DNA of 64,000 bases from Paraspadella gotoi (Eukaryota > Animalia > Chaetognatha). Of this stretch, positions 1 through 64,000 are shown one piece after another (within the stretch, counting starts at the first letter, position 1; every line of letters begins with the position of its first letter). The position numbers and the translations under genes were made by a program. The notes under the pieces are model-generated. The model was not told the DNA's origin. It worked only from the letters and a program-made list of their open reading frames with translations, and did not search any database. The stretch spans positions 4,883,773 through 4,947,772 of the forward strand of contig CM119266.1 in assembly GCA_051294375.1 (NCBI GenBank), read 5' to 3'.

Positions 1-283
1 GGGGGGGGGATGAAAGGGAGGGCACTTGAACCTTTAAATCCAATTTTAAAATAAATCCCCTTTTTAAAAAATCTGATCCAGAAAATCCCCTTCAGTTAAT
101 TCGCTACCAAAAAATAATTAGCTTTCGGACTAATTTCATTCTTTCTCTATCATATTTCCAGAAGACAACAAGGACCTCCCCCTCCCAAAATAAATTATTA
201 GTTATAATGATGAGTAAATAAATTTTTAAAAAAGCAATAAATATATAAATATAGATTAAATGGTAACTGTAAATAGTAAACTG

Positions 284-362
284 CCAAGGGTGATCCGCTA
301 TGCCGAGCGCAATCTACTGTTCCAAGGGTGATCCGCTATGCCGAGCATAATCTACTGTGCCA
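284..362. repeat. ~38-bp tandem duplication
   Basis: ccaagggtgatccgctatgccgagc..aatctactgt x2. Confidence 0.8.
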
Positions 363-1134
363 TGGGCAATCCACTTTGCTCAGAGCGCGTCGGCATTTTT
401 CTGGAACAAGGAATTATTGCGCTGACGTAAAGAGAAATTTTCCTTGATGCCATCAATGCCACCAATGCCATAAATGCCATCAAGGATGGGCGAATAAATA
501 CTTCAAAAATCAGGACGGAAAAGCGTCTTGACGATTGAATAATAATTATAATAATAATAATAATTGTAAAATGTGTTGAGTTATTGTCTTGTAAGAGGAA
601 AAGAGACCATAACTCGATATATTTAACTAGGAGACTTTTTAGTATGAAATTGGTACAACCAATATAAAAATTATCCATTCATTTAATAAATAAGCTATCT
701 TGACCCTGACTTTGGACACTCTTACAAGATAATAACAATGCAAGCTTTCAATCAAGACTCTCAAATATTTAATAAAGAATTTTTATAATGGCTTTATCAA
801 TTTAATTTAATATAATTCTGTTTGCTTTCGCCGTGAAAATTACGACCTTCTTGCCTATCGCAGTCCAGTGCTTGAATGGTCACTTCCGTTTGGATGGAAC
901 TTGCTGATTTTTTCCATTAATTAAATTGGTTATGACTTAAATATGACTTAAATATGAATCTTTCCAATCTTTATTCATTATCTTGTTTTCACTACATGAA
1001 AAATAAATAAAAAATAAATGCCTGTTTAAAATTTAAATTAAATGTAGTGAAAAATTTCGGACTCCCAAAAGTGAAGGGGCGTGTTTGGTGAAAGAGAAAC
1101 AAGATCGGTTCATCCAATGTGTTGCGCCGCAGTG

Positions 1135-2108
1135 NNNNNNNNNNNNNNNNNNNNNNNNNNNNNNNNNNNNNNNNNNNNNNNNNNNNNNNNNNNNNNNNNN
1201 NNNNNNNNNNNNNNNNNNNNNNNNNNNNNNNNNNNNNNNNNNNNNNNNNNNNNNNNNNNNNNNNNNNNNNNNNNNNNNNNNNNNNNNNNNNNNNNNNNNN
1301 NNNNNNNNNNNNNNNNNNNNNNNNNNNNNNNNNNNNNNNNNNNNNNNNNNNNNNNNNNNNNNNNNNNNNNNNNNNNNNNNNNNNNNNNNNNNNNNNNNNN
1401 NNNNNNNNNNNNNNNNNNNNNNNNNNNNNNNNNNNNNNNNNNNNNNNNNNNNNNNNNNNNNNNNNNNNNNNNNNNNNNNNNNNNNNNNNNNNNNNNNNNN
1501 NNNNNNNNNNNNNNNNNNNNNNNNNNNNNNNNNNNNNNNNNNNNNNNNNNNNNNNNNNNNNNNNNNNNNNNNNNNNNNNNNNNNNNNNNNNNNNNNNNNN
1601 NNNNNNNNNNNNNNNNNNNNNNNNNNNNNNNNNNNNNNNNNNNNNNNNNNNNNNNNNNNNNNNNNNNNNNNNNNNNNNNNNNNNNNNNNNNNNNNNNNNN
1701 NNNNNNNNNNNNNNNNNNNNNNNNNNNNNNNNNNNNNNNNNNNNNNNNNNNNNNNNNNNNNNNNNNNNNNNNNNNNNNNNNNNNNNNNNNNNNNNNNNNN
1801 NNNNNNNNNNNNNNNNNNNNNNNNNNNNNNNNNNNNNNNNNNNNNNNNNNNNNNNNNNNNNNNNNNNNNNNNNNNNNNNNNNNNNNNNNNNNNNNNNNNN
1901 NNNNNNNNNNNNNNNNNNNNNNNNNNNNNNNNNNNNNNNNNNNNNNNNNNNNNNNNNNNNNNNNNNNNNNNNNNNNNNNNNNNNNNNNNNNNNNNNNNNN
2001 NNNNNNNNNNNNNNNNNNNNNNNNNNNNNNNNNNNNNNNNNNNNNNNNNNNNNNNNNNNNNNNNNNNNNNNNNNNNNNNNNNNNNNNNNNNNNNNNNNNN
2101 NNNNNNNN
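1135..2108. other. Assembly gap (N run); other gaps at ~56447-56607, ~56717-56960, ~57575-57862 and several 10- or 25-N gaps
   Basis: Directly visible N runs. Confidence 1.
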
Positions 2109-4413
2109 AGGGGAGATAAGTGGGGATAGTGAAGGGCAGGAGCGGCCGTGGGGTGAGGGGTTGGACAAAGTAATTCTATTTTTACGCTGAAAGATGAAAA
2201 ACTGTTTTGTGTTTTGTCTTTGAGCGGAAGATTAAAATGGCTTTGTCGCTGAGTACCTTAGTAATACAGAGATTGTCTTTTTTGTGTTACAATCGCTTTT
2301 GTAAATTGGTTTATTGATACTTGTATTTTATTGGTTCCATGTTGATAAAATAAAGAAGACTTAAAAAATATTTAAAAAAAATTAATTTCCGCTTTTAAAT
2401 TAAGACAACAAAAAAAAATTTCGAATAAAAAATATAAACCTTTTGACTTGAAATTGAAATATTTCTCGAGATTAAATTGAAAATTATATCTTATCGAATT
2501 TTAAAAAGATTTTGAAAACGAAGAAACTCAGACCGACCGACCGACCAAACCTATTATAAATAAATAAATAAATATAAATATAAATAAACGATAAACGAAA
2601 TTACAACATTAATTCCTCTCAATTTGTCGGACGATTCTCGAGATTCAGAAGATACGGTTTACGATCGATGGCGTCTCTCTGTGGAGAGAGAGAGAGAGAG
2701 AGGGAGAGAGAGAGAGAGAGAGAAATAGAAACGAAGACAAAGAGAGACTGAGATAGAGGTAGACCGAGCGATAGAGAGAGCAAGAGAGAGAAGCGAGAGA
2801 GCAAGAGAGAGAGCGATAGCCAGCGCCTGGTTTTGTTTCCTCAATGCGATTTCCGGTTTTTAACCGAAGCGACCACGCCGACAACGCCGACCGCGCCGAC
2901 AACGCCGACAACGCCGACCGCTCAGAAGGCAAAGGCTCTTGTAACGAAACGCCTTGACCTTTGGAGTTTTTTTTTTTCTTGGGCTCCGTTTTTTAGGGTT
3001 TTTAAGGGGAGGCAATTCCTTTATCCCTTACCAACTCGATTTTACAACCGTAATAACGAATAAGAGAAGGAGGGTCGGAGCACTATGATCGAANNNNNNN
3101 NNNCTCATCCCCATATAAACGGAACTACGTAGGTGCCTAAATCGTAAACAAAAAAATAGAATTTATGTTTAAAATTATATAATCGGTATTTTCTCAAGCA
3201 CACTTCTCCATTTTAGTTCTCCTTCTCCCCTCTTCCCATCTAGCTCTCTCTCTCTCTCTCTCCCCCTGGGCCCCCCTCTCTCTCTCTCTCTCTCTCTCGT
3301 CATTCTTTATTTCCGGTTTCGCGTCGACCGCGTTTCGTTCTCTTTTTCCGCTCCAGCGAATTTTCGCCCTCAAATTTTTTCCAGCGAGGGCCTCCCCTGC
3401 GTTTTCGAACCCTTTGCGCACGCGCGCGCCGAACGAGGGGCGTTTCCATTTTGGGTTTTTTTATTTTTTATTTTTGCGCAATTTTTTTTTTAAACGATGA
3501 ATGTACGATTGAATGTTGCTATTTTCGGTTCTTCGCTCTCTGCCAATTTAGACTAATTTGCACGAGCCTCACTTTAAACGTTATTTGCATATTATTTTTA
3601 ACCTTCAAACGAATCTTAAAAACAACCATCAATTCATATCCTTTTAATCACATCTTTCCAAATTCTTACAACAAATCTCAATTCTTGATGAATTATCCGA
3701 GAGAAAAACCGATTGGGATCGAATATTCGCTAAAACCAAAAACGTTTATATATTTATATACGAATCTCAACATTGAGATTATGCGGGTTCATGATCCCTC
3801 GCCGAGAATCCGAATCTTCCCATTTATTTTTTGGGGGGGGGAGTGAGAGGGGGAAGTGAGAGGGGGGAGTGAGAGGGGCAGGGGAAGGAAAAAACTTTGG
3901 GTGTGTGGCGCACGGAGTTGGCGAATATCCCCGGCGCGTGACATGAGCGCGTGAGAATCGAGCCTGGACTTGACTCCTTTGGGGAAACTAACCTCCGCGC
4001 AACCTCCCGAACCCTGAGGCATCCCCGTTCTGGTACCCCTGGTACCCCTGGGCAACCTCACCGGCATTCTCCGTTAATCCCGGGCACCCCTCGGCTACAG
4101 TATGTAAAATGGGCTGCAAAGCGGGCTGTCATGAATTTAGTAAAACTAATATTATAATTATATATTCATTTATAAATAGGTAAGCTGTTTTTCCTTTTGT
4201 TATTGAATCAAGGCCACTTACAAAATAATTATATAGCAGGACGCTGCCCTGCAATCAAGACTCACGCACAGCATTTTTATCAACTCCCAGAATACTTGGC
4301 TTCCCTTGTAAAAAAGAATCTTTCACACGTCCGCAAGAGCAAAGGATCACCACTGTACCATCTAGCCTCTCCTTACCCTCCTTCCAAAACCGAACTGAAC
4401 CAACGGCACCATC

Positions 4414-4558
4414 GTTGCACAATGTCGTTGCACAATCTTTGCACAATGTCGTTGCACAATCTTTGCACAATGTCGTTGCAGAATCTTTGCACAATGTCGT
4501 TGCAGAATCGTTTCACAATGTCGTTGCAGAATCGTTGCACAATGTCGTTGCAGAATCG
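4414..4558. repeat. 24-bp minisatellite x6
   Basis: Unit ttgcacaatgtcgttgca(c/g)aatc(t/g). Confidence 0.9.
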
Positions 4559-5770
4559 CGTCGCTCAATTTGGTCTTAAACGTCGGTGAGGGAAGGCCGA
4601 CGGTTGCGGAGGGGCGGGGTGGCGAGGTGCTGGGAGTCAATAGACGATGAGGGAAAGGGTTCCGAGTTCGAGACATGGCTGGGGACATTTTGAAGGTTAG
4701 AGCCAAGGTGTCCACGGATTCCTGAACTTTTAGGAGAAAATGATTTTTAACGGAGGTTCTTTCGTTGGTGACGGGTTATGGAGAGCAACGTTTAATGAAT
4801 GTTCATTTTCATTGAAAACAATTTATCCATCGTTTGAGTTTCACGTTTCTCCCTCCTGATAACAACAACGACAACCACGCGGCTTTTCCCTTCTCGGTCC
4901 ATTTCCCGTCTCCGTTCGATCCATGAAAGATTCCGGCCACGAATTCGATGTCCCGTCGATTTGTACGCAGATTGTCGCCCCTTTGCCCCCCCCCCCTCCA
5001 TCTCCCCCTCCCCCCTTTCGGTTGGCGATATCCATTTCCTCATTTATCCTTTTCTTTCTTTCCTCTTTTTGCTTCATTGAATTCTTTCCTCATTGGTTCC
5101 ATTTCTCAGAAATGTATTTCTTTTCTTATTGTCCCTTTTAAGTTTCTTCTTCCTTCTCATTTTCTTTTACTTCCCCGCTTAACTTAGCCCAATATTTCCC
5201 TCACTCGCCCCCTAACAACATTTCACGCTCCCCCGGAGGCGGCCCGCCATCGCCCAGGGCCCCCGCATACCCTCCGTGCCCTTTGGGCTATGGTCGGGGC
5301 TTAACGGGTAATTTACCCTTGAACGGCGGTGGCCGTCGGCTCTACTAAAAATCGTTGGACAAAAGGGACCCATTTTTTATCCCATTTTTTATCCCATTTT
5401 TTATCCCATTTTTATTCGGGTTTTATTTCTGTTTTTATCAGTTTTCTTCTGGGTTTTATCAGTTTTTTTCAGTTTTTACAATGGTTTTATCAGTTTTATC
5501 CCTTGATTTATTAGCTTTAGCCTATTTTTATCAGTTTTTATTTAGTTTACATCCCATTTCGTACAGTATTATTAAATTTTTTTTTATGTGCTTCATTCGG
5601 GGTTTTTATCATTCTTTACCAGATTTTTATCCCTTTTCATCACATTTTATTCGTTTTAAACCAATTCATTCGGTTCGCATCCCAGCTTAATTCAGTATTT
5701 AAATCCGGTTTTTATTATCCGGTTTTTGTCCCAATTTTATCAGTTGTTATCCGGTTCCCCCGTCCTACAG

Positions 5771-5895
5771 TTATCTCGAGTAATATTGACCATCGACGAG
5801 AGAGAACTCGCCCCAGGGGGGGGGGCGGCGGAGGAGGAGCAGGAGGAGGAGGAAGAGGAGGGATCGAAATTCCATCTCCTCCCTTGTTAAGGATG
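5771..5895 (+). CDS. Candidate upstream Piezo loop exon (Gly-rich: ISSNIDHRRERTRPRGGGGGGGAGGGGRGGIEIPSPPLLRM)
   Basis: Acceptor ttcccccgtcctacag, a 125-nt open frame and donor ATG|gtttag. The phase 0 exit is compatible with the exon at 25829. No homology support and the donor is weak. Confidence 0.3.
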
Positions 5896-6337
5896 GTTTA
5901 GTGTTTCTAGCGTTGCTAAGGGAATTAGCCTTTTGTTCGCGTAATTCTTTCGACGCCAACGGTTTTTCCCAATTTTTTTTTCGCCTTCGGATCGGTTTTG
6001 TTTCGGGGGTGGAAGAGGGAGATGCGTGTGGGGTCTAGAAGGGTCTAAATGGGTTCAATTCAGTTAAGGAAATGAGAAAGTGAGTTTAGCAATACGGGTG
6101 TGTCCATGAGGGGGGCGGGGGCGGGGGGCGTGGTAACACTGGCAACTTTTCCCGCTCGTTCGCCTCCGCATCCAAGATATCAATTTCAGAAAAGTTATTT
6201 TTTTAAATTCAAATTTTCCCGCGCTCAGATTCCTTTCGTCGCTCGAGAATGTTGCTTCTATCGCCGCAACGATATATTTAAATTTTCCCGCCTCCCGAGA
6301 AATTTTTTGCGTGAGAAATTGGGTATTTGTTTTCAAG

Positions 6338-6375
<38 letters not shown>

Positions 6376-6947
6376 GTGAAAGGATAACGAGAATCTAAAA
6401 CGATTCATATTTTTTCCCATATTTTCTTTCATCGTTTCTTTTTATGCCAAATCCGATTTCAATAAATATTTTTTCTTTATTTTTAAAGATATTGTAAAAA
6501 AAAGAAGAAAATATCAAATACTATTATTTCCTTTCTCTCTGTTCTTGACATTCAATTTTTTTTAAATTATCGACTTTTTCTTTTATTTATTTTTTTTTTA
6601 CAGATTTTCGTATCAAATTCTTTTTCTCTTTTAAAAATCGATTTGCCTTTTATAATAATTTAAAAAATATTTTAATATTTATAAAAAAGATATTGCGATA
6701 TCCGTTTCTCTACTGAAATAAAAATCGTTGTTTAAATCAATTTCAAGATTTTCTAAATAAAAAAGATATAAAATTTGTCTCAACCCGACATCTTTCGTCC
6801 TTTTCTGGTTCCAGTTTATTCTCCTTCGTCTTCTGATTAAATTGTGAAATTGCGAAACCAGATCTCGTACGAAGTTACCGTTTTCCCTTCTTGCAATTTT
6901 GATCCGACGTCGTTGAAATTGCATAAGTTTACTTGACAGACTTGGTT

Positions 6948-7007
<60 letters not shown>

Positions 7008-7418
7008 CCCCCCCTCTCTTTTTTGACCCATATAGCTCACGTTATAGTTCTCTCTTTGTTTTCTATGAAATCGGTACAACCAATATAAAATTATTCATTA
7101 ATTTAATAAATAAGCTATCTTGCCCCTGACGTTGGACCGGCTTTGGTAATTTAAAGCCTCCATCCACCTTTCGATAACATAGCAGGACCCCCAATCTCTT
7201 AATCAAGATTAGTTAACTAACTGTGAGAAGATTCTAATTTGAATAAGGTTTTCTACCTTCTCTTTCTTATTTACCCATCGCTCTTCTTTTCTCTCGCTCT
7301 CCCTCTCCCTCTCTTTTTGTCTCTTTTATTTTCTTCTTCACTTCGCTGACTTTTTCATTTTCTTTTAATGTCGTTTTCTTTTTCCTTTAGCCTTCGGTTT
7401 CTGCCTCCAAAAATGAAA

Positions 7419-7455
<37 letters not shown>

Positions 7456-8450
7456 AGAAAACTTTAAAAAGTCAAAAAGAAAATAAAAGTAGGCGTGGCC
7501 AAGGCTGCGCCCACGGAGTCAAAAAGGGCAGCATTTCCCGAAAGTGGCCATTTTCGTTCCTAATTCCTAAAGTTGATTTAAATGCTCATTGGAACCATAT
7601 GCTTTACCACATCCCAAATCCAATTCTTATACCTAGTATATAATCAATCTCCTAACCTAATCATTAAATTTAAAAAATAAAAAAACTTTGAATTTAAGCT
7701 GAAAATGGATGCTTTGGGAAAATATGGCAAAAAAATAGTTATGAGAGGTTAAATATCGAGCTTTTTTGTCTCACTGCGCAGCTGTCGTTGTTGTTGTCGT
7801 TACCATGACGACGACGCCGGGTCGCTTGAATTTTCCAAAAACGATTTCTCAAAGAATTACGTCGTCTCCAGATATTTTTTTTAAAGGCCCAACCACATGA
7901 CTGGACAAGAAGGTTCTTTTTAGCCAATTAAATTAAAGAAAACGAGAATCAAATTATAAATAAAAATAAATTACCTGATTTCGTCTCTTAGACCTTTTTT
8001 CCGAAGCGATGATTGGTTGAAAATGTTTCAATAAATTACTTGTTTCTGTTGGTTTTTTTTTTCCATAATTCGTCACGAAAAACTGACCAGGACACAAAAT
8101 AGTAATAAAAACAATATTTATAGAATTAATTTTTCCCCGATTCGTGCTTTACTTAAAAGGAATTCTTTTTTTTTTCTGTCGTGCCTTTCGTTTTTCGTTT
8201 TCTTCATGAGTCGCGTTTCGCACGCAAACCAGAAAGAATTCCTCGTCTCGCGTCGCGAACGTTTCTCGCTCCTTCGACCAATCAGCGGTCAGGGTTTCAC
8301 GAGTCGCGTCGTTGGCGACGACCAATCAGATTCTCGATTATATTTCTCGCGTACTGAGTGTCGGTCGAGAAGAAGAATAAGATTAAAGGGTAAATATGTA
8401 ATTCGAAGAGTCCTCTGCGATGTGTCATAGAAATATGGTATCATTATTGA

Positions 8451-8650
8451 TATGAAATTGGTACAACCAATATAAAAATTATCCATTCATTTAATAAATA
8501 AGCTATCTTGCCCCTGACTTTGGACTGGCTTTGGTGGTTTAAGGCCTCCATCACTCTTACAAGATAATGTCATAGCAGGTCCCTGCAAGCTTTCAATCAA
8601 GACTCTCTCACAGTCTCGTTTATTCACTCCCAGAGTACCTGGCTTCCCTA
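8451..8650 (+). mobile_element. Unclassified dispersed repeat family (best copy)
   Basis: Core atgaaattggtacaaccaatataaaaattatccattcatttaataaataagctatcttgcccctgactttggac recurs at ~643-770, ~7065-7210, ~22295-22390, inverted at ~11612-11712, with fragments at ~4238-4305 and ~27076-27115. Confidence 0.7.
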
Positions 8651-9360
8651 TCAATGAAGTGGAAAATATTTCAAAGAATGTTTCAATTGTATGAAAAGAC
8701 CACTCCCTTAAGTATTAGATCGGGGAATAATTATTGTACTCCGCACTAGCATCAAAATACAAGTATAACGGAATGTGGTAAGATTATAAACAAGTTTTTT
8801 TTATTTAAAAACAAAGTTTGGTACTTTCTATCTCTCTTTTTTACAGCTGTCATATTTCTTCCGTTTGTCATTTGTTTTCTTGTGTACAACGCCATCTTGT
8901 GCGTGGGCGTTGTTGGACAATGTGGCGTCGGTTGATTAGTGACAGTTCAGACTTGAAAAAAAAAGAATAATTCTGTCGGGATTGAAAGAATGACGAAAGA
9001 GCCTTTGGTTCTACCGACAGAAGTGAAAAGAAAAGCTAATTGCTGAACATTAATTTTGTTTTGTTCTTTTGTTGTTTGCATTGCCTGTTAAATGTCTAAA
9101 AGTTGCGGGGGGGGGGCGTTGGATTGAGAAGAGAAAACATATGTTAGCGCTGTGTTAGATGTCGCTAAAATCTGAACGGTTTCAACAATGATTGACATTC
9201 GTTCTACGTATTGATCGAAAGGTTGCAGGCTTTTGCGATAAAGGTGGTACTGTGGCAGCACGACTTAAAGCTGCCTCACTGCTCTCCGTCCTTAGCTTCG
9301 TCTCAATGGCTGAGCAGTGAGCACCGAGCAGTGAGCAGGCTAAATCATCTCGTTTCAACC

Positions 9361-9437
9361 GGAAATTAGCGCCGCTTCTAGAAATTGGCGCCGCTCCTAG
9401 AAATTGGCGCCGTTCCAGGAAATTGGCGCCACTCTTA
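9361..9437. repeat. ~20-bp tandem repeat x4
   Basis: Unit gaaattggcgccgctcctag, degenerate. Confidence 0.75.
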
Positions 9438-9468
9438 GATCTTGCAGAGAAATATTCGAGTCTCGTTT

Positions 9469-9722
9469 AAGATGGACCCTTTTTAGACCCCACGGGCGTC
9501 AAGATGGACCCTTTTAGACCCCACAGGCGTCAAGCGGGGTCGAATCGTTAAGATGGACCCTTTTTAGACCCCACGGGCGTCAAGATGGACCCTTTTTAGA
9601 CCCCACGGGCGTCAGGATGGACCTTTTTAGACCCCACGGGCGTCAAGATGGACCCTTTTTAGACCCCACGGGCGTCAAGATGGACCCTTTTTAGACCCAC
9701 GGGCTTCAAGTGGGTCGAATCC
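9469..9722. repeat. ~32-bp minisatellite x7
   Basis: Unit aagatggaccctttttagaccccacgggcgtc, punctuated twice by gggtcgaatc. Confidence 0.9.
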
Positions 9723-12700
9723 GTTTTCTTGTTTCGACAAAGATATTGGTTCTGGGTCCGCCGATGGAGGGCGGGGTCAGTCAAAAAAAAAGGGCAACTG
9801 AAGGTCGACGGAAAACCCGCCCATAATTGGAATGAGAGAGAGAGATGGAGAGAGAGAGAAAACGTGGGATGGAAAAGTAAGGGGATGAGAGAGCTGGAGG
9901 GAAAATTCGTCATTTATTACATACTAGGCGGTCATTAGGCGGGTGTATATATTATATAAAAACTTGATTGTAAGGACTATATGCGTTTTTACGTTCAAAC
10001 ATATTCGTAAATTATTTAATGATACTTTTTTATCATTATTTTTTTAAAATTTACTAAAAAAAATTCGCTCTACTCGCAAACAAGATTAAATTCTTGGTCC
10101 TTGAAAAAAAAACAAAGACGAATGACTTTTGAGGGAAATGAAGATTCATTTATCACTCGGTGGAGGAAGAAAAAAACCTGATTTATTTATTTTTGTTTAT
10201 TATTATAATACACGGAAAAACATGATATTCACTTGCGACTCGTTTGCACGCTTGGCTGGAAAAAGAAAATATCGTGAAAACGGGAAATGGATAGCGAAAA
10301 AATATCGTAATAGAGCAATATTTAAAAAGGAATCGCTAGATTTCTTGTTTCATTAATTTAGCGTAAATTTCTTGAACAAATAATCAAAACTTGTGTCTGA
10401 TAATATTTAAACTTTAAGTGTAACGAAAATTTCGTTTGAACAGGAGAATTAAACAACAAAATATATAACTACATATTTTATTTTTAATTAGCCTTATATT
10501 AAAATAAACAATATTATTTAATAAAAAATTTCAAAATGAAAATTTGACATCCCCTTCGTCCCATCACACCTGCAACGTTAAGACCCCCCCCTGCGCCCTC
10601 CCCAACTCATGGTCCGTGTCCCGTTACTTTTTTTTTCACGAGTCACAATTTTCCGGTTTTATGGACAATTTTTTTCGACCTCGATAAAATTCCCTCACAT
10701 CGTAAATATGGCGGCCATTTTTTTATAACCTTAAAAAAAAAACTTTCCACTTTTTCTCGATTGAAAATCCCATGAATTTTGATGGGAGAAAAAAAGTTTA
10801 GGTTTTCTTCGCTTTCTGCTTCGGTATTGGATATGCTTTGCTTTTTTTTGATGCTTTGCTTTTTTTAGATGCTTTGTCTTTTGCTTTTTTAAAATCATTA
10901 GATATTTACTTCTTGGTGTTTTTTTTTGACTTATGATCTGCTTCACTCTTGAATCTGGTTTTCTTCTTTTTCTCTTTTTCTTCTGATTTGCTTTTTCATT
11001 TGATTCGCTCTGAAATCTGCTTTGCTCTTAAATCTGCTTCGCTCTTAAATCTGCTTTGATCTGCTTCGTTATTTATAAACTTTTTGGTTCTTGTCTCTGC
11101 TTTTGTTTTTGATCATTTGGTTTCTGACCTGCTTCACTTATTCATTCGCTTTTTATCCGGCTTTGCTCTTGGTTTCTGATTTATTTTCCTTTAAATCTAC
11201 TTTTACCTTGCTTTTTTTTAATCAGCTTTTGCTCTTTGGATCCGCATGGGCTTTGCTATTTTCCACCCTCCCCCCCGCGAAAAAACGAAGCGAAGCGAAG
11301 CTAAGCGCTTTTTCTCCCGAGGTCGGCCGAGGAGGCAACACAAGTCACGTCGAGGTCAGCCCTATCGTTAGAACCGCAATCGGGTTTTTTTCTCATTACG
11401 CGAAAAATCCTCGAGCGTCTCATTTCTCGAGGTTCGACGAAATTTATTTTTTGAGGAGCGAAAGTTGTAGAGGAACAATTTCGATGGAGAAAATTAGGCT
11501 TTAAAAAGACATTGGCAAAGTTTATTTTTTTGGCGAAATAGACAAGGAATTTAACTAGACTGAGAGAGAGTCGAGATTTATACGTAACAAAAAGGTTCTT
11601 GCAATGTTATTATTATCTTGAAAGAAGCAGGAAAGCCTTGTCCTCCCATAGCTTGTCAAAAGTCAGGGAAAAATAGATTGTATTAAATGGATTGGTTGTA
11701 CCAATTTTATTCAAAAACACGCAGAAATTCACGAATTCAAACCCCGCAGCGTTATTAGACCAAGTGAGACAGTTTTATTTCAACTTACCAAAGACCTCTG
11801 CAGTTCTTTTTATGGATTTACCTTACCAATTCCGTTGCGCCCGATCCACTTCCGGTTTCAAAGCCAAGAGGTTTAGAGGCCACGACGTAATGCCCGTTCA
11901 TAAAAACAAAGCAGCCGAATTATGGCTGCGGCTGCCGGCGGGCTGCGGTGGGCTGCGTCGGCGGTCGATCGGTCGCGCGTACGACCAAACGGAGATTATT
12001 AATACGGCCCGAGAGGAGGCGAGTTATCGGGGTCCGTTTTATCATTTAGTATTGTGAAGAGAAGAAGAGCTTAAGTTAATCGAGATAAATAAGAAAAACA
12101 AAAAAAAACTCATTTTTTTTTGCTTCGGCGTTTGGGGGGAGGGGGAGGGAGTTGAGGGGTTAATGGGTGTTCGGGGGGGAGGAGGGGGCTGAGATGTTGG
12201 GAAGTGTTTGTGAGAGAGAGAGAGAGAAGACTGAGAGAGAGAGGATGGAGTCGAGACAGTCGATTGGAAAATTAAGGAGTTTGGAAAACTTGTAAACGGG
12301 GAGAATGAAGGAAGGAAAGACAGGACTGACGGACAGACGGAAAGAAGGAATAACGAAAAGGAAAGTGCTGTACTCGTCAATAAAAAGTGGAGTAGAATTG
12401 AAACTTGGGGGGGCGTTTGGGCGGGCGGTGGGAGGGGGCGGGCGGGAAGAAGACATGAAATTATTACTGAGGAGAGAAATCTATATAGTAAGTTGGCGTT
12501 GAAAAAATAACGAAATATAGAAACACAAAATCATAGTGAGGTACATAGATATTTTAGTGTAATAAAAGTCCTGTAGAGATTCGATGATCTGACTAAACAT
12601 TTTTTTTTTGTATAAGTCTCATCTTCTTTGTCGGAAATGGCGATTTTTATTTGCAGCATAGTAAGGTGCTATTAAAATGGGAGCAAACATTGTAGAGTAA

Positions 12701-13502
12701 TAAGAACATCAAAATTTATTAAGATTTAATAAAAGCCATATTTAACCTTAACATAATATGAATAATAAGACCGCATATGAAATATTTTGGTAAGCTTTAT
12801 TTATATAATTTTATATTTTATTAATAGTTTGTTAGCTATATTTATTAATAAATAATAATTAAAATAAGCTAAAGTGAAAAAAAATTAAAATTTTAAATTT
12901 TAAAACCAGATTTGAATTCCCATTACAAAAAGTTGATATATAGAAAATATAATCCATTTTAAAAAAAAATTCTTTTTCATTAAAGGTGGTTAAAATACTT
13001 ATAACACTACACTTATTATTTTTATTTATTTACATTGTTTGGGGCTTAAAATTAAAGTTTTTTCTGAATTTTGAGCACCTTAATGACATAATTTTGATAT
13101 ATAAAAAATATTTTTCTTTATATCAACCTTTTGGGCAAAAAGACTGGCACGGGGCCAGAATCCATGAAAAAATTTGAAATTATTATTTTTTTAACTCTAA
13201 TTAGGAGGCCCAGTGTTTTGTTTTGTTACCTTACTACATAATATATGTAATCACATATATCGCTAGATGATCGATAACGTAACTTTTTATTTTATAAACA
13301 AGAATAGTTCTATTTTTTTCTTATTTTTTGAAACAACATAAAATTTAGATATAACTTAACACCCAAAATAATTTTAATTAATCCTTTATATTTTATATTT
13401 CAAAAGGCTCATATAAGTTTTAGTTAAAATTTTTAATCATTTGCATTTGATTCATATGACATACTTAGTAATGGTTTTTATTAAAATTTAGAATTAGATT
13501 AC

Positions 13503-14078
13503 TGTTATATATCATATTATAATTGAAAAGGAGAAGAAACGACTCCGAGTCGTAGCACGCTTGATTGTTTAAATTTTTATGTTGTTCGACAGGCCCTGCG
13601 GCGGTACCGTGAGGTGTATCGGACTGCGACCGATCATCAGACGGGTGAGACTATTTATAATCCAGAAGTACATTGACAATTGACAAGCGTGAGGTGTGGC
13701 TGGTAAAAATAAGTGACAGATAGGAAATTATACCGGTCCGAAAGATAGATCACGCTTAAATGGTACCGTCATCAGATCGAACATGCCCAAAACTGCGCAG
13801 TGCGCGATCGAAGATTGTAATTCTGAAGCTGTCGTCTGATTCCTAACATTACACCAGACTTATTTGGAGAATTAAAGCCAGCATTAGCTGTTTAGAAATG
13901 TATGATAACGAGAAGTTAGCTTACGTCGTTCTACAGTTGCAGTCGTGAGTTATGATCAGATAGGCGCGTGAGCTCGGGGACAGAAGAGGCACAAGGCGAG
14001 ATCGGCCATGCTGTTCGCGGCGAGTGTATATGGCCTAGATGGGAGCGTAGCTGAGGATTAAATAGCTGGGCAGTAACA
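13503..14078 (-). mobile_element. Solo LTR of an LTR retrotransposon (576 bp, Gypsy-like 4-bp TSD)
   Basis: Termini TGTTA...TAACA, flanked on both sides by TTAC (13499-13502 and 14079-14082). GC content is higher than the flanks. TATAAATA on the - strand near 13655 suggests the orientation. Confidence 0.75.
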
Positions 14079-14176
14079 TTACACTAAAATAGGCTACTAA
14101 ATGTAGACGACTCTCACTTGATTTGTGTATTATTTTGTTATTTTTCAACGCTCTACTATATAGGTAATGGGAAGAG

Positions 14177-14211
<35 letters not shown>

Positions 14212-15855
14212 GAGAGAGAAAGGGAGAGACAGTGACAGAGAGAGAGAGAGAGAGTGTGAATGGAGGTTAAGAAAAAATAGTTACGTGAACCGGGAAGTTT
14301 TCCTTTCTTTTTAAGCGTGATTAATGAAGCCGGATGCGTCAGGTAAAAGCGGTTTTTGCTGTAACCTGATTATATTATTAATTTCAAACTTCAAGGGCTT
14401 TTGGGAAAATTTTCCTAATTTATTTTAGTTATAAACTTAATTATAACGTGTATGATGTTAGGCGTTATTAGGTTTACGGGATCTTAGTTTTATTTTGGTT
14501 TAATACAGTGTGCTGATTACCAGTTTTAATTCTTTCGGGATTCTGGTTATAATTGAGTTCATCCACCTGCAGCGTTCATATTTTTTTTTCCAAATACACC
14601 CATGTGTAGTATAACGAGATAATTTTAGCTAATTTTGTCCAAGGGAATTTATTTTTTTTTTTTTTCGCGTTCCGCTAAAGAACTGAGGCTTTTGCAACTC
14701 TCTCTCTCTCCCTCTGACTGGATAACGCTGAATCGACTGTTTTAATTTTACAGTTTTAATAATTTAACGTTTTTTAAATTCTGTCAAGCACAAACGATTA
14801 ATAACCAGCAAGCAGTTGGACGCCGCTATTCGGTCTTTTTCCGTCGTCGTCACTCGCTTTATGACCGACTCAAAAGTGCCGAACGTGATGTACGAAATAA
14901 TAGTAGTTTAGGTTTTTTTAGCAAACAAAAAAAAAAAAAAGCTGTAAACATTACGTACACAAATTTGTAAAAATACGAAGCGAAGTTTGATCGAGTTTGA
15001 TCGAGCTTCACTGTGCGCCCGTCATTTTAAATCTGCTAAGGATCGTTGACGCAAAACGGTGACAACGGTTTTCTGGGTCATTTTTATCTGACCCCACGCA
15101 ATTTTGAGTTGTGAAGGTAGTCGTCGTCGGTTAATTGAGTGACTAAAGAATTTTGAGGTTAATAAGTTTAATTAACTTAGCGATTCTTCCTCTTATGATA
15201 ATTTTATTCGTGACGATCCACGCTTAAACATGACGTTCATATTTTGAACGCTCAAAACGGCGCCATCTTTTTGAGAGAATTCTACTTAAAAACGTCTCTT
15301 TTCTTGGCGAAGAACCCGCCTCCAGCCTGGTCTCCCCTCGGCGTCTCTCTTTTCAATTGTGTCCTTTTCTCCTTCTTTGTTTCGCTCCATTGAATCTTAG
15401 TCGCGCCTTTTATTTATTTATTCCGTTTTAAGTCACATCTTTGCTCGTCCTGGCGGCGGCGGCGGCGGCGGCTTTGCCCCTCCCCTATGCGGCCGCCTCA
15501 GCGCCGTCGATCTCGATATTTCGTTGTCATGGTTACAGCGTTTAACGTAAAGCGTCATCTTAAAGGACATTTTGCCTATTTGTTCTGAGATCTCTAGACG
15601 ATTGGTTTTTCTCACAGTCCTTGTCATAAAGCGCCATGATGTCATTGTTTTCTCTCACAAGTGATCATTTTTTGTCAGTTTGCCAGCCTTGTCATTCAAA
15701 TGAAATTTGAGAGTCGATCTGTCGTTTTATGTACGTGTGGTTTTTGTCCGCCTTTCTTGTCAGCGAACCTCGTGAACACGCCTGGATTCACTTTGGCGTT
15801 ATCACGGCGCCGGAAAGGTTCACTCTCCGGCGTCTTCACCGGCTTTCTCTCTCTC

Positions 15856-15920
<65 letters not shown>

Positions 15921-18684
15921 GTCGTCCAAAAACGAGGCGATTTTCTTTATGACTTTCGCCCAATTGAAGCCGACGGCGATGACAGAGATGACGATGACGG
16001 TGTCGACGATGACATCAATGATGACAAGGGTGTTTAGGGAGATAAATATCATAGAAAGAAGACGATAACAAGATTAATATGATGACGATATCTACTATTG
16101 TAATGCGATTTGTGTACCGACGATGCTGACATGGATGATGATGATTTTGACATTGATAGAAATGACAAAAAGGATAATCAACATTGATGTTACATTAATT
16201 GTCATCAATTGTCAACGATGATGAATTCAAACGACGACGCTAATTACGATGATACCGACAATGACAATAGGAATGACAATAGGGATGACAAGATCGATAT
16301 CACTGGTGCTGCCTATTCCCGACGAGGGTTGTGGCAGCCTCTCCGCAGCATCATCCGCAGCATCGCCCGCGGCCTCGCCGCAGCATCGCCCGCAGCCTCG
16401 CCGCAGCCCCGCCGCAGCCCCGCCGCGAATATGACAAGAGTCGCGATTTCCACGATGGCGATGATTTCTGCAATAATGGGATCGACCACAGCGACACCAA
16501 ACGACGCGAAAATGTGAAACATATGAGATGACGAAGATGACGTTGACAAGAGGGACGAGAGAGATTTAAATGTAACTCATGTTGCTGTTCTATCGGTACG
16601 TATTGACTCCCGAGCAGAGAAGAAAAAGTAACATCGAAAAGACATAATTAGTTTTCACTTAGAAATATGAAGAGAATTTAGCACCTGGAGAGCCATTATA
16701 TACGGAGGAGTATTAACATCCGGGGTCCGTGAAAATATTCGTTGATCAAAGCAAAAAATGGTGGGGAAACAACCCGTTGATGTTACTTATCTCTCTCTCT
16801 CTCTCTCTCTCTTTTTTTCTCTCTCAAAACACCACACCTCTTTTACTTCCGAGCATACAACATGATTGATGCATTGATGCATGAGCTCGATGATAGATAA
16901 CTCCAGTTGTACGTAAGTTCGTCAACAGAAAAAAGCCGAAACATCCTTCCATAGCCGTAACGGTATGATTTTGGAGAAGACAGAGGAAGCAGGAGGAGAG
17001 AGACGAGAGCGAAGAGGAGCGGAAGAGAGAAGCGAGACGAGAGAGAGAGAGAAAGAGAGAGAGACGAGAGGAAGAAGAGAAGAGCAAAGCTTGTTTTGCC
17101 ACCGACGATCGTCGACTATCTGTTGTTGACAATGCAGTCGTCCATTACACAACGACGACGTTAACGCATCAGAGATCTTAAACAACGAAACTCGAACTCA
17201 TTCGTCTTCCCTCGCCCCCTTATTGCTCAAATCGGACGGACAGGGCTCTTAGAATCGTTTCGGGTTTACATTACCATTATGTGGAGGAGACAAGAGAGAG
17301 ACAGAGAGAGGAGAGAGGAAGAGAGAGAGAAGAAACAAGCCACGGAGACGAGAGAGCAGACAGAAGAGTGAAGAGAGAGAGGCGCAAACATTTGACCACA
17401 ACTAACAGTGGCACACCAAGTATACGTAGTTCACGTGAGCCGGCGAGATGGTCAGCCAGGTCTTACGTTGCCTAGAAGGAGACGCAATCTTAAAGTGATT
17501 ATTGATCATCTCTTCGGCTCTATTATGAACTTGACCTAATTAAATGTTTGTTCTAGGAAGTACTTTTTAAATATCCTGATCAATATGATTAATATTGAAA
17601 TTTTGTAAAAAAAAGAGCTGGTAACGATTCTGGTTTCTTCCGCCTTACAGAAGGTGAAAGACGAACTCATCGACCTAAGTTATTTTTTCATACATCGATT
17701 CGCCATACGTATTCACGATCAAGGCATCATGCGTTTAGATAATAAGTTGACAATTGAACACACAAAATAGCTTACATACAACGTATTGGTCAAAGAAACA
17801 TATTGTCTTTCCGAGAGAAACAATCTTTAAACGCAAAGAATCCTAAAGCAAACCAGGATTTCACTAAAAAAAAAGAAAGAATAGATACTAAACGATATAA
17901 ATCACGAAACAGTACTATATCATTTATGCACCTCCCATTTTAAAAGAGGCCACTCGATCTTCCCTCTTTTATGCCCAAACGCTCCATTTCCACCCCCCCT
18001 GCCCCCCTCTCAAGCCCCGCCTACCCCCCCCTCGCTCAACCGCCCCCCTTTCCTCTTTGTCCTCTCCGAATGTGAGAACTATTTTTTCCTCCTTTTCAAA
18101 ATTCTCCGTCCAACATAGTTGTCAGATATCCGTGAAACGACCTTTTCTCTTTATTTTATTGCGCCTCTCTCGCTCGCTTCTCCTCCGCTCTCTCTCCGCT
18201 CTCTCTCTTCTCGTCCCTCACTTCCGCGCCTTCCTCTCCCTCTCTCTCTCACAATCCTTTCACTTCTCGCGCTCTGTCTTCTCTTTTTTCTCTTATCTTT
18301 ACCTTCTCTTTCTCTTTCTCTTTCTCTCCCACTCTCTCTCTCTCACATCCTTATCCTTCTGCGCGCTCTGTCTTCTCTTTTCTTTCTTCTTCTTTCTTTC
18401 TCTTCCTTCTCTTCTCTCTCTACTCTCACTACCACTTTCCTCTCTTCCTTTCTTTTTTCTCTCTCTCCACCTCCTTTCCCTCATCTCTTAAATTCACTGA
18501 ACACCCCCTCAGCACCGACCATCAACGATAACCACAAAGCCACCCGATTTTTCTTTCTTAATTTTCTCTCTTTTTTATTTGTCAGAAAATATATATTGTA
18601 GAGTCGTCTGTCTTGCTCTTTTATTTCTTACTCGTCCATCTCTGCCCTCTTTTCGTTGCCCCCCCTCATTTCGCGCATTCTATC

Positions 18685-19530
18685 ATTCACATCTCTTTTT
18701 TTCCGCATTATCTCTCTCGGTCCCCTCTTGTCAACGCTCATCTTCGTCATCTCTTTTTTCATATCTCTCTCGTCCCTCTTGTCAACGTCATCTTACTTTC
18801 ATCTCTTTTTTTCCCATATATTCTCTCTCGTCCCTCTTGTCAACGTCATCTTCGTCATCTCTTTTTTTCCCATTATCTCTCTCGTCCTCTTGTCAACCTT
18901 CATCCTTCGTTCATCTCTCTTTTCCCCCATTATCTCTCGTCGTCCCCTTGTCAACGTCATCTTCGTATCCTTTTTTCCCATTATCTCTCTCGTCCCTCTT
19001 GTCACGTCATCTTCGTCATCTCTTTTTCCCATTATCTCTCTCGTCCCTCTTGTCAACGTCATCTTCGTCATCTCTTTTTTTTCCCTAATTCTCTCTCTCG
19101 TCCTCTTGTCAACGTCATACTTCGTCATCTCTTTTTTCCCATTATCTCTCTCGCCCTCTTGTCAACGTCATCTTCGTCATCTTCTTTTTTTCCCATTATC
19201 TCTCTCGTCCCTCTTGTCAACTCATCTTCGTCATCTCTCTTTTTTCCCATTATCTCTCTCGTCCCTCTTGTCAACGTCATCTTCGTCATCTCTTTTTTTC
19301 CCATTATCTTCTCGTCCCTCTTGTCAAACGTCATCTTCGTCATCTCTTTTTTTCCCATTATCTCTCTCGTCCCTCTTGTCAACGTCATCTTCGTCATCTC
19401 TTTTTTTCCCATTATCTCTCTCGTCCCTCTTGTCAACGTCATCTTCGTCATCTCTTTTTTTTCCCATTATCTCTCTCGTCCCTCTTGTCAACGTCATCTT
19501 CGTCATCTCTTTTTTTCCCATTATCTCTCT
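18685..19530. repeat. ~50-bp satellite array (~17 units), runs into a gap
   Basis: Unit cccattatctctctcgtccctcttgtcaacgtcatcttcgtcatctcttttttt. It accounts for the long spurious ORFs at 18579-19687. Confidence 0.95.
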
Positions 19531-20499
19531 NNNNNNNNNNNNNNNNNNNNNNNNNACGAAAAGAGGGCAGAATGGACGAGTAAGAAATAAAAGAGCAAGA
19601 CAGACGACTCTACAATATATATTTTCTGACAATAAAAAAAGAGAGAAAATTAAAGAGAAAAATCGGGTGCTTTGTGGTTATCGTTGATGGTCGGTGCTGA
19701 GGGGGTGTTAAGTGATTGAAGAGATGAGGGAAAGGAGGTGGAGAGAGAGAAAAAAAGAAAGGAAGAGAGAAAGTGGTAGTGAGAGAGAGAGAGAAAGAGA
19801 AGGAAAGAGAAAGAAAGAAAAGAAAGAAAAAGAGAAGACAGAGCGCGAGAAGGAAAGGATGTGAGAGAGAGAGAGGGAGAGAAAGAGAAAGAAAGAGAAG
19901 GAAAGAAAGAGAAAAAGAGAAGACANNNNNNNNNNTTCGTTTTTCTCTTCTCAAGAAAATGTTTCTTTGACGGAAATACGTTGTTGAAATTGTTCAAATG
20001 GTTAACTTTTATTAACCATAGTCTTGATTTAATAATTATGCGAATTATTATAAAAAAATAAACTTTCGTGAGATTTAGTTTTACTTCGTAAGAAAACAAT
20101 GTTACTTTTAAAATTTAAATTAACATAGATCGGAATTAAAATTCGCTAGATAACATTTAATTAGGCTCAAGTATAGAGCGAAGAATGATAATAATCATTA
20201 ATTCGTTCCTTCAGGCACGAAACCTGCTGACTCCCGGCAGAACTATATACTTGGGGTGCATTAGTTGTGCAAATGTTGCCCCTCTCTCACTCTCTCTCTC
20301 TTTCTCTCTCTCTCTCTCCCTCTCTCTCTCTCTCCACATAATGGAATGTAAACCCGAAAATTCTAAAGCCTCTCCGGCCTTTGAGCAAAAGGGGGAAGAG
20401 AGAATCGATTCGTTTTTATTAGGCGATTGTCGTTAACGGTCGGTTGTTATGACGACGATGTCAACACATATCGCACGATCCCGTGGCAAAAAACTTATT

Positions 20500-20535
<36 letters not shown>

Positions 20536-20603
20536 AAATCATCTTTACGGCTGGAAGATGTTTCGGCTTTTTCGTTGACAACTTCCGGTACAACTGGGAG
20601 GTT

Positions 20604-20639
<36 letters not shown>

Positions 20640-21629
20640 GTTGTTATGGAAGTAAAGAGAGTGTGTGTGTTTGAGAGAGAAAAAAAGAGAGAGAGAGAGA
20701 GAGAGATGATAACATCAACGGGTTTTTCCCACCATTTTTGCTTATCACGAATATTTCACGACCCCCGGATGTAATACTCTCCGTATATAATGCTCTCCAG
20801 ATGTAATTCTCTTCATATTTAATGAAACTATTTTTTTTCATTTACTTTTTTCTCTGCTCGGAGTCATAGACATAGAACACAACGAGTACATTAAAAGTTT
20901 TTCATTATCGTTTTTTTTATTTATTATTATTAATATTATTATTTTAAGTCTTTTTTTTCCCGCCGTCGTTTCCTTTTTATGGATGACACGAGTTTGACGA
21001 GACAACCGACTTTGGGGGAAACAACGAAAAACAACCAGACGCGCGGTTGTTTTGACGGAAAAAACGTTGAATCGCGAATGGATCGATCACTGGAAACGAC
21101 GTTACTGACGGACGGACAGAAAGACAGACAAAAACGTCTTAAAGGAAAATGGGGTGGCTGAAGCCCAAAAAAAGCTCGAACGTGTGTTTATTGGCGCCCA
21201 TTCCAAAACATTCCGCGCGGAGAGAGAGAGGGGGAGAGAGAGAGGGTGAAAGAGAGAGATAAAGAAAGAGGTAAAGAGAAGTGTAAAGAGAGAAAAGAAA
21301 GTAAGAAATAGTTAACCAAAGATGGAGAGTAAAAAAGGCATTTTCTCTATGATTCTTTTTCTTAAGGGCCTCATTACTTTTTTAGAAGGTGGAGGTATTT
21401 GGGACTTAAAGCTGATGCATTGACAGTATTTTGTGAATCTTGGCCAAGGTTTGGCTTTTAAATGGTAAGAGCAATTTAAGTTTGGACTTGAACAAATAGG
21501 CAAAAAAAAAAAAAAAAGCTGAAGAAAATGAATATAGAAAGAAGAGGCCGAAAGATAATACTAGAAAAGGTAGACTAAAGACAAGACTGAAACACAGGTC
21601 AGAAGGTTAGGCCCAGTGAGGAGCATGTA

Positions 21630-21785
21630 GCGAAGACCGGAAGCGAAGACCGGAAGCGAAGGCCGGAAGCGAACACCGGAAGCGAAAGCCAGAATTGTAA
21701 CCCAGAATCAAAAGCCGGAATCGAAAGCCAGTAGCTTAAGCCAGAAGCGAAATCCGGAAGTGAAAGCTGGAAGCAAAAGCCAGAA
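21630..21785. repeat. Degenerate 12-bp tandem repeat
   Basis: Unit ccggaagcgaag with variants. Confidence 0.8.
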
Positions 21786-24319
21786 GAGAAAACACGTAGG
21801 AGTCGGCGAGAGGCCGCGTTTCTCTGTCTCGAGGCCTTTTGAGTCTCTGACTCATCTTTTCCTCCATTTTGCTAAATTGCAGAATTTCTCTCATGGCGTC
21901 TCTCTCTCTCTCTCTCTCTCTTCCGTAGATAGGGATGCTTGGATATTTGTGGGGTGGGCGTGGCGATTTGGTGAGTTCTTTTCAAAAAGGTTAGGCGTGG
22001 TGGGTGCAAGAGAGACTATGAAATTCGGGGTTAAGGAAAAATGCGGCGCGAATTGAAAATATCCCTTCGCTTGAAAAAGTTAATCTCAACGAATCTGCTT
22101 AGGTTTCATTTTCCTTTTTCTCTCGACCTTTTTCTTCTATTTTTTTGAAAATGTAAAAGTGACTGGAAGACCTTGATACACCCCAGACATTTACCTGATG
22201 ATAAAAATAGTGATTGTCATCTGCATATATCACTTAACAAGACATAACATGCGCTATTTGGTCTGTGAGGCATTGGTAGTTAATAATACATAAACTGAGT
22301 ACAACCAATATATTGTTCGTTTATTCAAAGAAACGAGCTATCTTGCCCCTTTGGACTGGCTGTATTAACCCGTTGTGTTGAGGCTTCTCATCCTTTTGTT
22401 ACTCTGTGCTACCTATTTAATTATTAACTCCGTCATACCAAAGATAACAAGCCCTGTTATACCTTTCTTTCCGCCCTGAGGGGGAGATACTTTTCAACGA
22501 CCCTAAACAGAAGAGAGAGAGAGAGAGAGAGAGAGCTTCTTCCTTCTCTCCTTTATTTAATCCTCTCAAAAGCCGGTCAGTTCCCAACGCATAATCCCTT
22601 GCGACGCTCCAGGGATGTTTAATGTTCTCCCACCTAGAGGGAGAACCCGGCTTTTTTTTGTTACCGGGAATTAAGGATCGGGGTTAGGGATGGAGGGAGA
22701 ATTGGGGGGGGGGGAGGGAAAGAGAGGCCATTTTTTCTCAGAACGCCCCATTTTATTTTTTAATTTGGAATTAGGATATTTTTTTAGTTAAAGATTGGAT
22801 TCGGGGTTAAGGTTAAATATTAGGTTAGAGATTAGGATAATAATTAAGATTAGGGATTAAGATTAGGGATTTGGTTTGTGATAAGGATTAAGGATTTATG
22901 TCAGGGATTAGCTTAATTAGCTTAATTATTTAAATAAGAATTTCTTAAATTATGCGTGAGTAAATTAAAAGTAAATGAGACCAACCGATAATGAATTGCT
23001 TCGCTAAAAATAGAAAATTTACAGTAATTTTAAGACTATGTAAAAAAAATAATTCCCTTAAGTTAAAAAATACGATAAATATTTTTCCAGTAGGGAAAAC
23101 AAAATAAAACGGACAAAACATTTTCAAAGAAAGAAAGAAGAAAACTTACTCCTCCTGTAGATAATGCAATGCAATGCCCTAATACACTCCTGACTTTTCC
23201 TTTCTTTTTCCCTACGGTAGGTTTGAGGGTGAGTTGGTAAGTTTTTTTCCATCACGAGAGAAAAAAAAATGTGGAAAGTTCTATCGCACATTTTTTTGCT
23301 GCTCGGAAAGAAAGAAAGACGTTTGTTGGGTTCCGAACAATTCATATTTATAACCAAAAAAAAAAATAATAAAAGTCTCCCATTGAAAGCCTAATCTTCT
23401 TTTTTTTTTAATTTCTTTTTCTTACCTCTTTCAATTTATATCTTTTAACTTTTAAATATATTTTCACTGTTTTAAATTCGACTCCTCCTCCTCTTCTTCT
23501 TCCTCCTTCTCCTCTTCCTCCCATCTTCTTCTTTGCCTCTTTCTCATTGGATAAAAATTTCTTTCTTTCGTTTCTCATTGGATCTCCGAAAACGGGAGAT
23601 TTAACCGCTGGTGCATTTTCCCGTAACATATTCTACTTTTTAATTTTACTTCATTTAACATAATGTCCATTGACCGACAGACGGACAGAAAAACGTTCTA
23701 AGCCGTGTCAAAAAAAAAGTATTGTGAATAACCGAGAAAAAGCAGAAAATAAGAAGACAATGTGGGAGCTGGGGGGATGATGCATTTTTGATATCTCTTG
23801 GCTCCGTTCGATGCCTGACAGGAAGTAGTCAGCTCTTTTTTCTCTTTTCCTCTTGAGAAACAAAAAAACACAAAAAAAAACTGACGTTTCCTATTTTTAT
23901 TAATTCTTAAAAAAACATGTTTCTCCCGACGCTTAAGTATAAAACGATTAAAAATATTCCTATGCTAACAAGCTTTCTTCAATTTGAAAGCTTGCAAATT
24001 ATAAAAAGCAATTCACGACTTCATTTTGAGTTTTGCTGCAAAGCTTAAACGACGACGACGACAACAATGACGACAAACGCGACGACGACGTCGAAAAGTA
24101 AATTCTCCCCCCCCCACTTTTGGCGGCGTCCGCCCGTCGTCAAGGCAACCGCTTTATCAACGCCATTCACGATGGCCAGACTTGCGACGACTTAAATCCT
24201 TCCCCCGATCAAGAAAAAAAAAACTTGCTCTCTCCTCCGGAACATTTTTTCCCTTGACCTTCTTTCTCTCCCCTTTTACTTCATTTCATTATTTATCTTT
24301 CACTTTTCAAATATTTTTT

Positions 24320-24480
24320 TAGCCATCTGTTCTTTCTTTGACATCTGTTCTTTCTTTGACATCTGTTCTTTTTTTGACATCTGTTCTTTCTTTGATATCT
24401 GTTCTTTCTTTGATATCTGTTTTTTCTTTGATATCTGTTCTTTCTTTACCATCTGTTCTCTCTCTGCCATCTGTTCTTTA
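24320..24480. repeat. 18-bp tandem repeat x8-9
   Basis: Unit atctgttctttctttga(c/t). Confidence 0.85.
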
Positions 24481-24852
24481 TTAACTGTTCTTTCTTTCCT
24501 ATCTGTTAGTTCTTTCAGATATGTTTTCCTCTTTCTCCCCTCGATTTCTTCTTCATTCTCTTTCTTCTTCATTTCTTTCATCTCTTCCTCTATTTCTCCT
24601 CTTCATTTTTTCTTCTTCATTCCTTTCCTCTCTTCCTCCCTCTTTTCTCTCTCCCTCCCCTCTCCATTCTCTCTCTCCCCCTCTCCCCTTGACCCGCGAT
24701 GCCGAGCCACGAGCGATTAATCAACTCAGCGCGAGACTGGGCTACAAGCTTTAGCCCCCCCACCCCCACTCCTCCCCCCATCCCTTTACTTCCCCCTGCT
24801 CTCCCCCCCTTCTCCTTGTCTCCCTTGAGTGCCTATAAAGTAATAACAAATG

Positions 24853-25312
24853 TAGTGGCGGTAGCGGGGTATGAAATACTACCGCTAAAGTGTGGTAGTG
24901 GGTAATGAATACTACCGCTAGAGTGGTGGTAGCGGGGTATGAAATACTACCGCTAAAGTGGTGGTAGCGGGGTATGAAATACTACGCTAGAGTGGCGGTA
25001 GCGGGGTATGAAATACTACCGTAAAGTGGTGGTAGCGGGGTATGAAATATACCGCTAAGGGCGGTAGCGGGGTATTAAATACTACGCTAAAGTGGTGTAG
25101 CGGCGGTATGAAATACTACCGCTAAAGTGGTGGTTAGCGCGGGTATTAAATACTACGCGCTAGAGTGGCGGTAGGTCGAGGGTATTAAATACTACCGCTT
25201 AAGTGGTGTAGCCGGGGTATGAATACTACCAGCTTAGTGGTGGTAGCGGGGTATGAAATACTACCGCTACAGTTGTGGTAGCGGGAAATGAAATACTACC
25301 GCTACAGTGGTA
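24853..25312. repeat. ~35-bp internally palindromic minisatellite x13
   Basis: Unit agtggtggtagcggggtatgaaatactaccgctaa, head-to-tail with no spacers. Confidence 0.92.
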
Positions 25313-25457
25313 CACCGCTACACCGCTTCAGTGGTACAAAACCGCGACGACTCGTCGGTTCTTTTGAGAGAAAAATAGCGACTGGGTTCACGATACATGC
25401 GTACTTTTGTGTAATACTATGTTTCTCCGTTTTTTTGAACTTCGATATTATTATTAA

Positions 25458-25521
<64 letters not shown>

Positions 25522-25828
25522 TTCGATAGAAATTGTTTTATTGATAAGGTTTATATTTTTTTCTCCGTCATTTCAATTTTTTTTTTTAAAATTCGAATCG
25601 CTAAAAATTATTTCTCCATTTAAAATATTCTCGCATGTACATTTACAAAAACAAAAATCGTAAAAACTTTCACATCTTTGTAATCCGATTTTAAGTAATA
25701 TTCTTTTCTCTTTCCTTTTCTCTCTTCTTTCTCCTTTTCATTTTTCCAAAACTCGTCGCCACGCCCATCAACATCTGCCATCCATCTGCCATCCCTCACC
25801 ACCTCCCCACTCAATCTCCACCCCGCAG

Positions 25829-25940
25829 CTGCTCGTCGAGGATGGCGACGGCGCTGACGCGTCGTCCTCCGCTCGCAGCGTCAACGCGCGTCGAAGCTAC
25901 AACGCCATCGAAGACGAGGAAGAGTTGACGTCGCCTCAGG
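25829..25940 (+). CDS. Piezo: Piezo exon, cytoplasmic loop (LLVEDGDGADASSSARSVNARRSYNAIEDEEELTSPQ)
   Basis: Acceptor ccccgcag, donor G|gtcagt, 112 nt, phase 0->1. GC-rich open frame in AT-rich flanks; splices in frame to 27365. Confidence 0.72.
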
Positions 25941-26792
25941 GTCAGTTTTATTTATTAAAATTATTAATTAGTCAATTAATAAATAAATTTAGGTTGAATG
26001 ATTCATTATAAATAAGATTGGAGTCCGGATGCTTCCTTTTAATTAGTATTACGCAATTCCTAACAAAAAAAATGTCATTTTCCTTAAATCTCATTTGCAT
26101 ATTGCAAAATTATTTTCATGATTGAGAATAATCTTAGCGTTCATTTAGTTCATGACAAAGCATCGAATGACGAATGTGTTATTGTAAGGCTGTAGTCCAT
26201 TGCAATTATATTAAAAATTACAGAAATAAAAATAAATTTAATATTTTAATAATGGCCAAAAAACATATTCGCAACTTGATGGAATAAAGTGAAACGCGTC
26301 CTCTATAAACAAAAAATCCTAAATTTTCGTGAAAGAATCTAGATCTTTTAGTGAAGGACGTTTTTTTTTTTGCGTCCAAAAGAATTATAAGAAAAAATGT
26401 AACTTCGTCACCACTTCGTATAATGTTTTTGACTTTGACTTGTCTCCAGTGCTCAGTCCCGAGCCTGGCTAAAGAGAAAAGAGACCCCCACCCAATTACC
26501 ATCCCACCTAAACCCCCTTATGAACCACCCGAACCGAAAACATCTTCGTCATTCTCTCATGAGACAACTCCTTTCTCTGTCTCATTCTCTGTCATCGTTT
26601 GTCAAAATTTAAAATAAAAAAAAAGACTTAATCTTCTCGGTTCGACGATCTCTCAGATAGAGAGACGCACACATAGAGAGGGAGACAGAGATAGAATGAG
26701 AGAAAGAAAATTAGCCTTGGGGGGGGGGGAGAAGAGATTTTATAATATTCGTCTCCTCGAAAAATCGTTGCCCCGGAATTAATGAGTCTCCC

Positions 26793-26830
<38 letters not shown>

Positions 26831-27364
26831 CTTTCCCAGTTCAAAAGGCGAAAATATTTTTCGTTTATTAATTTACTAATGTTTGTTTTGACGAAATTAA
26901 ATGAGAAGCGATGAATAGCGGGGAGGGGGGGGAGGGGGGAAGATCGATCGGTCGGTCGTTCGCGTGGCGTCGCGTTTATTGGTGGGGAAATTAAAATTAA
27001 TTATTGAAATTGAAATTTTTTTTTTTAACCCATGAATAAAATTAGCTCAAGCAAATGAAAAGCTAACGATTCTTTCAATAAGCTATCTTGACTCCATAAC
27101 TTCTCTCTTACAAGTTAACAACTATAAAAGAATCTACATTTTGTTATTAACTCAAATATTATCCTCTCACTTATGTTATAAGATGAAGGGCTTAACTCAC
27201 CAAAGTCCGTCCAAAGACAAGAGGCGCGATATCCTATTTATTTATCATAAATAAATAATAAATAAATAATTGTATCTGATATTGTTCATATAAATTTGAA
27301 AAGTTCAAACCCATGTACATTGGATGCCCTTTTGTTAATGTTACATTCCCTCTTAATTCCGCAG

Positions 27365-27454
27365 CTTCCTCCTTGGGGGCGTCTCGTCGATCGTCCGAAG
27401 TCGGTGACGTCACCTACTCGCGTCAAAACGCGACCAACATCGCGATGACTCCGG
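27365..27454 (+). CDS. Piezo: Piezo exon, cytoplasmic loop (ASSLGASRRSSEVGDVTYSRQNATNIAMTP)
   Basis: Acceptor ttccgcag, donor G|gtaagt, 90 nt, phase 1->1. In frame with both neighbours. Confidence 0.75.
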
Positions 27455-27529
27455 GTAAGTTCATGGATTTATTTTGAAAAATTAAAAATGATAAGCTATT
27501 TTTTCCTTCCGCCCGAATTAAAAGCCCTG

Positions 27530-27790
27530 GTTTTTAGTTGCGCCGTAAGTACTCGCCGAGCAACTCTATAAGTCGCTTTTCGGTCCGTCTGTCTGTCGGT
27601 CTGTCCGACTTACGTTAACTAACTCACTCATAGTTGGTTGCTAATTTGCTAAGACAGAAAAAAACCGCCAATCTAAGGGACTGCTAACGCCGCCTTCAGG
27701 AAATCTTAAAACCATAAGGAATAAAAGACGTAATTCCAATACACGGGCTAAGAAAGTCAGTGCAACACATTGGATGAACCGATCTTTAGT
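27530..27790 (+). mobile_element. Non-autonomous Helentron/DINE-1-like dispersed repeat
   Basis: tttttagttgc..gcaactctataagtc head followed by a (GTCN)n microsatellite and a conserved body. Related copies at 40830-41085 (+), 40370-40705 (-) and a fragment at 1098-1134 (-). Family assignment is inferred from architecture. Confidence 0.55.
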
Positions 27791-29843
27791 TAAAAATTAA
27801 ACGATTTAATATTCTTTTCTGATAGTTTTATTTGCATTTAAAAATCCCCGATTTTTTCACTTCACATTTAAAAAAAAATTAATCCGTCCCAGGTTCAAAT
27901 CGTAGGCGACAAGTGATTTAAAATCGTTTATCCTTAAGTCGGAAACCGTTGGAAAAAAGGCTCGAGATGTCGCTTGAGTGTAGAAGGCGGAAGGGGGGGG
28001 GGAAGGGAGTAGAAGAAAGAGAAAAAAAAGATACAAATGGTTTAATGTGAAAAATGACTTGAATTTCTTCTCTCAAGAGGCGTGGGGGGGGTGCTGTGTG
28101 TGTGGGGGAGTTTGAAATGGATTCGCGATGAGGGAAATGAGTAAGAGAGAGAGAGAGAGAGAGAGCGCGATCGAAGATTTGAAAACGGAAGGTAATTGAC
28201 GTCGCAAATTTTAAGTCGAGATTCATTAGTCGCCGTGAATTTTTTTGAAGTTTTTGATATTATGATTTTTAAGGGAAAGTTGAAATAATATTTTGTCAAT
28301 TCTGAGGAAAAAGTTAGCTTAAAGCGAGATAATAAAAAACAAAAAAACAAAAAAACAAAAAACAAAACAACATCGAAAGAAAAAGGAGACATCGAGTGTG
28401 AACGCGGATAAAAGAATCAAAAGGAAAAAAAAGAACATCGACCTCGTTCTCACGGGCAAAAGAAAATCGGGAAAGGGAGCTCGCGGCGATAATCAAAGAA
28501 TCAAAGATGGCGTCCTTTCTTTTGATGAGTTCCGATCATGATTTCCTCTGGCGGATATTTTTTTTTGGGGGGGGAGTGGTGGTTAAAGTTGAGGTGGTTT
28601 TGGGGTGGAAAAAGTGATGTTGAGGGGGTGATGTTCAAAAGGCGATACGGAGTAAATGTGAGACTGGAAGGAGAAAAAAAAAGATTTGTGAGTAACCCGA
28701 CAGTTATAATCTCGATAAACGAGGGGAGGTAAATAATGAAAAAGAAACTAATTGTGTGAAAATAAACATTGTAGGTGGCGCGGCGGTGGAGATCTTGCGT
28801 GGAGGAAGTGAAGAAAAAAAGGGAAACGAAAAGACGAGGAGAGAGAGAGAGCGCGAGCTGTGGCCGACGGCGGTGACGCTAACCAAAGGAAAGGATGAAT
28901 TAAAAATGGATAAAATGACAAAAAAGTCTTGTTCGCTAAAAATAAGAGTAAACCAATGAGCAAGCAGACGATCGAGCCAACAAGGAATTGCCATTCTATT
29001 GGTATTCCTGCGTGCACAAAGGGAATAGAAAACGGAGTAAAATAAAAAAATTGGAAAAAAACCGATAAGAAATATGTACTATTTTGCGTAAGACAAATAC
29101 TGAAAGAAGAAATGAGAAGTCGTAAAAAGGAAAAAAAAAAGGAAAATAAAATAAGGAAAAAAATAGAAAAAATAGAAAAAAGAAAAAAAAGGAAAGACTA
29201 TAATCAAGCGTTCGGTTCGCAGCTCGCGGTTTTCCCTTTAGAAGACCCGCGGGTGGGGCTGGGCATGGGTGTGCCCAGGTTGGGTGGAAGGGCCATTCCG
29301 AAAAAAAGGCGCCCCCCCTTTTTCTTCTTTGTATCACGTGACTCTTTTCGAGTTCTGGGTGAAAAAGGGAAGCCGAAAGAAAAGTGAGAATTTAGTCATT
29401 TGAGCTCCCAAAATGAAACCAATTATTAACAGTTCTGTGTAATTGATAAAAAGAAGACATTTAACAATCGAGGTACATATATATTATACGTACTACGTAA
29501 GATAAAAATACACCTACAGTGTATGATGGACCGAATAAACAGCAGTTGGAGAAGATAATCTCCACAATTTATGGATACAATAGGCGAGTTAACAAAAATA
29601 AATCGGTAATCAAATAAGCAATCATTCGTTCTCATTAAAGAAAATATTTTTTTAGTTTTAAAACAAAATTAAAGGTTAATATCGAAAGATATTTAACAGA
29701 TATTTAACAGTCAGTCCAAATAAAAACTTTTAACTTTGCCTATCTCTGATAAAATAATCCAATAACCGAAATTTCATTAACAATAAATAACGAAATAAAA
29801 AAAACAAAAAACAATCGATAAAGATAACAAAATAACGACAGCG

Positions 29844-30207
29844 TCATAGCATGTGCGGCATAGGCGTGAGACGCGGCAGAGCCGTTTCCAGCTGCTCCAT
29901 TTCCAGCTGCTCCATTTCGATCTCTTCTCCTCTGACGATCCTTTCCTCTTCCTGCTCCGACTCGGCGCAGCGATGCATCCAAGCCGCGACAAAGACGACG
30001 CCGAAGATGATGATGACAAAGTAGGTCCCGAAGAGGCCGCCAGTGAGGAGCCTGTCGGCCTGTCGGTACGTGAGGACGCCGTTGTAGCGAAGACTGTCGG
30101 CTATGGTCTTGAAGATGATGACCGGAGCCATGAAGATGACGAAGACGACGATGTAGCAGAAGGCCTCGAAGCGGGTTGAGCGGAGGGCGCTTTTGAATTG
30201 GCTCCAT
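29844..30207 (-). CDS. Nested MARCH-like E3 ligase, exon 3 (two TM helices and acidic tail, ends ..RLTPMPHML*)
   Basis: Acceptor ctcttcttctccag, phase 2 entry, 364 nt to TGA. Hydrophobic segments AFCYIVVFVIFMAPVIIF and LLTGGLFGTYFVIIIFGVVFVAAWM; strong C-ending codon bias. Confidence 0.88.
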
Positions 30208-30910
30208 CTGGAGAAGAAGAGAATGAAGACTGGTTTGAGAGATGGTGATAGATAGAGAGAAGGAAGTAATAGTGGATACGATCTAAAAATTTTGGATTTA
30301 TAAAATGAAAAAAATGTAGATGAAGAGAATAAATAAATAGTGGATAGAGGGGATGAAGAAATTGTTGGTATAGAAAATTTAGACAGAAAAAAAGACAGTA
30401 GATGGAAATAATGAATAAACTGTGAAGTCGAGCTAAACAAGCAAGGCAGAGAAAAGGTGAGAGAGGAAGCAACTCAGCTGCTTGAAAAAGAAAGACCCAT
30501 TTACATATGCAACAAATTCAAAATCGGTTTCGGATTTAAATTAAAACCCGGTTGAAAAACAAATGATCTCACGAGGGAAGGTCGTGATGCATTGAAGTAG
30601 GAGTGGATTTAACTTGTAAACGATTGTTCACCATTAGGTTGTTTGGTTGCAAAGGTTTAAGAATTAAGCGATAAAGATTATGTTAATGATTTAGTTAAGA
30701 TTAGAATTAGAGATTAGGATTAGGGAAATGCTTAATGTTTAGGGTTTAACGTTAGGGATTTTGGAAATTATTAAGATTAAATATTAAGGTTAGGGATTAA
30801 GGAATAGAAATTAGGCGTTTTCGGAAAATAGTACCTCTCAATAAGAGGGTGAAGCAATAAGATTATAACCCTCTTCATTTCCTTAAATATATTCTGAGAA
30901 TCCTCGGTTC

Positions 30911-30962
30911 CTAAGAGCTCCCACTAAGAGCTCCCACTAAGAGCTCCCACTAAGAGCTCCCA
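30911..30962. repeat. 13-bp tandem repeat x4
   Basis: Unit ctaagagctccca. Confidence 0.85.
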
Positions 30963-31835
30963 AGTGCTCCGGCTCGAATTTAAGCTCTGGATCCTGAGAA
31001 CCAAATAAAGTTCGTCCTCTGGACAAGAATGACCTCGGAAGGTGGAGACTCGATAATTAACCTCCTTCGTCTGACCAAAATAATTGTCCCAAAAAAAAAG
31101 AGGAAAAAGAGACGAATCCTTTCCCCATCGTCTGAATTAATGGAGAGGAAAAGAGAGTAAGAAAACTTATATTTGTTTAATGTTTACATTTAAACAATTA
31201 AGTTCACATTTAGACATGTACTCAATTTAACAATTATGGAACCAGAATATATTGCAACTTTTGTATTTGGGTTTCGACCATTGCCAATATTACGCCCGCC
31301 CACGAATATATTTATCTCTCTCTGTCTCTGTCTTTCTTTCTCTCTCCTCAGAAAAATGGAAGCACGTCTGTTCACGTCGAAAAGGAAACGTGACAATACT
31401 TCCGGAGAGGTCACGTGACAATACTTCCGGAGAGGTCGAGTTTCGTGCGTGAAAAAATTTTATTGGTCCTGGACTTTGTTTGTTTATATATTCAAAAAAT
31501 ATTTAAACTAATAAACTAAGTTTTTTTTAGAGAGAAACTGAACAAACTAGTGTCGGTGGAAGTGGGACGGGGGTGAGGACGTCGAGTGGATGTGGACGAG
31601 AGGGTTGAGGGGTTGAGGACAGGTCCATGTAAAGGGGCGCGTTTTCTTGGGGAGGGCGGGTATGACTGGGTCTTTACCGAGTTCAGCTGATAATCTAAGT
31701 CATATATGTATATATAAGGCGGGTCAAAATTGAACACTTTTTATAACTTTAATTCTCTCAAAAAAATTCCTTTTTTCCTTCTATTACTAAATCGATTTTC
31801 AATGTAACTTTTTGAATTAGTTCATTGGGTTGTTG

Positions 31836-32210
31836 CACTGAAGCTTTTAAATATTTATTAATATATAACAAATGACAAAAATTTTTTTTTTTGAAAATTA
31901 GTTTTTAAGAACGGATCCTATAGAGCTTGAAAAGTAAATAAAAGTTAGTACTACATTTTTTAAAATTTTGACAAGAAATTGGTTAAAAACAGAAAAAAAC
32001 TTAAAAAATCATCATCATCATCATCATCATTGGCTGAATTTTATAGTTTTTAAAATTTTTATCAATAAAACAAAAAAATTTTAAAATTTTGTATTAATAA
32101 CCTTCATCTAACTTTTAAAGCTCTATCAGAATCCATTAAAAAAATTGAAAAATTCAAAAAAAATTTTTAACTTATATAGTAATAAAATAATCTTTAAATG
32201 CTTCCGTGCG
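31836..32210. mobile_element. Degenerate palindromic MITE/foldback element in MARCH-like intron 2
   Basis: Left end gcactgaagcttttaaatatttatt pairs with right end aataatctttaaatgcttccgtgc; inner tagagcttgaaaagt pairs with acttttaaagctcta. (ATC)n at the centre. Confidence 0.6.
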
Positions 32211-33007
32211 CTTATTAATAAGATAATTTTTTAAATTATTTTTATTTTCATATTCTCTAACAGTCACTTTATCATTAATTTATTTGAGAGAACTTCTAGT
32301 TTTCAACCTGTTCCGCCTAATGTATAATGCTTATAACTTAAAAAAAAGTAAAGATCGCATAGTTTGTGTTATAATTCTTAAAATGACCAAAACGATTGTT
32401 AAGTAATAAACTTGACTTACAGCGAAGGCCGTGGGTCCAGAGTCTTGCTTAAGAATGGCCTCTAGTTCTCTAGACTGCTGCTGGTTTGACCGGGGGAAGG
32501 GGGGGGGAAATGGTATTTTGCCGGAAACGAGGACATGGATCGGAGAAGAATGGCACGTGGAAGATGGCAAGGAGATAGCAAGAAGATGGCGAGATGGAGA
32601 TGGATGGAGATTGGAGAGATGGCACGGAGTAAGAGATGGCGCGAAGAAGAGATGGCAACAAAGGGAGATGCGTCGTCAAGAATCGTAATAAGAAAACCAG
32701 AAAAGAAGACGCGTCGCTCGAACGCTCAAATAAATTGACGGGTCAACGAGGAAAAGGCGCTTGAGAGAGGGAATGAGAGAGAGAGAGACAGAGGAGGAGA
32801 CAGGGGTCTAAGTCATGCGATGTTAAGAATGCAGATATTTATAAAAGTCACTTCTCTATTCTGCGATGCGACTAAAAATAAGAATTTTTGTTTTGTTTTA
32901 TTGCATCACGATATTTTTAAATAGTTTTTTGTGAAGGGAATTGTTGGAAAACTGTTTTAACTGTACGCAGAATGGCGAGACGGTGAAAAACGAGAGGGAA
33001 AGACTAA

Positions 33008-33044
<37 letters not shown>

Positions 33045-33329
33045 AATAGAAGAGCTCTCGCAAGAGAGAACGTCGATTGGCCGCAAACGAAACGACTGCG
33101 CCACTAATATCGCTAGTATAGTTCACACTTTTCCACGAGGGTCGACGTTGTGAATGGCGCCGTGACACAAGTTCACATCACAACTCAAGTATCACAATAT
33201 AACCTCTACAACTTGAGGATCGGAAAAAGTGAATAAGGAGTGACAGCTTTATATCACGATAACAGCATGCAGTGGTGTAGTCAGTCATTGCCCAAGTTCA
33301 CCCTGCCTATAACTTGACAACTTCAGTCG

Positions 33330-33500
33330 TGAACCGGTGGCTCATTGGGTAAAGCCATCAGCGTGAGGACGACTGTAAGCCGCCTTGGGGATGTGGAAAA
33401 TCCACTCGCCTGGTTCCAAGCCCGGGACCCGTTCAATTGCTGCTGAGGGGGCACAGGAGATACTGATGGTCGTCTTCATCCACAGTGGCATCATCACAGT
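33330..33500 (+). mobile_element. tRNA-derived SINE-like element (second copy ~34535-34700 in duplicated block)
   Basis: Pol III A-box-like tggctcattggg (~33338) and B-box-like ggttccaagccc (~33412). Spacing is too long for a standard tRNA and no cloverleaf is evident. Confidence 0.4.
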
Positions 33501-33533
33501 ATTAATATCACAATATCACAAATATCATTTCAC

Positions 33534-33639
33534 CTCGATGGTCGACACCGGAAGTGTGAGTTGCACAATTCGCACGTCTTCGTTTCTGAAAGAAGAATCC
33601 ACTGGAGGGCGCAGTCTTTGTGGATGAAGGCGGCCGAAC
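33534..33639 (-). CDS. Nested MARCH-like E3 ligase, exon 2, intact copy (GSAAFIHKDCALQWILLSETKTCELCNSHFRCRPSR)
   Basis: Acceptor tttctattccag, donor AG|gtgaaa, 106 nt, phase 1->2. HxxC..W..CELC completes the C4HC3 pattern; in frame with exons 1 and 3. Confidence 0.88.
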
Positions 33640-34204
33640 CTGGAATAGAAAAATTGGGGGGATTGAATTTTGATGGTTGGAAAGAGTTGATAGATTATCT
33701 TTAAAATNNNNNNNNNNNNNNNNNNNNNNNNNAAAAAAGAAGAGATTTGGAGATTGGAGAGATGGCACGGAGTAGAGATGGCGCGAAGGAGAGATGGGCA
33801 CGGAGTAGAGATGGCGCGAAGGAGAGATGGCACAAAGGAGAGATGACCGACGCATCTCCCTTTGTGCCATCTCTTCTTCGCGCCAAGAATCGTAATAAGA
33901 AAACCAGAAAAGAAGACGCGTCGCTCGACGCTCAAAATAAATTGACGGGTCAACGAGGAAAAGGCGCTTGAGAGAGAGGGAATGAGGAGAGAGAGACAGA
34001 GGTCTATGTCACTGCGATGTTAAGAATGCAGATATTTATAAAAGTCACTTCTCTATTCTGCGATGCACTAAAAATAAGAATTTTTGTTTTGTTTTATTGC
34101 ATCACGATATTTTTAAATAGTTTTTTGTGAAGGGAATTGTTGGAAAACTGTTTTAACTGTACGCAAGAATGGCGAGACGGTGAAAAACGAGAGGGAAAGA
34201 CTAA

Positions 34205-34245
<41 letters not shown>

Positions 34246-34741
34246 AAATAGAAGAGCTCTCGCAAGAAAGAACGTCGATTGGCGCAAACGAAAAGACTGC
34301 GCCACTAATATCGCTAGTATAGTTCACACTTTTCCACGAGGGTCGACGTTGTGAATGGCGCCGTGAGACAAAATCACATCACAACTCACAAGTATCACAA
34401 TATACCCTCTACAACTTGAGGATCGGAAAAAGTGAATAACGAGTGATAGCTTTATATTATGATAACAGCATGCAGTGATGTAGTCGGGCATTGCCAAGTT
34501 CACCCCTGCCTATAACATGACACCTTCAGTCGTGACCCGGTGGCTCATTGGGTAAAGCCATCAGCGTGAGGACGGCCGTAAGCCGCCTTGGGCATGTGGA
34601 AAAGCCTCTCGCCTGGTTCCAAGCCCAGGACCCGTTCCATTGCTGCTGAGGGGGCACAGAATATACTGATGGTCGTCTTCAGCCCAATTAGCGCCTTATC
34701 CACACAGTATTAATATCACAATATCACAAATATCATTTCAC

Positions 34742-34846
34742 CTCGATGGTCGACACGGAAGTGTGAGTTGCACAATTCGCACGTCTTCGTTTCTGAAAGA
34801 AGAATCCACTGGAGGGCGCAGTCTTTGTGGATGAAGGCGGCCGAAC
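34742..34846 (-). CDS. Redundant copy of MARCH-like exon 2, 1 nt shorter (out of frame with exon 3)
   Basis: Identical to 33534-33639 except for one missing base (cacggaag vs caccggaag). Lies in the block duplicated across the 25-N gap. Confidence 0.6.
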
Positions 34847-35061
34847 CTGGAATAGAAAAATTGGGGGGATTGAATTTGAATGGAAGGAGTTGATAGATTA
34901 TCTTTAAAATGGAATATTTCGAGCGAATTAACAGTGATAAAGTTGTTAGTAGTACAGAATAAATATAGTATGTACACGTAAGTTTCTTTATATTAAATAT
35001 ATATTTTATCTTAGCAATTTCGAAAAATGGCTAGAAAGTGGCCGAGAGAGAAGAAGGAGAG

Positions 35062-35093
<32 letters not shown>

Positions 35094-35223
35094 AAAAAGA
35101 AAGAAAAAGGATAGTTATACAGCACGAAGCCAACCTGGACACAATTAAAATAATCTGGACATAACATTGTTAAATGAGACAAATCCTCAGAAAAAGCCTT
35201 ACCTCAGCCGAGCTTAAACTTAC

Positions 35224-35353
35224 CCTTACAATCGCAGGGAGAAATAAGCGGAAGGGCCGAATCGTCGTCATGACAATATCGGCAGATTCGATCTTCCGGA
35301 GAAATCGATTCTTCATCGACGCCGGAAATTCTCGGTTCCGATATCAATTTCAT
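35224..35353 (-). CDS. Nested MARCH-like RING-CH E3 ligase, exon 1 (MKLISEPRISGVDEESISPEDRICRYCHDDDSALPLISPCDCK)
   Basis: ATG preceded by an A-run; CRYCH..LISPCxCKG is the N-terminal half of a RINGv/RING-CH domain; donor G|gtaagt, 130 nt, phase 1. Confidence 0.9.
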
Positions 35354-35787
35354 TTTTTTTTCGGAGATTTTTAGTTTGATAAATTTTTAAAAATGTTTGG
35401 TTTATAATTTGTGTGTTTTTTTTTGTGGTTTAATTGGGTTTGGTTTTGTCGTTTGTGGATTTTTGTGTTTTTGTGTTTTTGTTTTGTTTTTTTTGGTCGG
35501 GAGCACGAGTAATAATTTACTTTTTAAAAAGTTTATTTACTTTTTATGACAAGTTTTTCGCGTGAATATTATTTTATACCATTTTTTGATCATTCAATGT
35601 TTTTTTTTTCGAATAACAGTAAAATCAGAAAACGATTTTCAAGTGAGACGAAAAGGATTTTTGATAAATAATTATTTTGTTTCTTTTGTGGATTTTACGT
35701 TGATTTTGTTTCGCTCTTCCTTTTGAATAAGAATTCCGTATTTATGAGGTCAATAACGAGTTTCTATCTTTGGGCTTCTTTTATTTT

Positions 35788-35829
<42 letters not shown>

Positions 35830-36083
35830 GTGTGTGTGACCGAATCCCCCACGAGATAAAGAGAGAGAAAAAAACAATAACCTTGCCCGTTATGACCTTC
35901 GCCCATTCGAGGAGTTTAACCCCCGCAATTTCTCACTCTCTGATTGGCTAGTTTTTGGCCTCGTGACGACAGAGTGAGGTCTCTCAATGAAGAGGGTAAG
36001 GTAATTCGACGCCCGGCGAAACGAGGAAAACTGCGAGTTTGCTAGGGGGGGGTTAGGTCAGTTCGAGGGTTGATTTATTAGAG

Positions 36084-36146
<63 letters not shown>

Positions 36147-36695
36147 CAGTCATTGATTTATTTACGCGTCGTGCGGGTGAAAATTAAGGAAAAACCATAA
36201 GAAAGAAAGAAAACCATTGTTAACATGAACGTTAAAGATCGCGAGGGTCTTCACGGAATCCCAGTTTCTAAAGAGGATGTGGTCACTGAATGTGATTAGT
36301 CACGTGAATTGACTTTACGATTCTGCGGGCTGAAAGAGGGGGGGGCGGTTGCGGTGAGTGGGGGCAGAATTTGACGATTTAATAATAAAATCTGTTAAAA
36401 AAATTCGGTTTTAAACTACATCTGCATAGATTTTTAAAAAGCTTAATATTTGTAAACAGAGAAAATTAATAAGGCCTCGGTATCCAAATATTGACATAAT
36501 TTGGATCAGTGAGACAAATAATCTGGTAAATTCACAAACATTAGGTTTCTTTACAAATTTATATGAGTTAAAACAAACTAAATTATGTTTAAATTCTCCT
36601 AATCCCTCTACTTTTTTCTCCCCTTTTCCCGCCATTATCTTTATAACAGTTCTTATCTTTATTATTTGTTTACCTTTTGTTTTATTTTTGTTCAG

Positions 36696-36793
36696 TCTCT
36701 CCGGATCCGCGGAGTCAAAAGAGGTCACCACTCGTCACAGTCTTCGTCTTCGTAACGCGACAGTCCTACGTCCTGTCTCTCATCATAATGATG
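36696..36793 (+). CDS. Piezo: Piezo exon (VSPDPRSQKRSPLVTVFVFVTRQSYVLSLIIMM), start of THU3/TM9
   Basis: Acceptor tttttgttcag, donor ATG|gtaatt, 98 nt, phase 1->0. QSYxxxLIxMM is a conserved Piezo motif. Confidence 0.9.
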
Positions 36794-38686
36794 GTAATTT
36801 GGAATAGGATTATAGCGATAAATAATTCAAAAGCATTCTTAAATTACATTTTGTGGGGTTCAAACGATTTATTTTTAATTGTTATTCAAAAAAAAAACCA
36901 CGATTAAATGAAATAATTGCGATGAAATTGAGACGGATCTCACCCTCTTAAGTCCCGAGTCCTTACCTTTTTTTATCCTCGTTCCTTCGATTTAAAGTAA
37001 CCAAAGTGTCAACTCCATTTGGTGCGAGAAAGATTTTTTTTCGAGTGGCCGAGTTTTAATTGAGCTTGAAAGCGTTTTTGAATTAGTTTAAATTAGAAAT
37101 ATATAGTATATGTGAACATTTCTTTAAATAAACGGTTAGTTTTGAAGGTTTTTGTCTAATTAATCCGAAAGATACGTTGCAGACGATATAACTGGTAAAC
37201 TTGTTTCTTCCACAACTCAATTTATCACAACACAAACTTGAGAATACAATTAATGGCTAAAAACTTTCAAGTTGGTTTAATTCCAATAACACACCACTTG
37301 TGTCACAAGCTATGAGGTATCAGGCTTTCCCGTTTCACTTGTAGATTCCTTCCAAATGCAAGACTTCCTTTGCCGGATGCAATGGAATCATCACTTCTTT
37401 CACCGCCACTCAATAGATTTTTCTAACTGATAAATAAGGTTGGACAATAAAATCTTTTATGCTTTAGACACAGTGAATTATGATGTGAAAGGTGTGCCAA
37501 AAATCCTTCAAGCGCTGGTAGCGCTAAGGGTGTTCAATCAATTTGAGTAGTGATTGGTGGAAACCTATTTTTTTAGGCCCACCCGTTTTGTGTTAGATGT
37601 TCTTTGCGATCCAAAAACCTTTTGGCATATGACTCACCCTAACCACCCCCCTCCCTCCACCGATTCCATGACGTCTTAAAAAAAAAGAAAAAAAGAAGTA
37701 AACAAACTGATCTTTTGTTCGAAAACGTACGATGTTATGGCCCTTGATTTAACGGTCGGCAAAAATCGCGAGGCTTCGGGCTTACACTTCCACTCCTCCC
37801 TCCCCCTCTAAAGGGGGGGCGGTCTCAATGCGCATTTCGGGGCCCCTTGCGTGCCCCATCGGGGCCCTAAAAGGATATTCCTCGCGTCCCCTCATACCGT
37901 TTGGAGATAGAGACAGAGAGAGACAGAGAGAGAGGAAAACACTAAAGCGGAATGGGAGGCGTAGCCAAAGATATTTCTCTCTTCCACCTCTGGCTTTTTA
38001 TCGTTGGATGCTCGACCTTATTTTCGAAGGACGCCTCGTTTCATTTTAAATTCAGAACTAAGTTATTTTTTAAGTTTAAAGATTAGGCTAAGGATTTGGG
38101 TCGGGGATTAAATTGGTTATGAAGGTTAGGAAAGAAGGTTAGGTTTAGAGTTAGCGGTTAGTGATTAGGGTAAAAAAATTGTTCAAGCTTAGTCATTAGG
38201 GTTAAAGAACAAGGTATAGAATTATATATTAAGTTAAATAATAAAATAAGAGTAAAATTTATTTTTATTTTTATTTTTTTTAATTTAAAAACAATTATTA
38301 ATTACCCTAACCCTTAATCCTCTTAACCCTATCTACCCCTAACCTTAAACACCCTTTAACCCCGGTCGGTGAAAGTCAAATTAATTTATATTATGATTAA
38401 ATATTAAAATTAAATTTAGCGATCAAGGAATGGAAAAGGGGGAGTTTTTGAAAAAAAGAGCCGGATGCTCTTTTCTATCCTCTTGCCACTTATTACTTGT
38501 CCGCATCATCATTTACTTTACTGATCATATCTATTATTCTTCCGTCTTTATTCTTTTCTCATTCTCATTTCTCATTCATTTCTTCCTTTTTATTTTTCCT
38601 ATTTTCCTATTTTCCTACTCCTTTATTACTATTATTGCCTTAATTTCTTCTTCTTGCTTTGTCTCTTTATCTCTTTCTTTCAATTG

Positions 38687-38757
<71 letters not shown>

Positions 38758-39070
38758 ATGATTACTAAAGCCTTTTCTCTAGATCCATCTCCTCTCCGTA
38801 ATGGAAAAGGTCGTCTTTCTTAGGCTTCGGGGAATCAAGAAATGGGGATCGACATCTAGCGGCGAATATTTCCTCAGTTTAGTGTCACTCACTCTCTCTT
38901 TCTCCTCCCCTTTTCCCCTCTCTCCCTTTTCTACTTCTTCTCCCTTCCTCTCTCCTCTTTCATTCACACTCTCTAATTTTCCTATTTCTCTCTCTCTCTC
39001 TTTTTCCTCCCTTTTTCCTCCCCCCTCCCTCTCTCCCTTCCCTCTCTCGCCCACCCTCTTTATCTCCCCA

Positions 39071-39106
<36 letters not shown>

Positions 39107-39294
39107 TCTCCTCTCTCTCTCTCCTCTCTCTCTCCTCTCTTCACTCTCCCATCTTCTTTACTTCCTATTTTTTCTCTTCTTCCTCTTCTCTCTCTCTCTC
39201 TCTTTGTCTCTATTTCCCTCTGCACCTCCATCTCTCTTTCCTTCCCCTCCTTATCTCTCTCACTCTATCTCTCTCTCTCTCCCTCTTTTATCAG

Positions 39295-39389
39295 CAGTGG
39301 AGCGCAAACCACAGCCTGCTGACCTTCATCCTCTTGCTGTGGGCCTGTTTGATCTGGATGCTGCCCAACTCGCGCAACTGGTGTCTGAG
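39295..39389 (+). CDS. Piezo: Piezo exon (QWSANHSLLTFILLLWACLIWMLPNSRNWCLR), TM10
   Basis: Matches the Piezo WSITYHSWLTFVLLLWACLIW motif; donor AG|gtaagt, phase 0->2. The first codons are probably mis-called here, since the copy at ~50800 reads closer to WSVTYHS. Confidence 0.9.
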
Positions 39390-40369
39390 GTAAGTTCAAC
39401 AGGCTGGGTGAGTTTAGGTAAGGTGCGAGGCGAATACGAGGCTGCGTTGAATGCTTGGTGAGATCGCTCGGTCGGTCAGTCCAGGAATATGACTATCATA
39501 AAAAAAGATTGATATTGTTAAATTTTATAAAAAGAGAAATATAATATTGTATTTAAATTATTTTAATTTGCTTTTGATCCGTTGCTTAATAACTCATTTA
39601 TCCTGCATTAGAAAAATAATCAAGTTAATCACGAGAGTGTTGGTGTAGTGAAAGGGAGGCAGGGTAAGTGACGTAGGGTAAGTTTAGGGATCCAAAGTGG
39701 CTTTATTATAATTCCATTTTTATCTCGGGGAATAAAGGAAAGTTTTACTCAGGCCTTTCGGCTTTAATCATATGGCGGGTTCTCTCATGTCTTTTTTATC
39801 ATTTAAACCCTTACTAATAATAATTTATTAATTATTAAACTTGTTTAAACCTTAGTCATTTTCTTTCTTCGTCTGAAAACCCTTTTTCGTTAATTTTAAC
39901 TCACAAAGTGTTTATATTTAAAAAAATATTGGTTTTTTAAGTTAATTTTAATTGAGAATAAACTTATAGAGGAGGCTGGGAGCGAATTTGTTTTATATGT
40001 TTTATTAATTATCAATAGGGCTAAAGTTTCTGCGGCCAAAGGACCAAAACAAAGGAGATAAAAACGACTCTATTTTTTTTTTTTTTTTATCGTCGCGCGT
40101 TTTTGTTGTCGTTGTTGTTGTTTGCGATAAAACAAACAACGCAAATCGGTCGTCGATAAAATGTTTTTCCTCGTTTTGTTTTCAATTTCGTATTTACATT
40201 ATTATTTTTTTCCTCACTGATTTTTCCTTCTTCTTTCTCTGTCTTATTTCATGTTTATTATTTTATTTTTCAAAGGTTCTTGTCTCTGGTTTAGAGATAA
40301 CGGAGATCCGAGAGCGCCACATTTAGATTTCTGATCATGTCCCTGACCCATAACCTAATTATTAAACCT

Positions 40370-41085
40370 AACAAGGACGGTAATTCCAATGTGTAGCGCC
40401 GCATGACTTTATTTTCACTTATTTTATTTGATCACATGAATATGACATGACATGACTAAAAGACTTTTTTGCCCGTGTATTTATGACATGCACTGCATCA
40501 AAATTTTGTCTTTTATTCTCTATAGTTTTAGGAATTCCTGAAAATGGCGGTAGCAGTCCCTTAGATTTGAGTTTTTTTTCTGTCTTAACAAATGAGCAAA
40601 TAACTATTGCAAATTATAGTATTTTTAAAACGTAAGCTACAGACCAATAACGAGCTAGTAACAGATCACGTCCAAAGTGACTAATTGGCCCGGTGCTAAC
40701 TCGAACAACTTCATTTTTGGAACTAGAGTCGTTTCAATCTTTTCCAGTGCCAAAATGTTATCTTCCTGAGTTTGTGAAACAGTTGACACCGAAATGTCAA
40801 CAGCTAATCTCTCATTATGTTCCTTTGCTTTTTTAGTACATCGCAAGTAGTCGCGGAGAACTCTATAAGTCACTTTTTGGTCGTCAGTTGGTCGGTATGT
40901 CTGTCCCTCGGTCTGTACCGCACTTAGGTTAAAAATGCACATAATTCACTCATGTTAAAAGATAGGAAAAAACCTCAAAGTGACTGCTAGCGCCACCTTC
41001 AGAAAATCCTAAAACTATAAGAATAAAAAGACGAGCTAAGAAAGTCACTGCGGCGCAACACACATTTGAATTTCCGTTCTTCTCT
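40370..41085. mobile_element. Two inverted copies of the Helentron/DINE-1-like repeat separated by ~125 bp
   Basis: 40370-40705 is the reverse complement of the element at 40830-41085. The same arrangement is repeated in the redundant copies at ~42300-43010 and ~51930-52600. Confidence 0.6.
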
Positions 41086-44000
41086 CTTTTTCTTTTTCTA
41101 TTCAACTCTCAATCGTTTCTTCCCAACGCATAACTTGGATCCCAATTTTCTTTCCTCTTTTTTATCGCTACTTTCCTTTTTGTTTTTATCTCTCGTCTCA
41201 CCTTTTCTAACTTTCTTAGACCTTACCTATTTTTTTGTATGTCTCCTGTTACCACTGNNNNNNNNNNNNNNNNNNNNNNNNNTGCCCAAGCTCGCGCAGA
41301 CTGGTGTCTGAGGTAAGTTCAACAGGCTGGGTGAGTTTAGGTAAGGTGCGAGGCGAATACGAGGCTGCGTTGAATCGCTTGGTGAGATCGCTCGGTCGGT
41401 CAGTTCAGGAATATGACTATTATAAAAAAAGATGATATTGTTAAATTATATAAAATAGAGAATATAATATTGTATTTAAATTATTTTAAATTTGCTTTTG
41501 ATCCGTTGCTTAATAACTCATTTATCCTGCATTAGAAAAATAATCAAGTTAATCACGAGAGTGTTTGGTGTAGTGAAAGGGAGCGAGGGTAAGCTGACGT
41601 AGGGTAAGTTAGGGGATCCAAAGTGGCTTTATTATAATTCCATTTTTATCTCGGGGAATAAAGGAAAGTTTTACTCAGGCCTTTCGGCTTTAATCAATAT
41701 GGCGGGTTCTCTCATGTCTTTTTTTATCATTTAAAACCCTTAAATAATAATTTATTAATTATTAAACTTGTTTAAACCCTTAGTCATTTATTTTCTCGTC
41801 TGAAAACCCTTTTTCGTTATTTTAACTCACAAAGTGTTTATTTAAAAAATATTGGTTTTTAAGTTAATTTTAATTAGAGATAAACTTATAGAGGAGGCTA
41901 GGGAGCGAATTTGTTTTATATGTTTTATTAATTATCAATGGATGCTAAGTTTCTGCGGCCAAAGGACCAAACAAAGGAGATAAAAACGAGTCTATTTTTT
42001 TTTTTTTTTTATCGTCGCGCGTTTTTGTCGTGTCGTTTGTTGTGTTGTTTGCGATAAACAAACAACGCAAATCGGTCGTCGATAAAATGTTTTCCTCGTT
42101 TTGTTTCATTTCGTATTTACATTATTTTTTTTTCCTCACTGATTTTTCCTTCTTCTTTCTCTGTCTTCATCTTTATGTTATTTTATTTTATTTTTCAAAG
42201 GTTCTTGTCTCTGGTTTAGAGATAACCGGCACTATTTTCCGAGAGCGCCACATTTAGATTTCTGATCATGTCCCTGACCCATAACCTAATTATTTAAACC
42301 TAACAAGGACCGTAATTCCAATGTGTAGCGCCGCATGACTTTATTTTCACTTATATTTTCCATTTGATCACATGATATGACATGACATGACTAAAAGACT
42401 TTCTTTGCCCGTGTATTTATGACATGCACTGCATCAAAAATTTGTCTTTTATTCTCTATAGTTTTAGGAATTCCTTGAAAATGGCGGTCAGCATGTCCCT
42501 TAGATTTGAGATTTTTTCTGTCTTAACAAATGAGCAAATAACTATTGGCAAATTATACGTATTTTTAACGTAAGTGGGACAGACCGACCAAAAAGTGACT
42601 AAGTTGCTCCGCGGCGCAACTCGAAACAAACTTTATTCTGAGTTTTTGGAAAACAGGGCTGGCGTTTCAATCTTTCCCCCAAAATGTTATCTTCCTGAGT
42701 TTTGAAGACATTGACACCGAAATGTACAACAGCTCATTCTCTCCATTATGTTCCTTTGCCTTTTTAGTTGCATCGCAAGTAGTCGCGGAGCAACTCTATA
42801 AGTCACTTTTTGGTCGGTCAGTTGGTCGGTATGTCTGTCCCTCGGTCTGTCCCACTTACGTTAAAAATGCACATAATTCACTCAGGAAAAGATAGGAAAA
42901 AACTTAAAGTGACTGCTAGCGCCACCTTCAGAAAATCCTAGAACTATAAAGAATAAAAGACGAGCTAAGAAAGTCACTGCGGCGCAACACACATTTGAAT
43001 TTCCGTTCTTCTCTCTTTTTCTTTTTCTATTCATCTCAATCGATTTTCCCCAACGCATAACTTGGATCCCAATTTTCTTTCCTCTTTTNNNNNNNNNNNN
43101 NNNNNNNNNNNNNCTTATTTTATCGCTACTTCCTTTTTTGTTATTTATCTCTCGTCTCACCTATTTCTAACTTTCTTTAAGACCTTACCTAGTTTTTTGA
43201 TTCTCTGTTACCTGCACCCTTTTGGGTTGTGGTGTGAGGTTCACTTCCCCTACTATCGGGACCCAATCTGGATTTACACTTTTTAACACGATCTTCTGAT
43301 GTTGTCGTTGCTTTACATGGAACTAAATTTCCATCAAATTTTTCTGTATTAAACCTAAATCATGTTTCTTCTCATCTTTTTTCATGTTTGCACATTTCTT
43401 TTTGTTATAAAATTATCTTTTGTGTTTTATGGTAACTTCTTCCTATTTTTTATATCTTTTTCCGTCGTCGTCATTTCCTCCACCTCCCCTTCTCCACCCC
43501 CTAAACTTCTCTCCCTCCTGTCTGCGCCCTGCCTGCCGCCCTCCCACTTCCCCTCCCCTCTTCTGCCCCGCTTGCTCGTTCCCGACTCCTTGGTATTTAA
43601 TAGAACGGCCACTCAGGACTTGTTCTCATGGCGCCCGTTTTCTAGGCAAGAATCGGCGGCTACTCTTTTTTCTACCGGCGCGCAAAAGGCGGCGTTCGAA
43701 AGGCGCCCATAAGAGACGGTATCCGGCGTCTCTCGTTCGTCTCTCTCTCTCTCTCTCTCTCTCTCTTCTTCGTCTTGTGCGAAAATAAACTCAGAACCGG
43801 AGAGTGGCCACTGCCCACTTGACAGTCTCGGCGCCTGCTAGAGTTGATCAGTCAGTGGAGGACGGAACCACTTTTTTTTCGCTTTTATTTGCTTTGTTCT
43901 TATATTATTCGAGATAGAGTATTACGTAGTTGATGTCTTCTGATTGTTTGAATTAGATGATTAGTATCTAAGTTTCTTGTTTTGTTGTGATGTAATAGTT

Positions 44001-44509
44001 AAATCGTGCTGACATGACTCTTGTCTTTTGCTGGATTTGTTGTTCCAGTTGCTCCATCTGGTCAACGAGATCGAATATCAAGGGTTTTTCAACATAATAT
44101 AATTATAAAACTAAATCTTATTAAAAAAAATGTATATATAATGTTCACGAACGACCGATGATCTCCGTTTTTAACTTTGCCTGCAGTAATCACCAACTTT
44201 TAATATTTATACATTCTATATCCAGTTAATTATTGTCTTATACTGGTCGGCGACCTACATCGTACTTCTTATAACAATAATTACGTGGTATGGACTTCAG
44301 AATATATTTTAGTTCAGAGTTATGCAGTTTCACATACAGTTCTACATTACGATCTTACATAGATGTCTCATCTCGTGCTCTTACCTCACCTTTCCATGCG
44401 CGTGTGTGAGGTTCCCTTCCCCACACGGGATTCCCAATGGAACCTTTTACACTTTTTAACACATTCTGATGTTTCGTTGCTTTANNNNNNNNNNNNNNNN
44501 NNNNNNNNN

Positions 44510-47500
44510 AGGCAAGAAAGGAGAGAGTAGATAAAACATTAATAGATAAGGAGCGCGATAGATAATAGAAACGAAAAAAGGAATGAGATAATTTTAGTAG
44601 ACAATTGAGGCAAGAAGGGAGAGAGAATAGAAGCAAGAAAGAAAAGTAAAGATTATAAGACTAAAAAAAAGGGAGACACAAACGCAAAAGAATAGACACG
44701 AGCAGAAATGTAAATATAAACTTCTGGCATAACATTGTTAAATCGAGAGCAAAGAGAGTTCTCTCTAGAGAGAGAGTTAAGAGCCTTTAACCTCACCGTA
44801 GCTTAAACTTTAACCGCTTGAACCAATCACAGGGAGAAACGCGGACAGAGGCCGAATCGGTCGTCATGAAATATCGGGCGGGAGATTCGATCTTCCCCGG
44901 GAAGAACTCGATTCTTCATGCGGCGGCGGAAATTCTCGGTTCCGATATCAATTTCATTTTTTTTTCGGAGATTTATAGTTTTGATCAATTTTAAAAAAAT
45001 GTTTGGTTTTATATAATTTGTGTGTTTTTTTGTGGTTTAAGTTGGGTTTGGTTTTGTGTTGTGGATTTTTGTGTTTTTGTGTTTTTTGTTTTGTTTTTAT
45101 TTGGTCGGGGAGCTACCGAGTAATTAATTTACGTTTTTAAAAAGTTTTATTTTACTTTTGTATTGACAAGTTTTTCGCGTGAACGAGATGTGATTATTTA
45201 ATTAATCTCGATACCCTAATTGTTCGTCGTTTCGTGTGAGAATTCATTATCCCATCATATGACCATCGTTGTCGTTTCTGGTCTTATTTGCCGTGATATG
45301 CTGCTCACCACAACACTTCAGAAACCGATTTGAAGTCGAGACGAAAAGGATTTTTGATGAAATATATTATTTTGTTTCTTTTGTGGATTTACGTGATTTT
45401 GTTTCGCTCTTCCTTTTTGGAATAAGAATTCCGATATTTAAATTGAGGTAAATAAGCAGGAGTTCCTAGTCTTTGGGCTTTTTTATTTTTGTGTGTGTGT
45501 GAGAGAGAGAGAAAGCAGAGATCGATCAGAGGTGGAGAGAGACGTGCATAGTAGTTGCAGTGGTCGGTACGCAAGAGGAGAAGATTCCAACACGAGCCAC
45601 AAAAATGACGATACGAGAAAAAAACAATAAACCCGAGATCGAGCTCACCAGTTAATGAACATACTGTAAGCGCCGCCAAATCGTCGAGGACGTGAGATAG
45701 AATCTCCCCTGTTCTATAAATATTTCGCGCTAACTTCTTGGCTGATGCTCAGTCTCTTCTGAGGCTCGTGTGCCGACGTGATAGTCGAACAGAAGACAAG
45801 ACAGTTGGACGCGTGTCGCTCAGTAAGAAGACAGGAGAGTAAGGCAACGGAGGAGTATTTCGGAACATTGGACGAGAAAACGAGAGAAGGTTGAAAAAAA
45901 ACTTGGACGATATTGCTAGGGGGGGTAGATTAAAGGGATGATCTAAGTTAGAGAGGGTTTCCGTATTTTATTTGAGATGAGAGCATGAACGAGAGTGAGG
46001 AGTGAGACTGAGAGAGAGATGTCACACTTGAGATGCAGCACGCAGTCAGAGAGTACGCTCCGCCGTCTCACTTGATTTTCATCTTTACACTCTCTTCTCG
46101 CGGTCGTTCGCGGAGTACTCAAATTAAGGATCAAAACGCAATGAAGTAAGAGAAGATCACACACCAGTCTTAACTATGAACGTTATAAGATCGCGAATAC
46201 GGTGCTTCTCTACGGGTCATCTCCCTCCAGTTTACTCTTAAGAGAGTCGTATCTTTGTGGTCTATTCCGCTGGGCTGTAAAGGCGTGATACTTAGTCCGC
46301 AGCTGTAAGTTCTCGAATTTTGAGTTTTACTGCGATAGATCTCTCTCTGTCGTAGCGAGACACGTCTGGAGAGAGGAGGAGGAGAGGAGGAGAGGCAGAG
46401 GGGAGCATGAGTAGCAGGTAGTGGGGGCAGAATTGCGTACAATGAATTATTAGTTATAATAATAACATACTCATGGGTGGTGATGAAAGAATATATTATA
46501 TACAAGAGGTCTATATTTGATAACGTAATCAGTTGCGCTGCTAGTGAGTGAACAGATGTAAAGTTAAAAATAGAAACTACATATAATAATATATTTCTCG
46601 TAAACAGAAGAAAATCTATGAGAGTTTGACGAACAGAGATGTCTCAGAAAGTTGATAGTCTCTGCATTGGTCCGAAAAGGAAATTGACATAAATTTGCTT
46701 GGTGTGATAAAGGATAGATGAATATCCACAAATATATATCTGGTAAAGCCTATTTATTCGCTTAGCAAACAAACACGCAAGTTCAGGCAGTTTTTCGTTC
46801 ACAATTTAGTATGATGTTAGAATAACTATAATATATGCTTTTAACAGAATCGAGTGCTCTCCTCGCCTACACTGGTGGGCGCCGCTAGGCCGGCGGCTCT
46901 ATCCGTCGTTGGTTGGGCCTTCTCCGCGGTGTGTCGGCGCCCCGCACTGTGTAGGGCTAAGACTACAACATCCTCTCTTATCAGTCCTATTAGTGTGACG
47001 GTCCTCGCTTTACCTGTTTTGCCCTTTTCATATTTTTGTGTGCGCGAGCCCTCCTGCTCCAGAGGAGGCCCACTGCCAGGGGTATCATCACCAGAGCAGG
47101 TCAGGGCAGACTTTAGAAAGACCGTCTTAGTCTCGTCGCTGTGCGTGTCGCGGCTTACATCCCGCCGACGGAGGGTGTACTCGCAATTATGTCTGCCTGG
47201 TCTTCATCACCACTGAGAAGAGTGGTCTAATCTGTTGGACTACGCGATTTCACTCACCGCCCGATATTATCTCATTACATCTCCACACTAAGTCCATCTC
47301 TCTCTTAGCTAAGTTACATTTTTGTGGGGTTCAAACGATCTTTCTACTTCTCTCTTTCATTCGTTATTACCAAAAAATAAAACGCACGATTTAAATGAAT
47401 ATTCGATGAAATTGGAGAACGTATCTGCACCTCGCTTCTCTATCATGCTTCCTCTTCTGTAGTACTCTTACCTTTTCTTTTTTTTTTCTCGATCATGTGT

Positions 47501-50500
47501 TCTTTATTTTAAATCATCGATTATATATAATAGTAACCCACTAAAGTGAAAACAACACTACTCATTATTTGGTGGTGAACACATGTAGACAATTTTAATT
47601 TCCCCACGATAAATTTTATGCTCAGAGTGCACACCGAGATTTAGATTTGGTGACGCGCTTCGAAACGCACGTTATTAGGACAATTATGTATATTTTGGAT
47701 AAATATAAGTTATAGAAAATAATTTAAGTATAGTTACAAATGGAACACTTTATACTCTTTGAGAGTTCACTGATAATAATGTTGGTCACTTTTTAGAATT
47801 GGTGGATATATAGAGCTTTGTGAAATAAGAGTGTTTTTGTTGAGACTCATCATTGTAATCCGAAAGATTACGATTTGTCAGAAGCTGATATGTCAACTGT
47901 GTTAAATTGTAATAACAATACGTTGGTATCACTCTTGCAGCCTCTATTCATACTCACTATAGCCACTAATTTGGATCTGTCGAGAACTCAATCAACACTT
48001 TGAACGAGTATTAGAATATTATTAACTTTCATCTTGCTCGAGATAGATAATGAGAGTTTAAAGTATGAATCACAAATGAGAGACTAGAGAACAACACTCT
48101 GTGTCACTAAGTCTCTAATGATGAGAGTATTCTATGGCTTCGCCGTATAGTAACATACTTTGTATGGAAATTCCTTTTTCGCATATTAATATTTGTCTCA
48201 CAGACATTAAACTGCACTTCTCTTCTCTAGTTGCGCACTGCCACATGCAATTTTCACCTTTCTTAACCGACTACTACACCACATTTATCCTCTAATTCAT
48301 CCTCCACTAGATGTAATCACAATTGTACACTGTAAGTAATAGCTTATTAAAAAAGAAGAGATAAGAAAAGAGAAGTTATTATCCACTCATACACATACGA
48401 GTAAATCTAATTTGATTCGTATAAATACGTGTATATACAATTGTATTAATTGATGTCCACTTTAATAGATTTTACAGTCAGGTTCAGAGGTTCTGTCCCA
48501 AGCACAACTTAGCAGTGGGGAGCCTCTCTCAAGATGGCTCTCTAGTGATTTATGATATATTGCGCATCCTCTCCGCGCAAATGCACTCACTAATTAGGTG
48601 GGTGGTGGGGTATGTCAAAAAGTGCGCTGTTGTGATAGTCTGTTGGAGCTAGATGAGCTCCACCACAGGTTGTCTTGGCCGTGCCTCGCTCTCATTCTGG
48701 GAGCTGAGATCCTAAAAGGCCTGCATCTTTCTTCCGTGGTTAACCAACGTCGAATATATTCCGAAGTATATATCTGGACGTATAGAGAGTACAGAAGAGA
48801 GCCACAATGATGTTTATAATGTATATAGCAGAATACCTATAAAATGATATATATATAAGTTTAATTTGTCAGGCACGCGGCTCGGTGAGGACAAACGTCA
48901 TATATTTTCTACATCTCGCTTTAGCCTCATCCGGTCGTATTTTTTAAATCAGTTTGTGGATGAAATTATTGTTTCTCTTGGCGCGTGTGGATTTGCACGC
49001 CATGAGAGTTAACGCGCTCAAGCTTTACGTTTCAAGTTATAAAATATATAGCTGTTCAAGAATCTATATAGTTTATGTTCTCTTAAGCTATAAAGATTAG
49101 GCTATAGGATTTTGGTGTCGGGGGACTTAAATTGAGGTATGAATTTCGGATTAGGAAAGAATGGTTAGGTTTATAGAGCTTAGCGTCGTGTTAGATATGA
49201 ATAGGGTATCATATTAAATTGTTTCTCCTATAGAAGGGCTAAGTTCATTAAAGAGGTTAAAGAACATAATAGTATGAGAAGAAATTATATATTTATAAGT
49301 TTTAATACATTAAAATTTTAATAAATTATGTTTCAGTCTCGTTCAGTCGCATGCAGTGATGTCTCATCCCGAGTAATTTTATTTTATTTTTATTTTTTTT
49401 TAATTTAAGCAAACCAATTATTAATTTACCGCTAACCTTAATCCTCGCTACCCCTAACCTAAACACGCCTCATATAACGAAAGAACGCAGAACGAGAGTG
49501 AGAAAAAGTCAAAGGAAATATAAAAAGAATGAGATATATATGAATATAAAATAAATAATAAGAGACTCATGAAATATGTACTTATTGAGCTAGTTCAAAG
49601 CGGGAATTGTCGATATATAAGGCGGAAGTCTTTTATATAGAGATAAAATAGAGAGCCGGATGCTGCTCTTTGCTCTATATCTTCTCTGCTTTGCCTACTT
49701 GTATCCATAGTCCGCTCAATCATTTACATCTTGTGAGCTTATCTATATTATCTTAATTATTCTTCCGTCTTTATTCTTTTTCTCACACATTCTCATTTCT
49801 GTACAATATAATAATTAAGTTTGCAAAATTACAAATATTATAATTTTATCAATGATAATATTTCTTCCTTTTTATTTTCCTATTTTTCCTATTTCCTAAC
49901 TTAGCCCTTGTAATTTTTAAATTAGCTATTATATTGGGCACAGTTACATTTCTTTCTCTCTTTGCTTTGGTCTCTTTATCTCATTCTTTCAATTGACATT
50001 GTCTCTAATTCTCTCTCTCTACATTCTCTCTCATATAACTCTACAACACATCTCTGGGTCATTTTGATTAGAGAAAGAATCAGCTTATTCTCTAAGATGC
50101 CATGAGCACTCGCACGGAGTAATAGAGAAAAGAGAGTACGGTACTTTCTTAGCACTTCGGGGAAAATGCAAGGAAAGAATGGGGAATACGGAAAGCACGA
50201 GAGCAGGCAGAGAGAATTATGCACTATCAAGTTTAGATATGAGAGTCACTACAAACAGATCTCATATATTATCGTCACTCCCACCACTTATATGTCAACC
50301 TGATCGTCGATTTACTGTACTAATCTCAGTATTCACACAGCTCGTCTCACTCGCAGATGCACGCTACTTGCAATTCACAACTCACTTCAGTTGAAATGTT
50401 CCTCTATTAGTGCATGAAACGTATCGATATTCGCTTATTGAGCTCACCTATATGTTAGTACCGTCACCGCCTATACCCGACGTACTCCCTCCCTCCATCC

Positions 50501-53500
50501 TCTCGCCGGGAGAGAGCAGTCGGCACCTCTTTATCTTCCCTTCCTCTTCTCTCTTCTCCTTCCTCTTCATGATCTCTCTTCACTCTCCGGATCATGTTAT
50601 TATACTTCCTATTTTTATCTCCTCTCTCTCTCCTCTGCTCTTGTCCCTATTTACCTCATGTCACCGCGGCCATGCCTATCATCATTTCAGCTTCCCCTCA
50701 CTATTCTCTCTCTCCTCTCTCTCTCTGCGTTCAGTTCGATGCTCTCAAGTCCGCGTCTCTCTCTCTCTCACTCCTCTCCTCATAATTTTTATGTCTAGGT
50801 CGTTGGATGCGTCACCATACCACAGCCTGCTCTGACCTTCATCGCACTGCTTGCTGTGGCCTGTTTGATCTGGGATGCTGCCACAACTCGCGCACTGGTG
50901 TCTGAGGGTAAGTTCAACAGGCTGGGTGAGTTTATGGCTAAGGTGCGAGGCGAATACGAGGGCTGCGTTGAATCGCGTGTGAGATCGCTCGGTCGGTCAG
51001 TCCATGGAAATATGACGAATCATAAAAAAGATTTGATATTGGTTAAATTTATAAAATAGAGAAGCATATATTGTATTTAAATTATTTTAAACTGGCTTTT
51101 GATCCGTTGCTTAATAACGTCATTTGTCCTGCATTAGAAAAATAATCAAGTTAATCCAGCGGAGAGTGTTTGGTGTTGTGAAAGGGAGGCGAGGGTAAGC
51201 TGAACGTAGGGTAAGTTAGGATCCAAAGTGGCTTTATTATAATTCCATTTTTATCTCGGGGAATAAAGGAAAGTTTTTACTCAGGCGCTTTCGGCTTTAA
51301 ATCAAATGGCGGGTTGCTCTCATGTCTTTTTTATCATATAAACCCTGATAATAATATTTATTAATTATTAAACTGTTTTTAAACCTAGTCTATTTTCATT
51401 TTCTCGTCTGAAAACCTTTTTCGTTTAATTTTTAATCTCACATAGTGTTTTATTGTAAACAAATATTGGGTTTTTAGTTAATTTTAATTGAGATAAACTA
51501 CTATAGACGGAGGCACTAGGGAGTGGCGAAATTTGTTGTATGATGTTTTATTTAATTATCATATGCTATGTTTCCGCAAAAGGACCACAACAAGGAGTAT
51601 AAAAAACGACGGTCTATTTTCTTTTTTTTTATCGTCGGCGCGTTTTTGTTTGTCGTTGTTGTTGTTGTTTGGCGATACAACAAAAACGCTCAAATCGGTC
51701 GTCGATAAAATGTTTTTCCTCGTTTTGTTTTCTTTTCGTATGTACATTATTTTTTTTCTACATCAACAGACTTTTTTCCATTCTCTTTCTCTGTCTTTAT
51801 TTCATTTTATTTTTTTTTTATTTCAAAGGTTCTTGGTCGTGTGGTTTGAGATAACCCGGCACTATTTTCCGAGAGCGCCACATTTAGATTCCTAATCATA
51901 TCGCCTGACACGCATAACCTAGATAATTCACCTAACAAGGACGGTAATTCCTATGTGTTGCGCCGCGCATATGACTTTATTTTCACTTATTTTTTTATTT
52001 GATCACATGATATGACATGAATTGACTTAAAAGACTTTCTTTGCCCGTGTATTTATGACAATGCACTGCAATCAAAATTTCGCTTTTCCATTCTCTTATA
52101 GTTTTAGGAATTTAGTTGAAAATGGCGGTAGCAGTTCCGCTTCAGATTTGGAAGATTTTTTCTGTCTTAACAAAATGAGCAAATAACTATTGCAAATTAT
52201 ACTATTTTTAACGAGTAAGGCAGGCGCATGCCAAAAACAAGTGACTACAGTTCCGCTGGAGCAACTCGAATATAAGTTACTTTATTCGGTGGTTAGTTGG
52301 TGTATAGTCAGCGCCTGGCGTTTGTCCAATCTTTAGGCGGTTAAAAATGTCAATATTCCACTCAGTTATGTGAAACATTGATAGCGGAAAATGTTAAGTA
52401 CTGCTCACGTCCTGTATGTCCTTTCCGAGTTGCAACCAATGTTAGCCGGCGTTAATAAGTCTTTTTGAGTGGCTATGTCCCGCCCCGGTTGTACACAGAA
52501 AATGACATAATAGCTAAGATTACTGTACGGCTACCGCATAGAAAACCAAACAGTAAAAAACGACTAGGCAGTGGGCGCAACAACACATTGAATTTCCGTT
52601 CTTGCTCTCTTTTTTTTCTTTTTCTATTCATCTTCCATATCGATTTTTCCCAACGGCATAAACTTGGATCCCATTTTTCTTTTTCCTCTTTTTTATCGCT
52701 ACTTTCCTTTTTGTTTTTATGCTCTCGCTCTCACGCTCTTTTCTAACTTTCTAGGAGCCTTACCTATTTTTTTATTCTCTGTTACCGTCACCTTTTCCAT
52801 GCGCGTGTGGTGAGGTTCCCTTCCCCACACGGGATTCGCGAATTGGAACCTTTTACACCTTTTTAAACACAGTTCTGATGTTTCGTTGCTTTTACATGGA
52901 ACTAATATTCCATCAATTTTTTTTTATTAAATCCTTAAATCATGTTCTTCTTATATGCTTTCATGTTTGAAACTTTCTTGTTTGTTATAAATTATTCTTT
53001 TTTGTTTTAATTGGAACCTTCTTCTATTTTTAATACTCTTTTTCCGTCTCGTTTCTGCCACCTCCGGGCTTTCTCGCTGCTTTCCCGCCGGCCTTACTCC
53101 CGCTCCTCGCTCACCTTCGGCCTGCGCGACTTCTGCGCCGATCCTTCTCTCCAGCCTCCTGATTAAAAAACCGCCACCGAGACTGTCATGGCGCCCGTTT
53201 CAGGCAAACGGCGCTACTCTTTTCTACCGGCGCGCAAAAGCGGCGTCGAAAAGGCGCCATACAGAACGGTTCCGGCGTCTCTCTCTCTCTCGCTTCTCTC
53301 TGTCTCTCTCTCTCTCTCTCTCTTTCTTTGCTCTTCGCGAAATGATAAACTCAGAACGGCGGAAGTGGCCACGCCCACTTGCAGTCCGGCGGCCCTGCTG
53401 ATTTGATCAGGTCAGTGAGGAGGAACCCTACTTTTTTTCGCTTTATTTTGCTTTTTTTGCTTTATATTATTCAGTCAGAGTATTTATCTAGTGATGTCTC

Positions 53501-53870
53501 TATTGTTTGTATTAATGATTAGTATCTAATTCTTGTTTTCATGTTGACGTTAATAGCTTAATCTCTTTGACATGACTGCTTTCTTTTTGCTGATGTTGTT
53601 CTCAGTTGCTCCATCTGGTCAATGAGATCGAAAAAGGTTTATCAAAGGGCATAGATAGTAAGATGAAGTAAAATAAACCTTATTAAAACAAATGTAAATA
53701 ATGGTTCAAAAAAAATGTAAATAATGTTCACGAACCGACCGATTGATCCGTTTTAATTTTTGCCTTTGAGAAAAACTTTAATTATATATCTATATTTTAT
53801 ATTATTAATTAATTCCGTGTTATCTGCGGCTTAATCGTATTCTTAAACAATAATTACGTGTAGGATTCAG
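44510..53870 (+). other. Error-rich redundant copy of ~35080-44350 (probable uncorrected long-read gap fill)
   Basis: Collinear with 35080-44350 but full of 1-3 nt insertions. Contains garbled copies of MARCH exon 1 (~44810-44957) and two Piezo exons (~47040-47225, ~50797-50908). Starts right after a 25-N gap. Confidence 0.85.
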
Positions 53871-53923
53871 AATAATTTTGTTCAGAGTTACATTTACATA
53901 CATTTACATACATTTACATTCAG

Positions 53924-54075
53924 AATGTCTCCCTACGTTGTGCTGTACGCCGAACTGCTTCTTCTGGCTCAGTACATTTACGGACTGAATCTGACGCGAG
54001 CCGAGCTTCCGACTGAAGTCAACGGGATAGACCTGACCCAAATCGGATTGGGAAGCGGAGACGGCAGCGGATTGG
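53924..54075 (+). CDS. Piezo: Piezo exon (RMSPYVVLYAELLLLAQYIYGLNLTRAELPTEVNGIDLTQIGLGSGDGSGL), TM11 and extracellular loop
   Basis: Acceptor attcag, donor G|gtaagt, 152 nt, phase 2->1. SPxxVLYAExLLxAQYIYG..ELP..QIG is characteristic of invertebrate Piezo. Confidence 0.93.
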
Positions 54076-54240
54076 GTAAGTTATGGGTCAGGGGGAAATT
54101 TGTTAGGAGGGGAAAGATAAAAGGTTATTTTTGGGAATGAAAAGGACTTATTCTTACTCTTCGATTTTTATTAATTTTGCGTCAATCACACATTTATACA
54201 TAAAAGTCGAATGTCTCGAATGTCCTTAATTAGTTAGGAC

Positions 54241-54297
<57 letters not shown>

Positions 54298-55797
54298 CCC
54301 CTCTTAATTCCACAATGAATATGGCGTTTCTGTCAAGTATTGCACAATGTCGAAATCGCGAATGAGCGTAAAAGATTTTGCTTATGGAACTTGGTCGAGC
54401 CGACATCGGGTGACTGCGACCGACAAAAGCCGACAAAAGCCGACGAGGCCGAATCGGTTTGCCGACGCTGACTGATTTTAATCTGGTACATGTTTAAGAT
54501 GACTTGATTGGACGAGTCAGAGAGAAAGGGAGTGGAAGAGGGATTGAGAGAGAGAGAGGGATAGTGGGGTGAGGTATTGGAAGAAGGATAACATTTGATA
54601 TGCGTAGTATTAATTGATAAAAATGCTAAAACAATCTTTACAACTTTTTGCTTGCTTATCTTATCACTTGTTTAATGACATTTCGACAAACTGATAGCAA
54701 AACAATATTTAATTATGTTAATTAAAATTATAAAATCCTTTAATTGAAAAGAGAACAGAATGGGTAGAGATAGAGAGCGAGAAATATCGACCGATAAAAT
54801 AAGATTGACAAAGGAAGACAGAGAGAGAGACAAGAGAGATAGAGACAGAGTCACAGAGAGAGCTCAGGATCCAACGTTAATCTTGGATTAAATTGAAAAA
54901 TCGACGAAAGATTAACTCGAGCGAAGGATTAACTTTCTTCGCGGAGATAAAACGATAAAATTTGATTCACATCACAAAATCTGAATCTCACTGACTTAAA
55001 TATTATTATTTGTGTCTTTTTATCTTTTTCACATTTTTAAAAATCTTTCTTTTATTCGCTTCTTTTTTTTTATCTTTTTTTTATTTTCATTTCTTATTCT
55101 CTGCGTCTTTTTTTTCTTTTTTCTTTGACTTTTATATTTTCTTTCCTTTCCTTTCCTTTTTTTCCTTTCCTTTCCTTTCCTTTCCTTTCCTTTCCTTTCC
55201 TTTCCTTTCCTTTCCTTTCCTCACTTTCCTTTCCTCACTTTCGCCACGGGGGAAATTTTTTGAAGCGCGACTCCAAAAAATCTCTCGACTTCGAGACAAA
55301 TAAATCTTTTTCTTTTTCGAGTCTCTTCGACTTAGTTTCAATTTTAACGAAACCTTTCTTTTTTTCCCTTTTTTTGCCATATATGTATGAAATTTAACCA
55401 AACCTTATTTAGTCTAGTAAGGCACGTTGTCTGAAATTCTGAGTCACTTGTTTTTTGGGGGGGAAATTTCGAACGAATAGTCATAGCCTAATGTACGGCA
55501 AAATAATACATCTAGTTAAACTTGAAGATTTTAATTTCGTTTTTATGAGAACAATTACGAATTTACTTACAAATCCTCGTTCGACTTATGAGCCTTTTTT
55601 ACTGTTATTTTCTTTCGTTAGGTAGGCAAAGAAAATATATTTTGCCGCAACATGTTAATTAGATTATCCGTGCATTTTTCTTTTTCATGCGAGACGGAGG
55701 AAAAAAACAGAATCACTGTTGGAACATTTTTCTTCTGGTTTTTATTCGTTTTTTTTTCTTTCTTTCTCCACTTGAAAAATATTGAGGAGTTCAACAA

Positions 55798-55843
<46 letters not shown>

Positions 55844-57124
55844 CTTGACCGATCATTCTTCATTTTCTCTTCTTTTTTGGTTGAGATCCCAACTTTTTCT
55901 TTCTTCCAATATTCTTTCTTTCTCTTCCACTTTTTCCCTTTAATTCTCCCTCACGCAGACTCAGATTAGCCCCTTTGTGAAATGCCCCATAATTCACGAG
56001 ACGGAGGGTGAAGGGAGATGAGAACGAATCGTTAAGAGAGGCTTTTTTGGTGATCACCATTTTGGTGATATATGACTAGTTGGTTCCAGTAATATATTAA
56101 TGGAATCGGTGGAATGAGTATAAAAATTATGCGTTAATTCAATAACTCCGTATAAAAGGGACTTTATCCAATCTTGAGTCAGGCCACAAAATAGCTTAAT
56201 AGAATAGCTAATAGATAATAAATAATAGATAATGAAATAGATTATAATCATGGAAAAACGATGTACCACTTTCATTAATGTATGTTTGGCCTACCTTACT
56301 TAAAACTTGTTGCGATCTAAAATTGGGCACCAACCCCTTTCGGGCACCTGTCATCCACTTTGTCCTCATTTCTCACGCCACCCGCTGCTCATGGGTAGGT
56401 CTAGGGTAAGGGCAGCTAAGGGTTCTTCTCATTCAAAGGCGCTAACNNNNNNNNNNNNNNNNNNNNNNNNNNNNNNNNNNNNNNNNNNNNNNNNNNNNNN
56501 NNNNNNNNNNNNNNNNNNNNNNNNNNNNNNNNNNNNNNNNNNNNNNNNNNNNNNNNNNNNNNNNNNNNNNNNNNNNNNNNNNNNNNNNNNNNNNNNNNNN
56601 NNNNNNNGTGGGTCTAGGGTAAGGGCAGCAAAGGGTTCTTCTCATTCGAAGCCTCTAACGTTCCATAATTTAGTCTCAACATTCATCGTCGTCGGATTTA
56701 ATTTCTTTTTTTTTTTNNNNNNNNNNNNNNNNNNNNNNNNNNNNNNNNNNNNNNNNNNNNNNNNNNNNNNNNNNNNNNNNNNNNNNNNNNNNNNNNNNNN
56801 NNNNNNNNNNNNNNNNNNNNNNNNNNNNNNNNNNNNNNNNNNNNNNNNNNNNNNNNNNNNNNNNNNNNNNNNNNNNNNNNNNNNNNNNNNNNNNNNNNNN
56901 NNNNNNNNNNNNNNNNNNNNNNNNNNNNNNNNNNNNNNNNNNNNNNNNNNNNNNNNNNNNAATGGAAGGAAGAAGATGGAAAATGGAAGAATGTGAAAAA
57001 TGAGCAAGATGAGAGAATGGGAGAAATTGGATAATGGGAGAACATGTGGAATGGGAGAACATGTGAAATGGGAAAATATAAAGAATAAAATAATAAAACT
57101 TGGAAAATGGCAGAACTAAGAGAC

Positions 57125-57192
57125 TGGGAGAATAGAGAGAATGGGAGAATAGAGAGAATGGGAGAATAGAGAGAATGGGAGAATAGAGAAAT
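57125..57192. repeat. 17-bp tandem repeat x4
   Basis: Unit tgggagaatagagagaa. Confidence 0.8.
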
Positions 57193-59004
57193 TGGTAGAA
57201 TAGCGCCAATGGGATAATGAAAAGAGGGATGCAAATAAAAAAAAAGGATAGTTATAGATTTAACATAGACATCGTTATTTCTAGATTTAACATACAAATA
57301 AGCTTGTCAATTGTAACCTAATAGCTTAGCTGGAGACAAAAAGGGTTAAAAGATTAAAAACGGATTTAGAGACGCGAAAGTAAGTCGATGTATTTTTGGG
57401 AGAACCAAATGACGAACGAGCGAATTTGTAAGTAGAACAGGAGAACAATCAGAAGAGGAGAATAACCCTGAAGCGAAAATAGAAAGGCGAGGAGGCAGGA
57501 AGGAAGGAAAGGGAGTAAGGAAAGGAAGGAATGGAAAAGGAAAGGGAAGGGAGGAATGAAAAAGGAAAGGGAAGNNNNNNNNNNNNNNNNNNNNNNNNNN
57601 NNNNNNNNNNNNNNNNNNNNNNNNNNNNNNNNNNNNNNNNNNNNNNNNNNNNNNNNNNNNNNNNNNNNNNNNNNNNNNNNNNNNNNNNNNNNNNNNNNNN
57701 NNNNNNNNNNNNNNNNNNNNNNNNNNNNNNNNNNNNNNNNNNNNNNNNNNNNNNNNNNNNNNNNNNNNNNNNNNNNNNNNNNNNNNNNNNNNNNNNNNNN
57801 NNNNNNNNNNNNNNNNNNNNNNNNNNNNNNNNNNNNNNNNNNNNNNNNNNNNNNNNNNNNNNTGAAAAAGGAAAGGGAAGGGAGGAATGAAAAAGGAAAG
57901 GGGAAGAAAGAATGGAAAAGGAAGGGGAGGAAGGAATGAAAAAGGAAAGGGGAGAAATGAAGGGAGGTACGAAGAAAAAGTGACGGAAGGAAAAAAGAAA
58001 AATGATTTAGAAAAAAAAAATGAGGGTAAAATTTTTTTTTAATCTTCGTTTCCATCTGGACTTTTGAGCCGCTGCTTCTTTTGCTTCGCGAATTTCAATC
58101 CTTCAAAACCAGACCTTTTTTGCTTTTCGCNNNNNNNNNNAGATTTCAAGTTTCCACTTCAAAAATTTCCCTTTTAACTTCCCTCGACGCTCAGTAGATG
58201 GCGCCCTCGTCGCCCGGTGGATGGCGCCGTCGTCACCCGTCACCCGTCACCCGTCAACCGTCGTCCAAAACAGTTTTTCCCATAAAATTCCTTTTTTTTG
58301 GTGCGAATTAAAACTTACCTTTCAGCCTAAATGGCCATAAGTGACCATTATGGTCACGGTCGGCGCATGACCATCATTTATTCCTTGACACCTCCACTCC
58401 CGATGACCCCATCACAACTACATCGCAACTATGTCAAGAATCTATCACAACTCCATTATATCCCTATCACATCTCTGTCACAACCCCATCACTTCCTCCA
58501 AACTCAAAATTCGGCCTCTCGATGATCCCGTCGTGATTCACGAAAAAAAAATCGTCGAGAAGCGAAAAAAAAGTTTTGTGATTTCGTGAAAGGAGATCAC
58601 GTGATCGGGGAAAAAAAAAGATCACGTGATCTCTATTCGCCGTGAATCTCGTCGCAGCGTGAAATTTATGTTCGAGAGCGACGGAGCAGGGAGCGGGAAG
58701 GGAAGGGGCGCGTGGCGCAACTGCGTAGGAGGCTTATGGGGGTGGGGGTGGCAGAGGGTAGGGGCAAGGCGTAAGGCGGGGGTTGGCGAAGTAGCTTAGC
58801 GAGGTATCGGGCGGTGGGCGTGTGGGCCGAAGGGAAAGGTGGCAACGGGAAGGGAGCGGTGACGCGTTCTTTAGTCTCTCATTCCCCTTTAAAATTTCAT
58901 CGATCATAATTTAAACGAATTTTTATTTTTAGAAAAAAGAAAACATCTTTATATACAGATGATTTTCTCTCTCTCTCTCTCTCTCTCCCCCTATCCCCCT
59001 TCAG

Positions 59005-59165
59005 CCCCTTGCCTCCACCTGGCGGCCAAAACGTTGTACACGTTCATGTTTTTGTTGACGCTGCGTCAATACATGAGGGAAAGGTACGTCAACAAGCAGG
59101 CGGCGAAGGCGGCAGCGTCAGCCGCCGCGTCAGCCGCCGCATCGCCCGTCGATTCGGAGCAGCAG
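59005..59165 (+). CDS. Piezo: Piezo exon (APCLHLAAKTLYTFMFLLTLRQYMRERYVNKQAAKAAASAAASAAASPVDS..), TM12
   Basis: Acceptor ccccttcag, donor CAG|gtgcgt, phase 1 entry. The exit phase (0) is one base off from the next exon, probably a dropped G. Confidence 0.88.
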
Positions 59166-59191
59166 GTGCGTTGTTGTACGGATGGAGGGAG

Positions 59192-59231
<40 letters not shown>

Positions 59232-60634
59232 AAAGGCGAGGGAATTCATTTGCTCGATCAGTTATAAATTGTGAAAGGACTTTAAAAGGATCCATTTAGA
59301 TAATTGATAATTGTATTTTGTAAACAACAAATATTTAAGAAATTTGTCGAAATAGTTAAAAATTTTTACAGCTAATCGCATATTGCATATACTAATAGTA
59401 TTAAACATTCAAATAATATTAAATTAACGTTTAAGAGAGCCGCCCCCCCTATTTTGCCACCGACCAATGAAAAAGAAATAATATTTTTCTCTCAGCCAGA
59501 TCCCGTTTTTCCGCGGGAAAATCCCCATAAGATTCTCTTAACCAGAAATCGTCGGATAAATATTGAACGATTTTCAGGATTCAGAAAGTGACATCTCGTT
59601 GGCAGCGAAAAACGCGGAAGAAAAAAATTGAATGATGAGAGAGAGAAAAAAAAGAGGCTGAATATATTTATGAATTCAACGCGAATTCATTGAATTTTTT
59701 TTTTTTCTTATTAAACCTGCGAGGTTTTTTTTTTTACGCTGAATGCGTTTTTTAGAATTCACTTTTTGCTCGAGCACTCATCAGGTTCCCGCTTTTTTTT
59801 TTGAATGCTTGTTAAAGGGTTCAAGCGCCTTGCCTTCTTTTTCTCTCCTTCCAACTTTTCTTCCTTCTTTTACTTTTTCATTTAATAATATCTTCGTTTC
59901 TCTCATCTACCTTCCTCTTGATACAATACTACCTTCCCTATTTCATTCTTACCTCTCTCTTTCCTCCCTCATTTAATCTTTCTTTCTTCCTTTTCCCTTT
60001 TTTCCTTTTTCCCTCTCCCTATTTTCCCTTCTACCATTTCCCTTTCCCATTTTCCCTTCCCTTTCCCTTCCATCCTCTCTCNNNNNNNNNNNNNNNNNNN
60101 NNNNNNCCCTATTTATTCTTACCCTCTCTCATTCCTCCCTCTATTTAATCTTTCTTTCTTCCTTCCCTTCCGTTTTATCCCTTCCCTTTTTCCCCTTCAT
60201 CCATTTTTCCTTCCCATTCCCTTCCCATTTTCCCTCCCTTTCCTTCCCTCTCTCCCTTTTTCCCTTCCCCCCTTCCCTTTCTCCCTGCCCTTTCTCCCTT
60301 CCCTTTTCTCCCTGCCCTTTCTCCCCTTTCCTTTTATTCCCTTTTCTTTTCTTTTCACTCCTTTTTTTTCTTTTTTCCATGTTTTCCTTCCCTTCCCCCT
60401 TTCCTTCCCTCCTTCTCCTCCCCTTATCCCTCTCCTTCCCCTCCCTAATCCCCTCCCCCTCTTTCATCTTCCCTAATCCCCTTTTCAAATTCCCCATAAT
60501 CTAGCTCGCACACAAAACTCACACAATAACAATCTTCCCCCCCCTTCTCCTCTCCCCCTCCGCCACCCTGCGCGCCACTTCTCTTTTATTCTCTTGTTCC
60601 TTCGCCGCGTCTTCTGCCGCCATATTTCATCCAG

Positions 60635-60748
60635 GCACTCCCCTCAGCACCGACGCAGCGGCCGACGGGGATGCCGCGGCCGCCGCTCCGTCGGCTGCGC
60701 CCCGGCTGCGGAAGCTGCCGCACTCGATCTCCATCGACGTCGCGGAAG
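60635..60748 (+). CDS. Piezo: Piezo exon, Ala-rich loop (GTPLSTDAAADGDAAAAAPSAAPRLRKLPHSISIDVAE)
   Basis: Acceptor tttcatccag, donor G|gtaagg, 114 nt. The phase 1->1 reading joins the 61135 exon in frame. Confidence 0.72.
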
Positions 60749-61134
60749 GTAAGGGCGTGAATCGCTTGGGGGGGGGTAGGGGAGGTAAGAAAAGAGGGTC
60801 GGATCAAGAAGTTTCGACGGGAAATTCGTAGAAATTAATGACAAATCGATATTAACATAACTCAAGATAAACAACTGAAAAGTTTTATTTATTTGGTTGC
60901 TTTTCGAGATTCGTGAAAAAAGTCATTAGTTGAAGTAAACAAAGAAACTTTATAAACCCATTAAGAACCTGCAATATGCAAATGTGATTAAAGGATTTAA
61001 AGGATTTAATCTCATTTTTAATTCAAATTTCTAGTTTATATATTTAGTTTTGTCTACTAGTGTGCTATAATATTTTTAATTTAACTTGGTCAAATTACTT
61101 AAGTAATGCTGTTTTCCTTCTCTCTCTCTTTCAG

Positions 61135-61296
61135 GATACGATAGCCGGACAATGCGGATGTTCGGCTCGTGGACTTGGTCGCTCTTGGCCAAATACTGGA
61201 TCATGGTCTGCGCTCTGATGTTGATGGTCACGTCAATGATGGACATGGTCGTCTACCGCATCATTTACATGGTCCTCTTTCTCTCTTTCGTCTTGA
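61135..61296 (+). CDS. Piezo: Piezo exon (GYDSRTMRMFGSWTWSLLAKYWIMVCALMLMVTSMMDMVVYRIIYMVLFLSFVL), TM13-14
   Basis: Acceptor ctctttcag, donor A|gtaagt, 162 nt, phase 1->1. Contains AKYWI.VCA and VVY.I.YM.LFL motifs. Confidence 0.93.
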
Positions 61297-61875
61297 GTAA
61301 GTTTATAAAGTTGCACATTTAATTAAATTAAATTAGTATATGTTAATATTTGTGAAAAAACGTATTTGAAATTTTTTTTTTAATATTCCAAAACTGTAAA
61401 AACTTTTTTGATTGTTTGAATGCTTGCTTTCGTCATTGGTAAATTGATTGCCCATTATAAAGAATAGGCCTGCTGCAATGATGGTACACCTATTCAGTAT
61501 TTAGAAGGTCATTTGACTAAATGAGACTATCAGGCTGTGGTAAAATATAGGAAGAATGCACTACAATGCATTTGTGACATGAATGTGCGCATTACGCACT
61601 GCGCAACAATGCAGTGATATGTATTTGCATTTGTATTCATAACTTTCATTTTGGGGACTCGCCCATCGGTCCGGATTCTGTCCCGATGACAAATGTATTT
61701 TTTTGCTCTTTCTTGCCAAAAGTTTTTTTGGGGCAGAAAAAAAAGGGAAAAGGAGATAAGCAAAGGAAATATTTTGATTAAATGTCAAATGAGAGAAAAA
61801 GTATTGAGAGAGAAAAGTAGGGAAAAGGATGAGACGGAAAGGAGAAGGTGCGATATCTGGGTCGGTTTAAAAGGT

Positions 61876-61921
<46 letters not shown>

Positions 61922-62490
61922 CTCCAAGTGAGACACATCCGTCATATAGAGACGGAGTGAAAAAGAAAGCGAGACAGAGAGAGCGAAAGAGATACTGGAA
62001 GAGGTTGAGAGAAAAAAATATATTAAATATAAAAATATAGAAAAAAAAAGAAAAAAAAGAAAAAAAAGAAAAAAAAAGAAAAAGAAGAAAAAGGGTAACA
62101 ATGAAAGAGAAATTCTTGTCGAAGGTAAAATATTTTTTTTCTTTTTCTTTTTTTTTCCTTTTTTTTCCTTTTTTTTTCTTTGTCACGCGGTTTTTTTTTA
62201 TTCTCGAAGGAAAAAAAAATGAGAGAAAAAGGAAAAGAAAAGTGTTGATGTATGGGAATGAGACACTCAACATCCTGATGGAGAGAGAGCGAGAGAAACA
62301 GAGAGAAAGAGAGAGAGCGAGAGCATAAAAATAAAGACAGAGTGAGAGAGGAAATCCCTCTCTCTTCCCTCTCTCTGAGGAAGGAAAACAGAAAGGCTGA
62401 GAGGAAACGAACCTCCGTCCTCTTGTTGGGTGTTTTGTATTCATTAGAAAACCTGTTGGATCTTGGAAGCCGCGAAACTCTCTCTCTCTC

Positions 62491-62531
<41 letters not shown>

Positions 62532-62632
62532 TCTTTTTCCCGGAGTTTTTTTTTGCTGGGGCCGTTGTTCACTTTCGCCTTCAATTAAAGCGAAAAAAAA
62601 GGTTTGGGCAACATTTTTTAGAAAAGTCTAAA

Positions 62633-62885
62633 CCGCCATTTTGTTTCCGCCATTTTTCCCTTTGTTCCCGCCATTTTGTTTCCGCCATTGTTGTTTCCGC
62701 CATTTTGTTTCCCGCCATTTTGGTTTCCGCCTTTTGTTTTCCGCATTTTGTTTAACGTCATTTTGTTTAACGCCTATTTTATTTCCCTCTATTTTATTCC
62801 CCATTTAAATTTCCCGCCATGTTTCTTTTCACCAGTTCCTTCAACGCCATGTTCGGTTTCCCGCCATTTTCGTTTTCCCGCATTA
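62633..62885. repeat. Cluster of ccgccattttgtt-like motifs
   Basis: About 12 degenerate copies of ccgccatttt(g)ttt. Confidence 0.75.
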
Positions 62886-63701
62886 TTTCTCTCCCAGTTT
62901 TGCCGCCAGTCTTTTAAACGGCGAAACCGAAACATGAGGAAGAAAAGAAACTCAGTCTTCTCAGCGTTTCTTTTTCTTTTTCTCACTTTCAGTGGTCCAA
63001 TATTGTTTTCTTGAAGTTTTCACAACTGATGTCAGTTTGTTCCCCTTTACTTCTCCCTCGTCCCTCTTCCGATATCCCTTTTTGGTCCCTCTTTTACCCT
63101 CTCTGTTCTCCTTTCTTTTCTTCTCATCTATTCTCTCTTTTTCGTTCATCTCTTTCGTTCCCTTTCTTCCTTCAGTCGGTTCTCTTCCCTTTTCCCCTTC
63201 ATCTTTCTTCCCTTTTCCCCTCATCTTTCTTCCCTTTTCCCTTCATCTTTCTTCCTTTTCCCGATCTTTCTTCCCTTTCCCCTCATCTTTCTTCTTTTTT
63301 TCCCCCTCCATATATTTCCCCCCTGTTTTCATTCCCACTAACTTTTTCTCCTCACTTTTCAACTTCTTATCCCCTCTCTTTTTTCCTTCTCTCTTTCTTT
63401 TCCCCTTCTCTCTTTCTCCTCTCTCTTTCTCTTCTCTCTTTCCCCTCTCTCTTTCTCTTCCTATCTCTTTCCCCTCTCTTTTTTCCTTCTCGCTTCCCCT
63501 CTCTCTTTCTCTCTCTCTTTCTTTTCCCCTTCTCTCTTTCTCCTCTCTCTTTCCCCTCTCTCTTTCCCCTTCACCTCCCCCTCTCTCTTTCTCCCTTCAC
63601 TCCCCCTCTCTTCTTCCCCTCTCTCTTTCCCCCTCCCTCTGCACTGCCCCCTCTCTCTATATCTCTTCTCCTCTCCCCTTCCCCCCTCATTCTCTCAACA
63701 G

Positions 63702-63875
63702 CCTTTCAATTATCATGGATTATTTTTGAGGAATGATAAACAAAACTATTTTCGGCTGTTGTCGTCGTCTATTCGATGGTGGTGCTGGTGCTGTTGTACA
63801 CTTACCAATTCGACGCTGTGCCAGGACTCATCTCCAACTACACAGGATTCAAACCAAAACTCATTCACGATTTGG
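63702..63875 (+). CDS. Piezo: Piezo exon (TFQLSWIIF..VVVVYSMVVLVLLYTYQFDAVPGLISNYTGFKPKLIHDL), TM15; has an apparent internal error
   Basis: Acceptor ctctcaacag, donor G|gtaagg, 174 nt, net in frame. In-frame TGA-TAA at ~63734-63739 lies in a garbled 30-nt patch. Confidence 0.85.
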
Positions 63876-63950
63876 GTAAGGTTACTTTTTTTTATGAGTT
63901 GAGGGGAATGACGATAATGACTGAGGTTGGTTATTTTGTGCGTGGAGACA

Positions 63951-63986
<36 letters not shown>

Positions 63987-64000
63987 AAGAGAGGCTTTTG

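What the first reader, a model, noticed from the sequence alone, without database searches (positions are those of the whole stretch)
29844..35353. Complete MARCH-type RING-CH membrane E3 ligase gene nested antisense inside a Piezo intron
Seen: three - strand exons (35353-35224, 33639-33534, 30207-29844) have canonical splice sites and matching phases (1, 2) and give a 600-nt CDS of 199 aa. The protein has C24-x2-C27, C40-x-C42, H50-x2-C53, W57 and C66-x2-C69, then two hydrophobic helices and an acidic tail. The whole gene lies in the Piezo intron 27455-36695 and is invisible in the ORF track. Established: RING-CH plus 2 TM is the MARCH1/2/3/8 and herpesvirus K3/K5 architecture, which ubiquitinates plasma-membrane proteins for endocytosis and recognises substrates partly through TM helices. 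Inference: a membrane-protein-downregulating ligase inside a mechanosensitive channel gene could form a coupled module, through transcriptional interference with Piezo or ubiquitination of Piezo. I know of no description of this nesting but cannot search for one.
Basis: partly seen in the sequence, partly recalled or inferred. Interest (0 to 1): 0.85.

Follow-up and report, generated by a model that had tools for sequence, protein, structure and literature searches.

The report
Membrane ubiquitin ligase inside Piezo intron
A small three-exon gene for a predicted membrane-bound ubiquitin ligase of the known MARCH type lies backwards inside what is likely an intron of the touch-sensing Piezo channel gene, probably an ordinary nested gene with no functional tie to Piezo.

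Summary
The gene is real. The three exons, splice sites and 199-aa product are as described. Exons 1 and 2 tile Pfam RINGv positions 1-21 and 22-47 and match PDB 2D8S; two hydrophobic helices follow. A contig from a run guessed to be RNA lies only on exon 2, with no differences. A homologue spans the exon 2/3 junction in the same frame.

Nesting is likely, not proven. Piezo exons downstream are certain. The two upstream exons have no Pfam hit, but one starts where hemichordate Piezo isoforms splice, and the phases chain.

Nothing links the ligase to Piezo functionally. Antisense nesting is common and usually functionally unrelated (PMC3814207, PMC4394429). Conservation of the nesting could not be tested. 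Verdict: new member of a known family in a common arrangement; low interest.

The parts
35224..35353 (-). Ligase exon 1, coding part: start codon and first half of RING-CH (C24, C27, C40, C42); phase-1 donor
   Evidence: RINGv 1-21/47, E 0.011; PDB 2D8S residues 4-37, E 0.01
33534..33639 (-). Ligase exon 2, 106-nt in-frame copy: second half of RING-CH (H50, C53, W57, C66, C69)
   Evidence: RINGv 22-47/47, E 3.1e-6, above cut-off; 2D8S residues 39-68, E 3.3e-5; contig X1 record 8 lies only on 33534-33640 with 0 differences; DNA contig X2 record 11 identical over 33334-33705
29844..30207 (-). Ligase exon 3, coding part: linker, two hydrophobic helices, acidic tail, stop codon
   Evidence: hydropathy and GC3 0.79; homologue P0001 52% identical, E 2e-27
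29386..29843 (-). Inferred 3' UTR of the ligase; the end is estimated from the 822 nt of contig on the exon-3 side
   Evidence: inference record positions (arithmetic); run X1 holds all sampled words of 29560-30215; no AATAAA/ATTAAA found
35354..35590 (-). Inferred 5' UTR of the ligase; the end is estimated from the 367 nt of contig on the exon-1 side, assuming no further intron
   Evidence: inference record positions
34741..34845 (-). Second, 105-nt, frame-broken copy of exon 2 within a 1.1-kb overlap duplicate beside the 25-N gap; likely assembly artefact or uncollapsed allele
   Evidence: no contig with this one-base loss listed
25829..25940 (+). Likely Piezo loop exon (phase 0 to 1) upstream of the host intron
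   Evidence: begins at the residue motif where hemichordate isoforms splice; rank 1 of 640 acceptor-started peptides, GC3 0.78; no Pfam hit
27365..27454 (+). Likely Piezo loop exon (phase 1 to 1) that opens the host intron
   Evidence: strong splice sites; open chain with its neighbours; GC3 0.72; no homology hit
27455..36695 (+). Host intron (9.2 kb) containing the whole ligase gene on the opposite strand
   Evidence: GT/AG ends and phase match
36696..36793 (+). Piezo exon (phase 1 to 0) that closes the host intron; about 1.1 kb from the inferred ligase 5' end, head to head
   Evidence: Piezo_TM1-24 PF24871 380-407/682, E 2.8e-5, below cut-off; tblastn and profile hits
39293..39391 (+). Next Piezo exon (noisy at its 5' end); further exons at 53.9, 59.0, 61.1 and 63.8 kb
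44600..53800 (+). Noisy collinear duplicate of about 35000-44340, with a broken copy of ligase exon 1 (44824-44957) and of a Piezo exon (50816-50907); likely a raw long read in a filled gap

Best explanation
This is a spliced three-exon gene encoding a 199-residue RING-CH protein with two hydrophobic helices, predicted to be a MARCH-type membrane ubiquitin ligase, that likely sits in a Piezo intron on the opposite strand as an ordinary nested gene working independently of Piezo. Shown: exon structure, RING-CH residues, two hydrophobic segments, a contig confined to exon 2, and Piezo exons downstream. Inferred from the family: both termini face the cytosol; the zinc-binding RING recruits a ubiquitin-charged E2; the helical hairpin, with a 12-residue block invariant in the homologue that includes a GxxxG, engages membrane substrates; these are ubiquitinated and sent to endosomes and lysosomes. 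Inferred from nested-gene statistics: the position reflects a small, fast-evolving gene landing in a large intron, with the antisense orientation kept because it avoids mis-splicing.
For: Gene; RINGv tiling 1-21 and 22-47; 2D8S 4-37 and 39-68; X1 record 8 (1296 nt) aligns only on 33534-33640 with 0 differences, while DNA contig X2 record 11 runs through both boundaries; P0001 is 54% identical over 99 residues and crosses the exon 2/3 junction without a gap. Nesting: PF24871 hits downstream in profile order; 14 Ptychodera and 2 Saccoglossus sequences with three different upstream splice choices all resume at the motif that opens exon 25829; this exon scored 12.2 against a next-best 7.6 among 640 candidates; phases 0-1, 1-1, 1-0 give an open chain; no N gap lies between 27454 and 29844 or between 35353 and 36696. 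Independence prior: PMC3814207 (abstract and opening) and PMC4394429 (passages).
Against: No exon for the conserved first eight Piezo helices was found in 1-25800, so the upstream side rests on two loop exons without a Pfam hit. The rank test was post hoc: the homologue segments were chosen after seeing the motif. X1 is only guessed to be RNA, contigs give no strand, and neither junction partner of exon 2 was laid directly. The residue between the first two cysteines that is Ile in 2D8S is Tyr here; its role in E2 binding is recalled. Independence from Piezo is a prior, not a result. In C. elegans, opposite-nested pairs are fairly often co-expressed (PMC12274878, abstract and passages).
Confidence: 0.7

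Rival explanations
1. The two genes are coupled at the level of transcription. The ligase promoter, about 1.1 kb head to head from Piezo exon 36696, either interferes with full-length Piezo or fires both ways and makes a shorter Piezo lacking the first two blade units.
For: Geometry: inferred 5' end near 35590 against exon 36696. Precedent: nested ceh-10 induces a short transcript of its host polq-1 (PMC12274878, passages). C. elegans PEZO-1K lacks THU1-4 and still gates (PMC12951647, passages). In-frame Met codons end exon 36696-36793.
Against: No Piezo transcript data were obtained. The ceh-10 authors favour a by-product without function. Fly nested pairs are less co-expressed than neighbours. 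A product from those Met codons would likely start inside a helix (inference).
Confidence: 0.15
2. The ligase ubiquitinates Piezo and removes it from the surface, and the nesting keeps enzyme and substrate together (the reader's protein-level module).
For: MARCH proteins down-regulate multi-pass membrane proteins such as CFTR and the beta-2 adrenergic receptor (PMC4897099, passages). PIEZO1 can be ubiquitinated and degraded, by TRIM25 (PMC12033990, search listing only).
Against: Only proximity supports it. Most nested genes are functionally unrelated to their host. Three searches pairing Piezo with MARCH terms showed no such report among the rows listed (20 of 147, 15 of 42, 15 of 33).
Confidence: 0.06
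3. The ligase is not nested. The two upstream exons are not Piezo, or the scaffold is mis-joined, so the gene lies upstream of a Piezo fragment.
For: No conserved N-terminal Piezo exon in 25 kb; 13 N gaps and several overlap duplicates in the window.
Against: Conserved exon start, rank 1 of 640, GC3 0.78 and 0.72 against a background mean of 0.43 (3.5% of 926 windows reach 0.7), and a three-exon phase chain. Exon 36696 is an internal exon at profile position 380, so earlier exons must lie upstream. The noisy duplicate repeats the order ligase exon 1, then Piezo exon.
Confidence: 0.07
4. The gene is broken or has two alternative copies of exon 2, one frameshifted.
For: The 105-nt copy lies nearer to exon 1 and would truncate the protein at 113 aa. 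The exon-2 block differs by 33 substitutions and 18 gap events, more substitution-rich than the other duplicates, so a second allele is possible.
Against: In one search one DNA contig and one RNA-like contig both carry the 106-nt form and no one-base loss is listed there, though contigs drop rare variants and only 24 of 699 pieces were shown. P0001 keeps the 106-nt frame. The two copies flank a 25-N gap.
Confidence: 0.02

Closest known systems
Two-TM MARCH (MARCHF) ligases, MARCH1/2/3/4/8/9/11; closest solved domain PDB 2D8S, 'cellular modulator of immune recognition' (its identity with MARCH8 is recalled)
   Same: N-terminal C4HC3 RING-CH with conserved Trp, followed by two hydrophobic helices and a short tail; both RING exons hit 2D8S contiguously
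   Different: Only 199 aa. The TM region found 1 hit among 9 candidates of 66-210 aa and no usable Atlas hit, so it is divergent and no subfamily could be assigned. No tyrosine in the tail, no evident PDZ end, Tyr for Ile in the first zinc pair.
Herpesvirus K3/K5 (PDB 1VYX, ORF K3)
   Same: Same RING-CH plus two-TM layout (PMC4897099); exon 2 hits 1VYX at E 0.019
   Different: Weaker match than to 2D8S; has two spliceosomal introns; Arg-Tyr, not the extra Trp that marks the viral RING-CH, follows C24. No sign of viral origin.
Opposite-strand nested genes, e.g. ceh-10 in polq-1 (C. elegans); OMG/EVI2A/EVI2B in NF1 (human)
   Same: Complete gene with its own introns inside a host intron, opposite strand
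   Different: The host here is Piezo; one search for a gene nested in a Piezo intron gave 2 papers, neither relevant by title or abstract start. Conservation and expression coupling are untested here.

Membership tests
RING-CH (RINGv) domain | C4HC3 zinc-ligand order and spacing | tested here: met
   C24-x2-C27-x12-C40-x-C42-x7-H50-x2-C53-x12-C66-x2-C69
RING-CH (RINGv) domain | Pfam PF12906 above its curated cut-off | tested here: met
   Exon 2 alone 27.7 bits against 21.6; exon 1 covers the other 21 positions at 16.3 bits. The spliced protein was not scanned whole.
RING-CH (RINGv) domain | Conserved Trp after the His-x2-Cys pair | tested here: met
   W57 aligns with the Trp of 2D8S and 1VYX
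Two-TM MARCH ligases | N-terminal RING-CH followed by two transmembrane helices | tested here: met
   Two hydropathy peaks (maxima 2.51 and 2.41), mirrored in P0001; hydropathy only, no dedicated TM predictor; definition from PMC4897099
Two-TM MARCH ligases | Recurrent but not universal YxxPhi sorting motif in the tail and C-terminal PDZ-binding motif | tested here: not met
   By inspection: no Tyr in residues 157-199; the C-terminus is not shared with P0001. These are accessory features.
Two-TM MARCH ligases | Orthology to a named subfamily (1/8, 2/3, 4/9/11) | tested here: inconclusive
   No full-length MARCH sequences were retrieved, so no tree; best solved-structure hit is 2D8S for both RING exons
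Two-TM MARCH ligases | E2-dependent ubiquitin transfer and down-regulation of a membrane protein | not testable with these tools
   needs an assay
Opposite-strand nested gene | Own spliced transcript | tested here: met
   Contig confined to exon 2 with long unlaid arms; homologue across junction 2/3. RNA status of X1 is a guess; strand not shown.
Opposite-strand nested gene | Host exons on both sides joined in one mRNA | tested here: inconclusive
   Downstream exons certain; upstream exons likely; the junction itself was not seen in RNA
Functionally coupled nested pair | Nesting conserved across lineages; co- or anti-expression; physical or regulatory effect | not testable with these tools
   No own genome and no animal genome collection among the tools; contigs cannot give expression level

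The most novel reading that the evidence does not exclude
The nested ligase is a built-in regulator of Piezo: its promoter, 1.1 kb head to head from a Piezo exon, switches cells from full-length Piezo to a blade-shortened isoform or silences it, and the ligase may also ubiquitinate the channel, giving one locus that sets both the make-up and the turnover of a mechanosensor.
Probability: 0.1. Interest if true: 0.65.

Novelty: new member of a known kind. Interest (0 to 1): 0.22.

Why it matters
As it stands it is an annotation gain: a divergent invertebrate MARCH-type ligase that gene callers could miss or break, because exon 2 is falsely doubled and the gene hides in a host intron. It would matter more only if coupling were shown. 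I found no MARCH ligase reported to act on Piezo in the rows listed, and a nested promoter producing a blade-shortened Piezo would offer a mechanism for isoforms of the kind known in C. elegans.

Tried and rejected
No own genome was held, so paralogues and the Piezo 5' exons could not be searched. No run on record as RNA was listed among the holders ('no RNA holder listed'; X1 is a guess). A read-laying over the whole host intron gave no result, so the Piezo junction across the intron and the ligase's exon 1 and exon 3 boundaries remain unseen. In one search, run X10 laid nothing and run X6 did not cover exon 2; neither is evidence. Homologue searches with a Piezo exon and with exon 2 found nothing; both are weak searches. 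Atlas: no usable hit for exon 3; no answer for exon 2 or P0001. The TM alignment A2 had no PDB hit better than E 0.16. A strict exon finder returned 4 candidates and missed exon 25829. tblastn with 10 long Piezo homologues and an 11-sequence profile over 3005 ORFs found no N-terminal Piezo exon; P0026 and P0029 were left out as repeat-like. A second ligase paralogue at 44.8-45.0 kb was rejected: no exon 2 or 3 copy there, and differences are gap-dominated. A second nested gene at 15.7-16.6 kb was considered; Pfam showed only low-complexity or weak hits. Viral origin rejected (introns, better match to the cellular RING). No structure or complex prediction was run: only single exons could be submitted, and proximity alone is no reason for a binding job. 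Earlier findings of this scan: none in 3 look-ups. No supplements were read; none bears on a claim here.
Full report
OBSERVATION. They give 600 nt and 199 residues with C24, C27, C40, C42, H50, C53, W57, C66 and C69. Scanned exon by exon, exon 1 matches Pfam RINGv PF12906 positions 1-21 of 47 (16.3 bits, E 0.011, below the 21.6 cut-off) and exon 2 matches 22-47 (27.7 bits, E 3.1e-6). Both hit PDB 2D8S contiguously, residues 4-37 and 39-68. Hydropathy gives two peaks, windows starting at 90-100 and 131-143, and the last 40 residues hold 12 acidic against 3 basic residues.

IS IT SPLICED. Nine of 11 listed runs hold exon 3 and its downstream DNA; none is on record as RNA, and X1 is guessed to be RNA. 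Laid on 33110-33705, X1 record 8 (1296 nt) aligns only on 33534-33640 with no difference and no gap, at record positions 823-929. DNA contig X2 record 11 runs unbroken over 33334-33705, also with no difference. A contig that stops at both exon boundaries while DNA goes on is what a spliced mRNA gives. Its arms, 822 nt on the exon-3 side and 367 nt on the exon-1 side, are long enough for exon 3 plus a 3' UTR to about 29386 and exon 1 plus a 5' UTR to about 35590 (inference). The partners of the two junctions were not displayed, and contigs give no strand or level. A 12-residue block at the start of the second helix (130-141), containing a GxxxG, is identical in both.

The assembly here is rough: 13 N gaps and several overlap duplicates. 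Exon 2 and about 1.1 kb of flank occur on both sides of the 25-N gap at 33708-33732 at 90% identity. The nearer copy is 105 nt and would stop the protein at 113 aa. Both contigs that cover exon 2 carry the 106-nt form and no one-base loss is listed (contigs drop rare variants, and 24 of 699 pieces were shown). About 35000-44340 is repeated in the same order at 44600-53800: 27 of 30 N-free tiles beat their shuffled controls, 2 of 32 tiles were dropped for N, and differences are mostly gaps (35 gap events against 9 substitutions over exon 1 and its upstream DNA). It holds a broken exon 1 and a broken Piezo exon but no exon 2 or 3; the copy of Piezo exon 36696 itself was not recovered in it. I read it as a raw long read in a filled gap, not a paralogue.

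IS IT NESTED. Piezo exons downstream are certain: PF24871 positions 380-408 (36.7 kb, below cut-off), 435-483, 480-538, 537-589 and 602-650 in order, plus the 39.3-kb exon by tblastn and profile. Named homologues are mollusc, hemichordate, annelid and rotifer Piezos (8 of 10 looked up carry a name). Upstream is harder. No exon for the first eight helices was found in 1-25800, and the exons at 25829-25940 and 27365-27454 have no Pfam hit. Four things favour them. First, in 14 Ptychodera and 2 Saccoglossus sequences, three different upstream splice choices all resume at one Leu-Leu-Val-Asp motif, and exon 25829 opens in phase 0 with Leu-Leu-Val-Glu-Asp. Second, scored against that segment of five homologues, this exon ranks 1 of 640 acceptor-started peptides, 12.2 against 7.6 (post hoc, since the segments were chosen after seeing the motif). 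Third, phases 0-1, 1-1 and 1-0 give an open chain into the certain exon. Fourth, GC3 is 0.78 and 0.72 against a background mean of 0.43. There is no N gap between 27454 and the ligase's end, nor between its start and 36696. I put nesting at about 0.9; the Piezo junction was not seen in RNA.

HOW IT MOST LIKELY WORKS. By family knowledge (PMC4897099, passages), a RING-CH followed by two helices is a membrane ligase with both ends in the cytosol that ubiquitinates membrane proteins for endocytosis and lysosomal turnover. I infer the same here; activity and substrates are untested. Against full likeness: no tyrosine in the tail and no evident PDZ end (by inspection), a Tyr where 2D8S has Ile in the first zinc pair (the importance of that position for E2 binding is recalled), and a TM region too divergent to place in a subfamily. 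As to Piezo, the only link is position. About 10% of fly genes and 1% of human genes are nested, two-thirds of the human ones antisense, most functionally unrelated to the host (PMC4394429, passages). Fly nested genes evolve faster and are less correlated with their hosts than ordinary neighbours, and the antisense bias is attributed to selection against mis-splicing (PMC3814207, abstract and opening). A small, divergent gene with introns lying antisense in a 9-kb intron fits that picture.

RIVALS. Transcriptional coupling is the best rival (0.15). The inferred ligase 5' end is about 1.1 kb head to head from Piezo exon 36696. In C. elegans, nested ceh-10 induces a short transcript of its host and co-expression of opposite-nested pairs is fairly common, though the authors favour a by-product (PMC12274878, abstract and passages). 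PEZO-1K lacks four blade units and still gates (PMC12951647, passages). No data here test this. Ubiquitination of Piezo by this ligase (0.06) has only general plausibility: TRIM25 degrades PIEZO1 (PMC12033990, listing only). Not nested (0.07) and broken gene (0.02) are covered above.

NOVELTY. New member of a known family in a known kind of arrangement. I found no description of this particular pairing: 'piezo + nested gene + intron' gave 2 papers, neither relevant by title or abstract start. Piezo with MARCH terms showed none among the rows listed (20 of 147, 15 of 42, 15 of 33); the one candidate I opened mentions MARCHF only in a reference (PMC13722695). These searches cover open-access text only. 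Earlier notes of this scan held nothing. Absence from print is expected for an arbitrary host/nested pair and does not make it surprising.

VERDICT. Observation confirmed; interpretation partly supported; interest 0.22. The boldest reading left open, a nested ligase that sets Piezo isoform or turnover, has probability about 0.1 and would merit about 0.65.

Noticed in passing
window 33310-33478 (and copy at 34504-34681): A roughly 170-bp very high-copy repeat in ligase intron 2: summed contig depth up to 8e5 against 132 on flanking single-copy DNA in run X2; also abundant in X1. No tRNA or Rfam match; possibly a short interspersed element.
   Followed up: partly
window 33807-33892: A long near-perfect hairpin (-60 kcal/mol, z -11, 0 of 200 shuffles), present in only one of the two overlap copies. 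All 9 Rfam microRNA hits are far below their gathering scores. Could be a small foldback element or an assembly product.
   Followed up: partly
window 44600-53800 vs 35000-44340; 39362-41253 vs 41283-43212; 32613-33707 vs 33788-34910: Overlap duplicates beside 25-N gaps, with gap-dominated differences, inflate this Piezo locus by more than 10 kb and would mislead gene callers.
   Followed up: yes
window 1-25800: No exon for the conserved first eight Piezo helices in 25 kb; they lie before the window, in gaps, or are too noisy to detect.
   Followed up: partly
window 15700-16570: GC-rich, Asp-rich plus-strand frames (Val/Ile-rich on the minus strand); only weak or low-complexity Pfam hits. Unexplained; may be a degenerate triplet repeat.
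   Followed up: partly
window 16565-17330 vs 20291-20896; 18275-18656 vs 19556-19925; 18690-19530; 24854-25311: Inverted pairs around the gaps at 19531 and 19926, an array with a period of about 56 bp and one of about 34 bp, periods read from self-blast offsets.
   Followed up: no
P0053-P0066, P0028, P0052: Hemichordate Piezo is alternatively spliced in the same cytoplasmic loop that holds the host intron here.
   Followed up: partly
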